This document shows, piece after piece, positions 1 to 64,000 of a DNA stretch of 64,000 nt. The DNA is taken from assembly GCA_001179505.1 (NCBI GenBank), contig CDMY01000298.1, positions 66,613 through 130,612 of the forward strand, read 5' to 3'. Positions within the stretch are counted from its first letter, which is position 1. The number at the start of each line of letters is the position of its first letter. The DNA comes from Vitrella brassicaformis CCMP3155. Its lineage: Eukaryota > Protista > Chromerida. The translations under genes and the position numbers were made by a program. The notes beneath the pieces are model-generated. The model was not told where the DNA came from and searched no databases. It saw nothing but the letters and a program-made list of their open reading frames with translations.

Positions 1-19
1 GCGCTTGTGATGTGGCTGT

Positions 20-1836
20 GTGACGTATGCAGCGGATGGGGGCAGCGGCGGCTCCCAGCTCGTCGATGAGTACGACCCGTGGCACTATGCGAGGAGGGAG
101 CCGGACGACAGACCGGCGACTCTTCACCGGCGAGCGGCACTCGAGCAGTGGCGGTCAGAGAGGAAGAAGGGCCACACAGACGAGCCTGCCCCTGTGCTGC
201 CCTCCCTTACGCTCAACGGACCCACCCCTCCAGGGTCCCTCTGCACACTGACCATCCAGAACAGCGACATCAGATCACAGGTAGGTAGTGCGACAGACAG
301 ACAGACAGACAGATGGACGAGCTACTGTCTGTCGGTTTACTCATCACGTGTGTGTGTGCAGCACCGTCGAGAGACCGAGGATCAGATGAAGGAGGTGGTG
401 AGGGCTCAGGAGGCCATCGCCGCATCGGCAAAGGAGCCCACCGACGAGCAGCCCGATCCATCGTCTTCAGCAGCAGCAGCTGCTGCTGGTGCTGGTGCCG
501 CTGCACATCCCTCCAGCAGTGCCGATGGTGCCGGTCGCAGTGTGCCGCCTCCGCGGCCGAAGGGTGCGTTTCTCTGTGCATGCAACGCCAGAGGTGAGAA
601 GAGAGGGCGGTGGTGCATGGTGCGACGGGAAGGAAGCTTGTGTGCGTGGGGTAAGTGAGGTGTTGATCGATCCTTGTGTGAATGCAGGCACCGGTTGGTA
701 CGGGCCCCGCACCTCCAATGTGGAGGCGCTGATGGCCGTTGACATTTTCGGCAAAGTCGGGAAGAAGTTCCAAGTGGCCGGCTTCTTCTGCAATGGTAAC
801 CAAGTCACAGTCACAGCACCACACACATTTGTGCCGTGTTCGTTCGCCTTTGTGCTGTGCAGGCGAGCTGGGCCCTCAGCGACCCGGCGGCGACTCAGAC
901 GAGGACGATGTCGACAGCGAAGGCTCAGACGAGTCAGACCTCCACCCGCTGGCTCCTGTTCCGCTGCCATCGGGAGAGGTGTCCGAGAGGGTCAAGTCCC
1001 TCATCGCCCAGGTCAAGGGGGAGGCGGCCCACCTCTCACAGGAGGAGCTCAAGGAGGATCCGGACGGAGAGACGGCCCAGCGTGACGACAAAGACAAGGA
1101 GGAGATGCCTGAAGCGGCACCAGCAGCAGCAGCAGCAGCTGCGGCTGCCGCTGCTGCTGTCGATTGCGGTGGGGGTGGTGCTGATGTCGACATGGCCGAC
1201 GACGATCCAGCAGTGGTCGACGAGGAGAACAAAAAAGAGAAGAACAGCGAGGACGCGGCCATGGAGGAGGAGAGCATCTTCGACGGCTATGTCGGCGTCA
1301 ACGAGACCCTCACCCTGCCATCCACCCTCCGAGCAGCCAGCAGGGTGAGCACACACAAGCTGAATAAAACCCTGTGCACCATCGATGAGTGGTTCTTTGT
1401 GTGTTGTGTGTGGTCATGTGACCACTGTGACGTCAGCGACCTTCCCGGCCTTTCGGCTTCACGACCATCCTGGCGGTCTTGTCGAGCGTCCCCCCGCACC
1501 CCGAGCTGTCGCAGTACATGAGTGGATGAGATGATAGCAAACAGCGAGCCGCGTCAGGAAGGGTCTTTTCGCACTTGAATCACCCTTGGCGACTTTTCCT
1601 TCCCCTGGGTGGGCATGTTCGTGCGCGGCTCGTGACGGTGTCGTCGTCGGTCCTTCGACGCCCTCACTCGTTGTTTGGTATGAGCATGACGACCCAAGGG
1701 AAGGACCCGCAAGGGACAGAAACGGTGCACACACGCATCTTGTTGTGGTACTGCGATGCATGAGTGGATAAGCGCGACTGGAGGGGGTGGCCAGGGTGGC
1801 TGGCTGGCCACCAAGAAGTGTGTCGCTGGCAGCTAA
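20..1836 (+). CDS. Multi-exon hypothetical protein with acidic and poly-Ala low-complexity tracts; may begin upstream of the window
   Basis: Codon-like ORF segments (YDPWHYARREPDD..., TGWYGPRTSNVEALMAVDIFGK..., GELGPQRPGGDSDEDD...) separated by GT-AG introns containing (GACA)n/(TG)n; plausible stop TAA at 1834-1836. No domain recognised. Confidence 0.5.
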
Positions 1837-3216
1837 GTCAGTGTGAGTGGATAACAGCAGTGGCATCCGTTGCGTAAGGCAGGCGGAGTTGGCTTTTTTT
1901 GCCTCGTCTGACTAACTTGATTGACCGTCGGCAGTACTGTCTTTGACAATTGCGTGCCTCATCAAGTACCGACCGTCTTCGTTGGTTGACCTTGACTGTC
2001 TCTTGCTCTCGGGGTGATTCTTGGGCTTGTCGTGATGTTGGTGCGTCATGCCTGGACTGCGCACGACCCACCATCCTGAGGGAAAGGGACAGAATCGCCC
2101 CAGGGCAGAGGTGCGTTCGATGGGCGGGTGAGGTGCACCACATCGCTGCCCGCCACGTGGTGGATCCTTTCGATGGTGAGTGTATTGGATGGAGGTATGT
2201 GCGTAACTGACAACTGCCTGCGTCGCTTGGACCGGTCTCTGTCCACCCATCACACACACCGACAGACACCGACGCATCGCATGCATCAGATACACTCAGT
2301 CTTGTCTCCCTCGGTGTCTCTCTCTGTCACTCACTCCCCTCCCGCGCCCCTGGTTCTCATCCACCATCCATCTCTGCAGCGAATCATCACAATTGAAGAC
2401 ATCTCCAGTGACACGCACAACAATCCTGTCCGATTGGCCTTTGCCCCCCTGGCTGGGGTTTGTGTGTGTCACTGAGCAGTCCATAAACAGAGGACGACGA
2501 CACGAACGCTCAGACGGCCACGTCAACAGACAGCGGGTTCTTTTCATTGACGAGTGAGTGGGGCTGTGCGGCGGCATCTCTGTGCGTGGCGGGAGGGGCC
2601 GGGCGTCTCAGTCGGCCCATTTGTGTGTGTGAGCAATTGACTAGGTGAGCTCAGTCGGTCACTTGAAGCTTTGGCTGGGGGGCTCTCTCGGTCTGCACAA
2701 TGACTTCACTCGATGCCTGCAGGTCCGCCACCCGCGGCACACACATAGACAGACACGGTCCACCACACAATCACTGAGCATGGCCAGTGAGTCAGCCAGG
2801 CAGCCACACGCAGTCGCACATCGGCCGGAGCAGCACATCAAAATCGGCCAGCAGGCAGGCAGCCGGCTATGAGGACGGGCGGATATCTCCTCATGGGAGA
2901 GCTGCCTGCCTGCCTGCTGGAGGGAGAGCCCCACAGAGAAGATGGACGCACGGGCAAAAAGGCCAAGCCATAGACCGACAGAACTGACGCACCCATCAGA
3001 GGCACGCCAGCGAGCCATACAGCCATCTGGTCACACACACACACAGCCATTCGGTCACTCATCGGCCACTCTGTCTGTCTGTCTACAGAGTGAGAGGTAT
3101 GCGATGTCTCTTGAGCACACACAGGTCGGCTACAGACATGACGACAGCCGGCTTCCGCTCTCCTCCTCAGCTACGCCACCCTCACCTGTCGAATGCACAG
3201 GAGACACACACACGGG

Positions 3217-3366
3217 TCATGCAGGCCAGCTGGAGGACCTCTTTGATATGTGGGACTGTGTACATCCGCCGCCCTCATCCACATCGTCACTCTCATCACC
3301 ATCACTGTCGGAATCTGCAGACCACACACAGAGAGAGAATGCACGTCATCCATCCATCCATCCATC

Positions 3367-3400
<34 letters not shown>

Positions 3401-4739
3401 ACTACCGTCGCTATCGTCATCCTGCTGCTGCTGCTGTTGTACTTGTCCGTCGAAGACGTATGGCGCCACCGCCCCCAACGCCACACGAGCCAGCTGAGTG
3501 GTCATCGGGAAGCGGTGCTTGAAGGCGCCACTCCCACACACAGCCGTCTCAGTCGTCTCAACATACACACTCACTGCAGGCAATCAGAAAGAGACCACAT
3601 GATACCTGGCCGTTAACAATCCCTCCCTCTCTGTCACACTGACCGGGATCGTTTTCTGCTCCAGCAATGTCAACCCATGCGACGAAGTTGTGGCTGCTGT
3701 TGGTCAGCACCAGAAATCGGATACCGCTGTATGAGCTCACTGTGGTCGTGCAGCCGGCCACTGGTGTGTGGGGCGACTCGGTCAGCAGGGCATCCAAACG
3801 GCCGCCACCAACATACCTGAACCAACCACACACACAGTCAACGGCGGACCCCTCTTGCCTCTAGCGCCATCGGCGTTGTCACCTGTCGAGTTCTATATAT
3901 GTGTAATTGATCTGTTGAGTCTTCTCGAAGACGTCGATGATCTTCTGCTTGGCAAACGACGACACTGACACATGAAGGGTGAACTGGAAACCGTGCGGCT
4001 CCCAGCCGCCGTCGTCCTCGTAGTAGTAGATGCTCTCACGCACCGGTGGATCGTGTGGCTGCCGGTGCTCCTGATACAGATGGCCGGCAGGGAGGGGCGG
4101 GTCGACCTCCAGCTCGAAGCCGGGCTCGTCGGTGATGGCTCGCACCTCACCGTTGCCGTGGTGGAACAGCTGCAGGCAAGTGCCGTCAATGAAGTGGACG
4201 TGGCGGCCGACCATTTTGAGCTGCGCCAACATACGGGGAACCGACACATACGCCTACACACAGGACCACAGACACCACACACAGAGGGAATGAGGCCCTC
4301 TCCCTCCCCTCCCCGCCCCGTCTGTTTGCTGGTTCACCGTTTTGTTTGTGTGTGTGTTGATGTCATCTGCCGTGAGGATGACAGGCAGGTCACAGCAGCC
4401 GCACTGCGCCGCCAGCTCAATCACCTCACACATCTCGCCCCAGCCCCCCTCCTCCACCACACATACAGCCGCCAGCAGATGATGTGTGCCGAACTGATCG
4501 TCGTCGAAGCGCAGCAGCTGCACTTGCTACCCATTCACCGCCCGCCGCAGCCCCGTCTGTGAGCCCAGCGAGTGGCGGAGCCGATCTCTCAGCTGGGCCG
4601 CTCCGAAGAGGTTCCTGAGCCACGTGCAGGTGGCCCTCAGCCGCAGGATGTCCTTGATGCTGCTGAAGAGGTAGTAGGTGCGGCGGCCGACGAAGATATA
4701 CGAGAAGGGGTGCTGCTGCTGATGCTGCGGTTGCTGCAT
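3217..4739 (-). pseudogene. Member of a large Vitrella-type lineage-specific family (N-terminal F-box-like IKDILRLRATCTWL motif) with an in-frame TAG
   Basis: Spliced frame MQQPQHQQQHPFSYIFVGRRTYYLF...GLRRAVNG*QVQLLRFDDDQ...LDRYVGGGRLDALLTESPH...GAFKHRFPMTTQLARVALGAVAPYVFDG. The TAG at 4527-4529 (plus-strand cta) interrupts an otherwise continuous frame. 3' end uncertain (about 3130-3217). Family assignment is from recalled sequences. Confidence 0.7.
3369..3398. repeat. (TG)n microsatellite, representative of the intronic microsatellites found throughout the window
   Basis: Directly visible perfect dinucleotide run next to a (TCCA)n run, inside a predicted intron. Confidence 0.95.
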
Positions 4740-5449
4740 TTGTAGCTATGATGTGCTCGACGACAGCCTGCACAGAGCGGCAGAGCCGACAGAGGATCGT
4801 GTGCATCAAGCATGCTGCTCATTGATCTGTGTGCTACTCACCTGGTTCGATGCTCAGATGGGCAGATCACCACCGCACCACCATCAGCAGCCCGCCATCA
4901 CTCCTCAACGACACGCCTGCATCGATGAGCCGAAGACACAGACAGAGAGAGATGCAGACATAAGAGGACGGCGAACGCATTGAGGCCAATGGATTAGTGA
5001 GCGCATCAGTCAGTCAGTCAGTCAGTGGCGGCCGCCTCCCTCACCGCAGCACTCGAGAGGATGACTCGAGTGACTTTTCTCGCCCTCTTGTTGGTTGAGT
5101 GCGTCACTCTCTCAACGCACAGCTTTCCGACAAGGCGGAGAAAGACTGCCTCATGGGGTTGAAGGGCATGAAACCCTTTCATGAAACCCTTTCGCCGCAG
5201 TGCGGCGGGTGCTTCTCTTGAAGAATTTTCATGGATAGCGTCCGTGTCTCTGTTGCCCCTCCATCTTGCCGCTAATTAATGAATGCATCACAAATACATA
5301 GGCGCGTATGTCTGTCAGTACTGTTCAACCACTGGCAGAGTTTGTGTGTGGCCGCCAATGGCTGGTCTCTAGGGACGATTCAACCAACCTTGCTGCATGG
5401 AGTCTTTCATCTATCTACGAGTGTCTCTCACTACGTCTCTGTCTGTCAC

Positions 5450-8400
5450 TCACTCCCCTCCTCCGCCCCTGGCCCTCGTCCACCCCCTGGCCCGCCCCCG
5501 CCCTCGTGGCGTCGACACACGGCCGCGGTGGCCACGGCCGCCACGGGAGGATGAAGACGAGCCGGATGCCTGACGTGCACAGACAGATGGAGGGACGCAT
5601 GGATCCCCTGTGTTTGGGATGGGAGGGGCTGGTTGTGTGCTCACTGTGTGTGGTGTGGTGGCTATGCCGGGCAGTGTGTTGTAGCGCTGCAAGGCGGCCT
5701 GCAGGTCGGAGGCCAGGTGGGGCGGGACGGGCTCGTGGGCATCGACCATCTCGCTAACCACCTGCAGAATGAAATGAACCGAGGAAAACACGACACGACA
5801 GACACAGACACACACACAGACACATCATTCGACGCCATCCACTTGTTTCGCTGACAGACCTGTTGTGCGAGTCTGAGCAGCTCTCCTCCGCGAGTGGTGC
5901 GTGCGGGTCCAAACTCGTAGCTCCACTCGTAGTGGTGGCTGAAGTCGCGCCTCGCGTCGCCACTCTCAGCCCACACCCGACGAACCACACCCCGACGCAC
6001 CGCCGGCTGCGTCACGGAGACACACACATCCCACACATATATAGGTGCCTCCATTGTCCTCTCTCATCCGCCGCCCACCTAACCTACCTACCTCGCACTG
6101 CAGTAGTTGCACGAGAGCTGTGTCCCACCCCCTCTGCAGAGTGGGCCAGAAGTATGTCTCCCTGCTGCTGAGGGCATCCCGCAGCGACCGCTCCAGGGTC
6201 GCCCGGAACTGAGCGTCCTCTTCACTGACCTCACTCCCCTCCTCAGGCGGCGCACAACTCTGCACCCACACAGGCAACATGGGACGGATGGATGGATGGC
6301 CATGAAAGAAGGCCGCATGTGGTGGTGTGTAGTTTTCTTTTATCACTTACCGTGAGTGCGATGGCCACGAGGTGGACGCCGTAGGGGAAGAGCACCCCGT
6401 GACGCAGCAGCGAGGACAACTCGCAGTTGAACAGACGACGCACCAGCTGCACACACACGCGTTAAGTATAATGACAGGCAGCATACACACCACACACCGC
6501 CCCACATCCAGATGAGTCTCTCTTCTCACCCACCCACCCACCCACCCACCGACCCGTCGTGAGTCGGCGTCGAGGGTGAGCCGTTGGGTGAGCCGTTTGT
6601 CATTGTCGTGGTTGCCGTGGCTGCTGCCCTCGTGTGTGGTGCCGCTGCTGTGGCTGTGGAGTGGGTGTCTGCCGTCGGCGGCCAAGAAGTTGGAGATCGT
6701 CCGGACGGACGTGGGCAGGAACCGCTCGGACACCCAGGCAGACCGGCGGGCGGGGTCCTCCAAATGCGACTCACGCACCACCTGCTCCGACCAATCACAC
6801 ACACACACACACAGACACAGACACGCACATGTCACGTGTGTCTCGGGGCGGGGGCGGGAGCGGGGGCGGGATGTGTGTGTGTCTCAAGGATGAGGGGGGT
6901 TTGGTGTACCATGAGCAGCCGTGTGAAGATGCTCCTGAAGAACTCCGGGGGTGCGCGGAAGTCGTCTTTGCCATGACAGTAGAGGACCGTGTCGATCCAA
7001 TACGAGCCCGCCTTACACTGCACACGCACACACACACGCACCACACACATGGACAGGGAGCATCTCACAACGCAGAAGACATGACATGGCCGGCAGTGTG
7101 TGTGGCACACACACACTTACGGCGCAGATCCGTGCGATTGTGTCGTCTCCGTGGGCCAGCAGCTTGCCGATGAGGTCCTGCCTGTCGTGCGGGGTCATCC
7201 TTTCTGTAGGGGGGGTGACACACAACACCAGACGAGCGAGACCACACACCATGTGAAGGGACATGCAGACCAGACACACACATCCAGCCAGCCATTGTTG
7301 GCTCTGTGTGTGAGAGAGAGAGATGGCTGACCGAATGCGTCTTGCATGCAGTATGTGCCGGCCGCATTGCTGCAGATGCTGAAGATCATCTCCGCCAACG
7401 GCTGACACAACAAGACACACACCCATATCCCCGTCTGCCTTTCTGTCTGTCTGTCTGTCTGTCTGTCTGACCCCATGCACCTCACTCACCTGTTGCTGAG
7501 AATTGGCGCGCCGCTTCCTCTCCTTTCTGTCTATGCGGGCCGTGAGTCGCGGGCTGAGGAGGGTGTTGCGGATCGTGGCCGGCGAGGTGAGTCGGCTGCG
7601 GAGGACCTCACGCACTAAGTAGTGGAAATGTCGATGACGCTGCATAAACCGACACAGGCACAGCCATACAGAGGGGAGGGAGGCGGCCATGTCGAAATGT
7701 CTGTCTATGGATTACCGAGAGCATGGCGAACAGGGGTGGGTGCATCACGTGCTGAATGGGACAGAGGCATGGTGGGTCGTCCCATCCATCAATTGCGTGT
7801 CTGTGTGTGTGTGTGGAGTTGTCCTTGCTCACCTCAATGATTCTCATGCGCAGATCGCGCGCGTCTTGGCGCCTGAGAATATGCTGCAGGTACCTGCAAG
7901 ACGCACACACACACACACACACAGTAGGGAGACACAAGGATATATAGGGTGCAGCAGACTCGCTCTACAGTAGCAGGTAAGGTACCGTGAGGCGCTCTGG
8001 TCGTTGAAGAGGGCCATGTCCCGCAGCATCACCACCATACCCTCAAACTGCTCCTCACTGAACCTCCCCTTTATCAACGCATTGAAATCCTGCACACACA
8101 CACAATTGATGGACACATCAGCATGGGGATTGGGCTCAACTGAGTGAGTGAGTGAGTGTGCTTACATCCAGAGTGACATATTCGGCGGGCGGCAGCAACA
8201 CCGTCTCCTCCGGCGCCGCACCCACATGGAAGCTCACCCAATCCCCTCCGTGTGGCGTGGATGGCATCGATGCAGATCCGCCATGGCCAGCAGCCCCCCT
8301 ACCCATCCCACCACCCCGCGCCCCCCGCCTCCCTCCCGGCCCTGCGGCCGGCGGACTGAGTGTGAGTATGCGCGGGCCGCCTGCCGACACGCTCGCCCCC

Positions 8401-11400
8401 GCCCTCGGGCGGGGAGGGCTGGTGTCAGTGACCTCGGGGTAGTCATCATCGGGGTTCATTGAGGGGGCAGTGGTGTTTGTGGTGGTGCTGTTGTGGTAGC
8501 GGCGCTCGTTGGCCAGCATGCGTGTGACGCTGCCGGGCTCCATCTGCCCCACCAGGTACTGGTCCATCGTCATTGCCATTTCCGTCGGATGCTGCTGCTG
8601 CTGCTGCTCCTGGTGGTGATGCTGCGACCCCATCATGGCCGCAGAAGGGCCGTGCAGCTGACCCGAATGGGCACCGTTGATGTGCGGTGGCGACTGGGGA
8701 CGGGGGTGCACCGAAAGGGAGGGCTCGGTCGTCATGCCGTAAGAGTGATAGTCGTGGTGCGGCTGCTGCGGCAGATGGTGGTGTGGCGACACAGGTCCCG
8801 ATTGCACAGGGAAGAGGCGGTGGTCGGGGGACCAGAAGGAAGCCGCCTTCGAACTCGGTATGGGCGAGTGGAACTCATTGGCCGGCCCACCAGCCTCCCC
8901 TCCCAGGTCTCTGTAGTCGTCGCGCAACATGCGGCCGCCCATGGCGCCCATGCGCATCGAGTCGGTAGTGCTGGTCGGCACACGGGGCGGTCGCGATGAC
9001 GTCAGAGGCTTGGGTGGCTGGCAGAAGCCAAAGGGCAGCCGCTCCTCCTCCCCCTCCCTCTCCCCCTCCCTCTCATCCTCAAACGCCCGACGTGCCGACA
9101 AAACCTGCCTCCTCTCCCACACACCATCGCCATCATGATCGCCATAACCGTCCCTCCCGTCCTCCTCCCCGTCAGACCCCAGCCCTGAGAACGAGAAGGG
9201 ATCGTGAAGACCCTCGTCTGCCCCCATCTGCTCGTGCTGGCTCGGTAGTGGCTCTGCTGTTGGTCCTGCTGGCGGGGAGAGGGTGGGGTGAGGCGGTGGA
9301 GGGATGGACTGCAGGTGCGCCGCTGTAAGCTCGTGGGGGCGTCGCAAGGGGGACACGTCGAGAGGCTTCAGCTGAGAGTTGGTGCGATCCGATGATGGGC
9401 GGGAGCTGCCAGTGCCGTTGCTATCGGGGCTTTGCTCCGGCCGCTGGGACGAGCTGCTGGCCCCCAGCCGCCGGACCGTCTGTGGCGTGGCGTCTGCTAT
9501 CGTGATGCGCCTCCACGTAGGTGTGCCGACCCTCTCTCTCTCCCTGTCCTTGCTCCTCTCTGCCACAGCTGCCGGTGCCTGCACCTCTGGGTGGAGCCGG
9601 GAACGGTCCTCCTCATCCGTGAGCAGGAAGGACAGCAGCAGCGGCGGAGCGCTCGTCGGCCTGGGCGGCTCGGGGGGCACGTCCTCAAACCCGGGTGGCG
9701 GCTCGATGCGCTCAGAGCGGGTGTGGGCCTGGGTGCCGCCGCCGTCCTCACTCGGTGGAGGGGTCACTTCGGAGATGGTGCTCGGGATGCCGCGACGGGC
9801 GTCCTGAGCCCGCGCCCACTCAAGGATGCGTGGACCGGGGAGGTCGGAGGGCCCGCTGATGTGGGATGATGGTGCCGAGGGCTGGGCTGGGGGCAGCTCG
9901 CCGCTGTGGAGTGAGTCCGAGTCATAGGGCATGGGGAGGCGGGAGTCGAGCGAGATGGAGCCGAACGACTTGGCCGAGTCGTGGTGCATGTGCTCAGACC
10001 AGTCGAAGTGACCCGGCTGCTTCAAACGAGCGGCGGGACGCTCGGGGGTGACTGCAGTAACAGAGAGACGCAACCAGAAACGGCCAGTGAGGTTAGGCGT
10101 CGGTGGTTTGCTGGTCGTCTCTGTTCTGTGTACCTTGTGTGTTTCCGCCGCTATGGGGCCCTCGGAATTCGCTGCTCCTCGACAGCGAGAGAGAGTCCAG
10201 CTCCTCGCCACCCATCAGACTCCCCTCTGCCCACCCCCGCCTCTGCCGCCGGAGCGCCGACTCAGCCCAGGTCGGCGACGGCTGGAACGCCATGCCCTCA
10301 ACACCCTCATGACACTCACGCCCACCTTTGGTTACATCTTCCACCCCATGGCCATCGTCAGCCCTTTCCGCCTCCTCAGTGCCCCTCTCCTCGCCCCCCG
10401 TCACCTCTACAGGGCCCTCCAGCCGCACAGCAGTGGCATCGGCAGTGGCAGTGGCACTTGCCATGGGGCTGCTGTGTCTCTCGAGTTCTGATTCGTTGAC
10501 GGGGCTGAGTGCAGCGACCACCAGGGGGGGCGGCGGAGGTGGCACCAGGGAGAGAGCAGAGAGTGAGGTGGAGCTGCTGGGCTGGGGCTGGTCTTGGGTG
10601 GTGCGGATTGGGCTGGCGGGCTTATTGGGTATCTTGCGGCTCTTGCTGGGCGAGTGGGAGTGTGCGTGTGTGAAGGAGGCAGCTTGTCTGAGTGGGGAGG
10701 GGTTGTGCGACTGGTTGCGCGAGACCGAGTCCTCCGGGCCGATGTCCTCCTCCAAACGCTGAACCTGAGAGAGGGATGAGAGACACAGATCATGTGTGTG
10801 TCGCTGTCGTGTCTTGTATGTGCCACTCGTGATGGCTCACGAATTGAGTGTGTTGTTTGAGGGCCTCCTTGACGAAGGCCACGGCCCTCCCCTTGCCGTA
10901 GTGCTTCCTCCATTCGTCGTAGAGGTCCTCCAACTCCTTCACCCACGCCCCCAGCCGGGCACCCACAGTCGGGGGAAGAATGTCCTGAGTGATGCACACA
11001 CGCACACACGCACGCAGCCACAACGACAGAGACACAACATACATAATATGAAGGCCTCCCTGCACCCATACCCACATGCACCCACACCTACTTGTGTGGC
11101 GTCGTCAGTTCTCTGCTGGCCACCTCCAGTGGTCTGTGTGTGCTGCACCACCGTGGCGTAGTCCTCCGCCCCGTGTGACGACGACCTCCCGGAGACCGAT
11201 GACGCAGGCGGCATGTGGCTCGCCACGACATGAGAGACGAACCCTGCAGCACGGGTGACAGACACACCGATTGAGCCACATGGCAATCCCAGTGTGCTCT
11301 GAACCCCCCGTACTCACCTTGCTGCAGAGCACTGAGAACAGCCACGCCGCTTTCGATGTATCTACGCTCCAGGAAGCCCCGCACCTCAGGCCTGCTGGCG

Positions 11401-12956
11401 TCGGGGTGGTCGTACACGGGGGCGGGAGTGGGCATTGGCACGGGCGCTGGCTCATCGGTGGACGGCTCAGACGCCGGCGGGGCGTCAGGCACTGCCGCCG
11501 ACGATGCGGGAGGGGTGGACGGAGGGCCGGTGGACGACGGGCCACGCTCAACCGATGGGGCTGCAACACAAAGGGGGCCAGATGAACTTGGTTTCACACA
11601 TGGATGCGATGGCGCTCGGCCTGTCTGTTTGTGCTCACTTTTCGGTCGGCGGGATGCCCGATTTACGTCACCGTCGGACAGCTCGGTATCGATGCGGAGG
11701 AAGGATTTGTTGGCTCGGCGTGACAACTTGGACTGACGCACAAACACGAGACAGACAAGGCGAATGTGTTGTGGTGTCTGCAGACAGACATTGTGCATTT
11801 CTTCGAGTGTGTGGCTGTAAGTACCTTTGGGTGTGGTGGGCTGGACGTCGCTCTGTGGCGCAAACCACCACCATCACGCCGTCCTGCCTCTCGGTCATTC
11901 CACCCGTCTGTGTCCTCCTGACCATCATCACACTCATCTGCAACAGGGATACCGACCTCCACCAGACAGACAGTAGATCAAGCCGCTGTTGTCAAGGTCT
12001 TCTCCCCCTCCCCCTCCTCCCTCCCTGTGTACCTTCCGATACGTCGTCCCCGTCGCTGGCTACGAATGGCGGCAGGATGTTGGCTCCCTTGGGTGTGGTG
12101 CTGGGGCTGGACAGCGGTGCGGGCCACATGCCAGGTGAGTCGATGGCCGCACCGTGCGATGAACCTGCAGCACAAGACAACAGACACAGAAATGGTCATC
12201 AACAGACAGGAAACTCATTTCTCCCTGCTGCCCTGCCTTTCGCCCTCACCTCTTGCACTCGCCGCACGCGCAAGGAACAGGCACTTGTCAGCTGCCCTCA
12301 GACAGACACAGAACAGCATTCATTGCAGAGGCCATTTCCCTTCCAATCCACACACAGTTGTGTCTTGTCAGCTGGCACTTACCGCTGCTCCCTGTGACGG
12401 TCTTGCGGCGGCGAGGGGACCATCCACCACCACTAACATCCCTCAGATGGACACCTGCGAGCATACGTACCGAAGAAGGAATGACACACTCATCTCATGC
12501 ATCCCATTAATGGAAACCCTGTGCCATCCCGCCCATCGCGTCCTTACTTCGTATTTTCCTGCCGCTGGGGGTGCTGACGGTGGCCGCCAGGCGGTCACTC
12601 TGCTCCTCCCAGTCGCTGCCAGACTCTCCGCCATCACCGCCACCACCCACGACAGATGCATTCGACGCACTCCTGCGGCGGAACGCCCATTCATCACCTC
12701 CCAGCAGCGCCTGCGTGTCGCTCTCGCATCGCTTCAGCACAGAGAGCGGTCGGGACGGCACTCCCCGGCCACGGAGGGATGGGAAGACGCCTCTGCGATG
12801 GCTATCGTCAGCAGGAGGTGGCTCCGGAGTATCGGAGGGTGGCTGAGGCGTGGCGCGTCCATGTGAGCGGGCCTGACGTGATGCCGGGCTGCCTGGGAAG
12901 AATGTGCTGGCCTCGCTCGTCCTCTGCAGAGGTGTCGAGTGGAAGGGCGATGTCAT
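5450..12956 (-). CDS. Large protein with a long disordered N-terminal region, divergent Pumilio/PUF-like repeats and a C-terminal RGG-rich tail
   Basis: Phase-consistent exons from 10755 to 5450, including the 691-aa ORF at 8136-10211. PUF-like units: LFNDQSASRYLQHIL, MLSRHRHFHYLVREVL, SICSNAAGTYCMQDAF, RICACKAGSYWIDTVL, VLFPYGVHLVAIAL. Tail SRGGRGHRGR...RARGGGGE*. Joining of the exons upstream of about 11600 and the start codon (12956 or 13163) is uncertain; the 5' part could be a separate gene. Confidence 0.65.
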
Positions 12957-13186
12957 GTCATTCCAGAGATGCCTTCGCTGCCACCGCACTCCTATCCAAA
13001 GCGCATTGGCATCCCTCCCTCCCAAGCTCGCATTTCGTAAATGCTCTGGGGATAGGAGTCCAAAGAGTGGAAGCCCAAAAGCATCCTCAGACTCCTCGTT
13101 GATTGTGGCCGCCTTGAGGCTGGGGATGGTGAGGAGGAAGTGCTGCCGCTGACCTGCTTTCATCGCAGAGCTCTTTCCCGGGTACT

Positions 13187-14218
13187 ATGGGTGACGTCGC
13201 TCACTTCAACGCAGATGACGCCCTGAATGACCTGCAGAAAACCGCCGACCAATGCAGTCAGCAGCACACAGCACAGAGCACCGCAGATCTTCCCATCCTG
13301 ATGCATGGTGCGTTGTGGGGTTCGTGGTGTGTCGTTCCCTTCAGATGCGGAACTTCAGATGCTAGCCAAGAAGGTCATCGAGCAGGATGTGATGATAGAC
13401 GCCACCAAGGCCGCCCTCAAGCGCCTCGCTGCCCGCCTGACGAGGTTGGGTGTGCGTCAGGGTGCCGGCGGGAACGAGAACGACCATGCGTACGTCAAGG
13501 GCATGAATGAGCTGCTGGAGGGGCGGCAGGACGATCCCATGGGTGAGGATGCTGACGTGTTTGTCGACGTTGCTGAGTTTGCGGACAAGTGCCCCATCAC
13601 ACAAGGCGAGAAGAGGAGGAATGAGGCGTGTGTTCTGTATGTATCTCATTCTCTCTTGTGCGTCTGTCTACTTGCCGTGTCCCTCTCAGAGCCATTTGAG
13701 CATCCCGTCCATCAAGGTGCACACGCAGCAACACACTAAAGGCCCACCGTCGCCGAGCCACCCATCCCCCCTTCCCTCGCTCCCCGTGTGTGTCTGCAGT
13801 TGTGCCCCCGAACGCTCCCGTCCCCGCCCATCCCCCCTGCACACACACCTTCGAGCGCCACGCCATCCTCCAGCTGTTCGCCACAAGCCCCCGCATCGAG
13901 TGCCCAGTTCACGGCTGCAGCCGGTGGGTGATCCGGGCCTTCCTGCGGGACAACGAGCTGCTGAAGCGACACCTGCAGGCACAGAGGGAGGAGGGTGCGG
14001 CCGGGGGAGGGGGAGGGGCCGCTGCTGCGGCGGCGGCTGCAGCAGCTGGTGGTGATGGCGATGGTCATGGTGGTGATGGGGACGAGATGGACTTCACGGG
14101 GCAGGATGACGAGCAGCGTCAGGATGGCATGAAGGAGGAGGACGAGTGGAAAACTCCCAGGAGCAGGGAAGTCAAGCGGGAGGAGCCAGACGACGTAGAT
14201 GTTGATATGGCGGGATGA
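13187..14218 (+). CDS. NSE2: E3 SUMO-protein ligase NSE2/MMS21 (SP-RING, Smc5/6 complex subunit)
   Basis: N-terminal helical region followed by the SP-RING signature CPITQ-EPFEHPV...CTHTFERHAIL...ECPVHGC, spread over several exons; acidic tail; stop at 14216-14218. Confidence 0.85.
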
Positions 14219-15780
14219 GCAAAGTGGTGGATGGGGTGGGATAGGTGTGTCTGCGTGTTTGACCTGTGAACAGTGTCGACAACCTCTGCCTGTCGTGAGA
14301 CTTTGTCTGTCGGCCAGGACGCTCCTCACATTCCCTGCAGAAATGGAGCATGTGAGAAACGTCGGGGCTGAGCGACAAGGTCTCAAGACAGCGGGGGCGT
14401 GACGTGCCATGTGAAGATTCTCACGCTCCGGCTATGAATCCAACAGTCAGTGTGTCATGACAAAGGTTCCCTCCTCGTCAGCAATTCGTATATCCGTCCA
14501 CAGACATGGACGAAGCAGCAGGCAAAGACAGACAGCAAGTATGGAAGCACACAGATACGGCACCCCCTCCCCCTGTCTGTCTGTGTGCATGTGGGTGTGT
14601 GGTGGCCCAGTGCTGCCAAGCACGCGGATGGGCCGTTACGTGACTGCCGCCCGTCTATCAGCGCATCGAGAGAATATCATCGGCAAAAGTTCGCGCCATT
14701 TGAACGTCCTCCCTCTCTATCTGTCGGCCCCTCCCCCTCCCTCCCTTGCCTGCCTGTCTCGTGTTGCCTGACTTGTCCGACCCACCAACCCCCCCGAAGC
14801 AGCAGGGCAAGTGGGTTGCTGCAGGGTGTCCGAAGCCCCGCAGCCGTTGGGTCGGAGTGAATTGTCGATGCGACCTGTCACCCACGACCTCCTGCCCGCA
14901 GCCCTTTCCTCTCCAGGGAGGTACATGCAGGCCGGAGGTGGAGGTGTCCAGTCAACCGATAGTTCAGGACCGGACCCTCCCCCCAACTCATGCTGCTGCC
15001 GAGGAGCAGCCCTGTCAGTGAGTGACTGACAGCCCACCTCAGAGGCACCCCATCGACAGCATACGAAGCGCATGGGTGGGACGCTGGCTGCCCATCAATC
15101 AGACCCGCGAATGAAACACTACACGACCTCACTCAGGGGTGTTGCGGCACAAAAGGTCCGGAGGTGCGAGTGAGCACCGCACAGCACACGGGCACGCAGA
15201 CGGACAAGAGGCAACGTAAGTACGCTCACGTCAACCCACCATGGCAAGACAAGACAGCCGGTGTGTGTGTGAGTGTGTGGTGTTGGGAGAGGGCGAGGTA
15301 AAGTGATAGACTGATGAGGGGGTCCAGTGCTGCTCGGCACACCGGATGGACCCTTGACATGAATGAGGACTGCCGGTGAGACGTGTTTGAACGTCACTCC
15401 CACACACCACACCCAGCCAGTGGTCACACAGACACAGACAGACAGACAGACAAGGAGGGGGCACGTGCAAAATGCAGAGGTAGAGATAGACGAGAATCGT
15501 ATGCAACATCCATAACGACGAGAGATGGTCGTCACACATTTCCCACGCTGAGCGTGACAGCATCCATACTTCATTCGATTGCTGGCATCAACCAATGCCC
15601 ACACATCGAGTGAAGCCGGATGGTGTCACGCCCGGCGCATAGGAATGCGACTCTGTGTGCCGGCATCAATAACAATCACAAATGAGATATATAGGCACGC
15701 AGGCAAAACGTCAAAAACAGAGCAAGAGTGAGCCAAAAAGAGCCCCAGTCCGTGGCCCAACGAGACCCACGTCACGTCAC

Positions 15781-18080
15781 TCACTGTCTGTGCCTATCCC
15801 GCACCAGCCGCTCTGACTGGGCAACCTTCTTCTTCTTGACAGTGCTCTCCACCAAGGGATGGAAGCCTCCACTCTGCCCGTGCTGGCGAGACTTGACATT
15901 CACCGTAGCTCGCAGCCCGCTCAACACGCTCGCGAACTGGCCCCCTCCAGCCCTCTCGCCCTGAGACGTCGACACGCTGCTCAGAGGGCCGCCTGAGCGG
16001 TTGGCGAAAGATGATGGCGGTTGCAGCTGAACGGTCACGGCAGCCTCCACAGATGGGGCAGAGGGGGGGCGGATGTTGGCCTCCCTCGTAGGCGTCTGTC
16101 GGCCGACCGCCGGGAGGTCGTTGGCGGAGCTCCTGCTGGACATGCCGCCATTGTTGTTGGCTGCTGCTGCTGCATGGGGGAGGGGCTGTGGCGCCATCCT
16201 TGCCTTCTTCGGAAAGGCGGGGAAGGGCAGTCTCAGCTGAAGCAGCGAGGGGGGCAGCAGTGGCGATGGCGTGGTGCTGGCCGTCATCATGATGCCGCCG
16301 TCGCCCTCCGTCTTGCTCTGCCGCCTTTTGCATCTGCAGCAAATTCTGGCGATAATCGTGGTGCTGGCCCGCAGGGGCGAGAGCAGCGAGAGGGTCGCTT
16401 GGACGAGGTACGAGATGACGAGCCAGAACCACTCGTTGGTGCCCGATGGCGGGGCGGCGCCGCGCCGCTGCAGGTTGAGCAGGGCGTGGTCGGTGATGGC
16501 CAGCTTCTTGAGCAGAAAGGCGTGCTGGTCGGCCGTCGACCTCTTGACGTCGTCAAACGACTCCAGCAGCTCCTGCATGGACACGTGCAGCCCGCGAACC
16601 TGTGAATAGTCAACATGAGAACAATTGTCTGCGTCAGGGGGACTATCGCACGTCTCTCTCTCTCACCTGATCCGTGAGCTCCTCCACCCTGCTGGTGAGC
16701 CGCTGGTTGGCCTCGTCCAGCCTGGCCAGCTCACCGCCCACCCACACACCCCACTCGCTGCTGCCGTCCTCCAACCTCTGTCGCCTCTCGTCAGCTCCCA
16801 TGACCGACCTCTGCTTCTCATGCTGCAGCGCACTCACAGCCCATGGGGGCGGCGCGTCCTTGTCGTTGACGACTGAGTCAGAGGAGGGCGGGGGCGGGGT
16901 CAGCCGTATCTGTGAGCTATCTGGAGGAGGAAGGCTCGGCCGCGCTGACTCGAGCTTGGGAGAGAAGAAGGCCCCGTCAGTGGGACGGGTGGCGTTATAT
17001 TCGACGATGAGGGATGATCGACGGTGGGGGACGTGGGGTGGGGCATTGAGTGCTGGTGGCTCGATGGAACGGTCAGACTGCAGGCAAAAGGCAACAGCGG
17101 AGCCCACCACCCACACACGTCGACAGCTGACCACTTTTCTTTATCTGTCTTCGCTTACGCTGGCAGTGTGTACGCTAGCCACGGAACCGCTCCACCTTCC
17201 CTGAAGGTCATCGTCTGGCAGGGCGGGGATGGCATCCTGGAACACATCTTCCCTCTCGTCCCCGGCCGATGCCACCACTGGCGGCGGTAGAGTGCGCGAT
17301 GACGGGGGAGGGAGGGGATCGGGGGGCAGTGTGTGGTGGTGGTGGTGGTGATGCTGCCTGGTGCCGCCATGGCGACGAGGCAGCCGAAACATGCCGCCTC
17401 TCGGCTCCTGAATCCAATGCAAGAAAACAGACGATCAGAGTAGAAGAGAAGGTGCTCTACGTCGTTGTGTCTGGGACTCACCGATGGCAGGATAGGCGAA
17501 TGTCGCCGTTGCTCCTGCGTCGGTGAAGGCACCGCATGGCCATGCGCCTCCGCAGCTCGTGGCCTTGCCACGCGAGACGGCGAGTCTGGTGCAGGGGCGG
17601 GAGGGTCAGCAGGCCGCTCGAGGGCCTCAGCGTAGGCCGCATTGTCGCCATCCTCGTCCCTGTCGGATCTTTTGCCCCACCTTCTCCTCCTCTGTCCGCC
17701 GTCGCCACCCTCTCTGGGTGCCCGCCATCCTCTGCGATGGCCGTGGTGGCGGTCTATCGATTTGTCCCGGTGGGGCCGGCCGGGTCTGGTCCATCGGGAG
17801 GGGCCTGAGGCGCCTGGCTCACGCGCACTGTTGAGGCCTCGACGGGCGAGGATGGGGAACAGCAGATAGGGGTGGCTGGGGGACACAGACACACACGAGG
17901 ACCGAACAGACATCAGTGTGGGTCTCGGAGGCCTTGAAGTGCATCATGATGTTGTTTGTGTCGGGCTTACCCTCCATTGACGCCTTTGAGAAGTGAGAGG
18001 GGGGTGCGTTTCTTGCCAGTGGGGTGTCGGCTGCCACTGCCGGCACTGCCGACGCTATCTGCATCGCTGAAGATGTCCAT
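15781..18080 (-). CDS. Hypothetical protein with a coiled coil followed by one predicted transmembrane segment
   Basis: Start MDIFSDADSVGS at 18080; exons include RLDEANQRLTSRVEELTDQVR...MQELLESFDDVKRS (heptad-like) and the hydrophobic EWFWLVISYLVQATLSLL. The 3' end may extend past 15781 through a donor site at CTG|GTGCGG. Confidence 0.55.
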
Positions 18081-18529
18081 TCTAGCTAGTGTCCATCAGG
18101 TGATTGAGGCCTGAACACACATGGCGTGCGTCGGAAAGGACAAGCGCAGAAAGCTGCCGCATATGTGGTGGTTTTCTCCATCTTTCGTTCGCACCTTGTG
18201 GCATGGGCTCATGCTCAGCCTCGCAGATGCCATCCGCGGTGACTCATTGCCTCGCAGTGCCACACGCAGCTCCCGATAGCGCCATTCTTACATTCTTCCA
18301 CCATGATGCGAGAGGCTGACGAAGCAAGCACCTTCGCGTGGCTTGACGCGTGTTTGCTGCAGCCGATATTTGCGAGCTCATCTCCATCCACAGCTCGCGC
18401 TTTGAGGAGAGGGAAGCTCGAGGAGAGGGACGCTGCGTCTGTTGTATCTCGTCATGAGCACCGCAGCTTCCTCATCGACCAGATAAGAGCTTTTGTATCG
18501 ATGCTCAGGCCGCAGCAAGGCTCCACAGC

Positions 18530-20205
18530 ATGTTGTTTCGCTTGCTGGTTGCTTCAACCGCCGTGCTAGCAGCCGTATTGGGTGTGGGATATCACTACTT
18601 CCGCCCTCTCTACCCGCGGCGACTCGCCATCATTGAGTGTGAGCAACCACACACTCAGACGTGATGCAATTCTGGTGCAATTCATCTGAAAGAACCGCTT
18701 TACCTTCTTCTCAGGTGAGGGCGGCACGGACAAGGCAGCTCACGGCCACCGTGCGGACACGCCGCCTCTCCAGCGGGCATTTGAAAGGCACGGGTACCAC
18801 GCTGACATCATCTTCTTTGCCGATGACCATGCCTCGTGGCTTGCCAAGGAGCTGCCACGCAACTACACGGCGGTGATGAGTCGGGTGGACCCAGGCGATT
18901 ACCTCTACTGCACTGAGGGACGGCTGCACGCCTTCCTGAGGACGCTCAACGCATCTGGGATGGTCGTCTTCAACCACCCTGACATTCAGCACAAGATGGG
19001 GTGGGCGAGGGGAAGGAGAAAAACGTGTGCCGCGTGATTGCTCTCGTCATGGGTGTGCTGGTCTTTCCCGCCCCATGTGTGTGCGTGTCAGTTCGAAGGC
19101 GAGTCTGCTCAAGCTCGAGGGCATGCCGCTTGCCAACCCTGACGCCTACCACTACCACAGCTTCGAACATTTTGTCAGGTCAGCAGGCGGACGAGTCAGG
19201 CGCCACTGGAGGCAATTCACTCGCTGTCTGCGTCTTTGCTTTGTGTGTATGATGTCAGTCATTTTGCGGCGATCCTTCCGCAGATGGCGGCAGATGGGAG
19301 GATGCGTGTTCTGAAGCAGAACCGCGGCTCCAAGGGGGAGGGCGTCTGGCGAGTCGCTGTCAATCTCACCTCTGGCGGCGTCATGGGCGTCTTGGCCGAG
19401 GAGAAGACGGTCGACGAACAGCAGCAGCAGGCGCAGAGGGTGGTTCTCGATCGCAGGAACGGCAAGGCCGAGGGGAGGGACGGCAAAGGCAAAGGCAACG
19501 GCAACGGCAACGGCAACGGCAATGCTTCCACAGGCAGCAGTAGCAACAGCAAGGCGCTGATCGTTCCCAAGAAGGCGTCCATCCAGCTGACGCCAGACAC
19601 CATGCTCGTTCTGACAGAGGCCAAGGACAACCACGAGGAGTCGCGGACCTTTCAGAACTTCACTTCATTCTTCGAGCGTTATTTTGAGGAGCAGGGGGAC
19701 TCTGTCGTCAACCAGGCATACCTCACACGCATCAGCGAAGGCGAGATTCGCGTCATCCTATCAGGTCGGTGGGCAGCGCAGCACAGCACAGCACAGAAGG
19801 GAGAGAGAGCGATCGGAGATAAATGTGTGTGACGTACGTGTATGGTCAGGTCGGACAATCCTCAAGGTGGTGGAGAGGCGGCCCGACGCGTCCACCAACA
19901 GCGACGCCTTCTCTGCCAACCTGGGAGCAATGGCCACCCACGACTACTACGATCCGCGAGAGCGGCCGTCGATCGTTGACTTCCTGCACTCGCAGCTGGG
20001 CGAGATGCTCGACCGGCTGGACGTGTCGGAGCCGCCTGTGCTGTGGACGTGTGACTTCATCCGCGACGGGCCACCAGAGAGGACCGTGTACATATTGAGC
20101 GAGATCAATGCTGCGTGTGTTGGGTTCTCTGGCCACCCGCCGCTGGCCGACCTGGTGGCACAGAGGGTCATCGACACGGTCGAGAGGATCAAGAGAGGCA
20201 GATGA
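18530..20205 (+). CDS. Cj0069-like (DUF6815-type) ATP-grasp fold protein with an N-terminal signal peptide or signal anchor
   Basis: Spliced motifs IIECEGGTDKAAHGHRADT, MSRVDPG, RVLKQNRGSKGEGVWRV, TEAKDNH, YLTRISEGEIRVIL, DAFSANL, LWTCDFI, YILSEINAACVGF match the bacterial Cj0069 family as recalled. Exon 1 (18530-18638) encodes MLFRLLVASTAVLAAVLGVGYHYF. Confidence 0.85.
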
Positions 20206-20857
20206 CATCGATGGGCAGGGCGGGAGGGCGGGAAGGGTCCCTGTACACGAACATCTGTGAATGTGTATGTCTTTGTGTTCGTATGTGTGGATGGTTTTGT
20301 TCTGGTGAGGGGGGAGGGGGAGGAAAGTACCAGATGATATGGATGGATGGATGGATGGTGAAGGGTAGTAGGGGAGGGAGGGGCGACGACCATTGAGCAG
20401 GCACCGTGTTTTTCTGTCAGTCAGCAGATGGATGGATGGATGGGGCGATGAGTGTGGTGTGCATGCTCTGTGGTGAGTTTGCGATTGTGAGCGTAGGAAT
20501 GCGAATGAGTGCGTGTAGGCGACGTGCCGTCAGTGCAATGTCGTATTCTTCGTTCGTGCGCTGGTGAGACTTTTTGGTGTGGGTGACAGACGACCCTCAA
20601 TGATCTCAATGACCCTTCCCCCAATGCACAATGGCTTCATCTCATCGCTTAACCAATCAGGACATTATAGACAGACAGTCCTTTGGCCTCATCGTGCACG
20701 ACGGACACGATCAAGCTGATGCCATGTCAATGTCGCATCCTTCCGACAGTCAATCGGCGCCATCCTGGCCCTCGCCCTCCTCCTGCAGACAATCACCAGC
20801 CACACGCGCGTCAGGAACTAACATACTTGCAGTGTCCATCCCTCTCGCCCTCCTTGC

Positions 20858-22553
20858 TCAGCCTACCGGTATCGCTCCCAGGTCAAAGTTGCCCTTCGTC
20901 TCTGAAGAGATGACATGAAGAGATGACAGCCAGCAAGGCACAAGTGAAGGCCAATGCTCGTGACAGGGCCCGTGGGTGGTGTCGTCTGTCTGCTTACTTA
21001 CCCAGGTCCTCGCCATACTGGATGTTCGTGTCGATGTGCTGCATCAGCTCATCTGCACACAAACAACGCACAGACAGAGGTGGGTCGCTTCCCCAGAACA
21101 GACAGATTGATTCAGACAACGGGCTTCTCTCCTTTGGCGTGTCGTCTTACCGATAGAGTCCGGCTCCTGGATGTTGAGAGTCAGGAAAGACACCATGCTG
21201 TAGTCCTCCAGCTGCACACACACACACACACACACACATATCCACGTGGCCAAGGGGCAGCCTCGGCGGTGTCGTTTGTACTCACCAATTCTCCCATGGC
21301 CCGATTGAGGTCATGATACCTCCCCAGCGGACCCTAAACAGAACGAACCACACGCACGCGTGGTGCCGCCCCCCTTACCCTTACTTACTGCATGCCCCCC
21401 CTACCTACCTGCACTTGTGCGACGAGGTCCCTCGGTTCGCCCTGCAGATATCGGTCCACCTGCTCGCGATCGCTCTCCTCCAGCAAATCGCACTTGGTCA
21501 ACACCTGCATACACCACACACCGAAGGGCAGCATTATGGATGGATTGCCCTCCCTTGTGCGCGAGGGTGTTTGATATGGCCGGCTGCTTACATTGACGTG
21601 CGGAAGCTCCAGCTGCACCATCGCACTCAACGCCCTGCATGGAGCAAAGGGGCAGAAATTGAGCCGACTCTGCGCATGGTGTCCCCTGTGCTGGTGTGTA
21701 CATGAGCGATCCGGCGATGAATTTGGGTATGTCGGTGATGAATGAGACGTCGAGGCAGCAGACCCCACATAACCGAAAGTCCAGTGTCTGCAGCTTGTCC
21801 ACCAGCTGACGCATTATCGGCAGATGGTTGTACAACTCAATCTGACACATATATCATAAAAAACACGGGTACACAAGTCCACCTTTACGCTGTTGAAAGC
21901 GATGGCACAGGTTGGTTGCTCACCTGCCCAGGGCAGTCGAAGAGAAAGTACTCGTCATCACCTGCACGCAATGGCACACGAGAACACATGACAAAGGCAG
22001 GCGTAGGCAGGCGTTTTCGTCAGCTCTCCGTACCGAATTGGTCGAGCTCCGATTGCAGCCAATCGAAATTGTCAATCAGATACCTGCAAAACAGACAGAC
22101 AGACAGACAGACAGACAAACGCGGACACCACATCTCATGTATACTCTTCACAGTCCCCCAGCTTCCTGTTCATGCTCAGCTCACTCCATGGCGAAGACGA
22201 GCCCCCCGTTGGGTCCCAGATTCGACTCCTCCATCACATCCTCGAGAGTCACCAACTCACGCACGTCTACACAGACATCAACACGCCCTGTCTGCCTGTC
22301 ATGCTGACCTGCTACTCTCACGCTCACCGATGGCACATGGGTATTCGAACTCCTCGGCAGCTGGGTCGAGGTTCACACAGCGCAGCAGACGGCCGGAGCA
22401 CTCGGCGTGCTTCGTAAGGGCCGCACAGTACGTGGACTGAAGGGCACACAAAGCACGCAAACAGATCCGTCGACTTGTCCGTTTCGGTGTGCTTTGTTTG
22501 TGTACCTTTCCGCATCCCGCTGGCCCAATGACAACCTGCCCGAACCGCACCAT
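20858..22553 (-). CDS. GPN3: GPN-loop GTPase 3
   Basis: [20 protein letters not shown] (P-loop), [66 protein letters not shown]; the C-terminal motifs fit GPN3 better than GPN1 or GPN2. Last exon approximate. Confidence 0.9.
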
Positions 22554-22587
22554 GGGATTGCACCAAGCCAGGCGCTGGGGTGAAGGG

Positions 22588-22596
22588 TTAGGGTTT
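22588..22596 (-). promoter_or_regulatory. Telo-box-like motif AAACCCTAA about 35 bp upstream of the GPN3 ATG
   Basis: Plus strand reads TTAGGGTTT at 22588-22596, in the short spacer between divergent genes. Function inferred only by analogy with plant telo-boxes. Confidence 0.3.
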
Positions 22597-22860
22597 GGGC
22601 GCGAATTCTATAGCTCGCAGGAGACGGGAAGGGGTGGCAGAAAATGCATATTTTCTGCCGCCTTTCCTGCTTCCAGCCCCTCCCCTCCCGCACCGCTGCA
22701 CAGGCGCCAAGGCGTCCGTCCACCCCTTCGGTTATCGGCACGTTGCGCTCTCCTCCTGCCGCTGCTTTCTCTCCCGTGCGTGTGGGCTTGCTTTTACAAA
22801 ACGTACGGCCATGGCACCTGTGGCTGTGTCTTCGTGTGTGCGTGTGTGCGTGCGTGTAGG

Positions 22861-25800
22861 TGGGCGGTTTTTCGATCGTCTCGGCTGGAGCTTCCTGCCT
22901 TGGGACGAGCGCCACTGACGTGCACCACGTCGCACCCAGCCCTCTGAAGCGCGGCGAGTGGATCAAGTACGAGTAGGAGAGAGGGGGCTGGAGAGAGCTG
23001 CATGTCGTGCAGCGTGCAAGTGACGATGTGCACTGTGCAGAAACACCTTGCGTCATCGAGGTGCCGCAGGACGATCGACCTCGCAAGGCGGATGGAGAAG
23101 CTGGGCAAGGCGGCGGAGTACGAGCGCATCTACAAGGAGGAGCTCCTCAAGGCCAAGTGGCCCGACACGCTCCTCCTGTGCGCCAAGGGGATCGACAGCC
23201 TGGCTGCCTGCCATGCCAAGGCCGACGAGATCCTCGGCGCACTGCGCGAGCTCCACGTGCAGTCGTCCTTGGTCGACCTGGTGGAGGGTGGCGGAAGGAG
23301 GGAGCCGCGGAGGTGGAAACGCTGGTGAATATGGTGAACGAGAGAAACATCAGCCTGCTCAAGGCCGCCACAGCCACCATCTTCGTGCAGACCAGCGCCA
23401 GGCCGGAAGAGAGGAGCGAGGAAGGGCGGATGCCCTTGATCAGCGACCAGCTGGGCCAGCTGCTGCGGGGGTGCGATGCCGTGCTCTTTATACTGCCCCC
23501 CTGCCCGACCCCCTCCACCTCGCCCGCACCCTAAGAGCAAACCGAACGGGAGGCCACATACTAGGGAGGCCAGTCATGCCTCAGATGGGGAGGGCCCTGC
23601 ATGTCCTGTACGTATTGGGAGGAGGGCATGGAGCGGCGGCAAGTGATTGAGGAGTGCATCGTCGTTGAGGAGGATCCTGTGGGTGCTGATGATGCGTCTC
23701 GTGGTGCTGTCATGGATCTGGAGGAGCCGTCTGATCCACCACGGGACGATCAAGAACACCAGTCGCCGACCAACCAGAGGCCGCTGGTGGTTGAGGAGAC
23801 AATCGAAGCAGAAGAGGGGGCTGTCGATGGTGAGCAGCAGATAGCCGATGAAAAGGAGGAGCCAATCGACTTTGAGCTAGCCGCACAAGACACCGGCAAA
23901 GAGGGTGCTGGTGTGGAGCAAGGAGGAATTTCTTCGAGGACAGTGATAAGGACAGTGTTCGAGGGTGGGGGGCTCCTTGACGAGCATTGGAGACGCAGTG
24001 TGGGGGCCATCTCGAGCTCATATTTCTCGTCACCGGTGACGCCGCAACCTTCACTCAACACAAGTGACTTGAGGGAGCAGTTCCTGCCTGCTGCAGGGTG
24101 AGTGAGTACTGAGGCAGACATTCACGCATACGTTTGTCATCCGACATGTGGCTGTGACCTCTCATTCTCATTCTCAGGTCGGGTGGTCTCATCAGCGACG
24201 CCACTCTCGCTAACCTGTCTCTCTGGGCCGTCAACGGCTCTCACGTGTCGCTGGCGGGCGACCTCAGCGTCGTAGCCTTCCCTCCGCTCACCGACCACCT
24301 TGCCTTCACCATCCAGCACGTCACCGGTCAGCCGCTTAGCTTACCTCCTACCGGGGGCTGGAGAGAACAGTGACGATGTGTAGAGAAACCTTGCGTCGTC
24401 ATCGACAAGAAGCATGACAAGCCCAGATATCGACTGTCGACAAAGGGAGGGATGCGTTTGAGGTGCTGATGGATTTGATGGAGGCCTTAAGGGAGAGAGA
24501 GAGGCTGGACGGCAGACACATCCTGAGCATGGCTGGCTGCACATGTGACAAAGAGGTGAGTAAGGATGGAGGGATGTATGGGTCCAGAGCTGATGTGGAG
24601 CGCGCGTGTGTGTGCAGGGAAGTGTATCTGACAACAGACTGGCACACCTCCATGTCGAGGGGAGGTTTCGCGTGGTGCCTGTCATGTGCGCATGGATGTA
24701 TCGTGGACCATCCTCAGCCGAAGCCTAGCGCACGTGCCGCTCGCTATGCGGGGGGGGGACCCCGCAGCATAGGTATACCTGCAGACAGAGAGATGTGCAT
24801 TTCTTTCCCTCTTCTCTGAGCGCATGTCTCTTCCTCTGTCTGTGTCAGATCGCCGCCTGCATTTTATATCATCTTGCCACTTTCGCCGACTTCGTCTGCT
24901 CATCTGTGACTGCCTACAACTTTCCCTCAAAGGACAAGGAGAGGCCACTGATCCCCCGCCGCCCTCAACTGAACAAGACGGGCAGACTCATCACCGGGCC
25001 CCGGTGCACAAGGAGAGGCCGAGATACATCCGTCATCAATTCCATCGCTCACTCATGCCAATCCGGTGGTTGAATGTGCAGGTGTTTTAAATCAGCAACG
25101 AGAACGACGCGGCGCACAAGAGATGGCTGCAGGCGGAGAAAAACAAGAAAGCCATGGACGCTGCAAAGCACATCTGGAGTGCACGCCCGCCGTGCTCTTG
25201 TCAACTTCGCCAACATAAGCTCCGGCCCAAGTACGCGCCAGCAGGCGGCACGTCCACAACAAAATCATGGCATGTCTGGCTTTCTTGGTGCGTGTTGTTC
25301 AGCGGAACCTGGCTCGATAGTGCGGAGCACCACTACATCACCAGTTCTATCAGCGCAACCGCTGGGCTGCAGAAGCCGTCTCTGGAGCCCGACCTCGATT
25401 GCACAGCCACGCCAGCGGCACCCAGGCCGCCCACACAGGTAATGTACGTGCAAGAGAGATGTGGTGTTCCTCTCCGTGCGTGTGTGCAAGTGGTATGAGC
25501 GGCGACTGATTAGCATCATCCTGGTCGGTCCCCAGACGGCAAGCGTACACAGCAACGGCAAGCATACACACCATATGGATTGGTCTCCGCCTTTGCCCTT
25601 GTGTGTATGTCTGCGTCTGTATATCTATGTGTGCTTCAGGAAGCCAGACGGAAGATCCGGCTGCTGGAGTACGCCCAGCACGACACGGACCTATTTGGCG
25701 AGCTGGCCGCCGCCAACCTTGCCGCCAGGGGCAAGAAGACCACGGCACCACTCCAGCAGTCCCGAGGAGACTCCCTGCCGCCATCGCCAAGCCAAACCAG

Positions 25801-25936
25801 CCGCGCACCGTCACCCGCCGCATCGCCAGCACAGCCAGCCGACCTCATCGCCCATGATATGGAAGCGCTCTGCAGCCATCTCAGCTGCACGCGGCAGCGC
25901 CACAAGTGGCTGCGCCCCAGCAGCGAGCGCTCTTGA
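22861..25936 (+). pseudogene. Multi-exon hypothetical gene with an apparent frameshift near 23300
   Basis: Coding-like segments switch frame between ...LRELHVQSSLVDLVEGG and EGAAEVETLVNMVNERNISLL without a usable intron. Later segments: acidic ORF 23601-24101, QIAACILYHL exon, EARRKIRLLEYAQHD...PSSERS*. Model uncertain. Confidence 0.4.
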
Positions 25937-27845
25937 GAAGAAGACAGCTGAACCGGCATCTCCGCCTGTCCCTTCCACCCCAAGCGGCACCAATGTGCGC
26001 CCCCCCATCCACCCCAAAGCACGACAGCAACCGCCGCGGGAGGCAGGCGCGAGAAGACGGGATCAGCGGGGGATCAGAAAGGGAGGGGGATTTTTGCTGA
26101 GTAAGGCGTGCTGTGGCGGCTCGTTCTCTCGTGAGGAGGAGAGGGAAAGGGAGATAGTCTTCGGGGGGGAGAACGAGGAGGAAATGCTGGCAGCCACGGA
26201 GGAGCCATCGCTGCCGAGCGAGCCGCCCACCGCCGAGTACATCGCAAGCCGGGGGAGGACGGCACGGCCTGGAAAGTCGCGGCCCATGATATGCAAGCTT
26301 CCGCAGGTGGCGGGCGACCAGCCATCGATGACGAAGTAAGATCACACACACATTATGGGCTGGTACGCCATGTAATGTGACATTGATGTGTTTCTTCTTT
26401 CAGGCGGCACCTTCGCCAGCACAGCCCACCGCCCGCAGGGGCCGGGGAGGAGGGAGTCGGTGGCCACGTGGCCGGGATAGTGGCACTGGCGGCAGAGTGA
26501 GGGGCGACTCGGACGAGCCGATGCTGCCTGTGGGGCTGGTGGATGACGTAGAGGTGGACAGAGAGGAGGACAAGATGCCTCGTCTGCCTGCTGTGGAGAC
26601 CGAGAGGCGGCCACAGGAACTGCCTGAGGATGTAAGCACATAAGCAAACCATACCCAGAGAGAGAGAGAGAGAGTGCCGCCCGATGACGTCCGTATGTGT
26701 GTGTGTGTTCTTTTTTTGTTTGTCCCTTCAGGTGGTGGTGTGTCAGACGCCCAGTGAGGCCTCCCACCGCGACCCCGCCGGCGCGCGAGAGGAGCCCAAA
26801 GAGCCAAAGCACGACTCTGAGCCACCAGAGCCGAACCAAATGGACGACCTTCCTGACGAGCCCGATGAGTTGCCGCCCTCGCCGGGCGACTCGCACCCAC
26901 CACCACGACCCGATGACCCATCCCCGCCACCAGCAGAAGCAGCACCAGCAGCACCAGCGCTCCCGACCGCTCCACCGGCTGTCGCCAGTGGTGCGTCACC
27001 CGGTGGCAGCCGACCACCACCAGCACCACGCGACGACAACCAAGCGCCGGAGGAAGAGGTGGGCGAGGTCGAGAGCCCAGACGAGCCCACCCCAGCCGCC
27101 ACGAAGCCGTCGTCGCCACCCCGACCAGAGGAGAAGGATAAGAGCCGGGAGGAGCCCAAAGCCACCTAGGAGCCTCCAGCGGCAGCCGCCACTGGTGCGT
27201 CACCGCCGCGTGACGAGGAGAGGGAGGCTAAAGATCACGAGCTGGAGGGGAGGGTGAATGAGAGTGAGAAGGAGGACACGTCCTTGATTAGACCAAAGTT
27301 GCAGACGGCTTCCTCGCCCATTTTCAGCGACGAGTCGACAGGTACGCAGAAGTACCGCGACTGCACTCTCATTAATCATACCATGTCACATTTGATGGTT
27401 GGTTGTGTTCTTTCTCTCAGATGGCGGTGCTTCCGATGAGCGCGGCTCATCATCACCGGACTCGCCGACGCCGTACCCGCCGCCACCGCAGCAACCGACC
27501 AGCACCGTCACACCTGAGCTTACAGCAGCACTGACCGCCCTGCCGCCTCTCGCTGCCGGCACCACGCTCGCACTGGACAGCCCCACGGACACCTTCGAGT
27601 ACAGCAGGCAGCTTGAGGGCGGCAGGGGCGACTTCGCCCTGTGGGAGGGCGAGTTCATCAGGCGAGGGCGGCGCACGCCAGTCGTGATGAAGTTCATCAC
27701 GCAAGAGCCCCGTCGACGAGACGTCGACTTTGTGGAGGGCCTTGTCGATACGTTAGAGGGAGAGGTGGCGGCTCTGCAGGTGATTGACAGAGCCATCAAT
27801 GTCGCAATACGTGTACCGCCCCCATGTCTGCCCATCGGCTAAGCG
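25930..27845 (+). pseudogene. Disabled paralog of the kinase-like gene at 30722-33206
   Basis: Shares TPSGTNVRPP...FLLSxxCCGGxFSREEEREREIV, the SDEST|G exon boundary and the kinase N-lobe (GGRGDFALWEG, VVMKF, LEGEVAALQ). In-frame TAG at 27167-27169, and a frameshifting deletion after AIN (about 27800) beyond which the homologous SQYVYRPHVCPSAKRP is in another frame. Confidence 0.75.
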
Positions 27846-28204
27846 GCCAGTGCTCTGCTTATGGCGTCTGGATGCCCGCCGAGGGTTGACCACGATGGGC
27901 GTCCGACTGTGGAGAAGGTGAGTTCAGGGATAGCGCAACCTTCACGCCGCCGCGCAAACATCCAGAAATCATGTCTCTATGTATCTGTGTATGCAGGGAA
28001 TCATCGAAATCGAGGGACCCCGTGGTCCTAAATATGTGGCAGATTGCTGCGTGCATTTTATATTCCGAGTCTCGTACAGCTTCGCCTGCCGCTAACACTG
28101 CCTGCCTCGATTTTGCATCACTCTGTCCTTCTTCCGCTTATGCGATGCGTTAGTGTTTACATGATCCTGGCCTAATCCTCCCCTCCTTCGCGGGTCCGCC
28201 GAGT

Positions 28205-29788
28205 ATGGAATCATCGCAGTCTTCGGCTGGGCCTGAGGGCGAATGTGACGGTGAGGTGACGCAGGAGATGTTGGAGGCGCTACGAGGGGAGTTCGAGCAA
28301 CACACCCAGAGGGTGCTCAATGGATTGACGGATGGATACATGGACGGTTGAATGGATGGGTGGCTGTATGGTCTCCTTGTACAGATGGAGGCGATGTATC
28401 GTGAGGAGATGGATAGGATCAAGACGCTCGAGCGGCTGCACGCACAAGTAAGTAGATCACCCGCTGCGCGGGCTGCGGCGGCGGGCATGTGCTGGGATTT
28501 CTGCACTCGCTGTTGTTGTGCGCAGATGGGGGAGGCTTGCCGTAAGGAGTTGCTGCGGATCAAGACGGTCGAGCAGCAGTACGCACAGGTAGGAGGGCAG
28601 ATCATCCACAGATCTTCCATTTGTTTGTGTCCGTCTTGTGCAGGAGTTGGTGACATTGAAGCGTCAGCTTGAGGAGGAAGCTGCTCAGAGGCGGATGCAA
28701 GTGCAGGTGCGTCGTGCGTCTGTCAGAAAGGAGTCTGTTATGATATGTGGAATATCCCTGTGTCATGCATGCGTTTAGGCACTGCACAGGCATGTCGTTG
28801 ATGAGGTGACGACGGCCGTGCAGGTCGGCTTCCATGACGACAAAGAGGAGCTGAAGACAGACCTACTTCAGAGGCTCAGGGCGATGGACCTCCCTCTCTC
28901 AGGGCGATGCGACTTGCTCCACGAGAGAGTCGACAACAGCAAATCGGTAGGCAGACCTGCACAACATACCCGCTCTGATTCATTGTTGTGGCTGCTCGTT
29001 GCAGCACGAAGGCGCGAAGCTCAAAGCGGCCTCTCAACACATTTGCATTCCAGGCCAGCAGGTAAGAAACATGAGCATCCGCGAACGCTGCCCACATTTG
29101 TGTGTGTGTGTGTGTGTGTCGCGCGCAGTTTTTGCGTTTGTCATCTCGCCTTGGCAGCTATCGTGCTCTGCATGATTGGTTGAGCCGCTTCATGGACATC
29201 AAGTCGATCAACCTATTCTACAAGTACTGACACTAGACACCGCACGCACCCATTTGATTTCGGGCATGTGCACCTTTCAGGTCGTCACGGGATGGTTTCA
29301 AGTACCCCACGTTCCTCGACAAAACTCATGGCATCTCCAGACTGCTGCTGCTGATGCGCGATGGGCCCACCCACCTCCTCGCCTGCACCGTCGACGGCCC
29401 GCTGGCAGAGGGCAAGAAGACCCGCTGCCTGGTCTCCTTCTACGCCATCACCGGGCCGTATGACTCACCCACCAAGATCACCACCCCCGCAGATGGCGGC
29501 GGGCAACGACAATACCTGCCGTATGTGGCGCTGGCGGGACGGGAGGAGTTGCGAGGCGGAGATGGGCAGCCGATCGCCCATGTGTCCATCGGTGTGGAGC
29601 ATGGACCAGCTGTCTGGCTCGGCTATACACAGCCCGACCCGGCAGCTGATCTCACCAGCTGCTACATGAGAGCCACACGGCTTAGCTTGCCAGACGGCTA
29701 TTGAGGGGAGGTCGAGGAAGGCCGCTGCCCACTGGCGGGACGCGTGCAGTTCTCCATCACCGAGATGGAAGTCTGGGAGCTCACCTAG
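28205..29788 (+). pseudogene. Coiled-coil plus TLDc-like domain gene with an in-frame TGA near the C-terminus
   Basis: Coiled-coil exons (MEAMYREEMDRIKTLERLHAQ etc.), then FRSSRDGFKYPTFLDKTHG...LLLLMRDG (TLDc start-like) and FSITEMEVWELT* (TLDc end-like). TGA at 29702-29704 lies in frame before the terminal motif. Confidence 0.6.
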
Positions 29789-30721
29789 GTAAGAAAAGAC
29801 CCCAAAAATCAAGAGGATGGCAGATGTTGGTTGTGCACTGGTTGGTCCGGGCAATGGTCCTTTATTGCTGTCTGTCAGGTGTAGAAGCTACTGATCGAAG
29901 CGACACTTGTGTCCAATTTCACTCGTTACGATACAGTACCAACAGACAGACAGACAGACAGACTCTTGTATGACTGCATGCATCCATGCACACAGATTGC
30001 GGCGGCATGTATGTGGGTATGGGTGTGCATGTGTACCGGTGTGGCTGGCTTTTACGCTATGTACCTTCGCACAATGAAGGCTTCTTGGTTTATGCGTGCA
30101 AACAGAGAGAAACACAACTCGCGTTCAATCGGTCACTGACGCGTTTGTCAGTGGGCGATTGTCGCAGCGACTTGCACCGACAAACAAGAGGCTTCCAAGA
30201 AGGCTGTAGCGAGACAACGCCTAGAGCGGTTTGTCTTTCCCCTGCCGGGCTCGCCTCTTGGTGGATGTCAGGGGTCTTGTGGTCATATGATATATCCTTG
30301 CACAATCCCATCAATGAATCGCCGACGGACAGAAGAGACGTCTCGTACGTTTGTCACTCGTCACTCGTCACGAGGCGCGGTGATTCTCTGCTTCTGTGCC
30401 GCCTTTTTTCCCGCCATCCTTCTTCCCACTACCATCCCTACCCCCTTCTTGGCCTGCTTGGGTCGATTGTATTCTTGACGCGGAACGACTCCTATCGATA
30501 CGATACAACCTTTGGACGTACCTTTGGCAAGCGACTGGGAGCGAGATCTGCTTGCGGGTGCACCAGCAAATACAAAACTCGACGGACGCCTCCCCGAAGC
30601 AATCGACACAATCTAGCAAGAGGTTCAGGCCTTGTCCGATTCGTTCAATCCTCCCGAAAATCGCATGGAGTTAGGGGCGGGGAAAACCCTGCTTCGGCCG
30701 CGAGTGTGAAACGCCAACGAG

Positions 30722-33206
30722 ATGATGGCATTTCACGCCTCTGTTCGTCCCCCATATGGCTTCCTGCCATTTCAACAGCACGTGTACCACCCCATGCCCC
30801 CCTCTCTGCACGCACTCACTGGACTCGCTGGAGCGCCTGCGGCCGCACAGCCACATCCGGCTTATTTCCACCCGCCGTGGCCTCCAGCCACCTCTGCCGC
30901 ACGTGGCAGCGCCAGAACTGGCAGCGCCCGAGCGAAGGACCATCCCTGCATCGCTGTGCCGGCATCCCAGGCGCCTGTCCCTCTCACCCCCAGCGGCACC
31001 AACGTGCGCCCCCCCGTCCACCCTTCAGCACGACAGAAACCGCCGCGGGAGGCAGGCGTCAGAATGCGGCACCAGCAGCAGCGGACTAAGGGACGGGGAT
31101 TTCTGCTTAGTGAGGGGTGTTGCGGTGGCGCATTCTCTCGAGAGGAGGAGAGAGAGAGGGAGATAGTCCTTGAGGAGGAGAACTACGAGGGCAAGGAGAA
31201 CGAGGAGGAGATGATAGCATCCGTAGACGATGAGCCGCCCTTGTTGTCGAGCCAGCCGCCCGCCGCCAAGTACGTTGCCGGCCGGGGGAGGAGGGCGATG
31301 ATCATGGCGCGGCCACGGACGCCGAGAGCCGACACGCCGCCGCCATTGCCTATGGTGCCAATGGAGCAGTCGCGAGCAAGAGACCCATCGCCGCCACCAT
31401 ACACACACAAGAGGTAAGACCACACACAAGTCCACGAACAGACCTGAACAGTTCGTTTTGTTTGTGGACCATCTGTCCCTTTCAATTCAGGTCGATACCG
31501 AGGCCACCATCGACGTCGATCCGTCGAGTTGAGACCAAGAGCCCCCCTCCCAACTTTCCACTGGCGGCCTTCTTCAGCAACCAGCCGGTCATCACGCCAA
31601 TCGAGCAGCGGGAGAGAGAGGAACGGGGAGAGGGCAAGGGCGAGCCAGCGACACTCCCATTGTGTAGCAGCGACTTGAAGGAGGGATCCCCGTCCCCTGC
31701 AAGCGACGAGTCGACAGGTACGCACACACTATATCACATGATTTCGGTGTCCAATGACCCATGGGCTGATTGTCTCCTCTGCTGCAGGTGCAGGCGCGTC
31801 TGATGACGGCAGCTCTGCTGGAGCGGGGTCGCCAGCGGCATCACAGCCCCGGGCAGCACTCGCCACAATCCCCCCTTTCCACCCCCCTCTCCTTGCCGGC
31901 ACCGCTTTGGCGGTCAGCCCCACCGCCACATTCGAGTGTGGCAGGCAGCTGAGCGGCGGGAGGGGGGTCTTTGCTCTGTGGGAGGGAGACTTCGTCGGGC
32001 AGGGGCGGCGCACGCCAGCCGTGATGAACTTCATCACGACGGATCAGACGGAGAAGGGGGCCATGTTTGTCGAGCACCTGGTGGACACGTTGGTGGGCGA
32101 AGCGGCGTGTCTGCAGGCCATCAACATGGCCATTGAGGAGGAGTTGGTGCTGCCGCAGTACCTCTACGACCCGCAGATTCGCCCGTCAGCCAAGCGGCCG
32201 GGCACCACCTGGATGGCCCCCAAGCTGCTGGGGACGGCATCGGATCTGCCCCAGCTGCGGCCGGTGGTGGAAAGCTGCCTGGAGGTGAAGAAGATACCTG
32301 GTGCGGGCGTTTGCATGGTCATGGAGAAGATTGGCTCAGGTATGGCGCGACAATCGCACACACAGCCGTCCACACGGCCATCGACATGTCGTGCGTCTCT
32401 GTGTATGTCTATACTCATGCAGGGCATACTGTGTGGGACTTCATCTGCCAGGCGAGCCCACTCAACCCCGCCCTTCGTGCAGACGCCCTCTACTGCGCCA
32501 TCATGGGAGTCAACATCCTCCTGGCCATGCTCTCCCTGCACCGGATCGGGATTCTCCACGATGACCTCCACTGGTCAAACGTCCTCATTCGCAGCCCCGC
32601 CACCGCTCAAGTCGCCATCATCGACTACGAAGCCGCCCGAGACAAGAGTGCGGTGGAGAGCGGCACGGCGAGGGACGTACGGACCCAGCCCCCCGCCCCC
32701 TGCGACACACCGTTCCACCTGATCGGCCTGCTGTGCAACAGGAGCTTCCCCATCCACCACTACACCGACTACGTGTCGGTGGCCTGGATGGTGCTCCTGC
32801 TGGCCTTCAGTGTGAAGGACGTCGGTCGCATTGTTGCGGCGGTGCAGCGGCAGAGGGACGGGCTGATTGAGGGGTGCCTGGCTGGCGATTCTGATCTCAA
32901 CGAGGGGATAGTGCGGGGCTGGTACGAGGCGGGTGTGCAGGCGGCGATCGCGAAGGCCCAACGAGCGAAGAGCACCTTTCAGCAGCGGGCGGTGGAGCTG
33001 CTCGAGCTTTGCTGCTCGGAGGCCCTCAAGGGTGATGGGATGGGGGAGGAGGCCATGATGGGCAGGGTACACCAATACATCCAAGATACTATCAACGGTA
33101 AGATGACATGGGGTGGGGGAGCCCTTGATGTGTTCCATTGCACTCATGTCTGTCCACTTGTCCGCCCGTCTGTTCGTCGTCAGATGTGCGTAAGAAGATG
33201 AAGTAG
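30722..33206 (+). CDS. Atypical protein kinase-like protein with a Pro-rich N-terminus; beta3 Lys replaced by Asn (probable pseudokinase)
   Basis: Gly-loop GGRGVFALW, AVMNF (no Lys), alphaC Glu in LVGEAACLQ, hinge MVMEKIG, catalytic loop HDDLHWSNVL, VAIIDYE. Phase-consistent exons end INDVRKKMK* at 33204-33206. Confidence 0.75.
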
Positions 33207-33339
33207 CGTGAGTCGTGGTGAGGGACGCCATCAACGCATCCATCGGACTCGCGTCATCGCCCGCAGACACCGCATCCGCGCCCATCGGGACACCCATCGG
33301 GACACCGCATCCGCGCCCATCGGGCTGGCCGTCGTGTCC

Positions 33340-33975
33340 TCCAGTGTCACGCTGGCCATGCGCATTGTGAACAACACTCTGAGTGCCGGAAGACGACGGC
33401 ACCGGTCTCGCCACGTTCGCCCAGCTCGTGATCGGCCCCAACATGACCACACCGGCCTCCCTGGGGCTCAACGGCACGCTGGACGTGGCGGCACTGGTCG
33501 GGCGACTGGGTGTCCCCCTTCAGCTGCGAGGCGTCTTCATCACCCAGACCAGCGTCCATGGCCGTGCGGGAAGAGGAGGAGGGGGAGAGTCCCCAACCCG
33601 CCCCCGCAGCTGCTGCAGCAGGGGGCCTGGCCATCAAGCGTTCAGAGGTGGACTTCACGGGGGCGGTGGCGGGGGGAGGTACATGTATGGGGGTCAAGAC
33701 GGTCGCTCTGGCTGGAATGGGGTGGTACTGTACATCAGCAGCAGACGAAGCCGGTGCATCGGAAGACCACAGCCCATCGCACAGCCAGCGTCGAGACCGA
33801 CACACCACCCCAGACACACACGCCTATTCCCCAGCAGCTGGCGTCCATGAGGGTCGATCTGGATCGAGTGACCAAGGAGCGTGACGAAGCATTCGAGTGT
33901 CTGTCTGTCGATGCACAAGTCGCTGGCTGTGGAGCTGATGAGGGAGAAAAGCGAGCATTTTTCGTCTTGTGTTGA
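33340..33975 (+). pseudogene. Fragmented coding-like remnant
   Basis: Codon-like pieces in three different frames (ATFAQLVIGPNMTTPASLG...; MAVREEEEGESPQ...; LASMRVDLDRVTKERDEAFE) with no consistent splice path. Confidence 0.3.
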
Positions 33976-35951
33976 TCTCTGGCCATGTTTATGCGGTGTC
34001 GTGCACGGATGTGATGAGGCGAGGGCGTGAAAGGTCCGTTGTGTGGTCTGCTTGCCGTACCGTGCCGTGCCACACATCTACACACACATGGGTCCACTCA
34101 TCCATCCACTCACCCACACACAACATAGAGGACGTCGACTCGATGCCCTTTTTCCGTCTGGCTGCCTGACTGCCTTGCTATTCTCCCTTCCAGCCTAGCC
34201 TGGCCTTCTCTAAGTGAGTGTGCTGCTCGGTGCTGCCCCCCACTGAGTTGATGTTGAGTAGCACACTGACCTCCCTCTCTCATCGACAGAGTGGCCGACT
34301 GATATGCGTCGCTGTGTCTCTCTCTGCTCTCATCGATTGCACACGTCCCCAGCACCTCAACCCACGCGCACACAAGCAAACAGCTGCCCCTTTTCTACTA
34401 CGCCCGCTCATCGGCACGGCCACGGCATGGAATGTCGAGTGTGCCTGTCTGTGTGTCGTTCGGCTGGCTGTCGTGTGTCCGGTGTTTGCCACCTCATGGT
34501 GTGGCGTGTCTGGGTGTGATGGAGGGGAACTCATGTGTTGCTTTATTCACCGTTTGTTGTGGATGTCTGCTGGCGATTGGCGTGTGGCTGTATGATGATT
34601 TGTTGGTGGTCTGTCCGTCACGCGTGGGTCTCCACACACCACCACCACCAGGCCTGTGACCTCTCTCTGACTGGCTGTGAGTGCCATGGCTGCCTGGTAC
34701 TGTTCGCACACACGCGTCTGGCGGATGTACCTGTCGTGTTAATGTGATGGATAAAGAGTGCTTTGGGGGTAAGGGTTTTTGCTGCAGTCATCTGTGCACG
34801 TGTCCGCCGTCAGGGGGCGCGTCATGCACCATCCCATCCTTGGTGCAGGCGTGAACTCTGATATGGATGGGCCGTGCGGCTGGCTGGTCGACTGGCCTCT
34901 CATGGGCGCGTGCGTGGCCGACAGACAGCCTTTAAGCTGTGGTCGCCGCGTGAACGTGGGATGTGCCACCCAGGCAGTTAGGACGCACTGACAGCCATTG
35001 CTCAGGGGCTGCGTGAGCGTGTGTGGATGGATGGATGGATGGATGGGTGCTGGATTTATAAGAGACGTGGCAGCCGATTGTTCGCTCGTGTGAGGCATGT
35101 ACCGTCTTGATCGCTGGTCTTTGTACGTCATGTGTCATGCAGTGTGATGAATGGCATTGACCCCCACCCTGCTTGTGCCTCTGTGGTGCAGCTGCCGTCA
35201 ATGAGGTTTGTTGTGTGTTTGTATGGCGCGGTCTGCATGCCGTGCTTCGTCGTGCCATCTGTGCGCTGCCTGCCGATACCGATACACATATGCAAAGCAT
35301 TGGGCACTCGCTATCCACTGACAGATATGTGAGGCGTGGGGCTGTCGTGTGGGAATGCATGGATGAATGCCGTGCTGGCTGTGAGTGCGTGCGTCCTCGA
35401 TCTGTCTGTCTCCCTTCTAGCTAGAGCCTATTCTGAGTTTATGTTGTTGGTTCGAGTTCGTCTCTACACTACCCACCTCCCACCACAGTCAGGCCATTAC
35501 TGTCTTTTCCTTCTTTGTCCATGGCCACGCCCCTGGCGTGTTGAAGCGAGGAGCGGTGATGTGACGCTGGCGCTGGAGGTGGGGGTACACACATCAGAAT
35601 GAATGACAGTGGATGGATGGGTGGATGAAGATACAGTGCAATGGATACATCGCTCTCCACTCTCTCTCTCTTATCCACCTCGTTCTGTATGCATGCCCAC
35701 ATAGCTGCCTGACCGCCTCACTGCTCTGTCCCACCGGCACTTCTCTACTGCACCGGTTGGCTGTCTGTCTGTCTGTCGCGTTGTGTTGCCTTGTCTGTCG
35801 CGGGTGTGGGTGTCTGTTGATACGGTGGTGTGTATGTGGGTGGTTGTGTGCGTATGTGGAATGTGCGTATGTTGATTGACCGGACACGTGGCGTCAGACC
35901 ATTACGTTCACGATCGTCCGCTCATACATCATGAGAGTCCTTTCATGCATC

Positions 35952-36013
35952 CTTTCACGTCGTTTGTCAGTGATATGTGCGCTTTCACGTCGTTTGTCAG
36001 TGATATGTGCGCT
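35952..36013. repeat. 30-bp perfect tandem duplication
   Basis: ctttcacgtcgtttgtcagtgatatgtgcg occurs twice (35952-35981 and 35982-36011), followed by ct. Confidence 0.95.
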
Positions 36014-36130
36014 CTCTCCAACTGATATACCAAATCCACCAACTTGAACGAACACCAACTGAAGAATGACAGCAGCCACACAACACGTGCACACACAAAT
36101 GCCGTGCACTTTGGGTGTTGGTGGGGCACC

Positions 36131-37195
36131 TCAGTTGCTGCCTTCGTTGCCTTTGTTGCCTTCGTTGCCTTCGTCGCCTGTCGCAAATGCCTCCTGCGTG
36201 AACGCACAACACACATTCATTGTGTCTGCGTGTGTGTGGGTGTGTCTGTGGTATATACTCACATTGTTGTCGTAGGCCGCAGACAGTTCAGCGAAACTCA
36301 CTCCGAACTCACGAGCGCACCACGAGTTGAACTGCACACACGCAAACACACGCCATGGGCACTGTGTCTGAGCACACAGTTGTGGCCGAGTACGAGGTCA
36401 GGCTGGTTGATGCTGAGCCACTTAAACACTTAAACACATCTGCACAGAGCGCACGCACACACGTGATTCGATCCACATGCACCATCCGTCTGTCTGTCTG
36501 TATGACTGACCGCGGTTGAAGCGAAACACTTCCTCGTCGAGCAGGGACACACGCGCCTTGGCGACACGTTCCAGCCACTCCTCCCATGTCTGACAACACA
36601 CACACACCACACCACACCACAACACAACACAACACACATCCATCCATCCATCCATGGCTCGTCAGCCAACCTCATTGTGGCATCTTCCTTGGGCAGCAGC
36701 CGCGGCGAGGGCTGTATCCTTCATCCGCTTGCCACGCGGGTTTCTTCCGAAGTTGTGCGCCTCGCTATGGGTCATTGTCGAGCCCTGTTGCGCGCGCTCG
36801 TCGCGGAATGCCTGACACAGAAGTGGATGGACCCTCTGTGTCCGTGATGTGTTGGTCATCGCTCACTCTCGTCCCCGTCATGTCCTGATGAAACACGCCG
36901 AACTGTACTGGCTCGTCTCCGTCTGTGCACACACGCACAAACAAACACGCACGCACATGGTGTCTAGTGTGCATGGCGGTTTGCAGCTTGCGTGTATGTG
37001 GGTGTTCTTCGTCGCAGACGGGCCAACTTGCTCTCTGCATACATCGACACGATACATGCAAGGCACGTTATCTGTCGTCATCTTACCTGACAGTGGCACG
37101 AATCGTTTGTTGAGAATCTCGTCATCGTCAGAACAGGACTCGTCATCAGAACTGAGCGGCATCCATCCATCCATCCATTCATCCATCCATCTGTA

Positions 37196-37231
<36 letters not shown>

Positions 37232-37830
37232 TGCATACTTGTCGGCGTTATCGTTCTTGTTGCCGCTGTCGTTGTCGTCGTGGGAGTCGTCGGCCGACAG
37301 GTTGGCCTGAACAGCGATCGACCTGGTCTGAACACTGCACACACACAGATGGTCGGCGTCACAGATGGACTGCGGTTACTTGTCGACATTCCTCAGTCCT
37401 TCCAGCGTGGCCACGCGTCGATCCAGGTCGCGAATGGCCCTCAAAACCGCTGGAAACACACACAAACACCCAATTTTGGATTGGTCGCTTGCTTTGCTTG
37501 TACCAGTCATGTCCACGTCCGAACCCAACTCCACTGATGACAAGCAAGACACACACACGACCAACATCCACACACATCAGAACCCATCCCATCCACATCA
37601 CATTCCTTGCCTTCAGCCCTGCGATGGGGAATGGGCGACGCTATGCGGCGAGGCTCAGGGGACGGTGTGCGGCGGGGGCGTCCGGGCTCAAAGGCGGGGG
37701 TGTGACGATTCACCAGTGAGGGGAAGGGCGCGCGACCTGGCGAGTTCACCGTGCTGCTCACGATGCTATCGCCAAAGTTGCGCAGGCTCGGCGAATTTGC
37801 GTTGCGGAGACGGACTCTGAGAGAGACATG

Positions 37831-37890
<60 letters not shown>

Positions 37891-38205
37891 TGCGTGAGAG
37901 ACTGGCTGGCTGGCCTGTGCGTGAGTGAGTGAGTGTAAGTGTACCCTGCGTGAACCCGAGAGCAGGAAGTGACCCTGATGGATGGATGAATGAATGAATG
38001 AATGGAGAAAGAGAGAGACCAATGTCGTGTCAATGGTCATTCATGACGTTCTACCGTGGGCGAGACCGAGAGAGTCGGCTGCGAAAACACCACGACGACC
38101 TGAATTAATGCTCGCACACAGAGACACGCAATCACTCCACCCTGTGTGTGTCCTTGCTTGTTTGCTTGTCTGCTTACTGGGCGACTTGTTGTCTTGTGCA
38201 GCCAT
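36131..38205 (-). CDS. Multi-exon hypothetical protein with a short coiled coil and acidic tracts
   Basis: Exon-like segments bounded by GT-AG: VLRAIRDLDRRVATLEGLR, SADDSHDDNDSG, SSDDESCSDDDEIL, AFRDERAQQG..., TWEEWLERVAKARVSLLDEEVFRFNR, FNSWCAREFGVSFAEL, EAFATGDEGNEGNKGNEGSN*. 5' exons not resolved. Confidence 0.4.
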
Positions 38206-38580
38206 GCTCTCAGCGCCAAACAGAGTCGACGTCACAGCAGCCACACTCAGAGTGAAAGAAGCGAAGAGAGCGAACAGTGAGCGACACATCTCGAATCAAT
38301 CAGCCGTGAAGCATCATTCGCGCGTTCCTGTCTGCCTGTGCCTCAGCTGCACCAATTGGTTGATGCAAGATCGAAGTTTCCTCACGCACAATTACACATA
38401 CATACATACATACACACATACATACATACACACATACTCACATGAGTCTCTTTGTTGCAAGTGACGAGTGCGTGAGACTGACCACTCTGACTGACTGCTG
38501 TTCACACATGCACGCAGACACGCAAAAAGTCAAAACCATCCACACGACCATCTACACCCACCCCTGTTTATCCGTCCGGT

Positions 38581-41431
38581 TTATCCCCAGGTGTCGCATA
38601 TGTATCGCCTCTTGGCCTGCAGCTGCAGCAGGAAGCGGTTGGCGTCCTCCTTGCTCATCCCGCCATGCACACCCAGCACCTCCACAAAGGCGTCCCACAC
38701 CTGCGAGGGCATCGGGTGCGCCCGGCCGCACACGTACACCACCGCCCCTCGCCGCAGCAGCAGATCCACCACATCGCCGCCCCGCCTCTCAATCAAGTCC
38801 TGCACGTACTCCTTCCTATAGGGGTCTGTGCGCGAGAAGGCCACCTCGACATCGAGCCACCCCGAGTAGCGGCCCCACTCGGCCTCATACAGGTAGTCCT
38901 TCTCGCGGTGACGGAAGCCGAGGAACAGCATGTCTCGAGGGCTCTTGTGGGGCGGGCTGGTCGACGGATGGTGAAGGTCGCCATTCGCCGGCTGCTGGGC
39001 AGCAGACTGGTGGTCATTGTCTCTAGTGGTGCGGGAGGTCGCTGTGCGGCTGTGCAGCTCCAGCACTGACACACGAAGGCGAGAGCAGGCCATGGTGTTT
39101 TGGTGGTGGCTGTCTGGGTTGCGTACATTGCAGGTGTCTGTATTGTATGACGGCTCTGCATGGCGCCAGGCCAGTGCCCGGGCAGACCATAATGAGCGGC
39201 ACCGACAGCTCAGGAACGCGCTGGATGCCACCGCTCCGCTCAATGCCCACAGGAATCCAATCGCCCGCCTGAACACACACACGCCGCACACACGCACCCA
39301 CTGACTAGACCGTCACCAGAACGTGACACGCGCAGAAGGGGCATCGCGGCATGGCTCACTCACCTTGAGTCGTCGAAAGAATTGGCTGCAGAGACCCACA
39401 ATGTGGCGATCATACCCAGTGGTGTACTCGACCATCGCCGCACAGAGGTCGAGGTCCACAAACCCACCTGCTCCTTCACTCCTGACACCGTCATGGCTAC
39501 CAGCACCTCCGCCGATGACACCAATGCACGGCGCAGGAGGGGGCGGCAGGCGGCTGGCCGTCAGCTTGGTGATGTGCAGGGGCAGAGCCATGCCGCCGCC
39601 TGTGGGTGGGGTGGTCAGGGGGGTCCGCAGCTGCGGCATACTCGACAGCGCCAGAGCTCGCCAGACATCCTTGCGATACCTGATCCATCAACAGACAGTC
39701 TCAGATGGGGATAGACGGATGTGAGTGTGTGTGCTGACCATTGCGGTGCAGATGCGACCGAGTATTTGCGCGGCAGTATGGGTGGGATCATGCTCAGCAG
39801 GTGGTCGAGGGGCGGCGATGCGCTCCCAAAGTCCCACAGGACCTCAGCGAAGGTCCGCCGCTCTGTCTTGCAGTACTCATAGTACTCCTCCTTCGCTTCC
39901 TGCACGCACACATCAACCCAAAGACCATCCGCCATCCACCCGTCCATCGGCCCCCTCTTTGTTTGGCCACCAGTGTGCGTGCGGCGAATTCGCGCAGTTT
40001 CTCGCAGTGCTGTTGGTCAGTGGAGAAGAACGAGAGGTAGTGAAAGAAGAATCGTGGCGGCACCGCTGTGATGTCCAGGTAAAGTGTAAAGACGTCACGG
40101 ATGGAGAGGGAGGTGGGGGGAGGGGGGAAGGGGTTGCGCCGGTCCAGGGCTGCCGTGGGCGTGATCTGGATCACTTGGTTGGGGTTCAACTTCTGGTGCT
40201 CCAGGAAAGAATCGACCAGCCTGACAGGCAGACAGAGAGAGAGACAGAGAGAGAGAGAGAGCGGATTGAGCAGTTCTATGAGCATTTTTTGAGCAGTTTT
40301 GCATCGCTTTGTGGGGAATGTGGGGCATACGTTGGGTCGATGGAAGGCCATACGATGGCCACATCTCCAGGCACATAAATGGTATCGTTCCTCTCAGACG
40401 AATCGCAGCTCAACTGAACGAACAAACACACTCAACTGAACAAACATACCATCCCGTCTCCCCTGCCTCCCTCCTCTCCCGCTCACTCACCCTCAGGTGC
40501 AGATTCTGCACGTCCTGGAAATGGCTCTCCTCTGTCAGGCGCCTCAGATCCATGACCTGTGTCCACCGGATCCTCTCGCCGCCCCGGCCATCATTCTCAT
40601 GCGCGAAGGGAAACTTGAAGTGCCCATGCGACGATGAGGATGACGCCGATGACGACGTGCCACTCCTGGCCCCCGTGGAGACCACGCGTGAGCGATACAT
40701 CGGCTCGGGCATGGAATCGTCTGGGAGGATGGTGAGGCCGTCGGGGATGGGGTGGATGGCGAGGAGGGCCTCCCAGAGCCCCTCCATCCAGGGGTCCAAC
40801 TCGCCCTCAAAGCCAAAGTCGTGCTGGTCGTCACCCAGACCTATCCTGCAAGAACGAACAAAAGCAGACATCACTTTGGGCCACATAGCTGGTCGCTTCG
40901 TCCGCGCTGACCTGTAGAATTCGTGTGCCCCCAGCTGCAGAAGCCTCTTGTGCAGCCGCCTTGCCGCATAGTTGAACTGCCGATAGTGCGAGTCGCCCAG
41001 ACCAAACACAGAGAACCTGACAGGTGCCAATACCCATGCACACCATCACCACACATAAGAGCGGCCGTGGCTGACTGACTCACCTGATGTTTCTGAGGAG
41101 GTTGGGCGGATGGCTGCCTCTCCTCAGGTACGTCCAGAACTTGCGCATGTTGTCAGGCGCATCACCCTGACCTGCAGACAGACATGCACACCAGGCAGAC
41201 AGACAGACAGAAATCACCGGCTGATCTCTCCCTTCACTCATACGCACCAGTAGTGGATGTGACGAACACAACGGTGATCTCGTGTCGGCAGCTCTCATAG
41301 TCAAAGTTATCCATGGGCAGCAGGCGGCACTCGAACCGTCGTCGACGGCCTTCGCGTGCCAGGTCTGCCGCCACCTCAGCCGCACAGCCCGTCTGGCTGC
41401 CGTACAGAATCAACAGACGGCGCGCATCCAT
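38581..41431 (-). CDS. NDOR1: NADPH-dependent diflavin oxidoreductase 1 (Tah18 ortholog, cytosolic Fe-S assembly)
   Basis: Flavodoxin motifs LILYGSQTGCAAEVA, VVFVTSTTG-QGDAPDNMRKFW, FSVFGLGDSHY..FNYAARRLHKRL, IGLGDDQH; FAD/NADPH motifs PRKYSVAS, GLCSQF, LIMVCPGTGLAPCRA, LFLGFRHREKDYLY, AFSR, VYVCG; ends YICDTWG*. Confidence 0.95.
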
Positions 41432-41578
41432 TCTCACACCAGACCCAAAGGCCGCTCCTCTAAGCTCGCAGAGGACGGCTGGGAAGAAGGGCCACGGAGG
41501 CATTGGCATCTTTCCTGTTGGGCTGTCAATCATCTGCTGAGTGGGAAATGCTTTGATCTTTTCCTTCATCTTCCGTCT

Positions 41579-44500
41579 CGATTGACGAAGCCACTGGGGC
41601 AGTGGGCCCGGCTCGTCCAGCCGCAGGGCCGAAGGGTCAGATCTGTCCGCGATGAGCGGTCGGGGCGACGCGCCAAAGGCGCCCGCGTCATCGGGTACAC
41701 CAGTCATGAAAAGATCCGTCCGCAGACTCACACAAACACATGAAATGTGCCATACTCTCTGTGGCTGCTGTGTGCTGTCACCAGGTGCCAGTGACGTCAT
41801 GCGTGAGCTTCCCAGGACAACCGCTGGAGGCCCAGGGCGAATGGCATCCACCGCACCCCAGACACCCCACGCACACGGCAGCCCATCGCCAGCTGGTATT
41901 CCTGGGCAGTCGCCGCCCCCACAGGATCCCCCGCAGCCCACCAACCAGCCGTCCCCCGACCCCCGCACACCTCAGAACCATCGCGGCACCATCGAGTCTG
42001 GCGGTCCCTCTGGTGGAGGTCAGGGAGTCGAGAGCGGTGGGGCGTGTGGCGAGGGCGATGGTCGAGGAGCGGCAGCAGGGGTCGCCGCGGCCGCGGCAGC
42101 AGACCTCTCACTCTCAAGTGGTAAGCCGTACCGACTCGTAGATGTCCGTCATCGCGGTGTGTGTTGTTGTTGACTTCAGTGACCGACAAGGATGAAGAGG
42201 ATGCCCAGGGTGATGAAGAGGGTGGTGCTGGTGGTGGTGGTAGTGGTGAAGGGAAACAGGAGGACCGTCGCATCGTCCTTGCCCGCCAGAAGGCCATGAA
42301 GGGCAAGCACGGTGGCGACGGCGATGAGGAATACACGCCCGGCGAAGATGGTATTCACTGTACACCATGACCTGTCTTGTGTGGTTCATGGTGGACTCAT
42401 GTGTCTGTCATGCAGATCTGGCTGAGCATCAGGAGCTCGCCATCGAGGAGAAGGAGCAGGGTGAGCAGGAGGACGGTGTACCTGCTGCCGCTGCTGCTGC
42501 TGGTGGTGCCAGTGTTGTGCCGGCCGCCGCTGCTGCTGCAGGGGTCAGGCGGATGACCACCTCTGCGCCTCCTGCAGACAGCACTACGAGATGACCGCAA
42601 CCAAGAAGCGGTACAGCAGAAGCATCTTCGCCCGCCTCCGCCAGTCCCACCCGGACGTGCAGCTCACCTTCACACCCATCCCCCACCAAACCCCCGACCA
42701 AGACGCCGTGACCGTCACCATGGGCCCCTTCACCGACAGCAACGGCGAGGCCTTTTACGTGCCGGAGGTCGTGACCCGTTCGGCACGCAAGAGGAAGAGC
42801 CTTATGGGCTGGTACTTTAACACCCTTTGCCAGAAGGCCAAGAGGGCGATTGAAGACCCTCCCGACCACCACGATTACTTCGACGAGGACGAGGATGGCA
42901 CAAGAGTGTTCGTCCAGCGAAGTAAGTGGCTGGCTGGCTTCCACACACACACAACCGGAAGCATGGCGGGCGGGTTCCGCCTGTATGTGTGTGTCGCAGG
43001 GGTCAAGCCGAAGGCCAAGGCCAAGGCCAACAACGTCAGGCGACGGGCGCCAGCAGGTGGGACACCCACCCAAAGAGACCGTTTGGACTGCACGAGACCT
43101 TCTGGTTGCGTAAATGGGTGAATGCAGTGGCTGAGGAGATGGGCGACGGCGAGCAGCAGCAAGTGGACGAACATGCGATGGCGGCTGCTGCCGCGAATGG
43201 GCCGCCCTTCCCCTGGCATCCCATGTGGCCCTTCGACCATCCGCCTCCCCCGTTCTGGCCACCACCGCCATACTTCTACGGTGCGCTCGGACACACGAAC
43301 AGACGGCCGAAGTGATGCACAGATGCATATTTCTCTCGATGGCTGCATGTTGGGGACAGATCACGGCGGCATTGCTGTGGAAGGCCCCCCATTGCCGCCA
43401 GGAGTCACAACGGGCCATACATCCAACCAGGTGATTGCATGAGTGAGTGGACAGCGCCCAGCGATCCTTTACGTCTTGTTGTGTTTCCATTTCCGTCAAG
43501 TGTTCGTCCCCCGGCGAACTCGGCTGCACCGCCGCATCGCCCTCCCCCTGTGCCCCCGCCACCACCAGCTGCCGCCCCCATGGCTCTCCAGCCGGCTGCA
43601 GGCGGCCCCACAACCCCTGTGTCGGCTGCTGAGGACGCACCGATGGATGACGCCACCAACCAGATGCCCCAGGGCGAGGCTGTGCTCTTTCCACAGCAGC
43701 CGCAGCCACAGCCACTAGCGGCCGATGAGGACCAGCAGCACGACGATGACGCCGTGCCCGACGCGCAGCACGATCCCCAGCACCAGCAGCCGCAAGAGGA
43801 TCCGCAGATGAACGGCAACCAGGACGAGCAACCAGAGGCACGCGACCACCGGCAGCAGCACGAGGATGACGCGATGCATGACAGGCAGCAGCAGCAGCAG
43901 CAGCAACAACAAGAGGGTCGACAGGTCGATGGCACAGCACATGCCGCCGCAGCACCATCACCCGCACCACAGGCACCGTCGAGCCGTCCACCAAACGGTG
44001 AAGACAGGCCTGCAACCGTGCCTAGTGGGGACGAGTCACCGCCCCAGGCGGCCGCTGTGTCGACCAGGGATGAGGGAGGGCAGCCGGGCGGCAATCGGCC
44101 AGACCAAGGAGGGGGGCAGGGCGGGGAGGCGGCCGCTGCTCGTGTCCGTGGCCGAGTCAAGACTGAGGCCGGCGCAGGGGCAGCCACGGGCGGTGGGGGT
44201 GCCAACCAACAGCAGCAAGGTGCCCCCAAGGCCAGAGCCCGGAGGCCGCCGCAGAGGAAGCAGAGTGTGCCTGCTGGGTATCTGGAGCGTCAGCTGGTCA
44301 ACCTCGACCACCAGCAGCTGGTTAAAGCGCTGGAGCGGGATGAGAGCGAGCTGGCAAGAAGCGTGCTGCAGATCGTCAGAAAGGTATGTGGGGGCAGACA
44401 GGCAGACAGAGAAACAGACAGACGGCTAGATGTTTGTGTGTGTCATCTCTCTGCAGAGTGGCTTTAAGGGGTCTCAATAGCAGAAGATGATGGGCAAGAC

Positions 44501-44790
44501 GGCGCCCCAGATCAACACCGAATTTCTGGGGAACACCGTCGGACAGGCACTCGACCTCTCCGACTGGGTACACAAGATATACAATGAGCACAACGTAAGT
44601 CAAACAGCCCTCAAGTCGACCGTCTCAGCGTGTGCGTGTGCGTGTGCGTGTGCGTGTGTGTCGGTGTCGGTGTCGGTGTGTCGGTGTGCCTTGCACACGC
44701 AGGGCCGCCTGTGGGTGCCCAAGGCACTGCCTGTCATCAAGCAGGAGCAAGACGACGCAGCAGACCCGCCTCCGGGTGCGCACATGCTGC
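41579..44790 (+). repeat. Left arm of a diverged inverted duplication of about 3.3 kb
   Basis: Homologous to the reverse complement of 50530-53938, from GATTGACGAAGC about 70 bp upstream of the ATG through the same series of exons and introns. Confidence 0.9.
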
Positions 44791-46480
44791 TAACGGCACG
44801 CTCACCACGAGGGCTGACACACATACACACACACACACTGTGGTGATGTGCTGTGTGTGATTTCACTCACCCAGACGTCCCACGTCCAGCAGCAGGCTCT
44901 GTTGACCGCTCTCGTTCCCCCCGTGGCCGCGTGTTGCAATCTGCCGACAGAGCCAGAGGCCACCGTCACCGTAGCCGTGACAACGACCATGACGATGAGG
45001 ATGAGGGCGGCCGCTCCACAGAGCGGCCAAGGGGGAGAGAGTACGCCTACCGCCCAGACAGATCACATGATCCAGACACCCACCCATCCTGGCTGCTGGC
45101 CTGTCTGTCTGTCTGTCTGTTTGTTTGTCTGTCGGTCTGTTCATCAGCCGTCGTCGCTCGCGCTCACGTGACCGCTACCGACACGAGGTAAGTGAGCTGC
45201 CGGCTGACCTGCCTGCTTCATGATCGCCGAGTAATCGTACTTGTGTGTGTGTGTGTGGGATGGATGGATCGGTGCAGGATCGTCGCAGTCGCAGCCCGGG
45301 TCGCGGACATCGATACGAGGGCCCACGTGAGCACACAACACACACACCGCACCGAACCACACTGTGCTGCCTGATGCCATATGTATATGATCTGTCTGGT
45401 GCATGCCTGCATTCAGTGCCCCCTCCTGCGTCGCGTGTGGCGGGCCACCGGGGCCGCAGCGGCCGCCGACCGCACTCTCCCCATGACGACTACAGACGGG
45501 ATGACCGACAATCACACCGACAGGTGTGTGCCTGGGAAGGCGGGCACCACACACAAGTAACTGCCATTCCCTCACGGCATACTTGCATCCATCAGGGCTA
45601 TGCGGGCCGGCGCTCTCCTCCTCCCCGCCGCCGACTGTCGCCTCGTCCCTTCTCACGTGGACGGCGGGCGCGGTCAGACCGATCGGACAGCGCTGGCAGA
45701 GATGGGTGAGATGTCTGACTCTTGATTCGACATGGACACAACGTGTGGTGGTCAGATGTCGATGAGCACTTGCCTGCGTGCTATGGTGTGTGTCAGGCCG
45801 CCTTTTGGCCGGCCGCATGGCCCCCCCTCACCTCGACGCCCACCTCATCCCTGGTCGCCGTCGCCCCGTCGCTGCAATCGGTCACGCTCACGCTCGCCGA
45901 TTCCGCGAGCCAGGAGCCCACCGAATGAGAAGGCAACAGACACAGTAGGCAGCAAACACCACACACAACCATGCGACCTCATTGGTGGTCTCTGTCTGTC
46001 TGTCTTGTGTGTGTGACATCGCTGCAGATAGTGGTTGAGGGGTGGTCCCCCCATGACCCTCTATGCCAACTGGAGAAACTGGCCACAGAGGTACGTGTGT
46101 AGGCACCCCCCCCCCCGCTTGTGTGTTAATTGTCTGTCTGTCTGTCTGTCTGTCTGCCCACATGGACAGGGGCTGCCTGCAAGCTGCAATCCTCCTTTGG
46201 ATGTCCGCCGAGAAGCGGGGGAGAGCGATGCGGTTCAGAGGCTGTGCTTCATTCAGTTCAGCACCGTCGACGAAGCCAGTGAGTTCCTCGAGGTGAGCTT
46301 GCAGAAACGAGTGGGTCGACAAATCCGTGCACGCATTCTCTCTCGCTCATATGTCTGTGCCAGGCGCACCGTGTCAACGCGCCGTGCCGCCATGGGCTGG
46401 TGCGGGGCGAGGAGTTCTACCCCTTGCAGTACTCGAGGCGCAACTCATCCAAACCCAAGAACAGTCTGGATGTCGCGTGA
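41652..46480 (+). pseudogene. Paralog A: unknown domain + SAM-like domain + RS-rich region + RBM5/10-like RRM; disabled by a frameshift and a nonsense codon
   Basis: Same exon structure as paralog B. G-run at 42541-42544 has 4 G versus 5 in B (frameshift); in-frame TAG at 44478-44480. Downstream exons stay in phase: DRRRSRSRDRYRHE...ATDTIVVEGWSP...LCFIQFSTVDEASEFLE...YPLQYSRR...SLDVA*. Confidence 0.7.
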
Positions 46481-46600
46481 AGGACAGAAGATGGGTGGAT
46501 GCGTGCGTGATGTCGGGGGGCATTGATGGGGCGTGCAGGGGGGCTGTGGTCTCCATTCCACCCGGCACGGTTTTTGCAGCAGGTCATGTTTCACGAGCCC

Positions 46601-47030
46601 CGTGGCTGAATCGGGAGTGGGTGAGTGATGGGAGAGAGGGAGGGAGGGAGGGTGGTGCGACCAAAGGGTGTCTGTCTTTAGCCAGTAGGTCTGCGGACGC
46701 ACAGGGCTCAGACCTACTCGGCTGGCGCATGAGTGGGCACGTGTGTGGATGTGTGTTTTTGTATGTGCGCCGTCGTGGGCTGATGCGGCACGAGTACTTC
46801 TTCCGCAGCTCCACAATGTCGCGTGTGAGTTGCGTGACTGACAAGATGCAACACAGCTGCATAGTGCAGGCCATGCATTTTCCAACCACGTTCTTGCCAT
46901 CGCCCGCACGTGGCTGATTTGGGAGTGAGTGGGTGATGGGAGAGACGGAGGGAGGGAGGGAGGCAGGGAGGGAGGGAGGGTGATCCAAGGGGGTCTGTCT
47001 TTCCTTAGCCAGTAAGTAGGTCTGCAGAGG
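46601..47030. repeat. Local imperfect direct duplication of about 100 bp
   Basis: cgtggctga..gggagtg..gtgatgggagaga(ggga)n..ccaa.gg..tctgtcttt..agccagta..ggtctgc occurs at about 46601-46697 and again at about 46910-47030. Confidence 0.7.
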
Positions 47031-48813
47031 CATACGGCGTGGACATGCTCAGCGAGTGCATGCGTGTGTGTGTGTGAGTGTATTTGTATATCTAAATGCG
47101 TTCCTTCCTGTCTTGGCTGGCGGCTTTATATGCAGCATGTCAGCATGTTAGTCAGAATGGCTGTCTCACTGTGTGTGTATGTGTGTATGGTGTGCCTTGA
47201 TGCGAACGACCCTCACAGACAGGTGTGCGTGTATGCCCAAAGGTAAGGTACGGTAGCCTGACGAGTGAGAGAGAGTGCCGGCGTGGGTGTGTGGGTGTGT
47301 GCATGTGGCCTCACCCACCCCCCAACCCACCCGCTGTCCGGTCTTTGCCAACGAGTGGAAAGTGTATTTGTATCTATTGCGTCACGTGTGCAATGTGTGT
47401 GTGTGTGTGTGCGTCTAATCGCCTTTGGGTGATCTACATCTGGCTCCTGCTATCGCTGTGACCTTTCTTTTGTATCAAGGCGTCGGACGGGACGGGCTGC
47501 GAGAGAACGTGCACTCATCTGTTGTCGAGCAGTGAGGGGCCATGACGCATTCGTGGACTGGACCGCTGGATCATTCCACCGGCCACCCATGAATCTGCTG
47601 AGCCTTGCTGTGCGCCAGATGTGTGCCTTATTGTATGTGTGTATGTAGCGTCTTGATGCCAGTTGTTGCTGCTCCCAAGGGATCCCAGTTTGTGTGGCGA
47701 GGCGAGAGAGCCAGGGAGAGACAGTGCGGGTGGAGGGGCGTGCGTGTCGGGCTGCAAGGAATATTTGTGTATGTTGCGTGATATGTGTGCATGTGAATTT
47801 AAGGGCTGTGACGTACCTTCTGTGTCGTTATGATGAAGGTGTGGCGCGGCCTGCGGTGCGGTAGTGGCCTTGTGTGAGAGTGAGTGAGTCAATCAATCTT
47901 TTTTGGAACCAACAGACGTGAGGGGCTGGATGGACAGACAGATGGACTGATCCATCCATCGCGCCATGAGTGTATTTGTGAGTTCGATTGTCCGTCCTAC
48001 TCAAAACAGTGAGTCCATCAGTTGAGCGGTCACTCACTGTCTGGCACACATGAGCCCTCATCACGCCATCCGATGTCCTTCCTCGACGCCGAAAAGCCCT
48101 TAAATCTATGGCACACATGCACACAGATGCACTGACTGCATGAGAGTGAGGCGCCCCAGAGAGCTCACGCACCCACCCCCGCCCGCACTCACTCTCTCTT
48201 CGTGTCACTCAGACGCCACCGCACCGTCAGAAAGCCCTTCAATGCACACATACGGCACACGTACGTCACGCAATAAAAGACAAATACACCGGAGAGTCAG
48301 TGGGTGGGACCACATGCACACCGACGCCCGCACCCTCTCTCTCTCTCTCTCTCTCCCTTCCCCCCTTTGGACAGCGGTTGATACGTATACATGTGTGTAC
48401 ACCTACCTGTCTGTGAGAGTCATTGCATCCTGCCAGGCCAGGTGTGTACACCCCACCCCGCATACACAAACGATGAATCGAGCGATGAGTGAGAGGTGCT
48501 TACATACATATTAACATGCAGACACTATGCTGTATATGAAGCACCTCCGGTCAACACACACACACACATGCACATGCACACATGCGCAAGATAGAAGACA
48601 CTGTTGAAGGGCACAACGCAGGCAGAGAAATACGCACAATGCGAATCTCTTCAACTCACTATGTCCCCCTGCCCTCCGACACACGCTGTCGCATGAGCCA
48701 AGAATCGGGCTCGCATCACATTTGATCCGTCTACACCAAATCTGTTCACAAGAACTCCCTCCCTCCCTCCCTCTACCTCCCTGTCTGTCTACTGCCGCCC
48801 GCTAGTGTGTCGC

Positions 48814-51800
48814 TCAATAGGGGGCCGCTCGATACGAGCCATCACTAATACCACCCCAGTAGTGCTGATTGCTGTCCCTCTGTGGTCCATAGCACGATGC
48901 TGCTGCTGCTGCCGCCGCCGCTGCTGCGGGTGAAGGCAGCAGCGGCGGCAGTAGAGTGGGTGTGTGTTGGTGTAGATGGGGGGAATGATGGTTGGGGTGA
49001 GTCAACGGGCGGGCGCTGGCCACCATCACAGACACAGACAGGACAGAGACAGACAGCACGGAGTGGGTCGCGTGGCGCCGCACATTCATGTAGTCAGCTT
49101 GTCTCCTTCCTCACTCACCTGGGACAAGCACCTGTGGCCACTTGTGGGTGTGTTGGGCCGTGGCCACCTGGCACACACACCCACACCACACCGACACACA
49201 CATAAGACATACCAACACAACGCGACATCAAGAGATACTCTACGTACCTGGATTGCCTCCCCCTATGGGTTTGGGGGCGTCCATCGAATGGCCAGCCCCA
49301 CCCGCCTTGACGCCACCAGGAACGGCCACCTTGCACTGAACCTGACACACACGAAATGTCCCCGTCTGTCTGTTGAGAGAGGGAGCGAAAGACCAAACAG
49401 ACGCAGCGTCTGACCTGCTTGCAATTGATCCAGTGCGACTGCTGGCTGAGCACCCTCTGCATGGTAGACTTTTCATGGAATACGACGAAGCCAAATCCCC
49501 GCGGACGGCCTGAACACACACACACACACGGACACACACGGACACACACGGACACACACACACACACATACACACAGAGAGAGAGAGAGAGAGAGTCAGC
49601 ACCAACCAGTGTGGCTGTGGCTGTGGCTCTCGCACACCGACCGGTAATTGGGTCCGTGACGAGAAACGCATTGCGCACGGGGCCATAGTTCGCAAAGTAC
49701 GCACGGAATTGGGCTGAAAGAATGAACGAAGACAACGACAGAGACAGATGGATGAGTCGCTGCCCACCCACCACTCCCGCGGGCCCTCTTACCCGCTGTG
49801 AGTCCGTGCGGCAGTCCGCCGACAAACATCTTGTTGTTGTTGGCCTCCTCACCAGATGAAGATGCAGCAGGGGCCGCGACTGCATCCATCGTCTGAGCGA
49901 GCGTGACCCACTGATGGGGCGGAGAAAGTGATTCGCTTTGCCGGGACAGTGCGCTGCCGGCTCCAGCGAGCTGGCCCAAACTGTGCATACACACGCCCGA
50001 AGTACAGTACACCTAACTCGTCCATTACACACTCACTTGGGTGGTGGTGGCTGCTCGTGGAAGCCGTTGGTGAAGGAAGGCGGATGTGGTACTTGTAGCT
50101 GGCTCGTGTTGCCTCCTGCTGCTACTACTGCTGCTGCTGCCGCCGCTGGAGGGGTTGGAGATGAGAACATGGCCGCGCCCGGCGATTCAGGTGGTGCCGG
50201 TGGTGGGTAGTTCGGTGGACCACCTGCACATGGGACGGACCACCCGCACCACACGCGCCAAAAATGAGTGGTTGTCGACGCTCTATGGGTTATATAAATC
50301 GGCTTCCCATCTACTCACCGACGGGAGCAGCAGGCGGCGGCGGGTACCCGAAGATGGGCTGAGTGCCATAGCTAGGATGGCCATGTGGGTGTGGGTACGG
50401 CTGCACTTGGGCGTGGCTGTCGTCTGCCGGTGCTGCAGGGGGCGATGAGGGCGGGGGAGGGGGCGGGCCGTCTGAACGAACGAGGCACACCAAACACACT
50501 GTGACAATCCGCCGGCTGGTGCGTGTGTGAGTGCCCTTTTGCGCACCTTGATTTGGGTCATCTTGGTCTTGCTCAGGCTCCTCGGTGGGCTCCTCCTTGG
50601 TAGGAATGGGCACCCACACCAAGCCCTGCACGTGCACAAGACACGCACACACGTATTCGGCTGAGTGAGTGAGTGAGTGAGTGAGGGCGTCGGTTACCCT
50701 TTGGTTGTCGTAGATGTGTTTGAGCCAGTTGCAGAGGTCGATCGCCTGCCCCAGGTTGCCGAGGTATTCGGTGTTGATTTGACTCGCCGTCTTGCCACTC
50801 ATCTGGTGCAGATGATATCCCTTGAGCCCACTCTGAGGAATCGTATACATACAAAGACATCCATTCATCGACCACCCCCCCTGTCTGTCTGTTTCTGTGT
50901 CTGCCTGTCTGCCCCCACATACCTTTTTGACGATCTGCAGCACGCTTCTTGCCAGCTCGCTCTCATCCCGCTCCAGCGCTTCAACCAGCTGCTGGTGGTC
51001 GAGGTTGACCAGCTGACGCTCCACACACCCAACAGGCTTCTTCTGCGGCTGCCGACCAGCTCTGGCCTTGGGGGCACCTTGCTGCTGTTGGTTGGCACCC
51101 CCACCACCCCTGGCGGCCTCTGCGCCGCCCTCAGTCTTGACGCGGACACCGACACGAGCAGCGGCCGCCAGCCCTCCCTGCCCCCCTCCTTGGCCTGGCC
51201 GGTTACCGCCCGGTTGCTCTCCGCCATCCCTGGTCGACACAGCGGCCGCCTGGGGCGGCTCGGCCCCACCGCCCCTCTCCTCAGTCGGCTGCTGCTGCTG
51301 CTGGCCGTCATCGATGACGACTGGCTCTCGCTGCTGCTGATTGCAACCTTCACCAGCAGCAGCCGACCCACGTGAGGCGCCCGAGCCTCCGTTGCCAGGC
51401 GGACGGCTCGATGGTGCCGGCGGTGTGGGTGACGCGGGTGGTGGTAGTGGTGCTCCTGCGGCGGCAGCATGTGCTTGTGCGGGGGACTCAGATGGGTGTC
51501 GTTTCACTCGTTTCTTGGGTGGTGATTTGGGTAGCGGGCGGCTGTCCCTGTCCCTGTCCCTGTCCTTGTCCTTGTCCTTGTCTTTCTTCTTGCCGCCCTC
51601 CTTGTCCTTGTCCCTGTCTTTCTTGTTCTTCTTCTGTTTGCCGTTCTTCTTAATTGACATGCCCGCCCTGACGTCCTCCTTCAAACTTTCCCCCGGTGAC
51701 GATGCCACATCGCTGTCAGGGGGCACATGCTTGCGCTTCTTGCCCCTCGTCCTTGGACTCGCAGCGGCGGCCGGCGCCTCCTGCTCGCCTTCCCTCTCGT

Positions 51801-53873
51801 CTTCCTCGAGAACGTTGATGTGATGACGCCTGCCTTTCCGCTCTGCAATACTGCTGCTCGCCCGGTCCAGGACAGAGCGGGGGGATGAGCCCGGCAGGGC
51901 GGCCGCGGCTGGGGGGCCGGCCTTGGCCAATGACGGACGCGCAACAGTGGTAGCAGCAGCGGCGGTGGCAGCAGCTGGTGGCGGTGCGACATGGGGAGGG
52001 CGATGCGGCTGTGCAGCCGAGTGCGCCGGGGGCCGCACACCTGACGGAAATGGCAACACGACAAGGCATGAAGGACGCCCCGACACGTACACTCGTTGAC
52101 TCATTTTCACCTGGGTGGATGAATGGCCCGTTGTGACTCCCTGGCGGCAGTGGGGGGCCGCCGTGATCTGTCCGCACCATACATTCATCGAGACGAGTAC
52201 GGGTGTCTTTGAGGCCAGCTATCTGTTCGTGTGTCCAAGCGCACCGTAGAAGTATGGTGGCGGTGGCCAGAACGGGGGAGGCTGATGGCCGTAGGGCCAC
52301 ATGGGAGGGAAGGGCGGCCCATTCGCGGCAGCACCCGCCATCGCATGCTCGTCCTCTTGCTGCTGCTCCCCGTCGCCCATCTCCTCAGCCACTGCATCCA
52401 CCCGATGCATCAGTACAGAAGCCGTCATTGCGTTGCTCCACAGGCTCACTGACTGACCTGCTGCTGGAACCGACGATCGCCTGGCGCCGTTGGCTTTGGC
52501 CGTCGTCTTCGGCTTCGCCTTGGCGACTGCGACACACGCACAGACACGCACACAACCGGAGTTGGCCAAAACTCTGCCGGCCATGCGCTCCGGTGTGTGT
52601 ATGGAAGCCAGCCGGCCAGCCAGCAAGTCACTTACTGCGCTTGACGAACACTCTCGTGCCATCCTCCCCTGTGGTGAACTCATCGCGGTTGTTGTCGGGA
52701 GGGCCCTTGAGCGCCTCCTTGGCCTTCTCCCGGAGCGGAACGAAGGTCCAGCCCATGCGGCTGTTCCTCTTGTTTGCCGGGCGGCTCACGTCGTCTCGCA
52801 GGTAGTAGCCCTCGCCCTTGCTGTCGGCAAAGGGGCCGATGGTGACGGTCACAGTGTCTTGGTAGGGGCCTTGGTGGGGGTGGGTGAAGGCGGGCTGCAC
52901 GTTTGGGTGGGACTGGCGGAGGAGGGCGAAGTAGCTTGTATGGTAGTTGGTTGCGACTTCCTCGTAGTGCTGTCTGCAGGAGGCGCAGAGGTCGCCATCT
53001 GCCTGACCCCCTGCAGCAGCAGCGGCCGGTGCAGCAGCGGCTGGCGAGGCTGGTGTGTCATCCGGCTGCTGCTCCTCGATGGCGAGCTCTCGATGCTCAG
53101 CCAGATCTGCATGACAGACACATAAGTCCACCATGAACCACACAAGACACGTCTGTCTGCGATCATGGGCATACAGTGAATACCATTTTCTCGGCCGGGT
53201 GTGTATTTTTCATCATCGCCGTCGCCACCGTGCCGCGCCTTCTTGCGGGCGGCAGGGACGGCGCGGCTGTCTTCACCCTCACCCTGGACATCCTCCTCCT
53301 CATCATCGTCGTCCTCATCGCTCACTGAAGGAATGAAGGGACCAAACAACAACATCCCTTAGACATTCACGTGATGTGATGCGTGTGAGGGCCGGCTTCG
53401 GTGCAGCTTACCGCTTTCGCCGGAGAGGTCAGACTCTGCTGCCGCGGCAGCGGCAGCGGCGACCCCTGCAGCCCACCAAGCAGCCGTCCCCCGACACCCA
53501 CCCGCCCCACCGCTCTCGACCCCCTGACCTCCACCAGAGGGACCGCCAGACTCGATGGCGCCGCCAGGGGCGGGGGACGGCTGGTTGGTGGGCTGCGAGG
53601 AGTGCTGTGGGGGTGGTGACGGTCCAGCGACGGCTGGCGATGGGCTGCCGTGTGGCTGCGGTGTCTGTGGTGCGGTGGATGCCATTCGCCCTGGGCCTCG
53701 TGTGGCCGTCCTGGTGAGCTCACGCTTGACGTCACTGGCACCTGCTGACAGCACACAGGAGCCACAGAGAGTGTGGCACATTCATGTGTTTGTGTGAGTC
53801 TGCGGACGGATCTTTTCGCATGCGGTGTACCTGATGACGCGACTGGTCTTGGCGCGTCGCCCCGACTGCTCAT
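48814..53873 (-). CDS. Paralog B: unknown domain + SAM-like domain + Pro-rich linker + hnRNP A/Musashi-type RRM; appears intact
   Basis: ATG at 53873. The apparent stop at 50311 lies inside a GTGAGT donor, and phase-1 splicing joins GGPPNYPPPAP..., then the RRM (KMFVGGLP; RPRGFGFVVF; VQCKVAVP) and a Tyr/Gly tail ending YRAAPY* at 48814. Confidence 0.75.
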
Positions 53874-53938
53874 AGTGGTCAGGTCTGCCCCTTCAGGCCT
53901 TCAGCTGGACGAGCCCGGGGTTCATAGCTTCGTCAATC
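50530..53938 (-). repeat. Right arm of the inverted duplication (homologous to 41579-44790)
   Basis: Matching exon and intron sequence on the opposite strand, e.g. DLAEHRELAIEE versus DLAEHQELAIEE and ERQLVNLDHQQLV in both. Confidence 0.9.
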
Positions 53939-54193
53939 GGGTGGCGCCAACGAGGCAAAGAATCGACGGCAATGGCAAGACCCGCACACCCTCGTCAAAA
54001 GAGAGACCAACACGGCCGCCACTGGCCCCTTTCCTCAGGCACGCTTGGTTTCAAGCTCGCAGAATAGCGATCGCCGTCGTCAGCCGTCAAGAGAGCACGT
54101 TTTGGAGATAGATCTGATCCACGACCCTCTGCATCGTCTGGATCACAAGCCTTCGGTCCTCTCATCCCATCATCCCACCTTCGCCACGCACTC

Positions 54194-54516
54194 ATGTCGT
54201 GGGTGGCGTACGGTGCGGAGCTGCTGCTCGCAGAGCCAAAGGGCAAGCAGGCGCCTGCCCCGGCGCCGATCCCACCGCCCGAGAGCGGCGGGGGAGAGGA
54301 GGGGAAGGGCGGGTTCATCAACAACGACGACGACGCCATCTATGTGGTGTATGCGGAGATTGCACTGTTCCTGCTGGTGGCCTTCCTCAACATGCAGCTC
54401 CTCTCGATTTTCCGCGTGAGTCCCTCGAGGGATCAGGGGCAACCTGTGTCTCTCACGGGCGGCAAGACACGCAACTTCTTCGTTTCACTGCTGTTTCTCG
54501 CCAACTTCTGTGAGCA

Positions 54517-54548
<32 letters not shown>

Positions 54549-55442
54549 TTGGTGGGCATGCTCCTGATTTGTGGGTGTGTTCTTTGTCTCTCTGTGCAGT
54601 TCGTGCGTTTTCGCTGGGTCTTCAGCTGGTGTTGATGAGCAGCATCTCGCAGGCGTCGCTGATGACGTGGTTCACCTACCTGTTCCGCTCCCTGCCCTCG
54701 CTGATCTTCCTCTCGACCTACTCGGTGCTCATCTACTTCTGGGCGCAGGTCTACCAGGCGGCCACCCTCGTCTCCACACCCCTCCTGCGGCCGACCTTCA
54801 TATTTGTCAACATCGCCGTCTACTGCATCTATGCCGTCATCACGGTGCTGACGCTGCTGCTGCACGCGTATGAGGAGTATCGCACCTACAGCATATTCCT
54901 CATCGGCGTCATCTACCTTGCCGTGTCGGTCGGATTCTTCGTCTACGGAATGAAGGTCAGTCTGTCTGTTACTCACGGAGGGAGGGAGGGAGGATTGTGT
55001 GTGTGGGTGGCGTGGCACCATGGCCTTTTTCTGTCTGTCTGNNNNNNNNNNNNNNNNNNNNNNNNNNNNNNNNNNNNNNNNNNNNNNNNNNNNNNNNNNN
55101 NNNNNNNNNNNNNNNNNNNNNNNNNNNNNNNNNNNNNNNNNNNNNNNNNNNNNNNNNNNNNNNNNNNNNNNNNNNNNNNNNNNNNNNNNNNNNNNNNNNN
55201 NNNNNNNNNNNNNNNNNNNNNNNNNNNNNNNNNNNNNNNNNNNNNNNNNNNNNNNNNNNNNNNNNNNNNNNNNNNNNNNNNNNNNNNNNNNNNNNNNNNN
55301 NNNNNNNNNNNNNNNNNNNNNNNNNNNNNNNNNNNNNNNNNACCGTGCTAAGGATGGGGGCACCCATGTAGTGCCTGCCGAGGCTGCACTGAGGCCTGCT
55401 GCTGACGACGGTGAAACGCCCAAGCCCAAAGGCCATCGGTGA
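54194..55442 (+). CDS. THH1/TOM1/TOM3-domain (DUF1084-type) multi-pass membrane protein, copy 1; middle exons hidden in the gap
   Basis: Multiple hydrophobic helices; LPSLIFLSTYSVLIYFWAQVY matches the plant TOM1/TOM3 motif LPGLLFFSTYTLLVLFWAEIY as recalled. Last exon DRAKDGG...PKGHR* follows the gap. Confidence 0.8.
55042..55341. other. Assembly gap (300 N)
   Basis: Run of N; the round length indicates a placeholder. Confidence 1.
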
Positions 55443-56074
55443 TGGACCGACGGATGGACAGCGGGTGGGTAGCGCTTCAGTCAGTGAGTGGGGCGAGAAG
55501 AGAGGTGTATATATTCACGACCCTCCTCGCATTAAGAGTGGGGCGTGACAGCCAGTGACCGCCGTCGATGGATGCACCACGAGCCGCCTTTTTCTAGGCT
55601 GCTTGTGATGCTGTCTGTGACGATATACACCATTTGCTATATGTACGCTGCAGACAGATGTGGGAGGATTTGGCTCCTTGCACGCGACGCAACCGCAGGG
55701 CGATTCCATCGCCCAGGGCTTGCGGACAGCAGACAGACAGAAATGGTGCGTATGTGCGAGTCCGAGTCAGTCCTCGTGTCTGTGGTTTTTCGGTGATCAG
55801 CGGACAGACGTGTGTAGCCAGCCGGTCGTTTTGTGCGCTATCCGTATCTCTGTCAAAGCATTGCAGTGAATGGGCAGGCATGAACACACACACATCGACT
55901 CACACACAGAGAGAGAGAGAGTGAGAGTGAGAGAGAGAGGGGCACATGCGCAGTGCACGCCCCCTCCCTCCCTCCCTCTCTGCACACACAGCCCACCCCT
56001 GCGCACCTCCGTGTGTGGCAAGGTGCCTGCCTGTCTGCTGCGCACTCCTGCACACGCGCATTCACGAAATTCGC

Positions 56075-56101
56075 AAACCCTACATAGGATAATTAGGGTT
56101 T
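56075..56101. promoter_or_regulatory. Inverted pair of telo-box-like motifs followed by degenerate telomere-like repeats
   Basis: AAACCCTA (56075-56082), an 11-nt spacer, TAGGGTTT (56094-56101), then taggtatagggcttaggg. Confidence 0.35.
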
Positions 56102-56790
56102 AGGTATAGGGCTTAGGGTGTGGGGTTTCAAGCCCTGCGAGCTCAGACGTGCTGAGTGGAAAGGCACAGACCGCACAGACCGCTTTGGCAGATCAGATCT
56201 CCGCAGAGAGGCTCACAGGAAGGCCATACACGCAGTCAGGAGAGCTCTCTTCGCTCAAATCTCTGCCGCTGATGCGCCTTTGTGTCTGTGTTGTGTTATG
56301 TGCGTCAGAGATGGGCGTGTTGCCGAGGGTCGTTTGGGTGTCAGTCAGAGGATTGCTCTCGATGACGGCTTTGTATTGTGCCGGTTGATGCACAGACAGC
56401 GGAACTTATCTCTGACTCCTTGAATGCCTCTCCCATTTTTGTCCATCTCCGCAGGCCCGTGTTTGGCTCTGTGGGTGCGGCCCGGTCCATCCATCACATG
56501 GGGCAGGTGCATCAGCTCATGGGCAACACAGGTGCCAAAGGAGAGGTCAGCAGCAGCCCCACACACAGAGCACCGACGCTGGCGCGATTTTCACGTTTCT
56601 GACTGTAGGGTTACCCTTGTCGAGTGTCTGCAGACCGACAGAGACCTGATAGACAGAATGTTAGACTTGGATATCATTGTTGGGGCGAACTACAAACCAA
56701 GATACCGTCGAGAAAATCTCACCTCCTCACTTGACCGCCCGAGCCGCCCACACACACACCGGTTTACACACCCACTCTCTCTCTCTCTCT

Positions 56791-59344
56791 GTGGGTGTGT
56801 TCTTTGTCTCTCTGTGCAGTTCGTGCCTTTTCGCTGGGTCTTCAGCTGGTGTTGATGAGCAGCATCTCGCAGGCGTCGCTGATGACGTGGTTCACCTACC
56901 TGTTCCGCTCCCTGCCCTCGCTGATCTTCCTCTCGACCTACTCGGTGCTCATCTACTTCTGGGCGCAGGTCTACCAGGCGGCCACCCTCGTCTCCACACC
57001 CCTCCTGCGGCCGACCTTCATATTTGTCAACATCGCCGTCTACTGCATCTATGCCGTCATCACGGTGCTGACGCTGCTGCTGCACGCGTATGAGGAGTAT
57101 CGCACCTACAGCATATTCCTCATCGGCGTCATCTATCTCGCCGTGTCGGTCGGATTCTTCGTCTACGGAATGAAGGTCAGTCTGTCTGTTACTCACGGAG
57201 GGAGGGAGGGAGGATTGTGTGTGTGGGTGGCGTGGCACCATGGCCTTTTTCTGTCTGTCTGGGTGCTTGCATTCAGGTGTCCGGGCAGCTGTCTGATAGG
57301 AGCCGGCAGCTGCACCGCAAGAACTTCATCATAAGGAGGGTCAGTGACCTCTCACACAGGGCACACAGACGCGCGACACACGCAAGGATGTGTCTGTGTT
57401 CACGTTGATGCGTCGGTGTAGGTGATGGCGCTGAGTGTGGCGTGTCCGATAATCTTCTCCCTGCGGGGCTTCTACTGCCTGGCCTTCTCGTTCGGCTTCA
57501 TCAGCAAGTACTACCCCCAGGGCATCTCGCGGTTCATATGGGACGCCATTGTGAGCACACAGACACACAGACTCACACACAGCAGACCACCAGCACACAG
57601 TGAATGACCCATCGCTATTCACCCTCATGTGTGTGGTGCGTGTGTTGGTGTGTCGGTCAGATCTACATGACGTCCGAGTGGGTGCCCTCTCTGCTGATGC
57701 TATTCTTCTTCTGGCCACGAAGGAGCCACCAGCTGCCACCAAGGGTCAGCACACATCACATCAAATCACACCACTCACACCACTCAAACCATACCCATCT
57801 GTGCCCTGAACACCAATCAGGTTGAGAATTCCGACGTCTCAGCCCCTCTGGTGCGCTCCAACTACCCCCAGGCCGGCGCCCGGGCCTCCCAGCCCCTCCC
57901 TGCCCCCTCCGCTGCCCGCACCGTCAGGCAGCCCCGAGCCACCTATGACGGCCGCATGGGCGACTACCAGCCGTTGCCGCAACAACAGGCCNNNNNNNNN
58001 NNNNNNNNNNNNNNNNNNNNNNNNNNNNNNNNNNNNNNNNNNNNNNNNNNNNNNNNNNNNNNNNNNNNNNNNNNNNNNNNNNNNNNNNNNNNNNNNNNNN
58101 NNNNNNNNNNNNNNNNNNNNNNNNNNNNNNNNNNNNNNNNNNNNNNNNNNNNNNNNNNNNNNNNNNNNNNNNNNNNNNNNNNNNNNNNNNNNNNNNNNNN
58201 NNNNNNNNNNNNNNNNNNNNNNNNNNNNNNNNNNNNNNNNNNNNNNNNNNNNNNNNNNNNNNNNNNNNNNNNNNNNNNNNNNNNNNNNNNNTCTGTCTGT
58301 TACTCACGGAGGGAGGGAGGGAGGATTGTGTGTGTGGGTGGCGTGGCACCATGGCCTTTTTCTGTCTGTCTGTGTGCTTGCATTCAGGTGTCCGGGCAGC
58401 TGTCTGATAGGAGCCGGCAGCTGCACCGCAAGAACTTCATCATAAGGAGGGTCAGTGAGCTCGCCCGACACACGACACACGACACCCGCAAGGACGTGTC
58501 TGTGTTCACGTTGATGCGTCGGTGTAGGTGATGGCGCTGAGTGTGGCGTGTCCGATAATCTTCTCCCTGCGGGGCTTCTACTGCCTGGCCTTCTCGTTCG
58601 GCTTCATCAGCAAGTACTACCCCCAGGGCATCTCGCGGTTCATATGGGACGCCATTGTGAGCACACAGACACACAGACTCACACACAACAGACCACCAGC
58701 ACACAGTGAATGACCCATCGCTATTCACCCTCGTGTGTGTGGTGCACCCACCGGTGTGTCTGTCAGATCTACATGACGTCCGAGTGGGTGCCCTCTCTGC
58801 TGATGCTATTCTTCTTCTGGCCACGAAGGAGCCACCAGCTGCCACCAAGGGTCAGCACACATCACATCAAATCACACCACTCACACCACTCAAACCATAC
58901 CCATCTGTGCCCTGAACACCAATCAGGTTGAGAATTCCGACGTCTCAGCCCCTCTGGTGCGCTCCAACTACCCCCAGGCCGGCGCCCGGGCCTCCCAGCC
59001 CCTCCCTGCCCCCTCCGCTGCCCGCACCGTCAGGCAGCCCCGAGCCACCTATGACGGCCGCATGGGCGACTACCAGCCGTTGCCGCAACAACAGGCCTAT
59101 GGTGGGGGCGTGGGGCGGCACGGCGACATGGCTGGAGGCGCGCCGCACATCGATGTGTGGGTAAGTCAGAGGGGAGGGCGGTGGAAGTGGGTGTACATGT
59201 ATCTGGTCCGTGTGTTTGTGTGTGTCTGTGTGTGTGGTGCAGGACCGTGCTAAGGATGGGGGCACCCATGTAGTGCCTGCCGAGGCTGCACTGAGGCCTG
59301 CTGCTGACGACGGTGAAACGCCCAAGCCCAAAGGCCATCGGTGA
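56791..59344 (+). CDS. THH1/TOM1/TOM3-domain membrane protein, copy 2 (lacks exon 1; exons 3-6 appear twice across the gap)
   Basis: 54571-55041 matches 56791-57260; 57181-57991 matches 58292-59097; 55342-55858 matches 59244-59760. Stop TGA at 59342-59344. Confidence 0.65.
57992..58291. other. Assembly gap (300 N)
   Basis: Run of N, flanked by overlapping near-identical sequence. Confidence 1.
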
Positions 59345-59868
59345 TGGACCGACGGATGGACAGCGGGTGGGTAGCGCTTCAGTGAGTGAGTGGGGCGAGA
59401 AGAGAGGTGTATATATTCACGACCCTCCTCGCATTAAGAGTGGGGCGTGACAGCCAGTGACCGCCGTCGATGGATGCACCACGAGCCGCCTTTTTCTAGG
59501 CTGCTCGTGATGCTGTCTGTGACGATATACACCATTTGCTATATGTACGCTGCAGACAGATGTGGGAGGATTTGGCTCCTTGCACGCGACGCAACCGCAG
59601 GGCGATTCCATCGCCCAGGGCTTGCGGACAGCAGACAGACAGCAACGGTGCGTATGTGCGAGTCCGAGTCAGTCCTCGTGTCTGTGGTTTTTCGGTGATC
59701 AGCGGACAGACGTGTGTAGCCAGCCGGTCGTTTTGTGCGCTATCCGTATCTCTGTCAAAGTACGCTGTGCGGCGGATAAAATGTCGCCGAGATGGAACAG
59801 TCCCGCCACCCAGACGTGCCAAGTAAATCTATACACGACGAGAAATCCGCAGAGACGGCAAACCCCGC

Positions 59869-59876
59869 AAACCCTA
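59869..59876 (+). promoter_or_regulatory. Telo-box-like motif AAACCCTA upstream of the pseudokinase ORF
   Basis: cgcaaacccta, the same 11-mer as at 56072, about 150 bp upstream of the ATG at 60023. Confidence 0.25.
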
Positions 59877-60022
59877 CTTTTACTTTAAATCGCAATTCAG
59901 CGTTTTTCGCCATTCGCCTGCCTCCAGCCACCTCCGCGTCCTCTTATTTCGCCCCAGCCCGCTGTACGTGCATCATTCGAGGCCTCGGGGCGCTGATACG
60001 CGGCGACAACACTTTCATCCCC

Positions 60023-62539
60023 ATGGGCGAATTCCGGCGGCTTGTCCACCAGCCATGGGAGACCTACAGGACGCCATTGGGCCGCCAGCGGGGCGTTCCC
60101 GAGTATGACTGCCTAGCGGTGCCGCAGTACGACCTGGAAGACGTCCCCGACGACAGCTACCCCCAGACGTACTTCAGGTGGGACGGCAGACATGCTGACG
60201 AGGACGTGGGAGTCCACGTGCCCTACTTCCACGCCGAGCGGCTGCCGAGCCACCCCCAAGACACCCATCCCGCCAGCCGGTTCTCCAGGGACGGGCTCGG
60301 CAAGCACAGCACACTGATGGCGATCGAGATGGTTGACGACAAGGGTAGACAAGGGGCGGGATTCGATGGGGAGGGTGCAGCGGAGATCGATATGTTTCAG
60401 AGGGCGCAAAGGGAGGGACGCCAGCATTTTGCTCGTCTTAGAGGGGTAAGTCGGTATGACGTATGGGGGGGAGCGGGTCATTCACATCTCTGTCATGCTG
60501 TCTGTGTGTCTGTAACTAACATGTAGGCCTATCATTATCGAAAGCGCACGTTCATCGAATACGCGGATTTGCGGGAGGTTCGCACGCTTGAGAGTCAGCT
60601 CGGCGAGGGAGGGGCGATGACTGAGCACGACGCCAGCCGGTGGGCCGGGCAGCTTGTAGAGAGACACACGTCAGTGAACGGTCAGACGCCTTGATTGCAT
60701 CCGGTGAGGCCGAGAGCGGCCCTCGCCCAAGGCAGCAGTCTGACGAGGGCAAGTGAGAACACACGCACATTCACACACACCGTACTGGCTGTCTGTCTGC
60801 AGTGTGATGTGCATGTGTTAACATCCATCAGAGAGCCGGTGCCCGAGAAGGCTGGCGTGAGGCATGACGAGCGACGGGCCGACAGGCTGTATCGGCGGGG
60901 CCACTACTGCGCCGAGACACAGAAAGGTATGTCTGACGTACGTCCATTGCTGTATCGCCCATTTGTTCTTTTGCTATGATGCTCCCTTCGCCAAGCAGAT
61001 GTCCGCCAGTGAGTTGTTCGGTGAATGGCGGTGCCCGGCTACTGCCGAACTTCTCACGGAACTTGCCACTGCAGCATCGTAGTCACGACGCTGACCGAAG
61101 CAGCCCAGCCACGAAGCGATACGATCTGCACATGGTGGGTGAGCTGAGAAAACCCATACAGACAGAGGAAGCATCGAGCCCCACTCTCTCCCCTCGACTG
61201 TCCGTCTGTCGGTTCTGTCAGTCTATGGTGGTAGCTCAAAGCGCGATGCGATACTACCATGGGTACACATATAGCATAGACACACAAAACGAATACGTAT
61301 CCACACCACCAATGACTGCATGCTCTGTGTCGTGTCTGTCTGTTTTGGTTGCAGCCAAGGGAACCTCTCGGACTACCTTGTCAACAAGGAGGGCACCATA
61401 AAGATCGCCGACATCAGCGGGGGGAGACCATTCGAGCGCTATCGCAATGTCAGTCAGTATTCACACGCACACACACCCACACAGCCGGAGGGCACGACTC
61501 TCATTTTGTTCTCTCCGACCGACTTGTGTGTGCCGTGTGGGTTTGCAGGATGGCACGGTGAATGTATTTCGTCAGTTGATCGCGGACAAGGAGGCCACAC
61601 CACCGGAGGTCAGTGCACAGACATACACACAGACAGAGGCAAATGGATAAGTGGAGGGACACTCATGTCTATGTGGGCGTACGCATAAGTCTGTGTGTCT
61701 CTCTGTGTCTGTCTGTGTGTCTGTGTGTGTGTGTGTGCCCTTCAGGTCGTTGTGTCGAGTCGGTACAACACCAGCTTCGACCCGGAAGAAGCCTCCGTCT
61801 TTTGCATAGGGTACGCAGGGACACAGACAGACAGACAGACAGGAGAGGGCCACATGCCCGTCAGTCACTTAACTCCGTATATCGTCACTGTTATGTATCC
61901 ATCAGGCACTTGGTCGGCAAGCTCCTCTTTGCCAAGAGCAGCCACCGCCACCTCTCCCCCGAATCCCTGAAAATCGTCCGCCACGCCACCGCTGCCGACC
62001 CCGCACAGAGACCCACACTAAATGAACTGATGGTCCACAGCTGGTACATAAGGCATAGAGAGAGAGAGATCTCGATGAATGCCGCAGACCCTCCCTAATT
62101 CATCGACCGTCTGTCTGTTTGGCTGCCTGCCCTGTTTGAATCCGTCAGGATCATATTCCCGCCCCCGCCGTCGGCCGTCTATCAGCCGCCCTCACACCAA
62201 CCTGCCCCTCAGCAGAAGCCCCGACCCGTCGTGGTGCGGCCCGCCCCACGGGCAGCGGCCCCTCTCTGTGTGCACCAGCCGCCCCATTATGGCGGCCCGC
62301 TGCACAACCCACCGCCGATCGCCCCCATGGGCATTCCCATGCACCCCGCCCACATACCCACACACTTGAAGAGCAGTCAGCCGCCCCCGCCCGCCGTGCC
62401 CATCCCACCACGTTTCCCACCTGCTGGCGCCGGAATGCGGCCACTGATAGCACCGCTAGCGCCACAACATGCACCGCACGGCTATGGGCCGCCCCCGCCC
62501 CACTGGACACCGACACCGCCCGGCATGATCCCCAACTGA
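60023..62539 (+). CDS. Degenerate CAMK-like protein kinase fold (pseudokinase) with a Pro-rich C-terminal tail
   Basis: Subdomain remnants in order: LMAIEMVD (II, no Lys), EIDMFQRAQ (III), TFIEYADL (V), MRYYHG (VIa), YLVNKEGTIKIADISG (VII), ATPPE (VIII), ASVFCIG (IX), LSPESLKIVR...DPAQRPTLNELMVHSW (XI). No HRD motif. Exons between 60700 and 61150 are unresolved, so it may be a pseudogene. Confidence 0.6.
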
Positions 62540-62969
62540 CCACGCCGCTCTTAGATCGCACCCCTGTCAGCCTGGCAGCGGCGGGCATCCGCAGAGACAG
62601 AAGAAGGTGTTCAGTATGCTGGAAGGGGTGGATGGATGAGAAGGAGTTGAGGGAAGGGGAAGCGGAGCAGAGACAGCTACCTTATGTGGGTGGGTGGGTG
62701 TGGATGCAGTCAGTCAGCTCGTGTGGCGCCACCCGAGGGCCGCTGTCTGAGCCACAGCTTAAGGGATGTACGTAAGTGTGCGCACATATGGGGTGGTGGT
62801 GGTGGTTTGGATGCGGAGGGGATCCATAAGTCACGTGCGGTCGGCGATCCCTTTTTTGCCAAACCTTCAGTCTGTGACATTGCGGAGGTAAGCACAGGAA
62901 CGATGCCTGCACAGATCCTATGATTTGATGGCCTGTGTCTCTTCCTCCTCTCCATTGTGGTTGTATGTC

Positions 62970-64000
62970 AGGTGCCTGATGCCCCTCAACTGGGCAAAGG
63001 GGGACGATCCGCTGGGGGTCGTGCAAGGAGGAAGAGATTGCTGCCTTCATTTTATATTCGATGGATGGCTTTTGTTCAAAAACCCCGCCCAACATCGTTT
63101 TCCATCCCATCAATGTGAGCACAATCAGAGAGGGTGGCAGACTCAAGAGTCAGGGGGCGGCATGCTGTCGTCTGTAGACACAGGAGCTCCAAGACAGAAG
63201 CAAAATCTCCCAGGTCAGTGGGACGCCTATCCACAGCCGTCATTCCGTGCATGTGTGTATGTGTCTCCCTTTCTGTCCGTCCGTGTATGTCTTCAGCCGA
63301 TGATGCGGCACAGGCCTAGTTCCTCTTCGCCACGCCATTCCTCGCCTGCGGGAATGGGCAGCGGCTGGGAAACAACGAGACGACCACGGCCATCGAGGTG
63401 TGCGAGGCCGATCTGCCGCCCGACCACGCCCTGATAATGACGGTGCCCCTCTTCCCCCCCGGCCCCCCCACCAGCAACTCGGTGCTGCCGCTGCTCGACC
63501 AGCGCAAGCCGCTGCTGATGCAGCAGCACGGCCTCCACACCGAGGAGGAGTGGGCGGCGTGGCGGGCCGAGAAGGCCAGCAAGTCGGGGCTGGACCTCGA
63601 CGACAGCCGGGAAGTGTGCAGGGCGCTGCAGGTGGTGGGGGTGGAGGGAGTGGAGCAGGAGGTGGCGCGAGTGGTGATGATTAAGGACATGTTTGACAAA
63701 TTCATGATGATGCGTGAGGTGAGTCACATACATACATGAGAGGGGAGATGACAGACGGAGGGAGATGCGCTCATCTGTCTTGTCTCTGCGTCGGTGTGTG
63801 TGCAGACGAGGGTGCCGCTGGTGGATGACGAGTATCGCAGCGCCCTCTCCAGCGCCACAGCCGCGGAGGACATCTTGGCGGCCGGGATGGAGCGGGCCAG
63901 GGGCGGCAGCAGCGGCAAGACATTCGTGTGGGGGGACCTCACGCCATCCAACGCCTTGGTCGCCATCAGCAGATACGAGCTGGCGCTCAAGGCCGGGGGC
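62970..64000 (+). CDS. Hypothetical protein, truncated at the window end; weak resemblance to SET/Rubisco-LSMT substrate-binding domain proteins
   Basis: Codon-biased exons FLFATPFLACG...LLDQRKPLLMQQHGL...VCRALQVVG...DKFMMMRE and TRVPLVDDEYRSAL...ELALKAGG. The TAG at 63317-63319 is either a splice acceptor or a premature stop. Confidence 0.45.

What the first reader, a model, noticed from the sequence alone, without database searches (positions are those of the whole stretch)
41579..53938. Inverted tail-to-tail paralog pair: shared unknown + SAM-like N-terminal module fused to two different RRM types
Seen: two diverged copies with the same exon structure on opposite strands (41.6-44.8 kb and 50.5-53.9 kb). 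In each, phase-consistent splicing continues into an RRM, but the RRMs are unlike each other. Copy A leads into an RS-rich region and an RBM5/10-like RRM (IVVEGW...LCFIQF). Copy B leads into an hnRNP A/Musashi-like RRM (MFVGGL...RGFGFVVF). The shared segment NLDHQQLV[EK]ALER...SG[LF]KG..L...M...LGN.GQA[IL]DL..W resembles the SAM pattern (helix 1, EIDG-like turn, LG.LG..KI helix 5). Inference: a mobile SAM-containing N-terminal module was duplicated and captured different RNA-binding C-termini, giving an undescribed SAM+RRM family that could polymerise on RNA.
Basis: partly seen in the sequence, partly recalled or inferred. Interest (0 to 1): 0.8.

Follow-up and report, generated by a model that had tools for sequence, protein, structure and literature searches.

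The report
Vitrella SAM-like plus RRM gene pair
Two neighbouring genes on opposite strands in the alga Vitrella brassicaformis share a duplicated front half, including a small helical domain predicted to fold like a SAM protein-interaction domain, but end in two different RNA-binding domains; this is a species-restricted family of moderate interest, and one of the two copies looks damaged.

Summary
The inverted duplication is real: 41607-44567 matches 53919-50725 at 74-89% nucleotide identity. It lies in Vitrella brassicaformis and belongs to a family found only there, with at least 5 loci.

- **Ancestral layout.** Unknown N-domain, ~70-residue helical module, RS-rich linker, then 1-3 very divergent RRMs. 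Copy A and the loci on C228 and C649 have it.
- **Copy B.** It is the odd one out. The same front half sits upstream of a canonical hnRNP A/D/Musashi-type RRM.
- **Evidence for the B fusion.** It rests on phase-consistent GT..AG sites, conserved in a 91%-identical environmental ortholog where exon indels are all multiples of 3. RNA contigs cover only the RRM exons and one upstream proline-rich exon. No read joins the module to the RRM.
- **Copy A is damaged as assembled.** It has a 1-base frameshift in a G-run (42541-42544) and an in-frame TAG (44478-44480) inside the module.

Polymerisation is untested. The scan's earlier notes hold only this same stretch. Interest is moderate.

The parts
41607..44775 (+). 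Arm A of the inverted duplication: 5' region, N-terminal exons, module exons and the 'GRLWVP' exon of copy A
   Evidence: blastn and inverted-repeat hits at 74-89% identity. Protein-level homology runs to the shared GTGCGC donor at 44776.
50547..53919 (-). Arm B of the inverted duplication (copy B front half)
41745..42350 (+). Copy A putative exons 1 (41745-42120, 'MCHTLCG...') and 2 (42180-42350, acidic). This is inferred and has no RNA support.
   Evidence: Open frames, the GTAAGC donor and the acceptors are conserved with B. Length differences are multiples of 3 and the phase is the same.
42416..42921 (+). Copy A exon carrying the unknown N-domain. A -1 frameshift at G-run 42541-42544 relative to B makes the upstream frame stop at 42592-42594.
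   Evidence: The anchor distance is 143 nt (mod 3 = 2) in A and 114 nt (mod 3 = 0) in B. The N-domain is aligned.
43664..44383 (+). First exon of the public model P0001. Its last 38 codons (44270-44383) are module exon 1, 'PAGYLERQLVNLDHQQLVKALERDESELARSVLQIVRK'.
44457..44594 (+). Copy A module exon 2. The ancestral acceptor gives SGFKGSQ* with TAG at 44478-44480. The public model starts at 44481 (QKMMGKT...).
44703..44775 (+). Copy A 'GRLWVPKALPVIKQEQDD' exon, the last exon shared with B
44875..45944 (+). Copy A RS/RD-rich linker exons of the public model (six exons)
   Evidence: A similar RS stretch follows the module at C228.
46028..46480 (+). Copy A divergent RRM in three exons: 46028-46090, 46170-46292 and 46364-46480 (includes the stop)
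   Evidence: Exon map. A family profile hits only RRM proteins in the PDB: nucleolin E 2.5e-4, RBM5 0.35, RBM10 1.3. There is no Pfam hit.
53184..53781 (-). Copy B putative exons 1 (53781-53412) and 2 (53324-53184). This is inferred.
52636..53106 (-). Copy B exon with an intact unknown N-domain, in frame with its upstream part
50923..52188 (-). Copy B long open exon (low-complexity K/D/E-, P- and Q-rich). It ends in module exon 1 (51036-50923).
   Evidence: It is part of a 625-codon stop-free frame.
50698..50832 (-). Copy B module exon 2, intact: 'SGLKGYHLHQMSGKTASQINTEYLGNLGQAIDLCNWLKHIYDNQR'
50547..50625 (-). Copy B 'GLVWVPIPTKEE...' exon, the last exon shared with A
50037..50471 (-). Copy B proline-rich linker: e4 (50471-50319), a 95-nt intron (50318-50224) and e5 (50223-50037). 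If the intron is retained, the frame stops at TAG 50313-50311.
   Evidence: Phases are. The donor GTGAGT and the acceptor AG are conserved in ortholog L024, which has a 17-nt indel in the intron and a 3-nt indel in the exon. RNA contig X1 record 2 covers 50040-50217.
48814..49980 (-). Copy B hnRNP A/D/Musashi-type RRM and C-terminal tail. Exons: 49980-49793, 49713-49642, 49509-49415, 49341-49248, 49167-49119 and 49015-48814 (stop at 48816-48814).
   Evidence: A spliced RNA contig (X1 record 1) has GT..AG joints on the minus strand. Pfam RRM_1. PDB matches. Frames.

Best explanation
The locus holds the two youngest members of a small gene family that, by sequence, exists only in Vitrella brassicaformis.

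**Ancestral protein.** It has five parts in order: a ~130-residue N-domain of unknown fold; long low-complexity spacers; a ~70-residue five-helix module that most likely has a SAM-like fold; an RS/RD-rich linker; and one to three highly divergent RRMs. I infer a nuclear RNA-binding protein. The RRM(s) and RS region would contact RNA and splicing or RNP partners. The SAM-like module would mediate protein-protein, possibly self, association. This mechanism is inferred, not shown.

**Origin of the pair.** The pair arose by an inverted partial duplication of the 5' two-thirds of such a gene. The breakpoint lies just after the 'GRLWVP' exon.
- Copy A keeps the ancestral RS + divergent RRM tail. As assembled, however, its front half has a frameshift and a premature TAG. 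It is therefore probably decaying, or makes only a shortened product like the public model P0001.
- Copy B keeps an intact front half. It is most likely spliced through two proline-rich exons to a pre-existing hnRNP A/D/Musashi-type RRM gene, which makes it a chimeric gene.
For: - **Duplication.**
- **Family and restriction.** Module copies sit at C298 (x2), C228, C461 and C649. N-domain copies sit at 7 or more loci. Among 1.84 billion representative proteins the only real hits are P0001 and P0003, both Vitrella.
- **Ancestral layout.** The A-type domain follows the module at three loci: A x1, C228 x3, C649 x2. P0003 joins the N-domain and the module in one public model.
- **A-type domain is an RRM.** All 11 PDB profile hits are RRM proteins. 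hhalign aligns the beta2-beta3-alpha2 segment.
- **B's RRM.** Pfam RRM_1; best PDB matches are hnRNP A2/B1, D0, A1 and Musashi. Its DNA has no paralog in the genome.
- **B fusion.** Junctions are phase-consistent. A 91%-identical ortholog contig keeps the same order, donor and acceptor. Its exon indels are 39, 3, 9, 3, 6, 3 and 15; its intron indels include 17, 1, 2, 14 and 4. An RNA contig fills exon e5 to within 2-6 nt of both predicted boundaries. B's long stop-free frames argue that selection still maintains them.
- **A lesions.**
Against: - No RNA contig from either RNA run lies on B's module or N-terminal exons (50373-53900). The module-to-RRM join in B therefore has no transcript evidence.
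- Copy A's junctions could not be tested with reads.
- The ESM Atlas structure search returned Rad51-N/HhH-type neighbours instead.
- dN/dS between A and B is only mildly below 1 in most blocks (0.26-0.76).
- Exons are no better conserved than introns between B and its ortholog (94.4% against 93.7%).
- The A frameshift sits in a homopolymer and could be an assembly error.
Confidence: 0.6

Rival explanations
1. Copy B is two separate genes: a front-half gene that ends at TAG 50313-50311, and an independent hnRNP-like RRM gene whose 5' UTR includes the proline-rich exon. The reading-frame continuity would then be coincidence.
For: RNA contigs cover only 48780-50217 and nothing upstream. An in-frame stop follows the e4 donor immediately if the intron is not removed. 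The RRM exon contains possible start codons ('MDAVAAP...', 'MFVGGL'). Word searches covering 168-1094 residues returned no public protein model for B, fused or not.
Against: The acceptor AG at 50224 is conserved in the ortholog although the adjacent sequence is rearranged, so e5 is an internal exon spliced to something upstream. The nearest conserved donor (GTGAGT at 50318) is phase-compatible. The gap between the stop and e5 is only about 90 nt. The drop in contig depth from 9 to 4.9 to none fits 3' bias.
Confidence: 0.25
2. The shared ~70-residue module is not a SAM domain. It would be another small helical domain, either a different member of the SAM-like/helix-hairpin-helix fold class such as Rad51-N type, or an unrelated bundle.
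Against: SAM and PNT domains dominate an unbiased ranking of 48,161 chains and align over their full length: 70/70, 75/75 and 67/69 residues. An independent weak phmmer hit to Scm SAM spans the whole module. The 'YLGN-LGQAIDLCNWL' helix aligns with Scm 'YMGLKLGPALKICNLV'.
Confidence: 0.35
3. Copy A as a whole is a pseudogene left over after the duplication. The public model P0001 would then be an annotation artefact stitched around its lesions.
For: There are two independent ORF-breaking differences in the front half. P0001 starts at an internal Met and uses the AG of the TAG as acceptor. dN/dS is relaxed in the N-domain (0.76).
Against: The downstream RS and RRM exons are open and in phase across 12 exons. 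A's RRM is 64-80% identical to those at C228 over the two larger exons. The frameshift is in a G homopolymer and may be an assembly error. A's expression was not tested.
Confidence: 0.3

Closest known systems
Bicaudal-C / BICC1 (KH domains + polymerising SAM)
   Different: BICC1 uses KH domains rather than RRMs, and its SAM is C-terminal and recognised by Pfam. Here the module is central, Pfam-negative and restricted to Vitrella. Polymerisation is untested.
Polycomb-group SAM domains (Scm, Sfmbt, Ph/PHC3, L3MBTL3, SAMD1)
   Different: They are chromatin proteins without RRMs. Identity is 10-16%. The polymer interface residues were not examined.
Smaug / Vts1 SAM (RNA-binding SAM)
   Different: In Smaug the SAM itself binds the RNA hairpin and no RRM is present. 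Nothing here shows that the module binds RNA.
RBM5 / RBM10 and nucleolin RRMs
   Same: The A-type domain profile hits nucleolin RBDs (E 2.5e-4), RBM5 (0.35-0.43) and RBM10 (1.3; E 1.8 as a single sequence). It is preceded by an RS/RD-rich region, as in splicing regulators.
   Different: There is no Pfam RRM_1 hit. RNP1 reads 'QRLCFIQF' and RNP2 reads 'IVVEGW', so they are degenerate. No zinc finger, OCRE or G-patch was found in the public model.
hnRNP A/B, hnRNP D, Musashi, Hrp1 (2xRRM hnRNP family)
   Same: B's RRM has the RNP2 'MFVGGL' and RNP1 'RGFGFVVF' motifs. Its best PDB matches are hnRNP A2/B1 (E 2e-5), D0, DL, A1 and Musashi. The nearest database proteins are plant hnRNP-like RRM proteins.
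   Different: It has a single RRM instead of two. It is probably preceded by about 1,000 residues of unrelated family sequence.

Membership tests
SAM domain (Pfam SAM_1/SAM_2 and relatives) | Significant match to a SAM sequence profile | tested here: not met
   Pfam gives no hit at E <= 10 for P0001, P0003 or the excised modules. The PDB profile search finds no SAM. The single best phmmer hit is Scm SAM at E 0.71.
SAM domain (Pfam SAM_1/SAM_2 and relatives) | A ~65-70-residue five-helix bundle with a long C-terminal helix | tested here: met
   The AlphaFold2 model me387031e14a8 has helices at 16-25, 30-42, 46-52, 57-64 and 69-87, with pLDDT 67. This is a prediction of modest confidence.
SAM domain (Pfam SAM_1/SAM_2 and relatives) | Close superposition on solved SAM domains, standing above unrelated folds | tested here: inconclusive
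SAM domain (Pfam SAM_1/SAM_2 and relatives) | Self-association or polymerisation through mid-loop and end-helix surfaces | not testable with these tools
   It needs SEC-MALS, EM or a crystal structure. The one complex-prediction job gave no verdict.
RRM (Pfam RRM_1), copy B | Profile match above the gathering score, plus RNP1 and RNP2 motifs | tested here: met
   RRM_1 scores 27.3 bits against a cutoff of 20.7 on a read-through ORF. The motifs 'MFVGGL' and 'RGFGFVVF' are present. PDB hits to hnRNP A2/B1 reach E 2e-5.
RRM (Pfam RRM_1), copy A type | Profile match above the gathering score | tested here: not met
   No Pfam family at E <= 10 for P0001:500-609.
RRM (Pfam RRM_1), copy A type | Remote homology to solved RRMs with the beta1-alpha1-beta2-beta3-alpha2-beta4 order | tested here: inconclusive
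   All 11 PDB profile hits are RRM proteins (best E 2.5e-4 for the whole chain; single-domain E 0.19-5). hhalign gives E 0.094 over beta2-alpha2. UniRef names P0001 'RRM domain-containing protein'.
RBM5/RBM10 subfamily | RRM-ZnF(RanBP2)-RRM-OCRE-ZnF-G-patch architecture | tested here: not met
   P0001 has no Pfam domain at all. It resembles the family only at RRM level, with E 0.35-1.8.

The most novel reading that the evidence does not exclude
Chromerids evolved a private family in which a SAM-like self-associating module, together with an unknown N-domain, serves as a common chassis. Onto it different nucleic-acid-binding ends were shuffled: arrays of 1-3 divergent RRMs, an hnRNP-type RRM (copy B), and an unidentified ~84-residue repeat at the C461 locus. 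The products would be polymer-forming RNA-binding proteins of a kind not described before, and copy B would be a caught-in-the-act example of exon shuffling by inverted partial duplication.
Probability: 0.2. Interest if true: 0.6.

Novelty: new variant of a known kind. Interest (0 to 1): 0.35.

Why it matters
If the module is a true SAM and the fusions are real, this is a domain combination I do not know from characterised proteins (that is from memory; one literature search found nothing relevant). BICC1 pairs KH domains with SAM, and Smaug uses SAM alone. The pair would also be a clear example of a chimeric gene made by a local inverted partial duplication in a relative of the apicomplexan parasites. 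The family is small, confined to one alga, unexpressed or weakly expressed in the data seen, and partly degenerate. Its wider significance is therefore limited unless the biochemistry (self-assembly on RNA) proves true.

Tried and rejected
- **Pfam.** Scans of all ORF pieces, P0001 and P0003 found nothing for the module, the N-domain or the A-type domain.
- **PWI domain.** I considered this from memory because of the '...QIN..FLGN...' helix. Pfam gave no PWI hit and no PWI domain appears in the listed structure matches, so I dropped it.
- **ESM Atlas searches.** The feature search on the module gave only sub-threshold leads (hnRNP_Q_AcD at 0.79). The search on the N-domain gave nothing usable.
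- **Single-sequence AlphaFold of copy A's shortened module.** pLDDT was 53, so I did not use the model.
- **Word-index protein searches.** Queries with B's 625-aa ORF, B's RRM ORF and P0003 did not return a public model for copy B. Low-complexity words saturated the candidate lists, and a fused model would exceed the length limits. B's public annotation therefore stays unknown.
- **Spurious hits.** P0002 (a repeat protein) and P0004 (an unrelated 2,231-residue repeat protein) were not pursued.
- **Complex prediction.** Two copies of the module gave no verdict, so this counts neither for nor against self-association.
- **C461 repeat.** I suspected from memory that the ~84-residue repeat is AP2-like. 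Pfam and a PDB profile search gave nothing.
- **N-domain profile against the PDB.** Noise only. The 'CxxC' is not invariant, so a zinc-finger reading is not supported.
- **Transposon origin.** Rejected. There are only 5-7 dispersed copies, each in a different gene context, with no terminal repeats.
- They were submitted exon by exon by reference. Only the public models P0001 and P0003 were used as spliced proteins.


Full report
**Organism and setting.** The window is contig C298:66613-130612 of a 72.7-Mb, 1064-contig assembly. Proteins encoded here are filed publicly under Vitrella brassicaformis CCMP3155. The DNA is about 60% G+C, with short introns rich in GT/CA repeats. The pair is flanked by a flavodoxin-domain gene on the left (minus strand, head-to-head with copy A). 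On the right is a THH1/TOM1/TOM3-domain gene (plus strand, head-to-head with copy B; expressed).

**The observation.** The inverted duplication is real and far beyond chance. Five collinear blastn blocks join 41607-44567 to 53919-50725 at 75-89% identity, the best with E 8e-142. Translated comparison and splice-site inspection show the same exon plan in both copies. The donors (GTAAGC, GTATTC, GTAAGT, GTATGT, GTGCGC) and acceptors sit at homologous places. Exon lengths differ only by multiples of three. Homology stops at the donor after the 'G[RL][LV]WVP...' exon (A 44775, B 50547). Beyond that the two genes are unrelated.

**Copy A.**
- The public protein P0001 (CEM00766.1, 609 aa, named 'RRM domain-containing protein') maps to 12 exons between 43664 and 46480. 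It joins the module, an RS/RD-rich region and the 'IVVEGW...LCFIQF...YPLQYSRRNS' domain.
- First, the module's second exon reads SGFKGSQ*QKMMGKT, with TAG at 44478-44480. The other four paralogs read SG[FL][KN]G[SY]HL there. P0001 avoids the stop by using the AG of that TAG as acceptor, which drops 8 codons.
- Second, the exon that carries the N-domain has GGGG at 42541-42544 where B has GGGGG. The upstream frame therefore runs into a stop at 42592-42594.
- P0001 starts at an internal Met, downstream of this frameshift.
- I could not test either lesion or A's splicing with reads, because the single reads call went to copy B. The homopolymer difference could be an assembly error.

**Copy B: structure.** All front-half frames are open, including a 625-codon stop-free stretch. 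Downstream I derived these exons:
- e3, 50625-50547
- e4, 50471-50319
- a 95-nt intron
- e5, 50223-50037
- the RRM exons, beginning at 49980

All junctions are GT..AG and in phase.

**Copy B: RNA evidence.** Run X1 is clearly RNA. One 745-nt contig is spliced with CT..AC joints on the plus strand. It covers 49980-49793, 49713-49642, 49508-49413, 49339-49246, 49165-49119 and 49015-48780. It carries 11 unaligned letters beyond 49980, where an AG acceptor sits. A second contig covers 50040-50217, which is almost exactly e5.
- The RRM, a ~95-residue tail and the proline-rich exon upstream are therefore transcribed.
- No RNA contig lies on the module or the N-terminal exons. The module-to-RRM join is thus not shown.
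- Contigs cannot prove absence. The depth falls from 9 to 4.9 to nothing towards the 5' end.

**Copy B: comparative evidence.** An ENA metagenome contig (L024, 2399 nt, 91% identical) is collinear with B from 51396 to 48896. It contains both the module exons and the RRM exons.
- Indels in predicted exons are 39, 3, 9, 3, 6, 3 and 15 nt. Indels in introns are 12, 12, 17, 1, 3, 2, 6, 14 and 4 nt.
- The intron between e4 and e5 has a 17-nt indel and rearranged sequence. Even so, the GTGAGT donor and the AG acceptor are kept, and e5 differs by one whole codon.
- That marks e5 as an internal coding exon spliced to an upstream donor.
- Overall, exon identity (94.4%) is no higher than intron identity (93.7%), so the signal is modest.
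- I put the fusion at about 0.7.

**The two RRMs.**
- B's exon 'RPRGFGFVVFHEKSTMQRVLSQQSHWINCKQ' best matches hnRNP A2/B1 (E 2e-5), D0, DL, A1, A/B, Hrp1 and Musashi. Pfam RRM_1 is above threshold. Its DNA has no paralog in the genome.
- A's domain gives no Pfam hit. A profile of its copies hits only RRM proteins in the PDB: nucleolin E 2.5e-4, RBM5 0.35, RBM10 1.3, hnRNP D0 and U1A. hhalign aligns beta2-beta3-alpha2.
- A's domain is therefore a very divergent RRM, and it is unrelated to B's at the sequence level.

**The family.**
- Own-genome searches find the module at five loci: A, B, C228, C461 and C649.
- They find the N-domain at seven or more loci.
- The A-type RRM follows the module three times at C228 and twice at C649.
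- P0003 (CEM28285.1, 772 aa, C649) joins the N-domain and the module in one public model.
- The ancestral layout is therefore N-domain, module, RS linker, divergent RRM(s). Copy B is the exception.
- An exhaustive HMMER scan of 1.84 billion representative proteins with A's module found only P0001 and P0003 as real relatives.
- A and B are each other's closest relatives: 2 differences in 32 residues of module exon 1.
- Synonymous divergence is mosaic: dS 0.13 around module exon 1 against 0.89 in exon 2. This suggests gene conversion between the arms.

**Is the module a SAM domain?**
- Sequence methods say nothing. There is no Pfam hit, no PDB profile hit and only one weak Scm-SAM phmmer hit, at E 0.71.
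- I built an AlphaFold2 model from an exon-wise alignment of the five paralogs, with P0003:548-640 as the first row. It has pLDDT 67, pTM 0.55 and five helices with a long last helix.
- Foldseek found nothing significant. Its best TM-score was to Scm SAM, 0.66 by target.
- My reading is 'SAM-like fold probable (about 0.6), SAM family membership unproven'.
- Self-association is untested. The complex job returned no verdict.

**Unknowns.**
- The N-domain matches nothing.
- At C461 the module is embedded among at least four, probably six, copies of an ~84-residue repeat that also matches nothing.

- The earlier-findings look-up returned only this same stretch and two unrelated notes.

**Verdict.** It is better told as one ancestral layout plus one chimeric derivative. 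This is a new variant of known kinds and of moderate interest.

Noticed in passing
L011 (G000:C461) 1829-3270 and 5553-6600: At the C461 paralog the module is flanked by at least four aligned, and probably six, copies of a conserved ~84-residue unit ('LDAY.K.RL.ELRRLNG..I.W....W.IQF....RT.EA.DKALEEA...RN.LA...G.PP.RSL'). Pfam and a PDB profile search find nothing. From memory the pattern looks AP2-like, but that is unsupported.
   Followed up: partly
L024 (ENA ERZ893784, contig k147_2558667, 2399 nt): An environmental metagenome contig is 91% identical to, and collinear with, copy B (51396-48896). A close relative of Vitrella brassicaformis is therefore present in that sample.
   Followed up: partly
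window 44025-44423 vs 44454-44594 (and the B counterparts): Divergence between the two arms is mosaic. dS is about 0.13 around module exon 1 and about 0.89 in module exon 2. This suggests gene conversion between the inverted copies.
   Followed up: partly
window 40410-41450 (-): A flavodoxin-domain gene (Pfam Flavodoxin_1, two exon pieces) lies head-to-head with copy A. It is probably a diflavin reductase.
   Followed up: partly
window 54081-55040 (+), with N gaps at 55042-55341 and 57992-58291: A THH1/TOM1/TOM3-domain membrane protein gene lies head-to-head with copy B. It is well covered by RNA contigs (word depth about 40). Two 300-N assembly gaps lie nearby.
   Followed up: partly
window 48755-48773 and 51286-51304: These are short, very high-copy simple sequences (DNA contig depth 160-210 against about 20 nearby). 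Many contigs from elsewhere in the genome attach there and produce false 'joints' in the DNA runs.
   Followed up: no
window 41653 (A) / 53873 (B): A conserved upstream ATG ('MSGRGDAPKAP' / 'MSSRGDAPRPV') is out of frame with the conserved 'MCHTLCG' ORF in B, because of a 1-nt indel. It is probably a uORF or 5' UTR sequence.
   Followed up: no
G000:C649:1695-2666, C499:335746-336141, C290:5758-6033, C1028:28944-29297: Further copies of the unknown N-domain occur here without a detected module nearby. The N-domain family is therefore larger than the module family.
   Followed up: no
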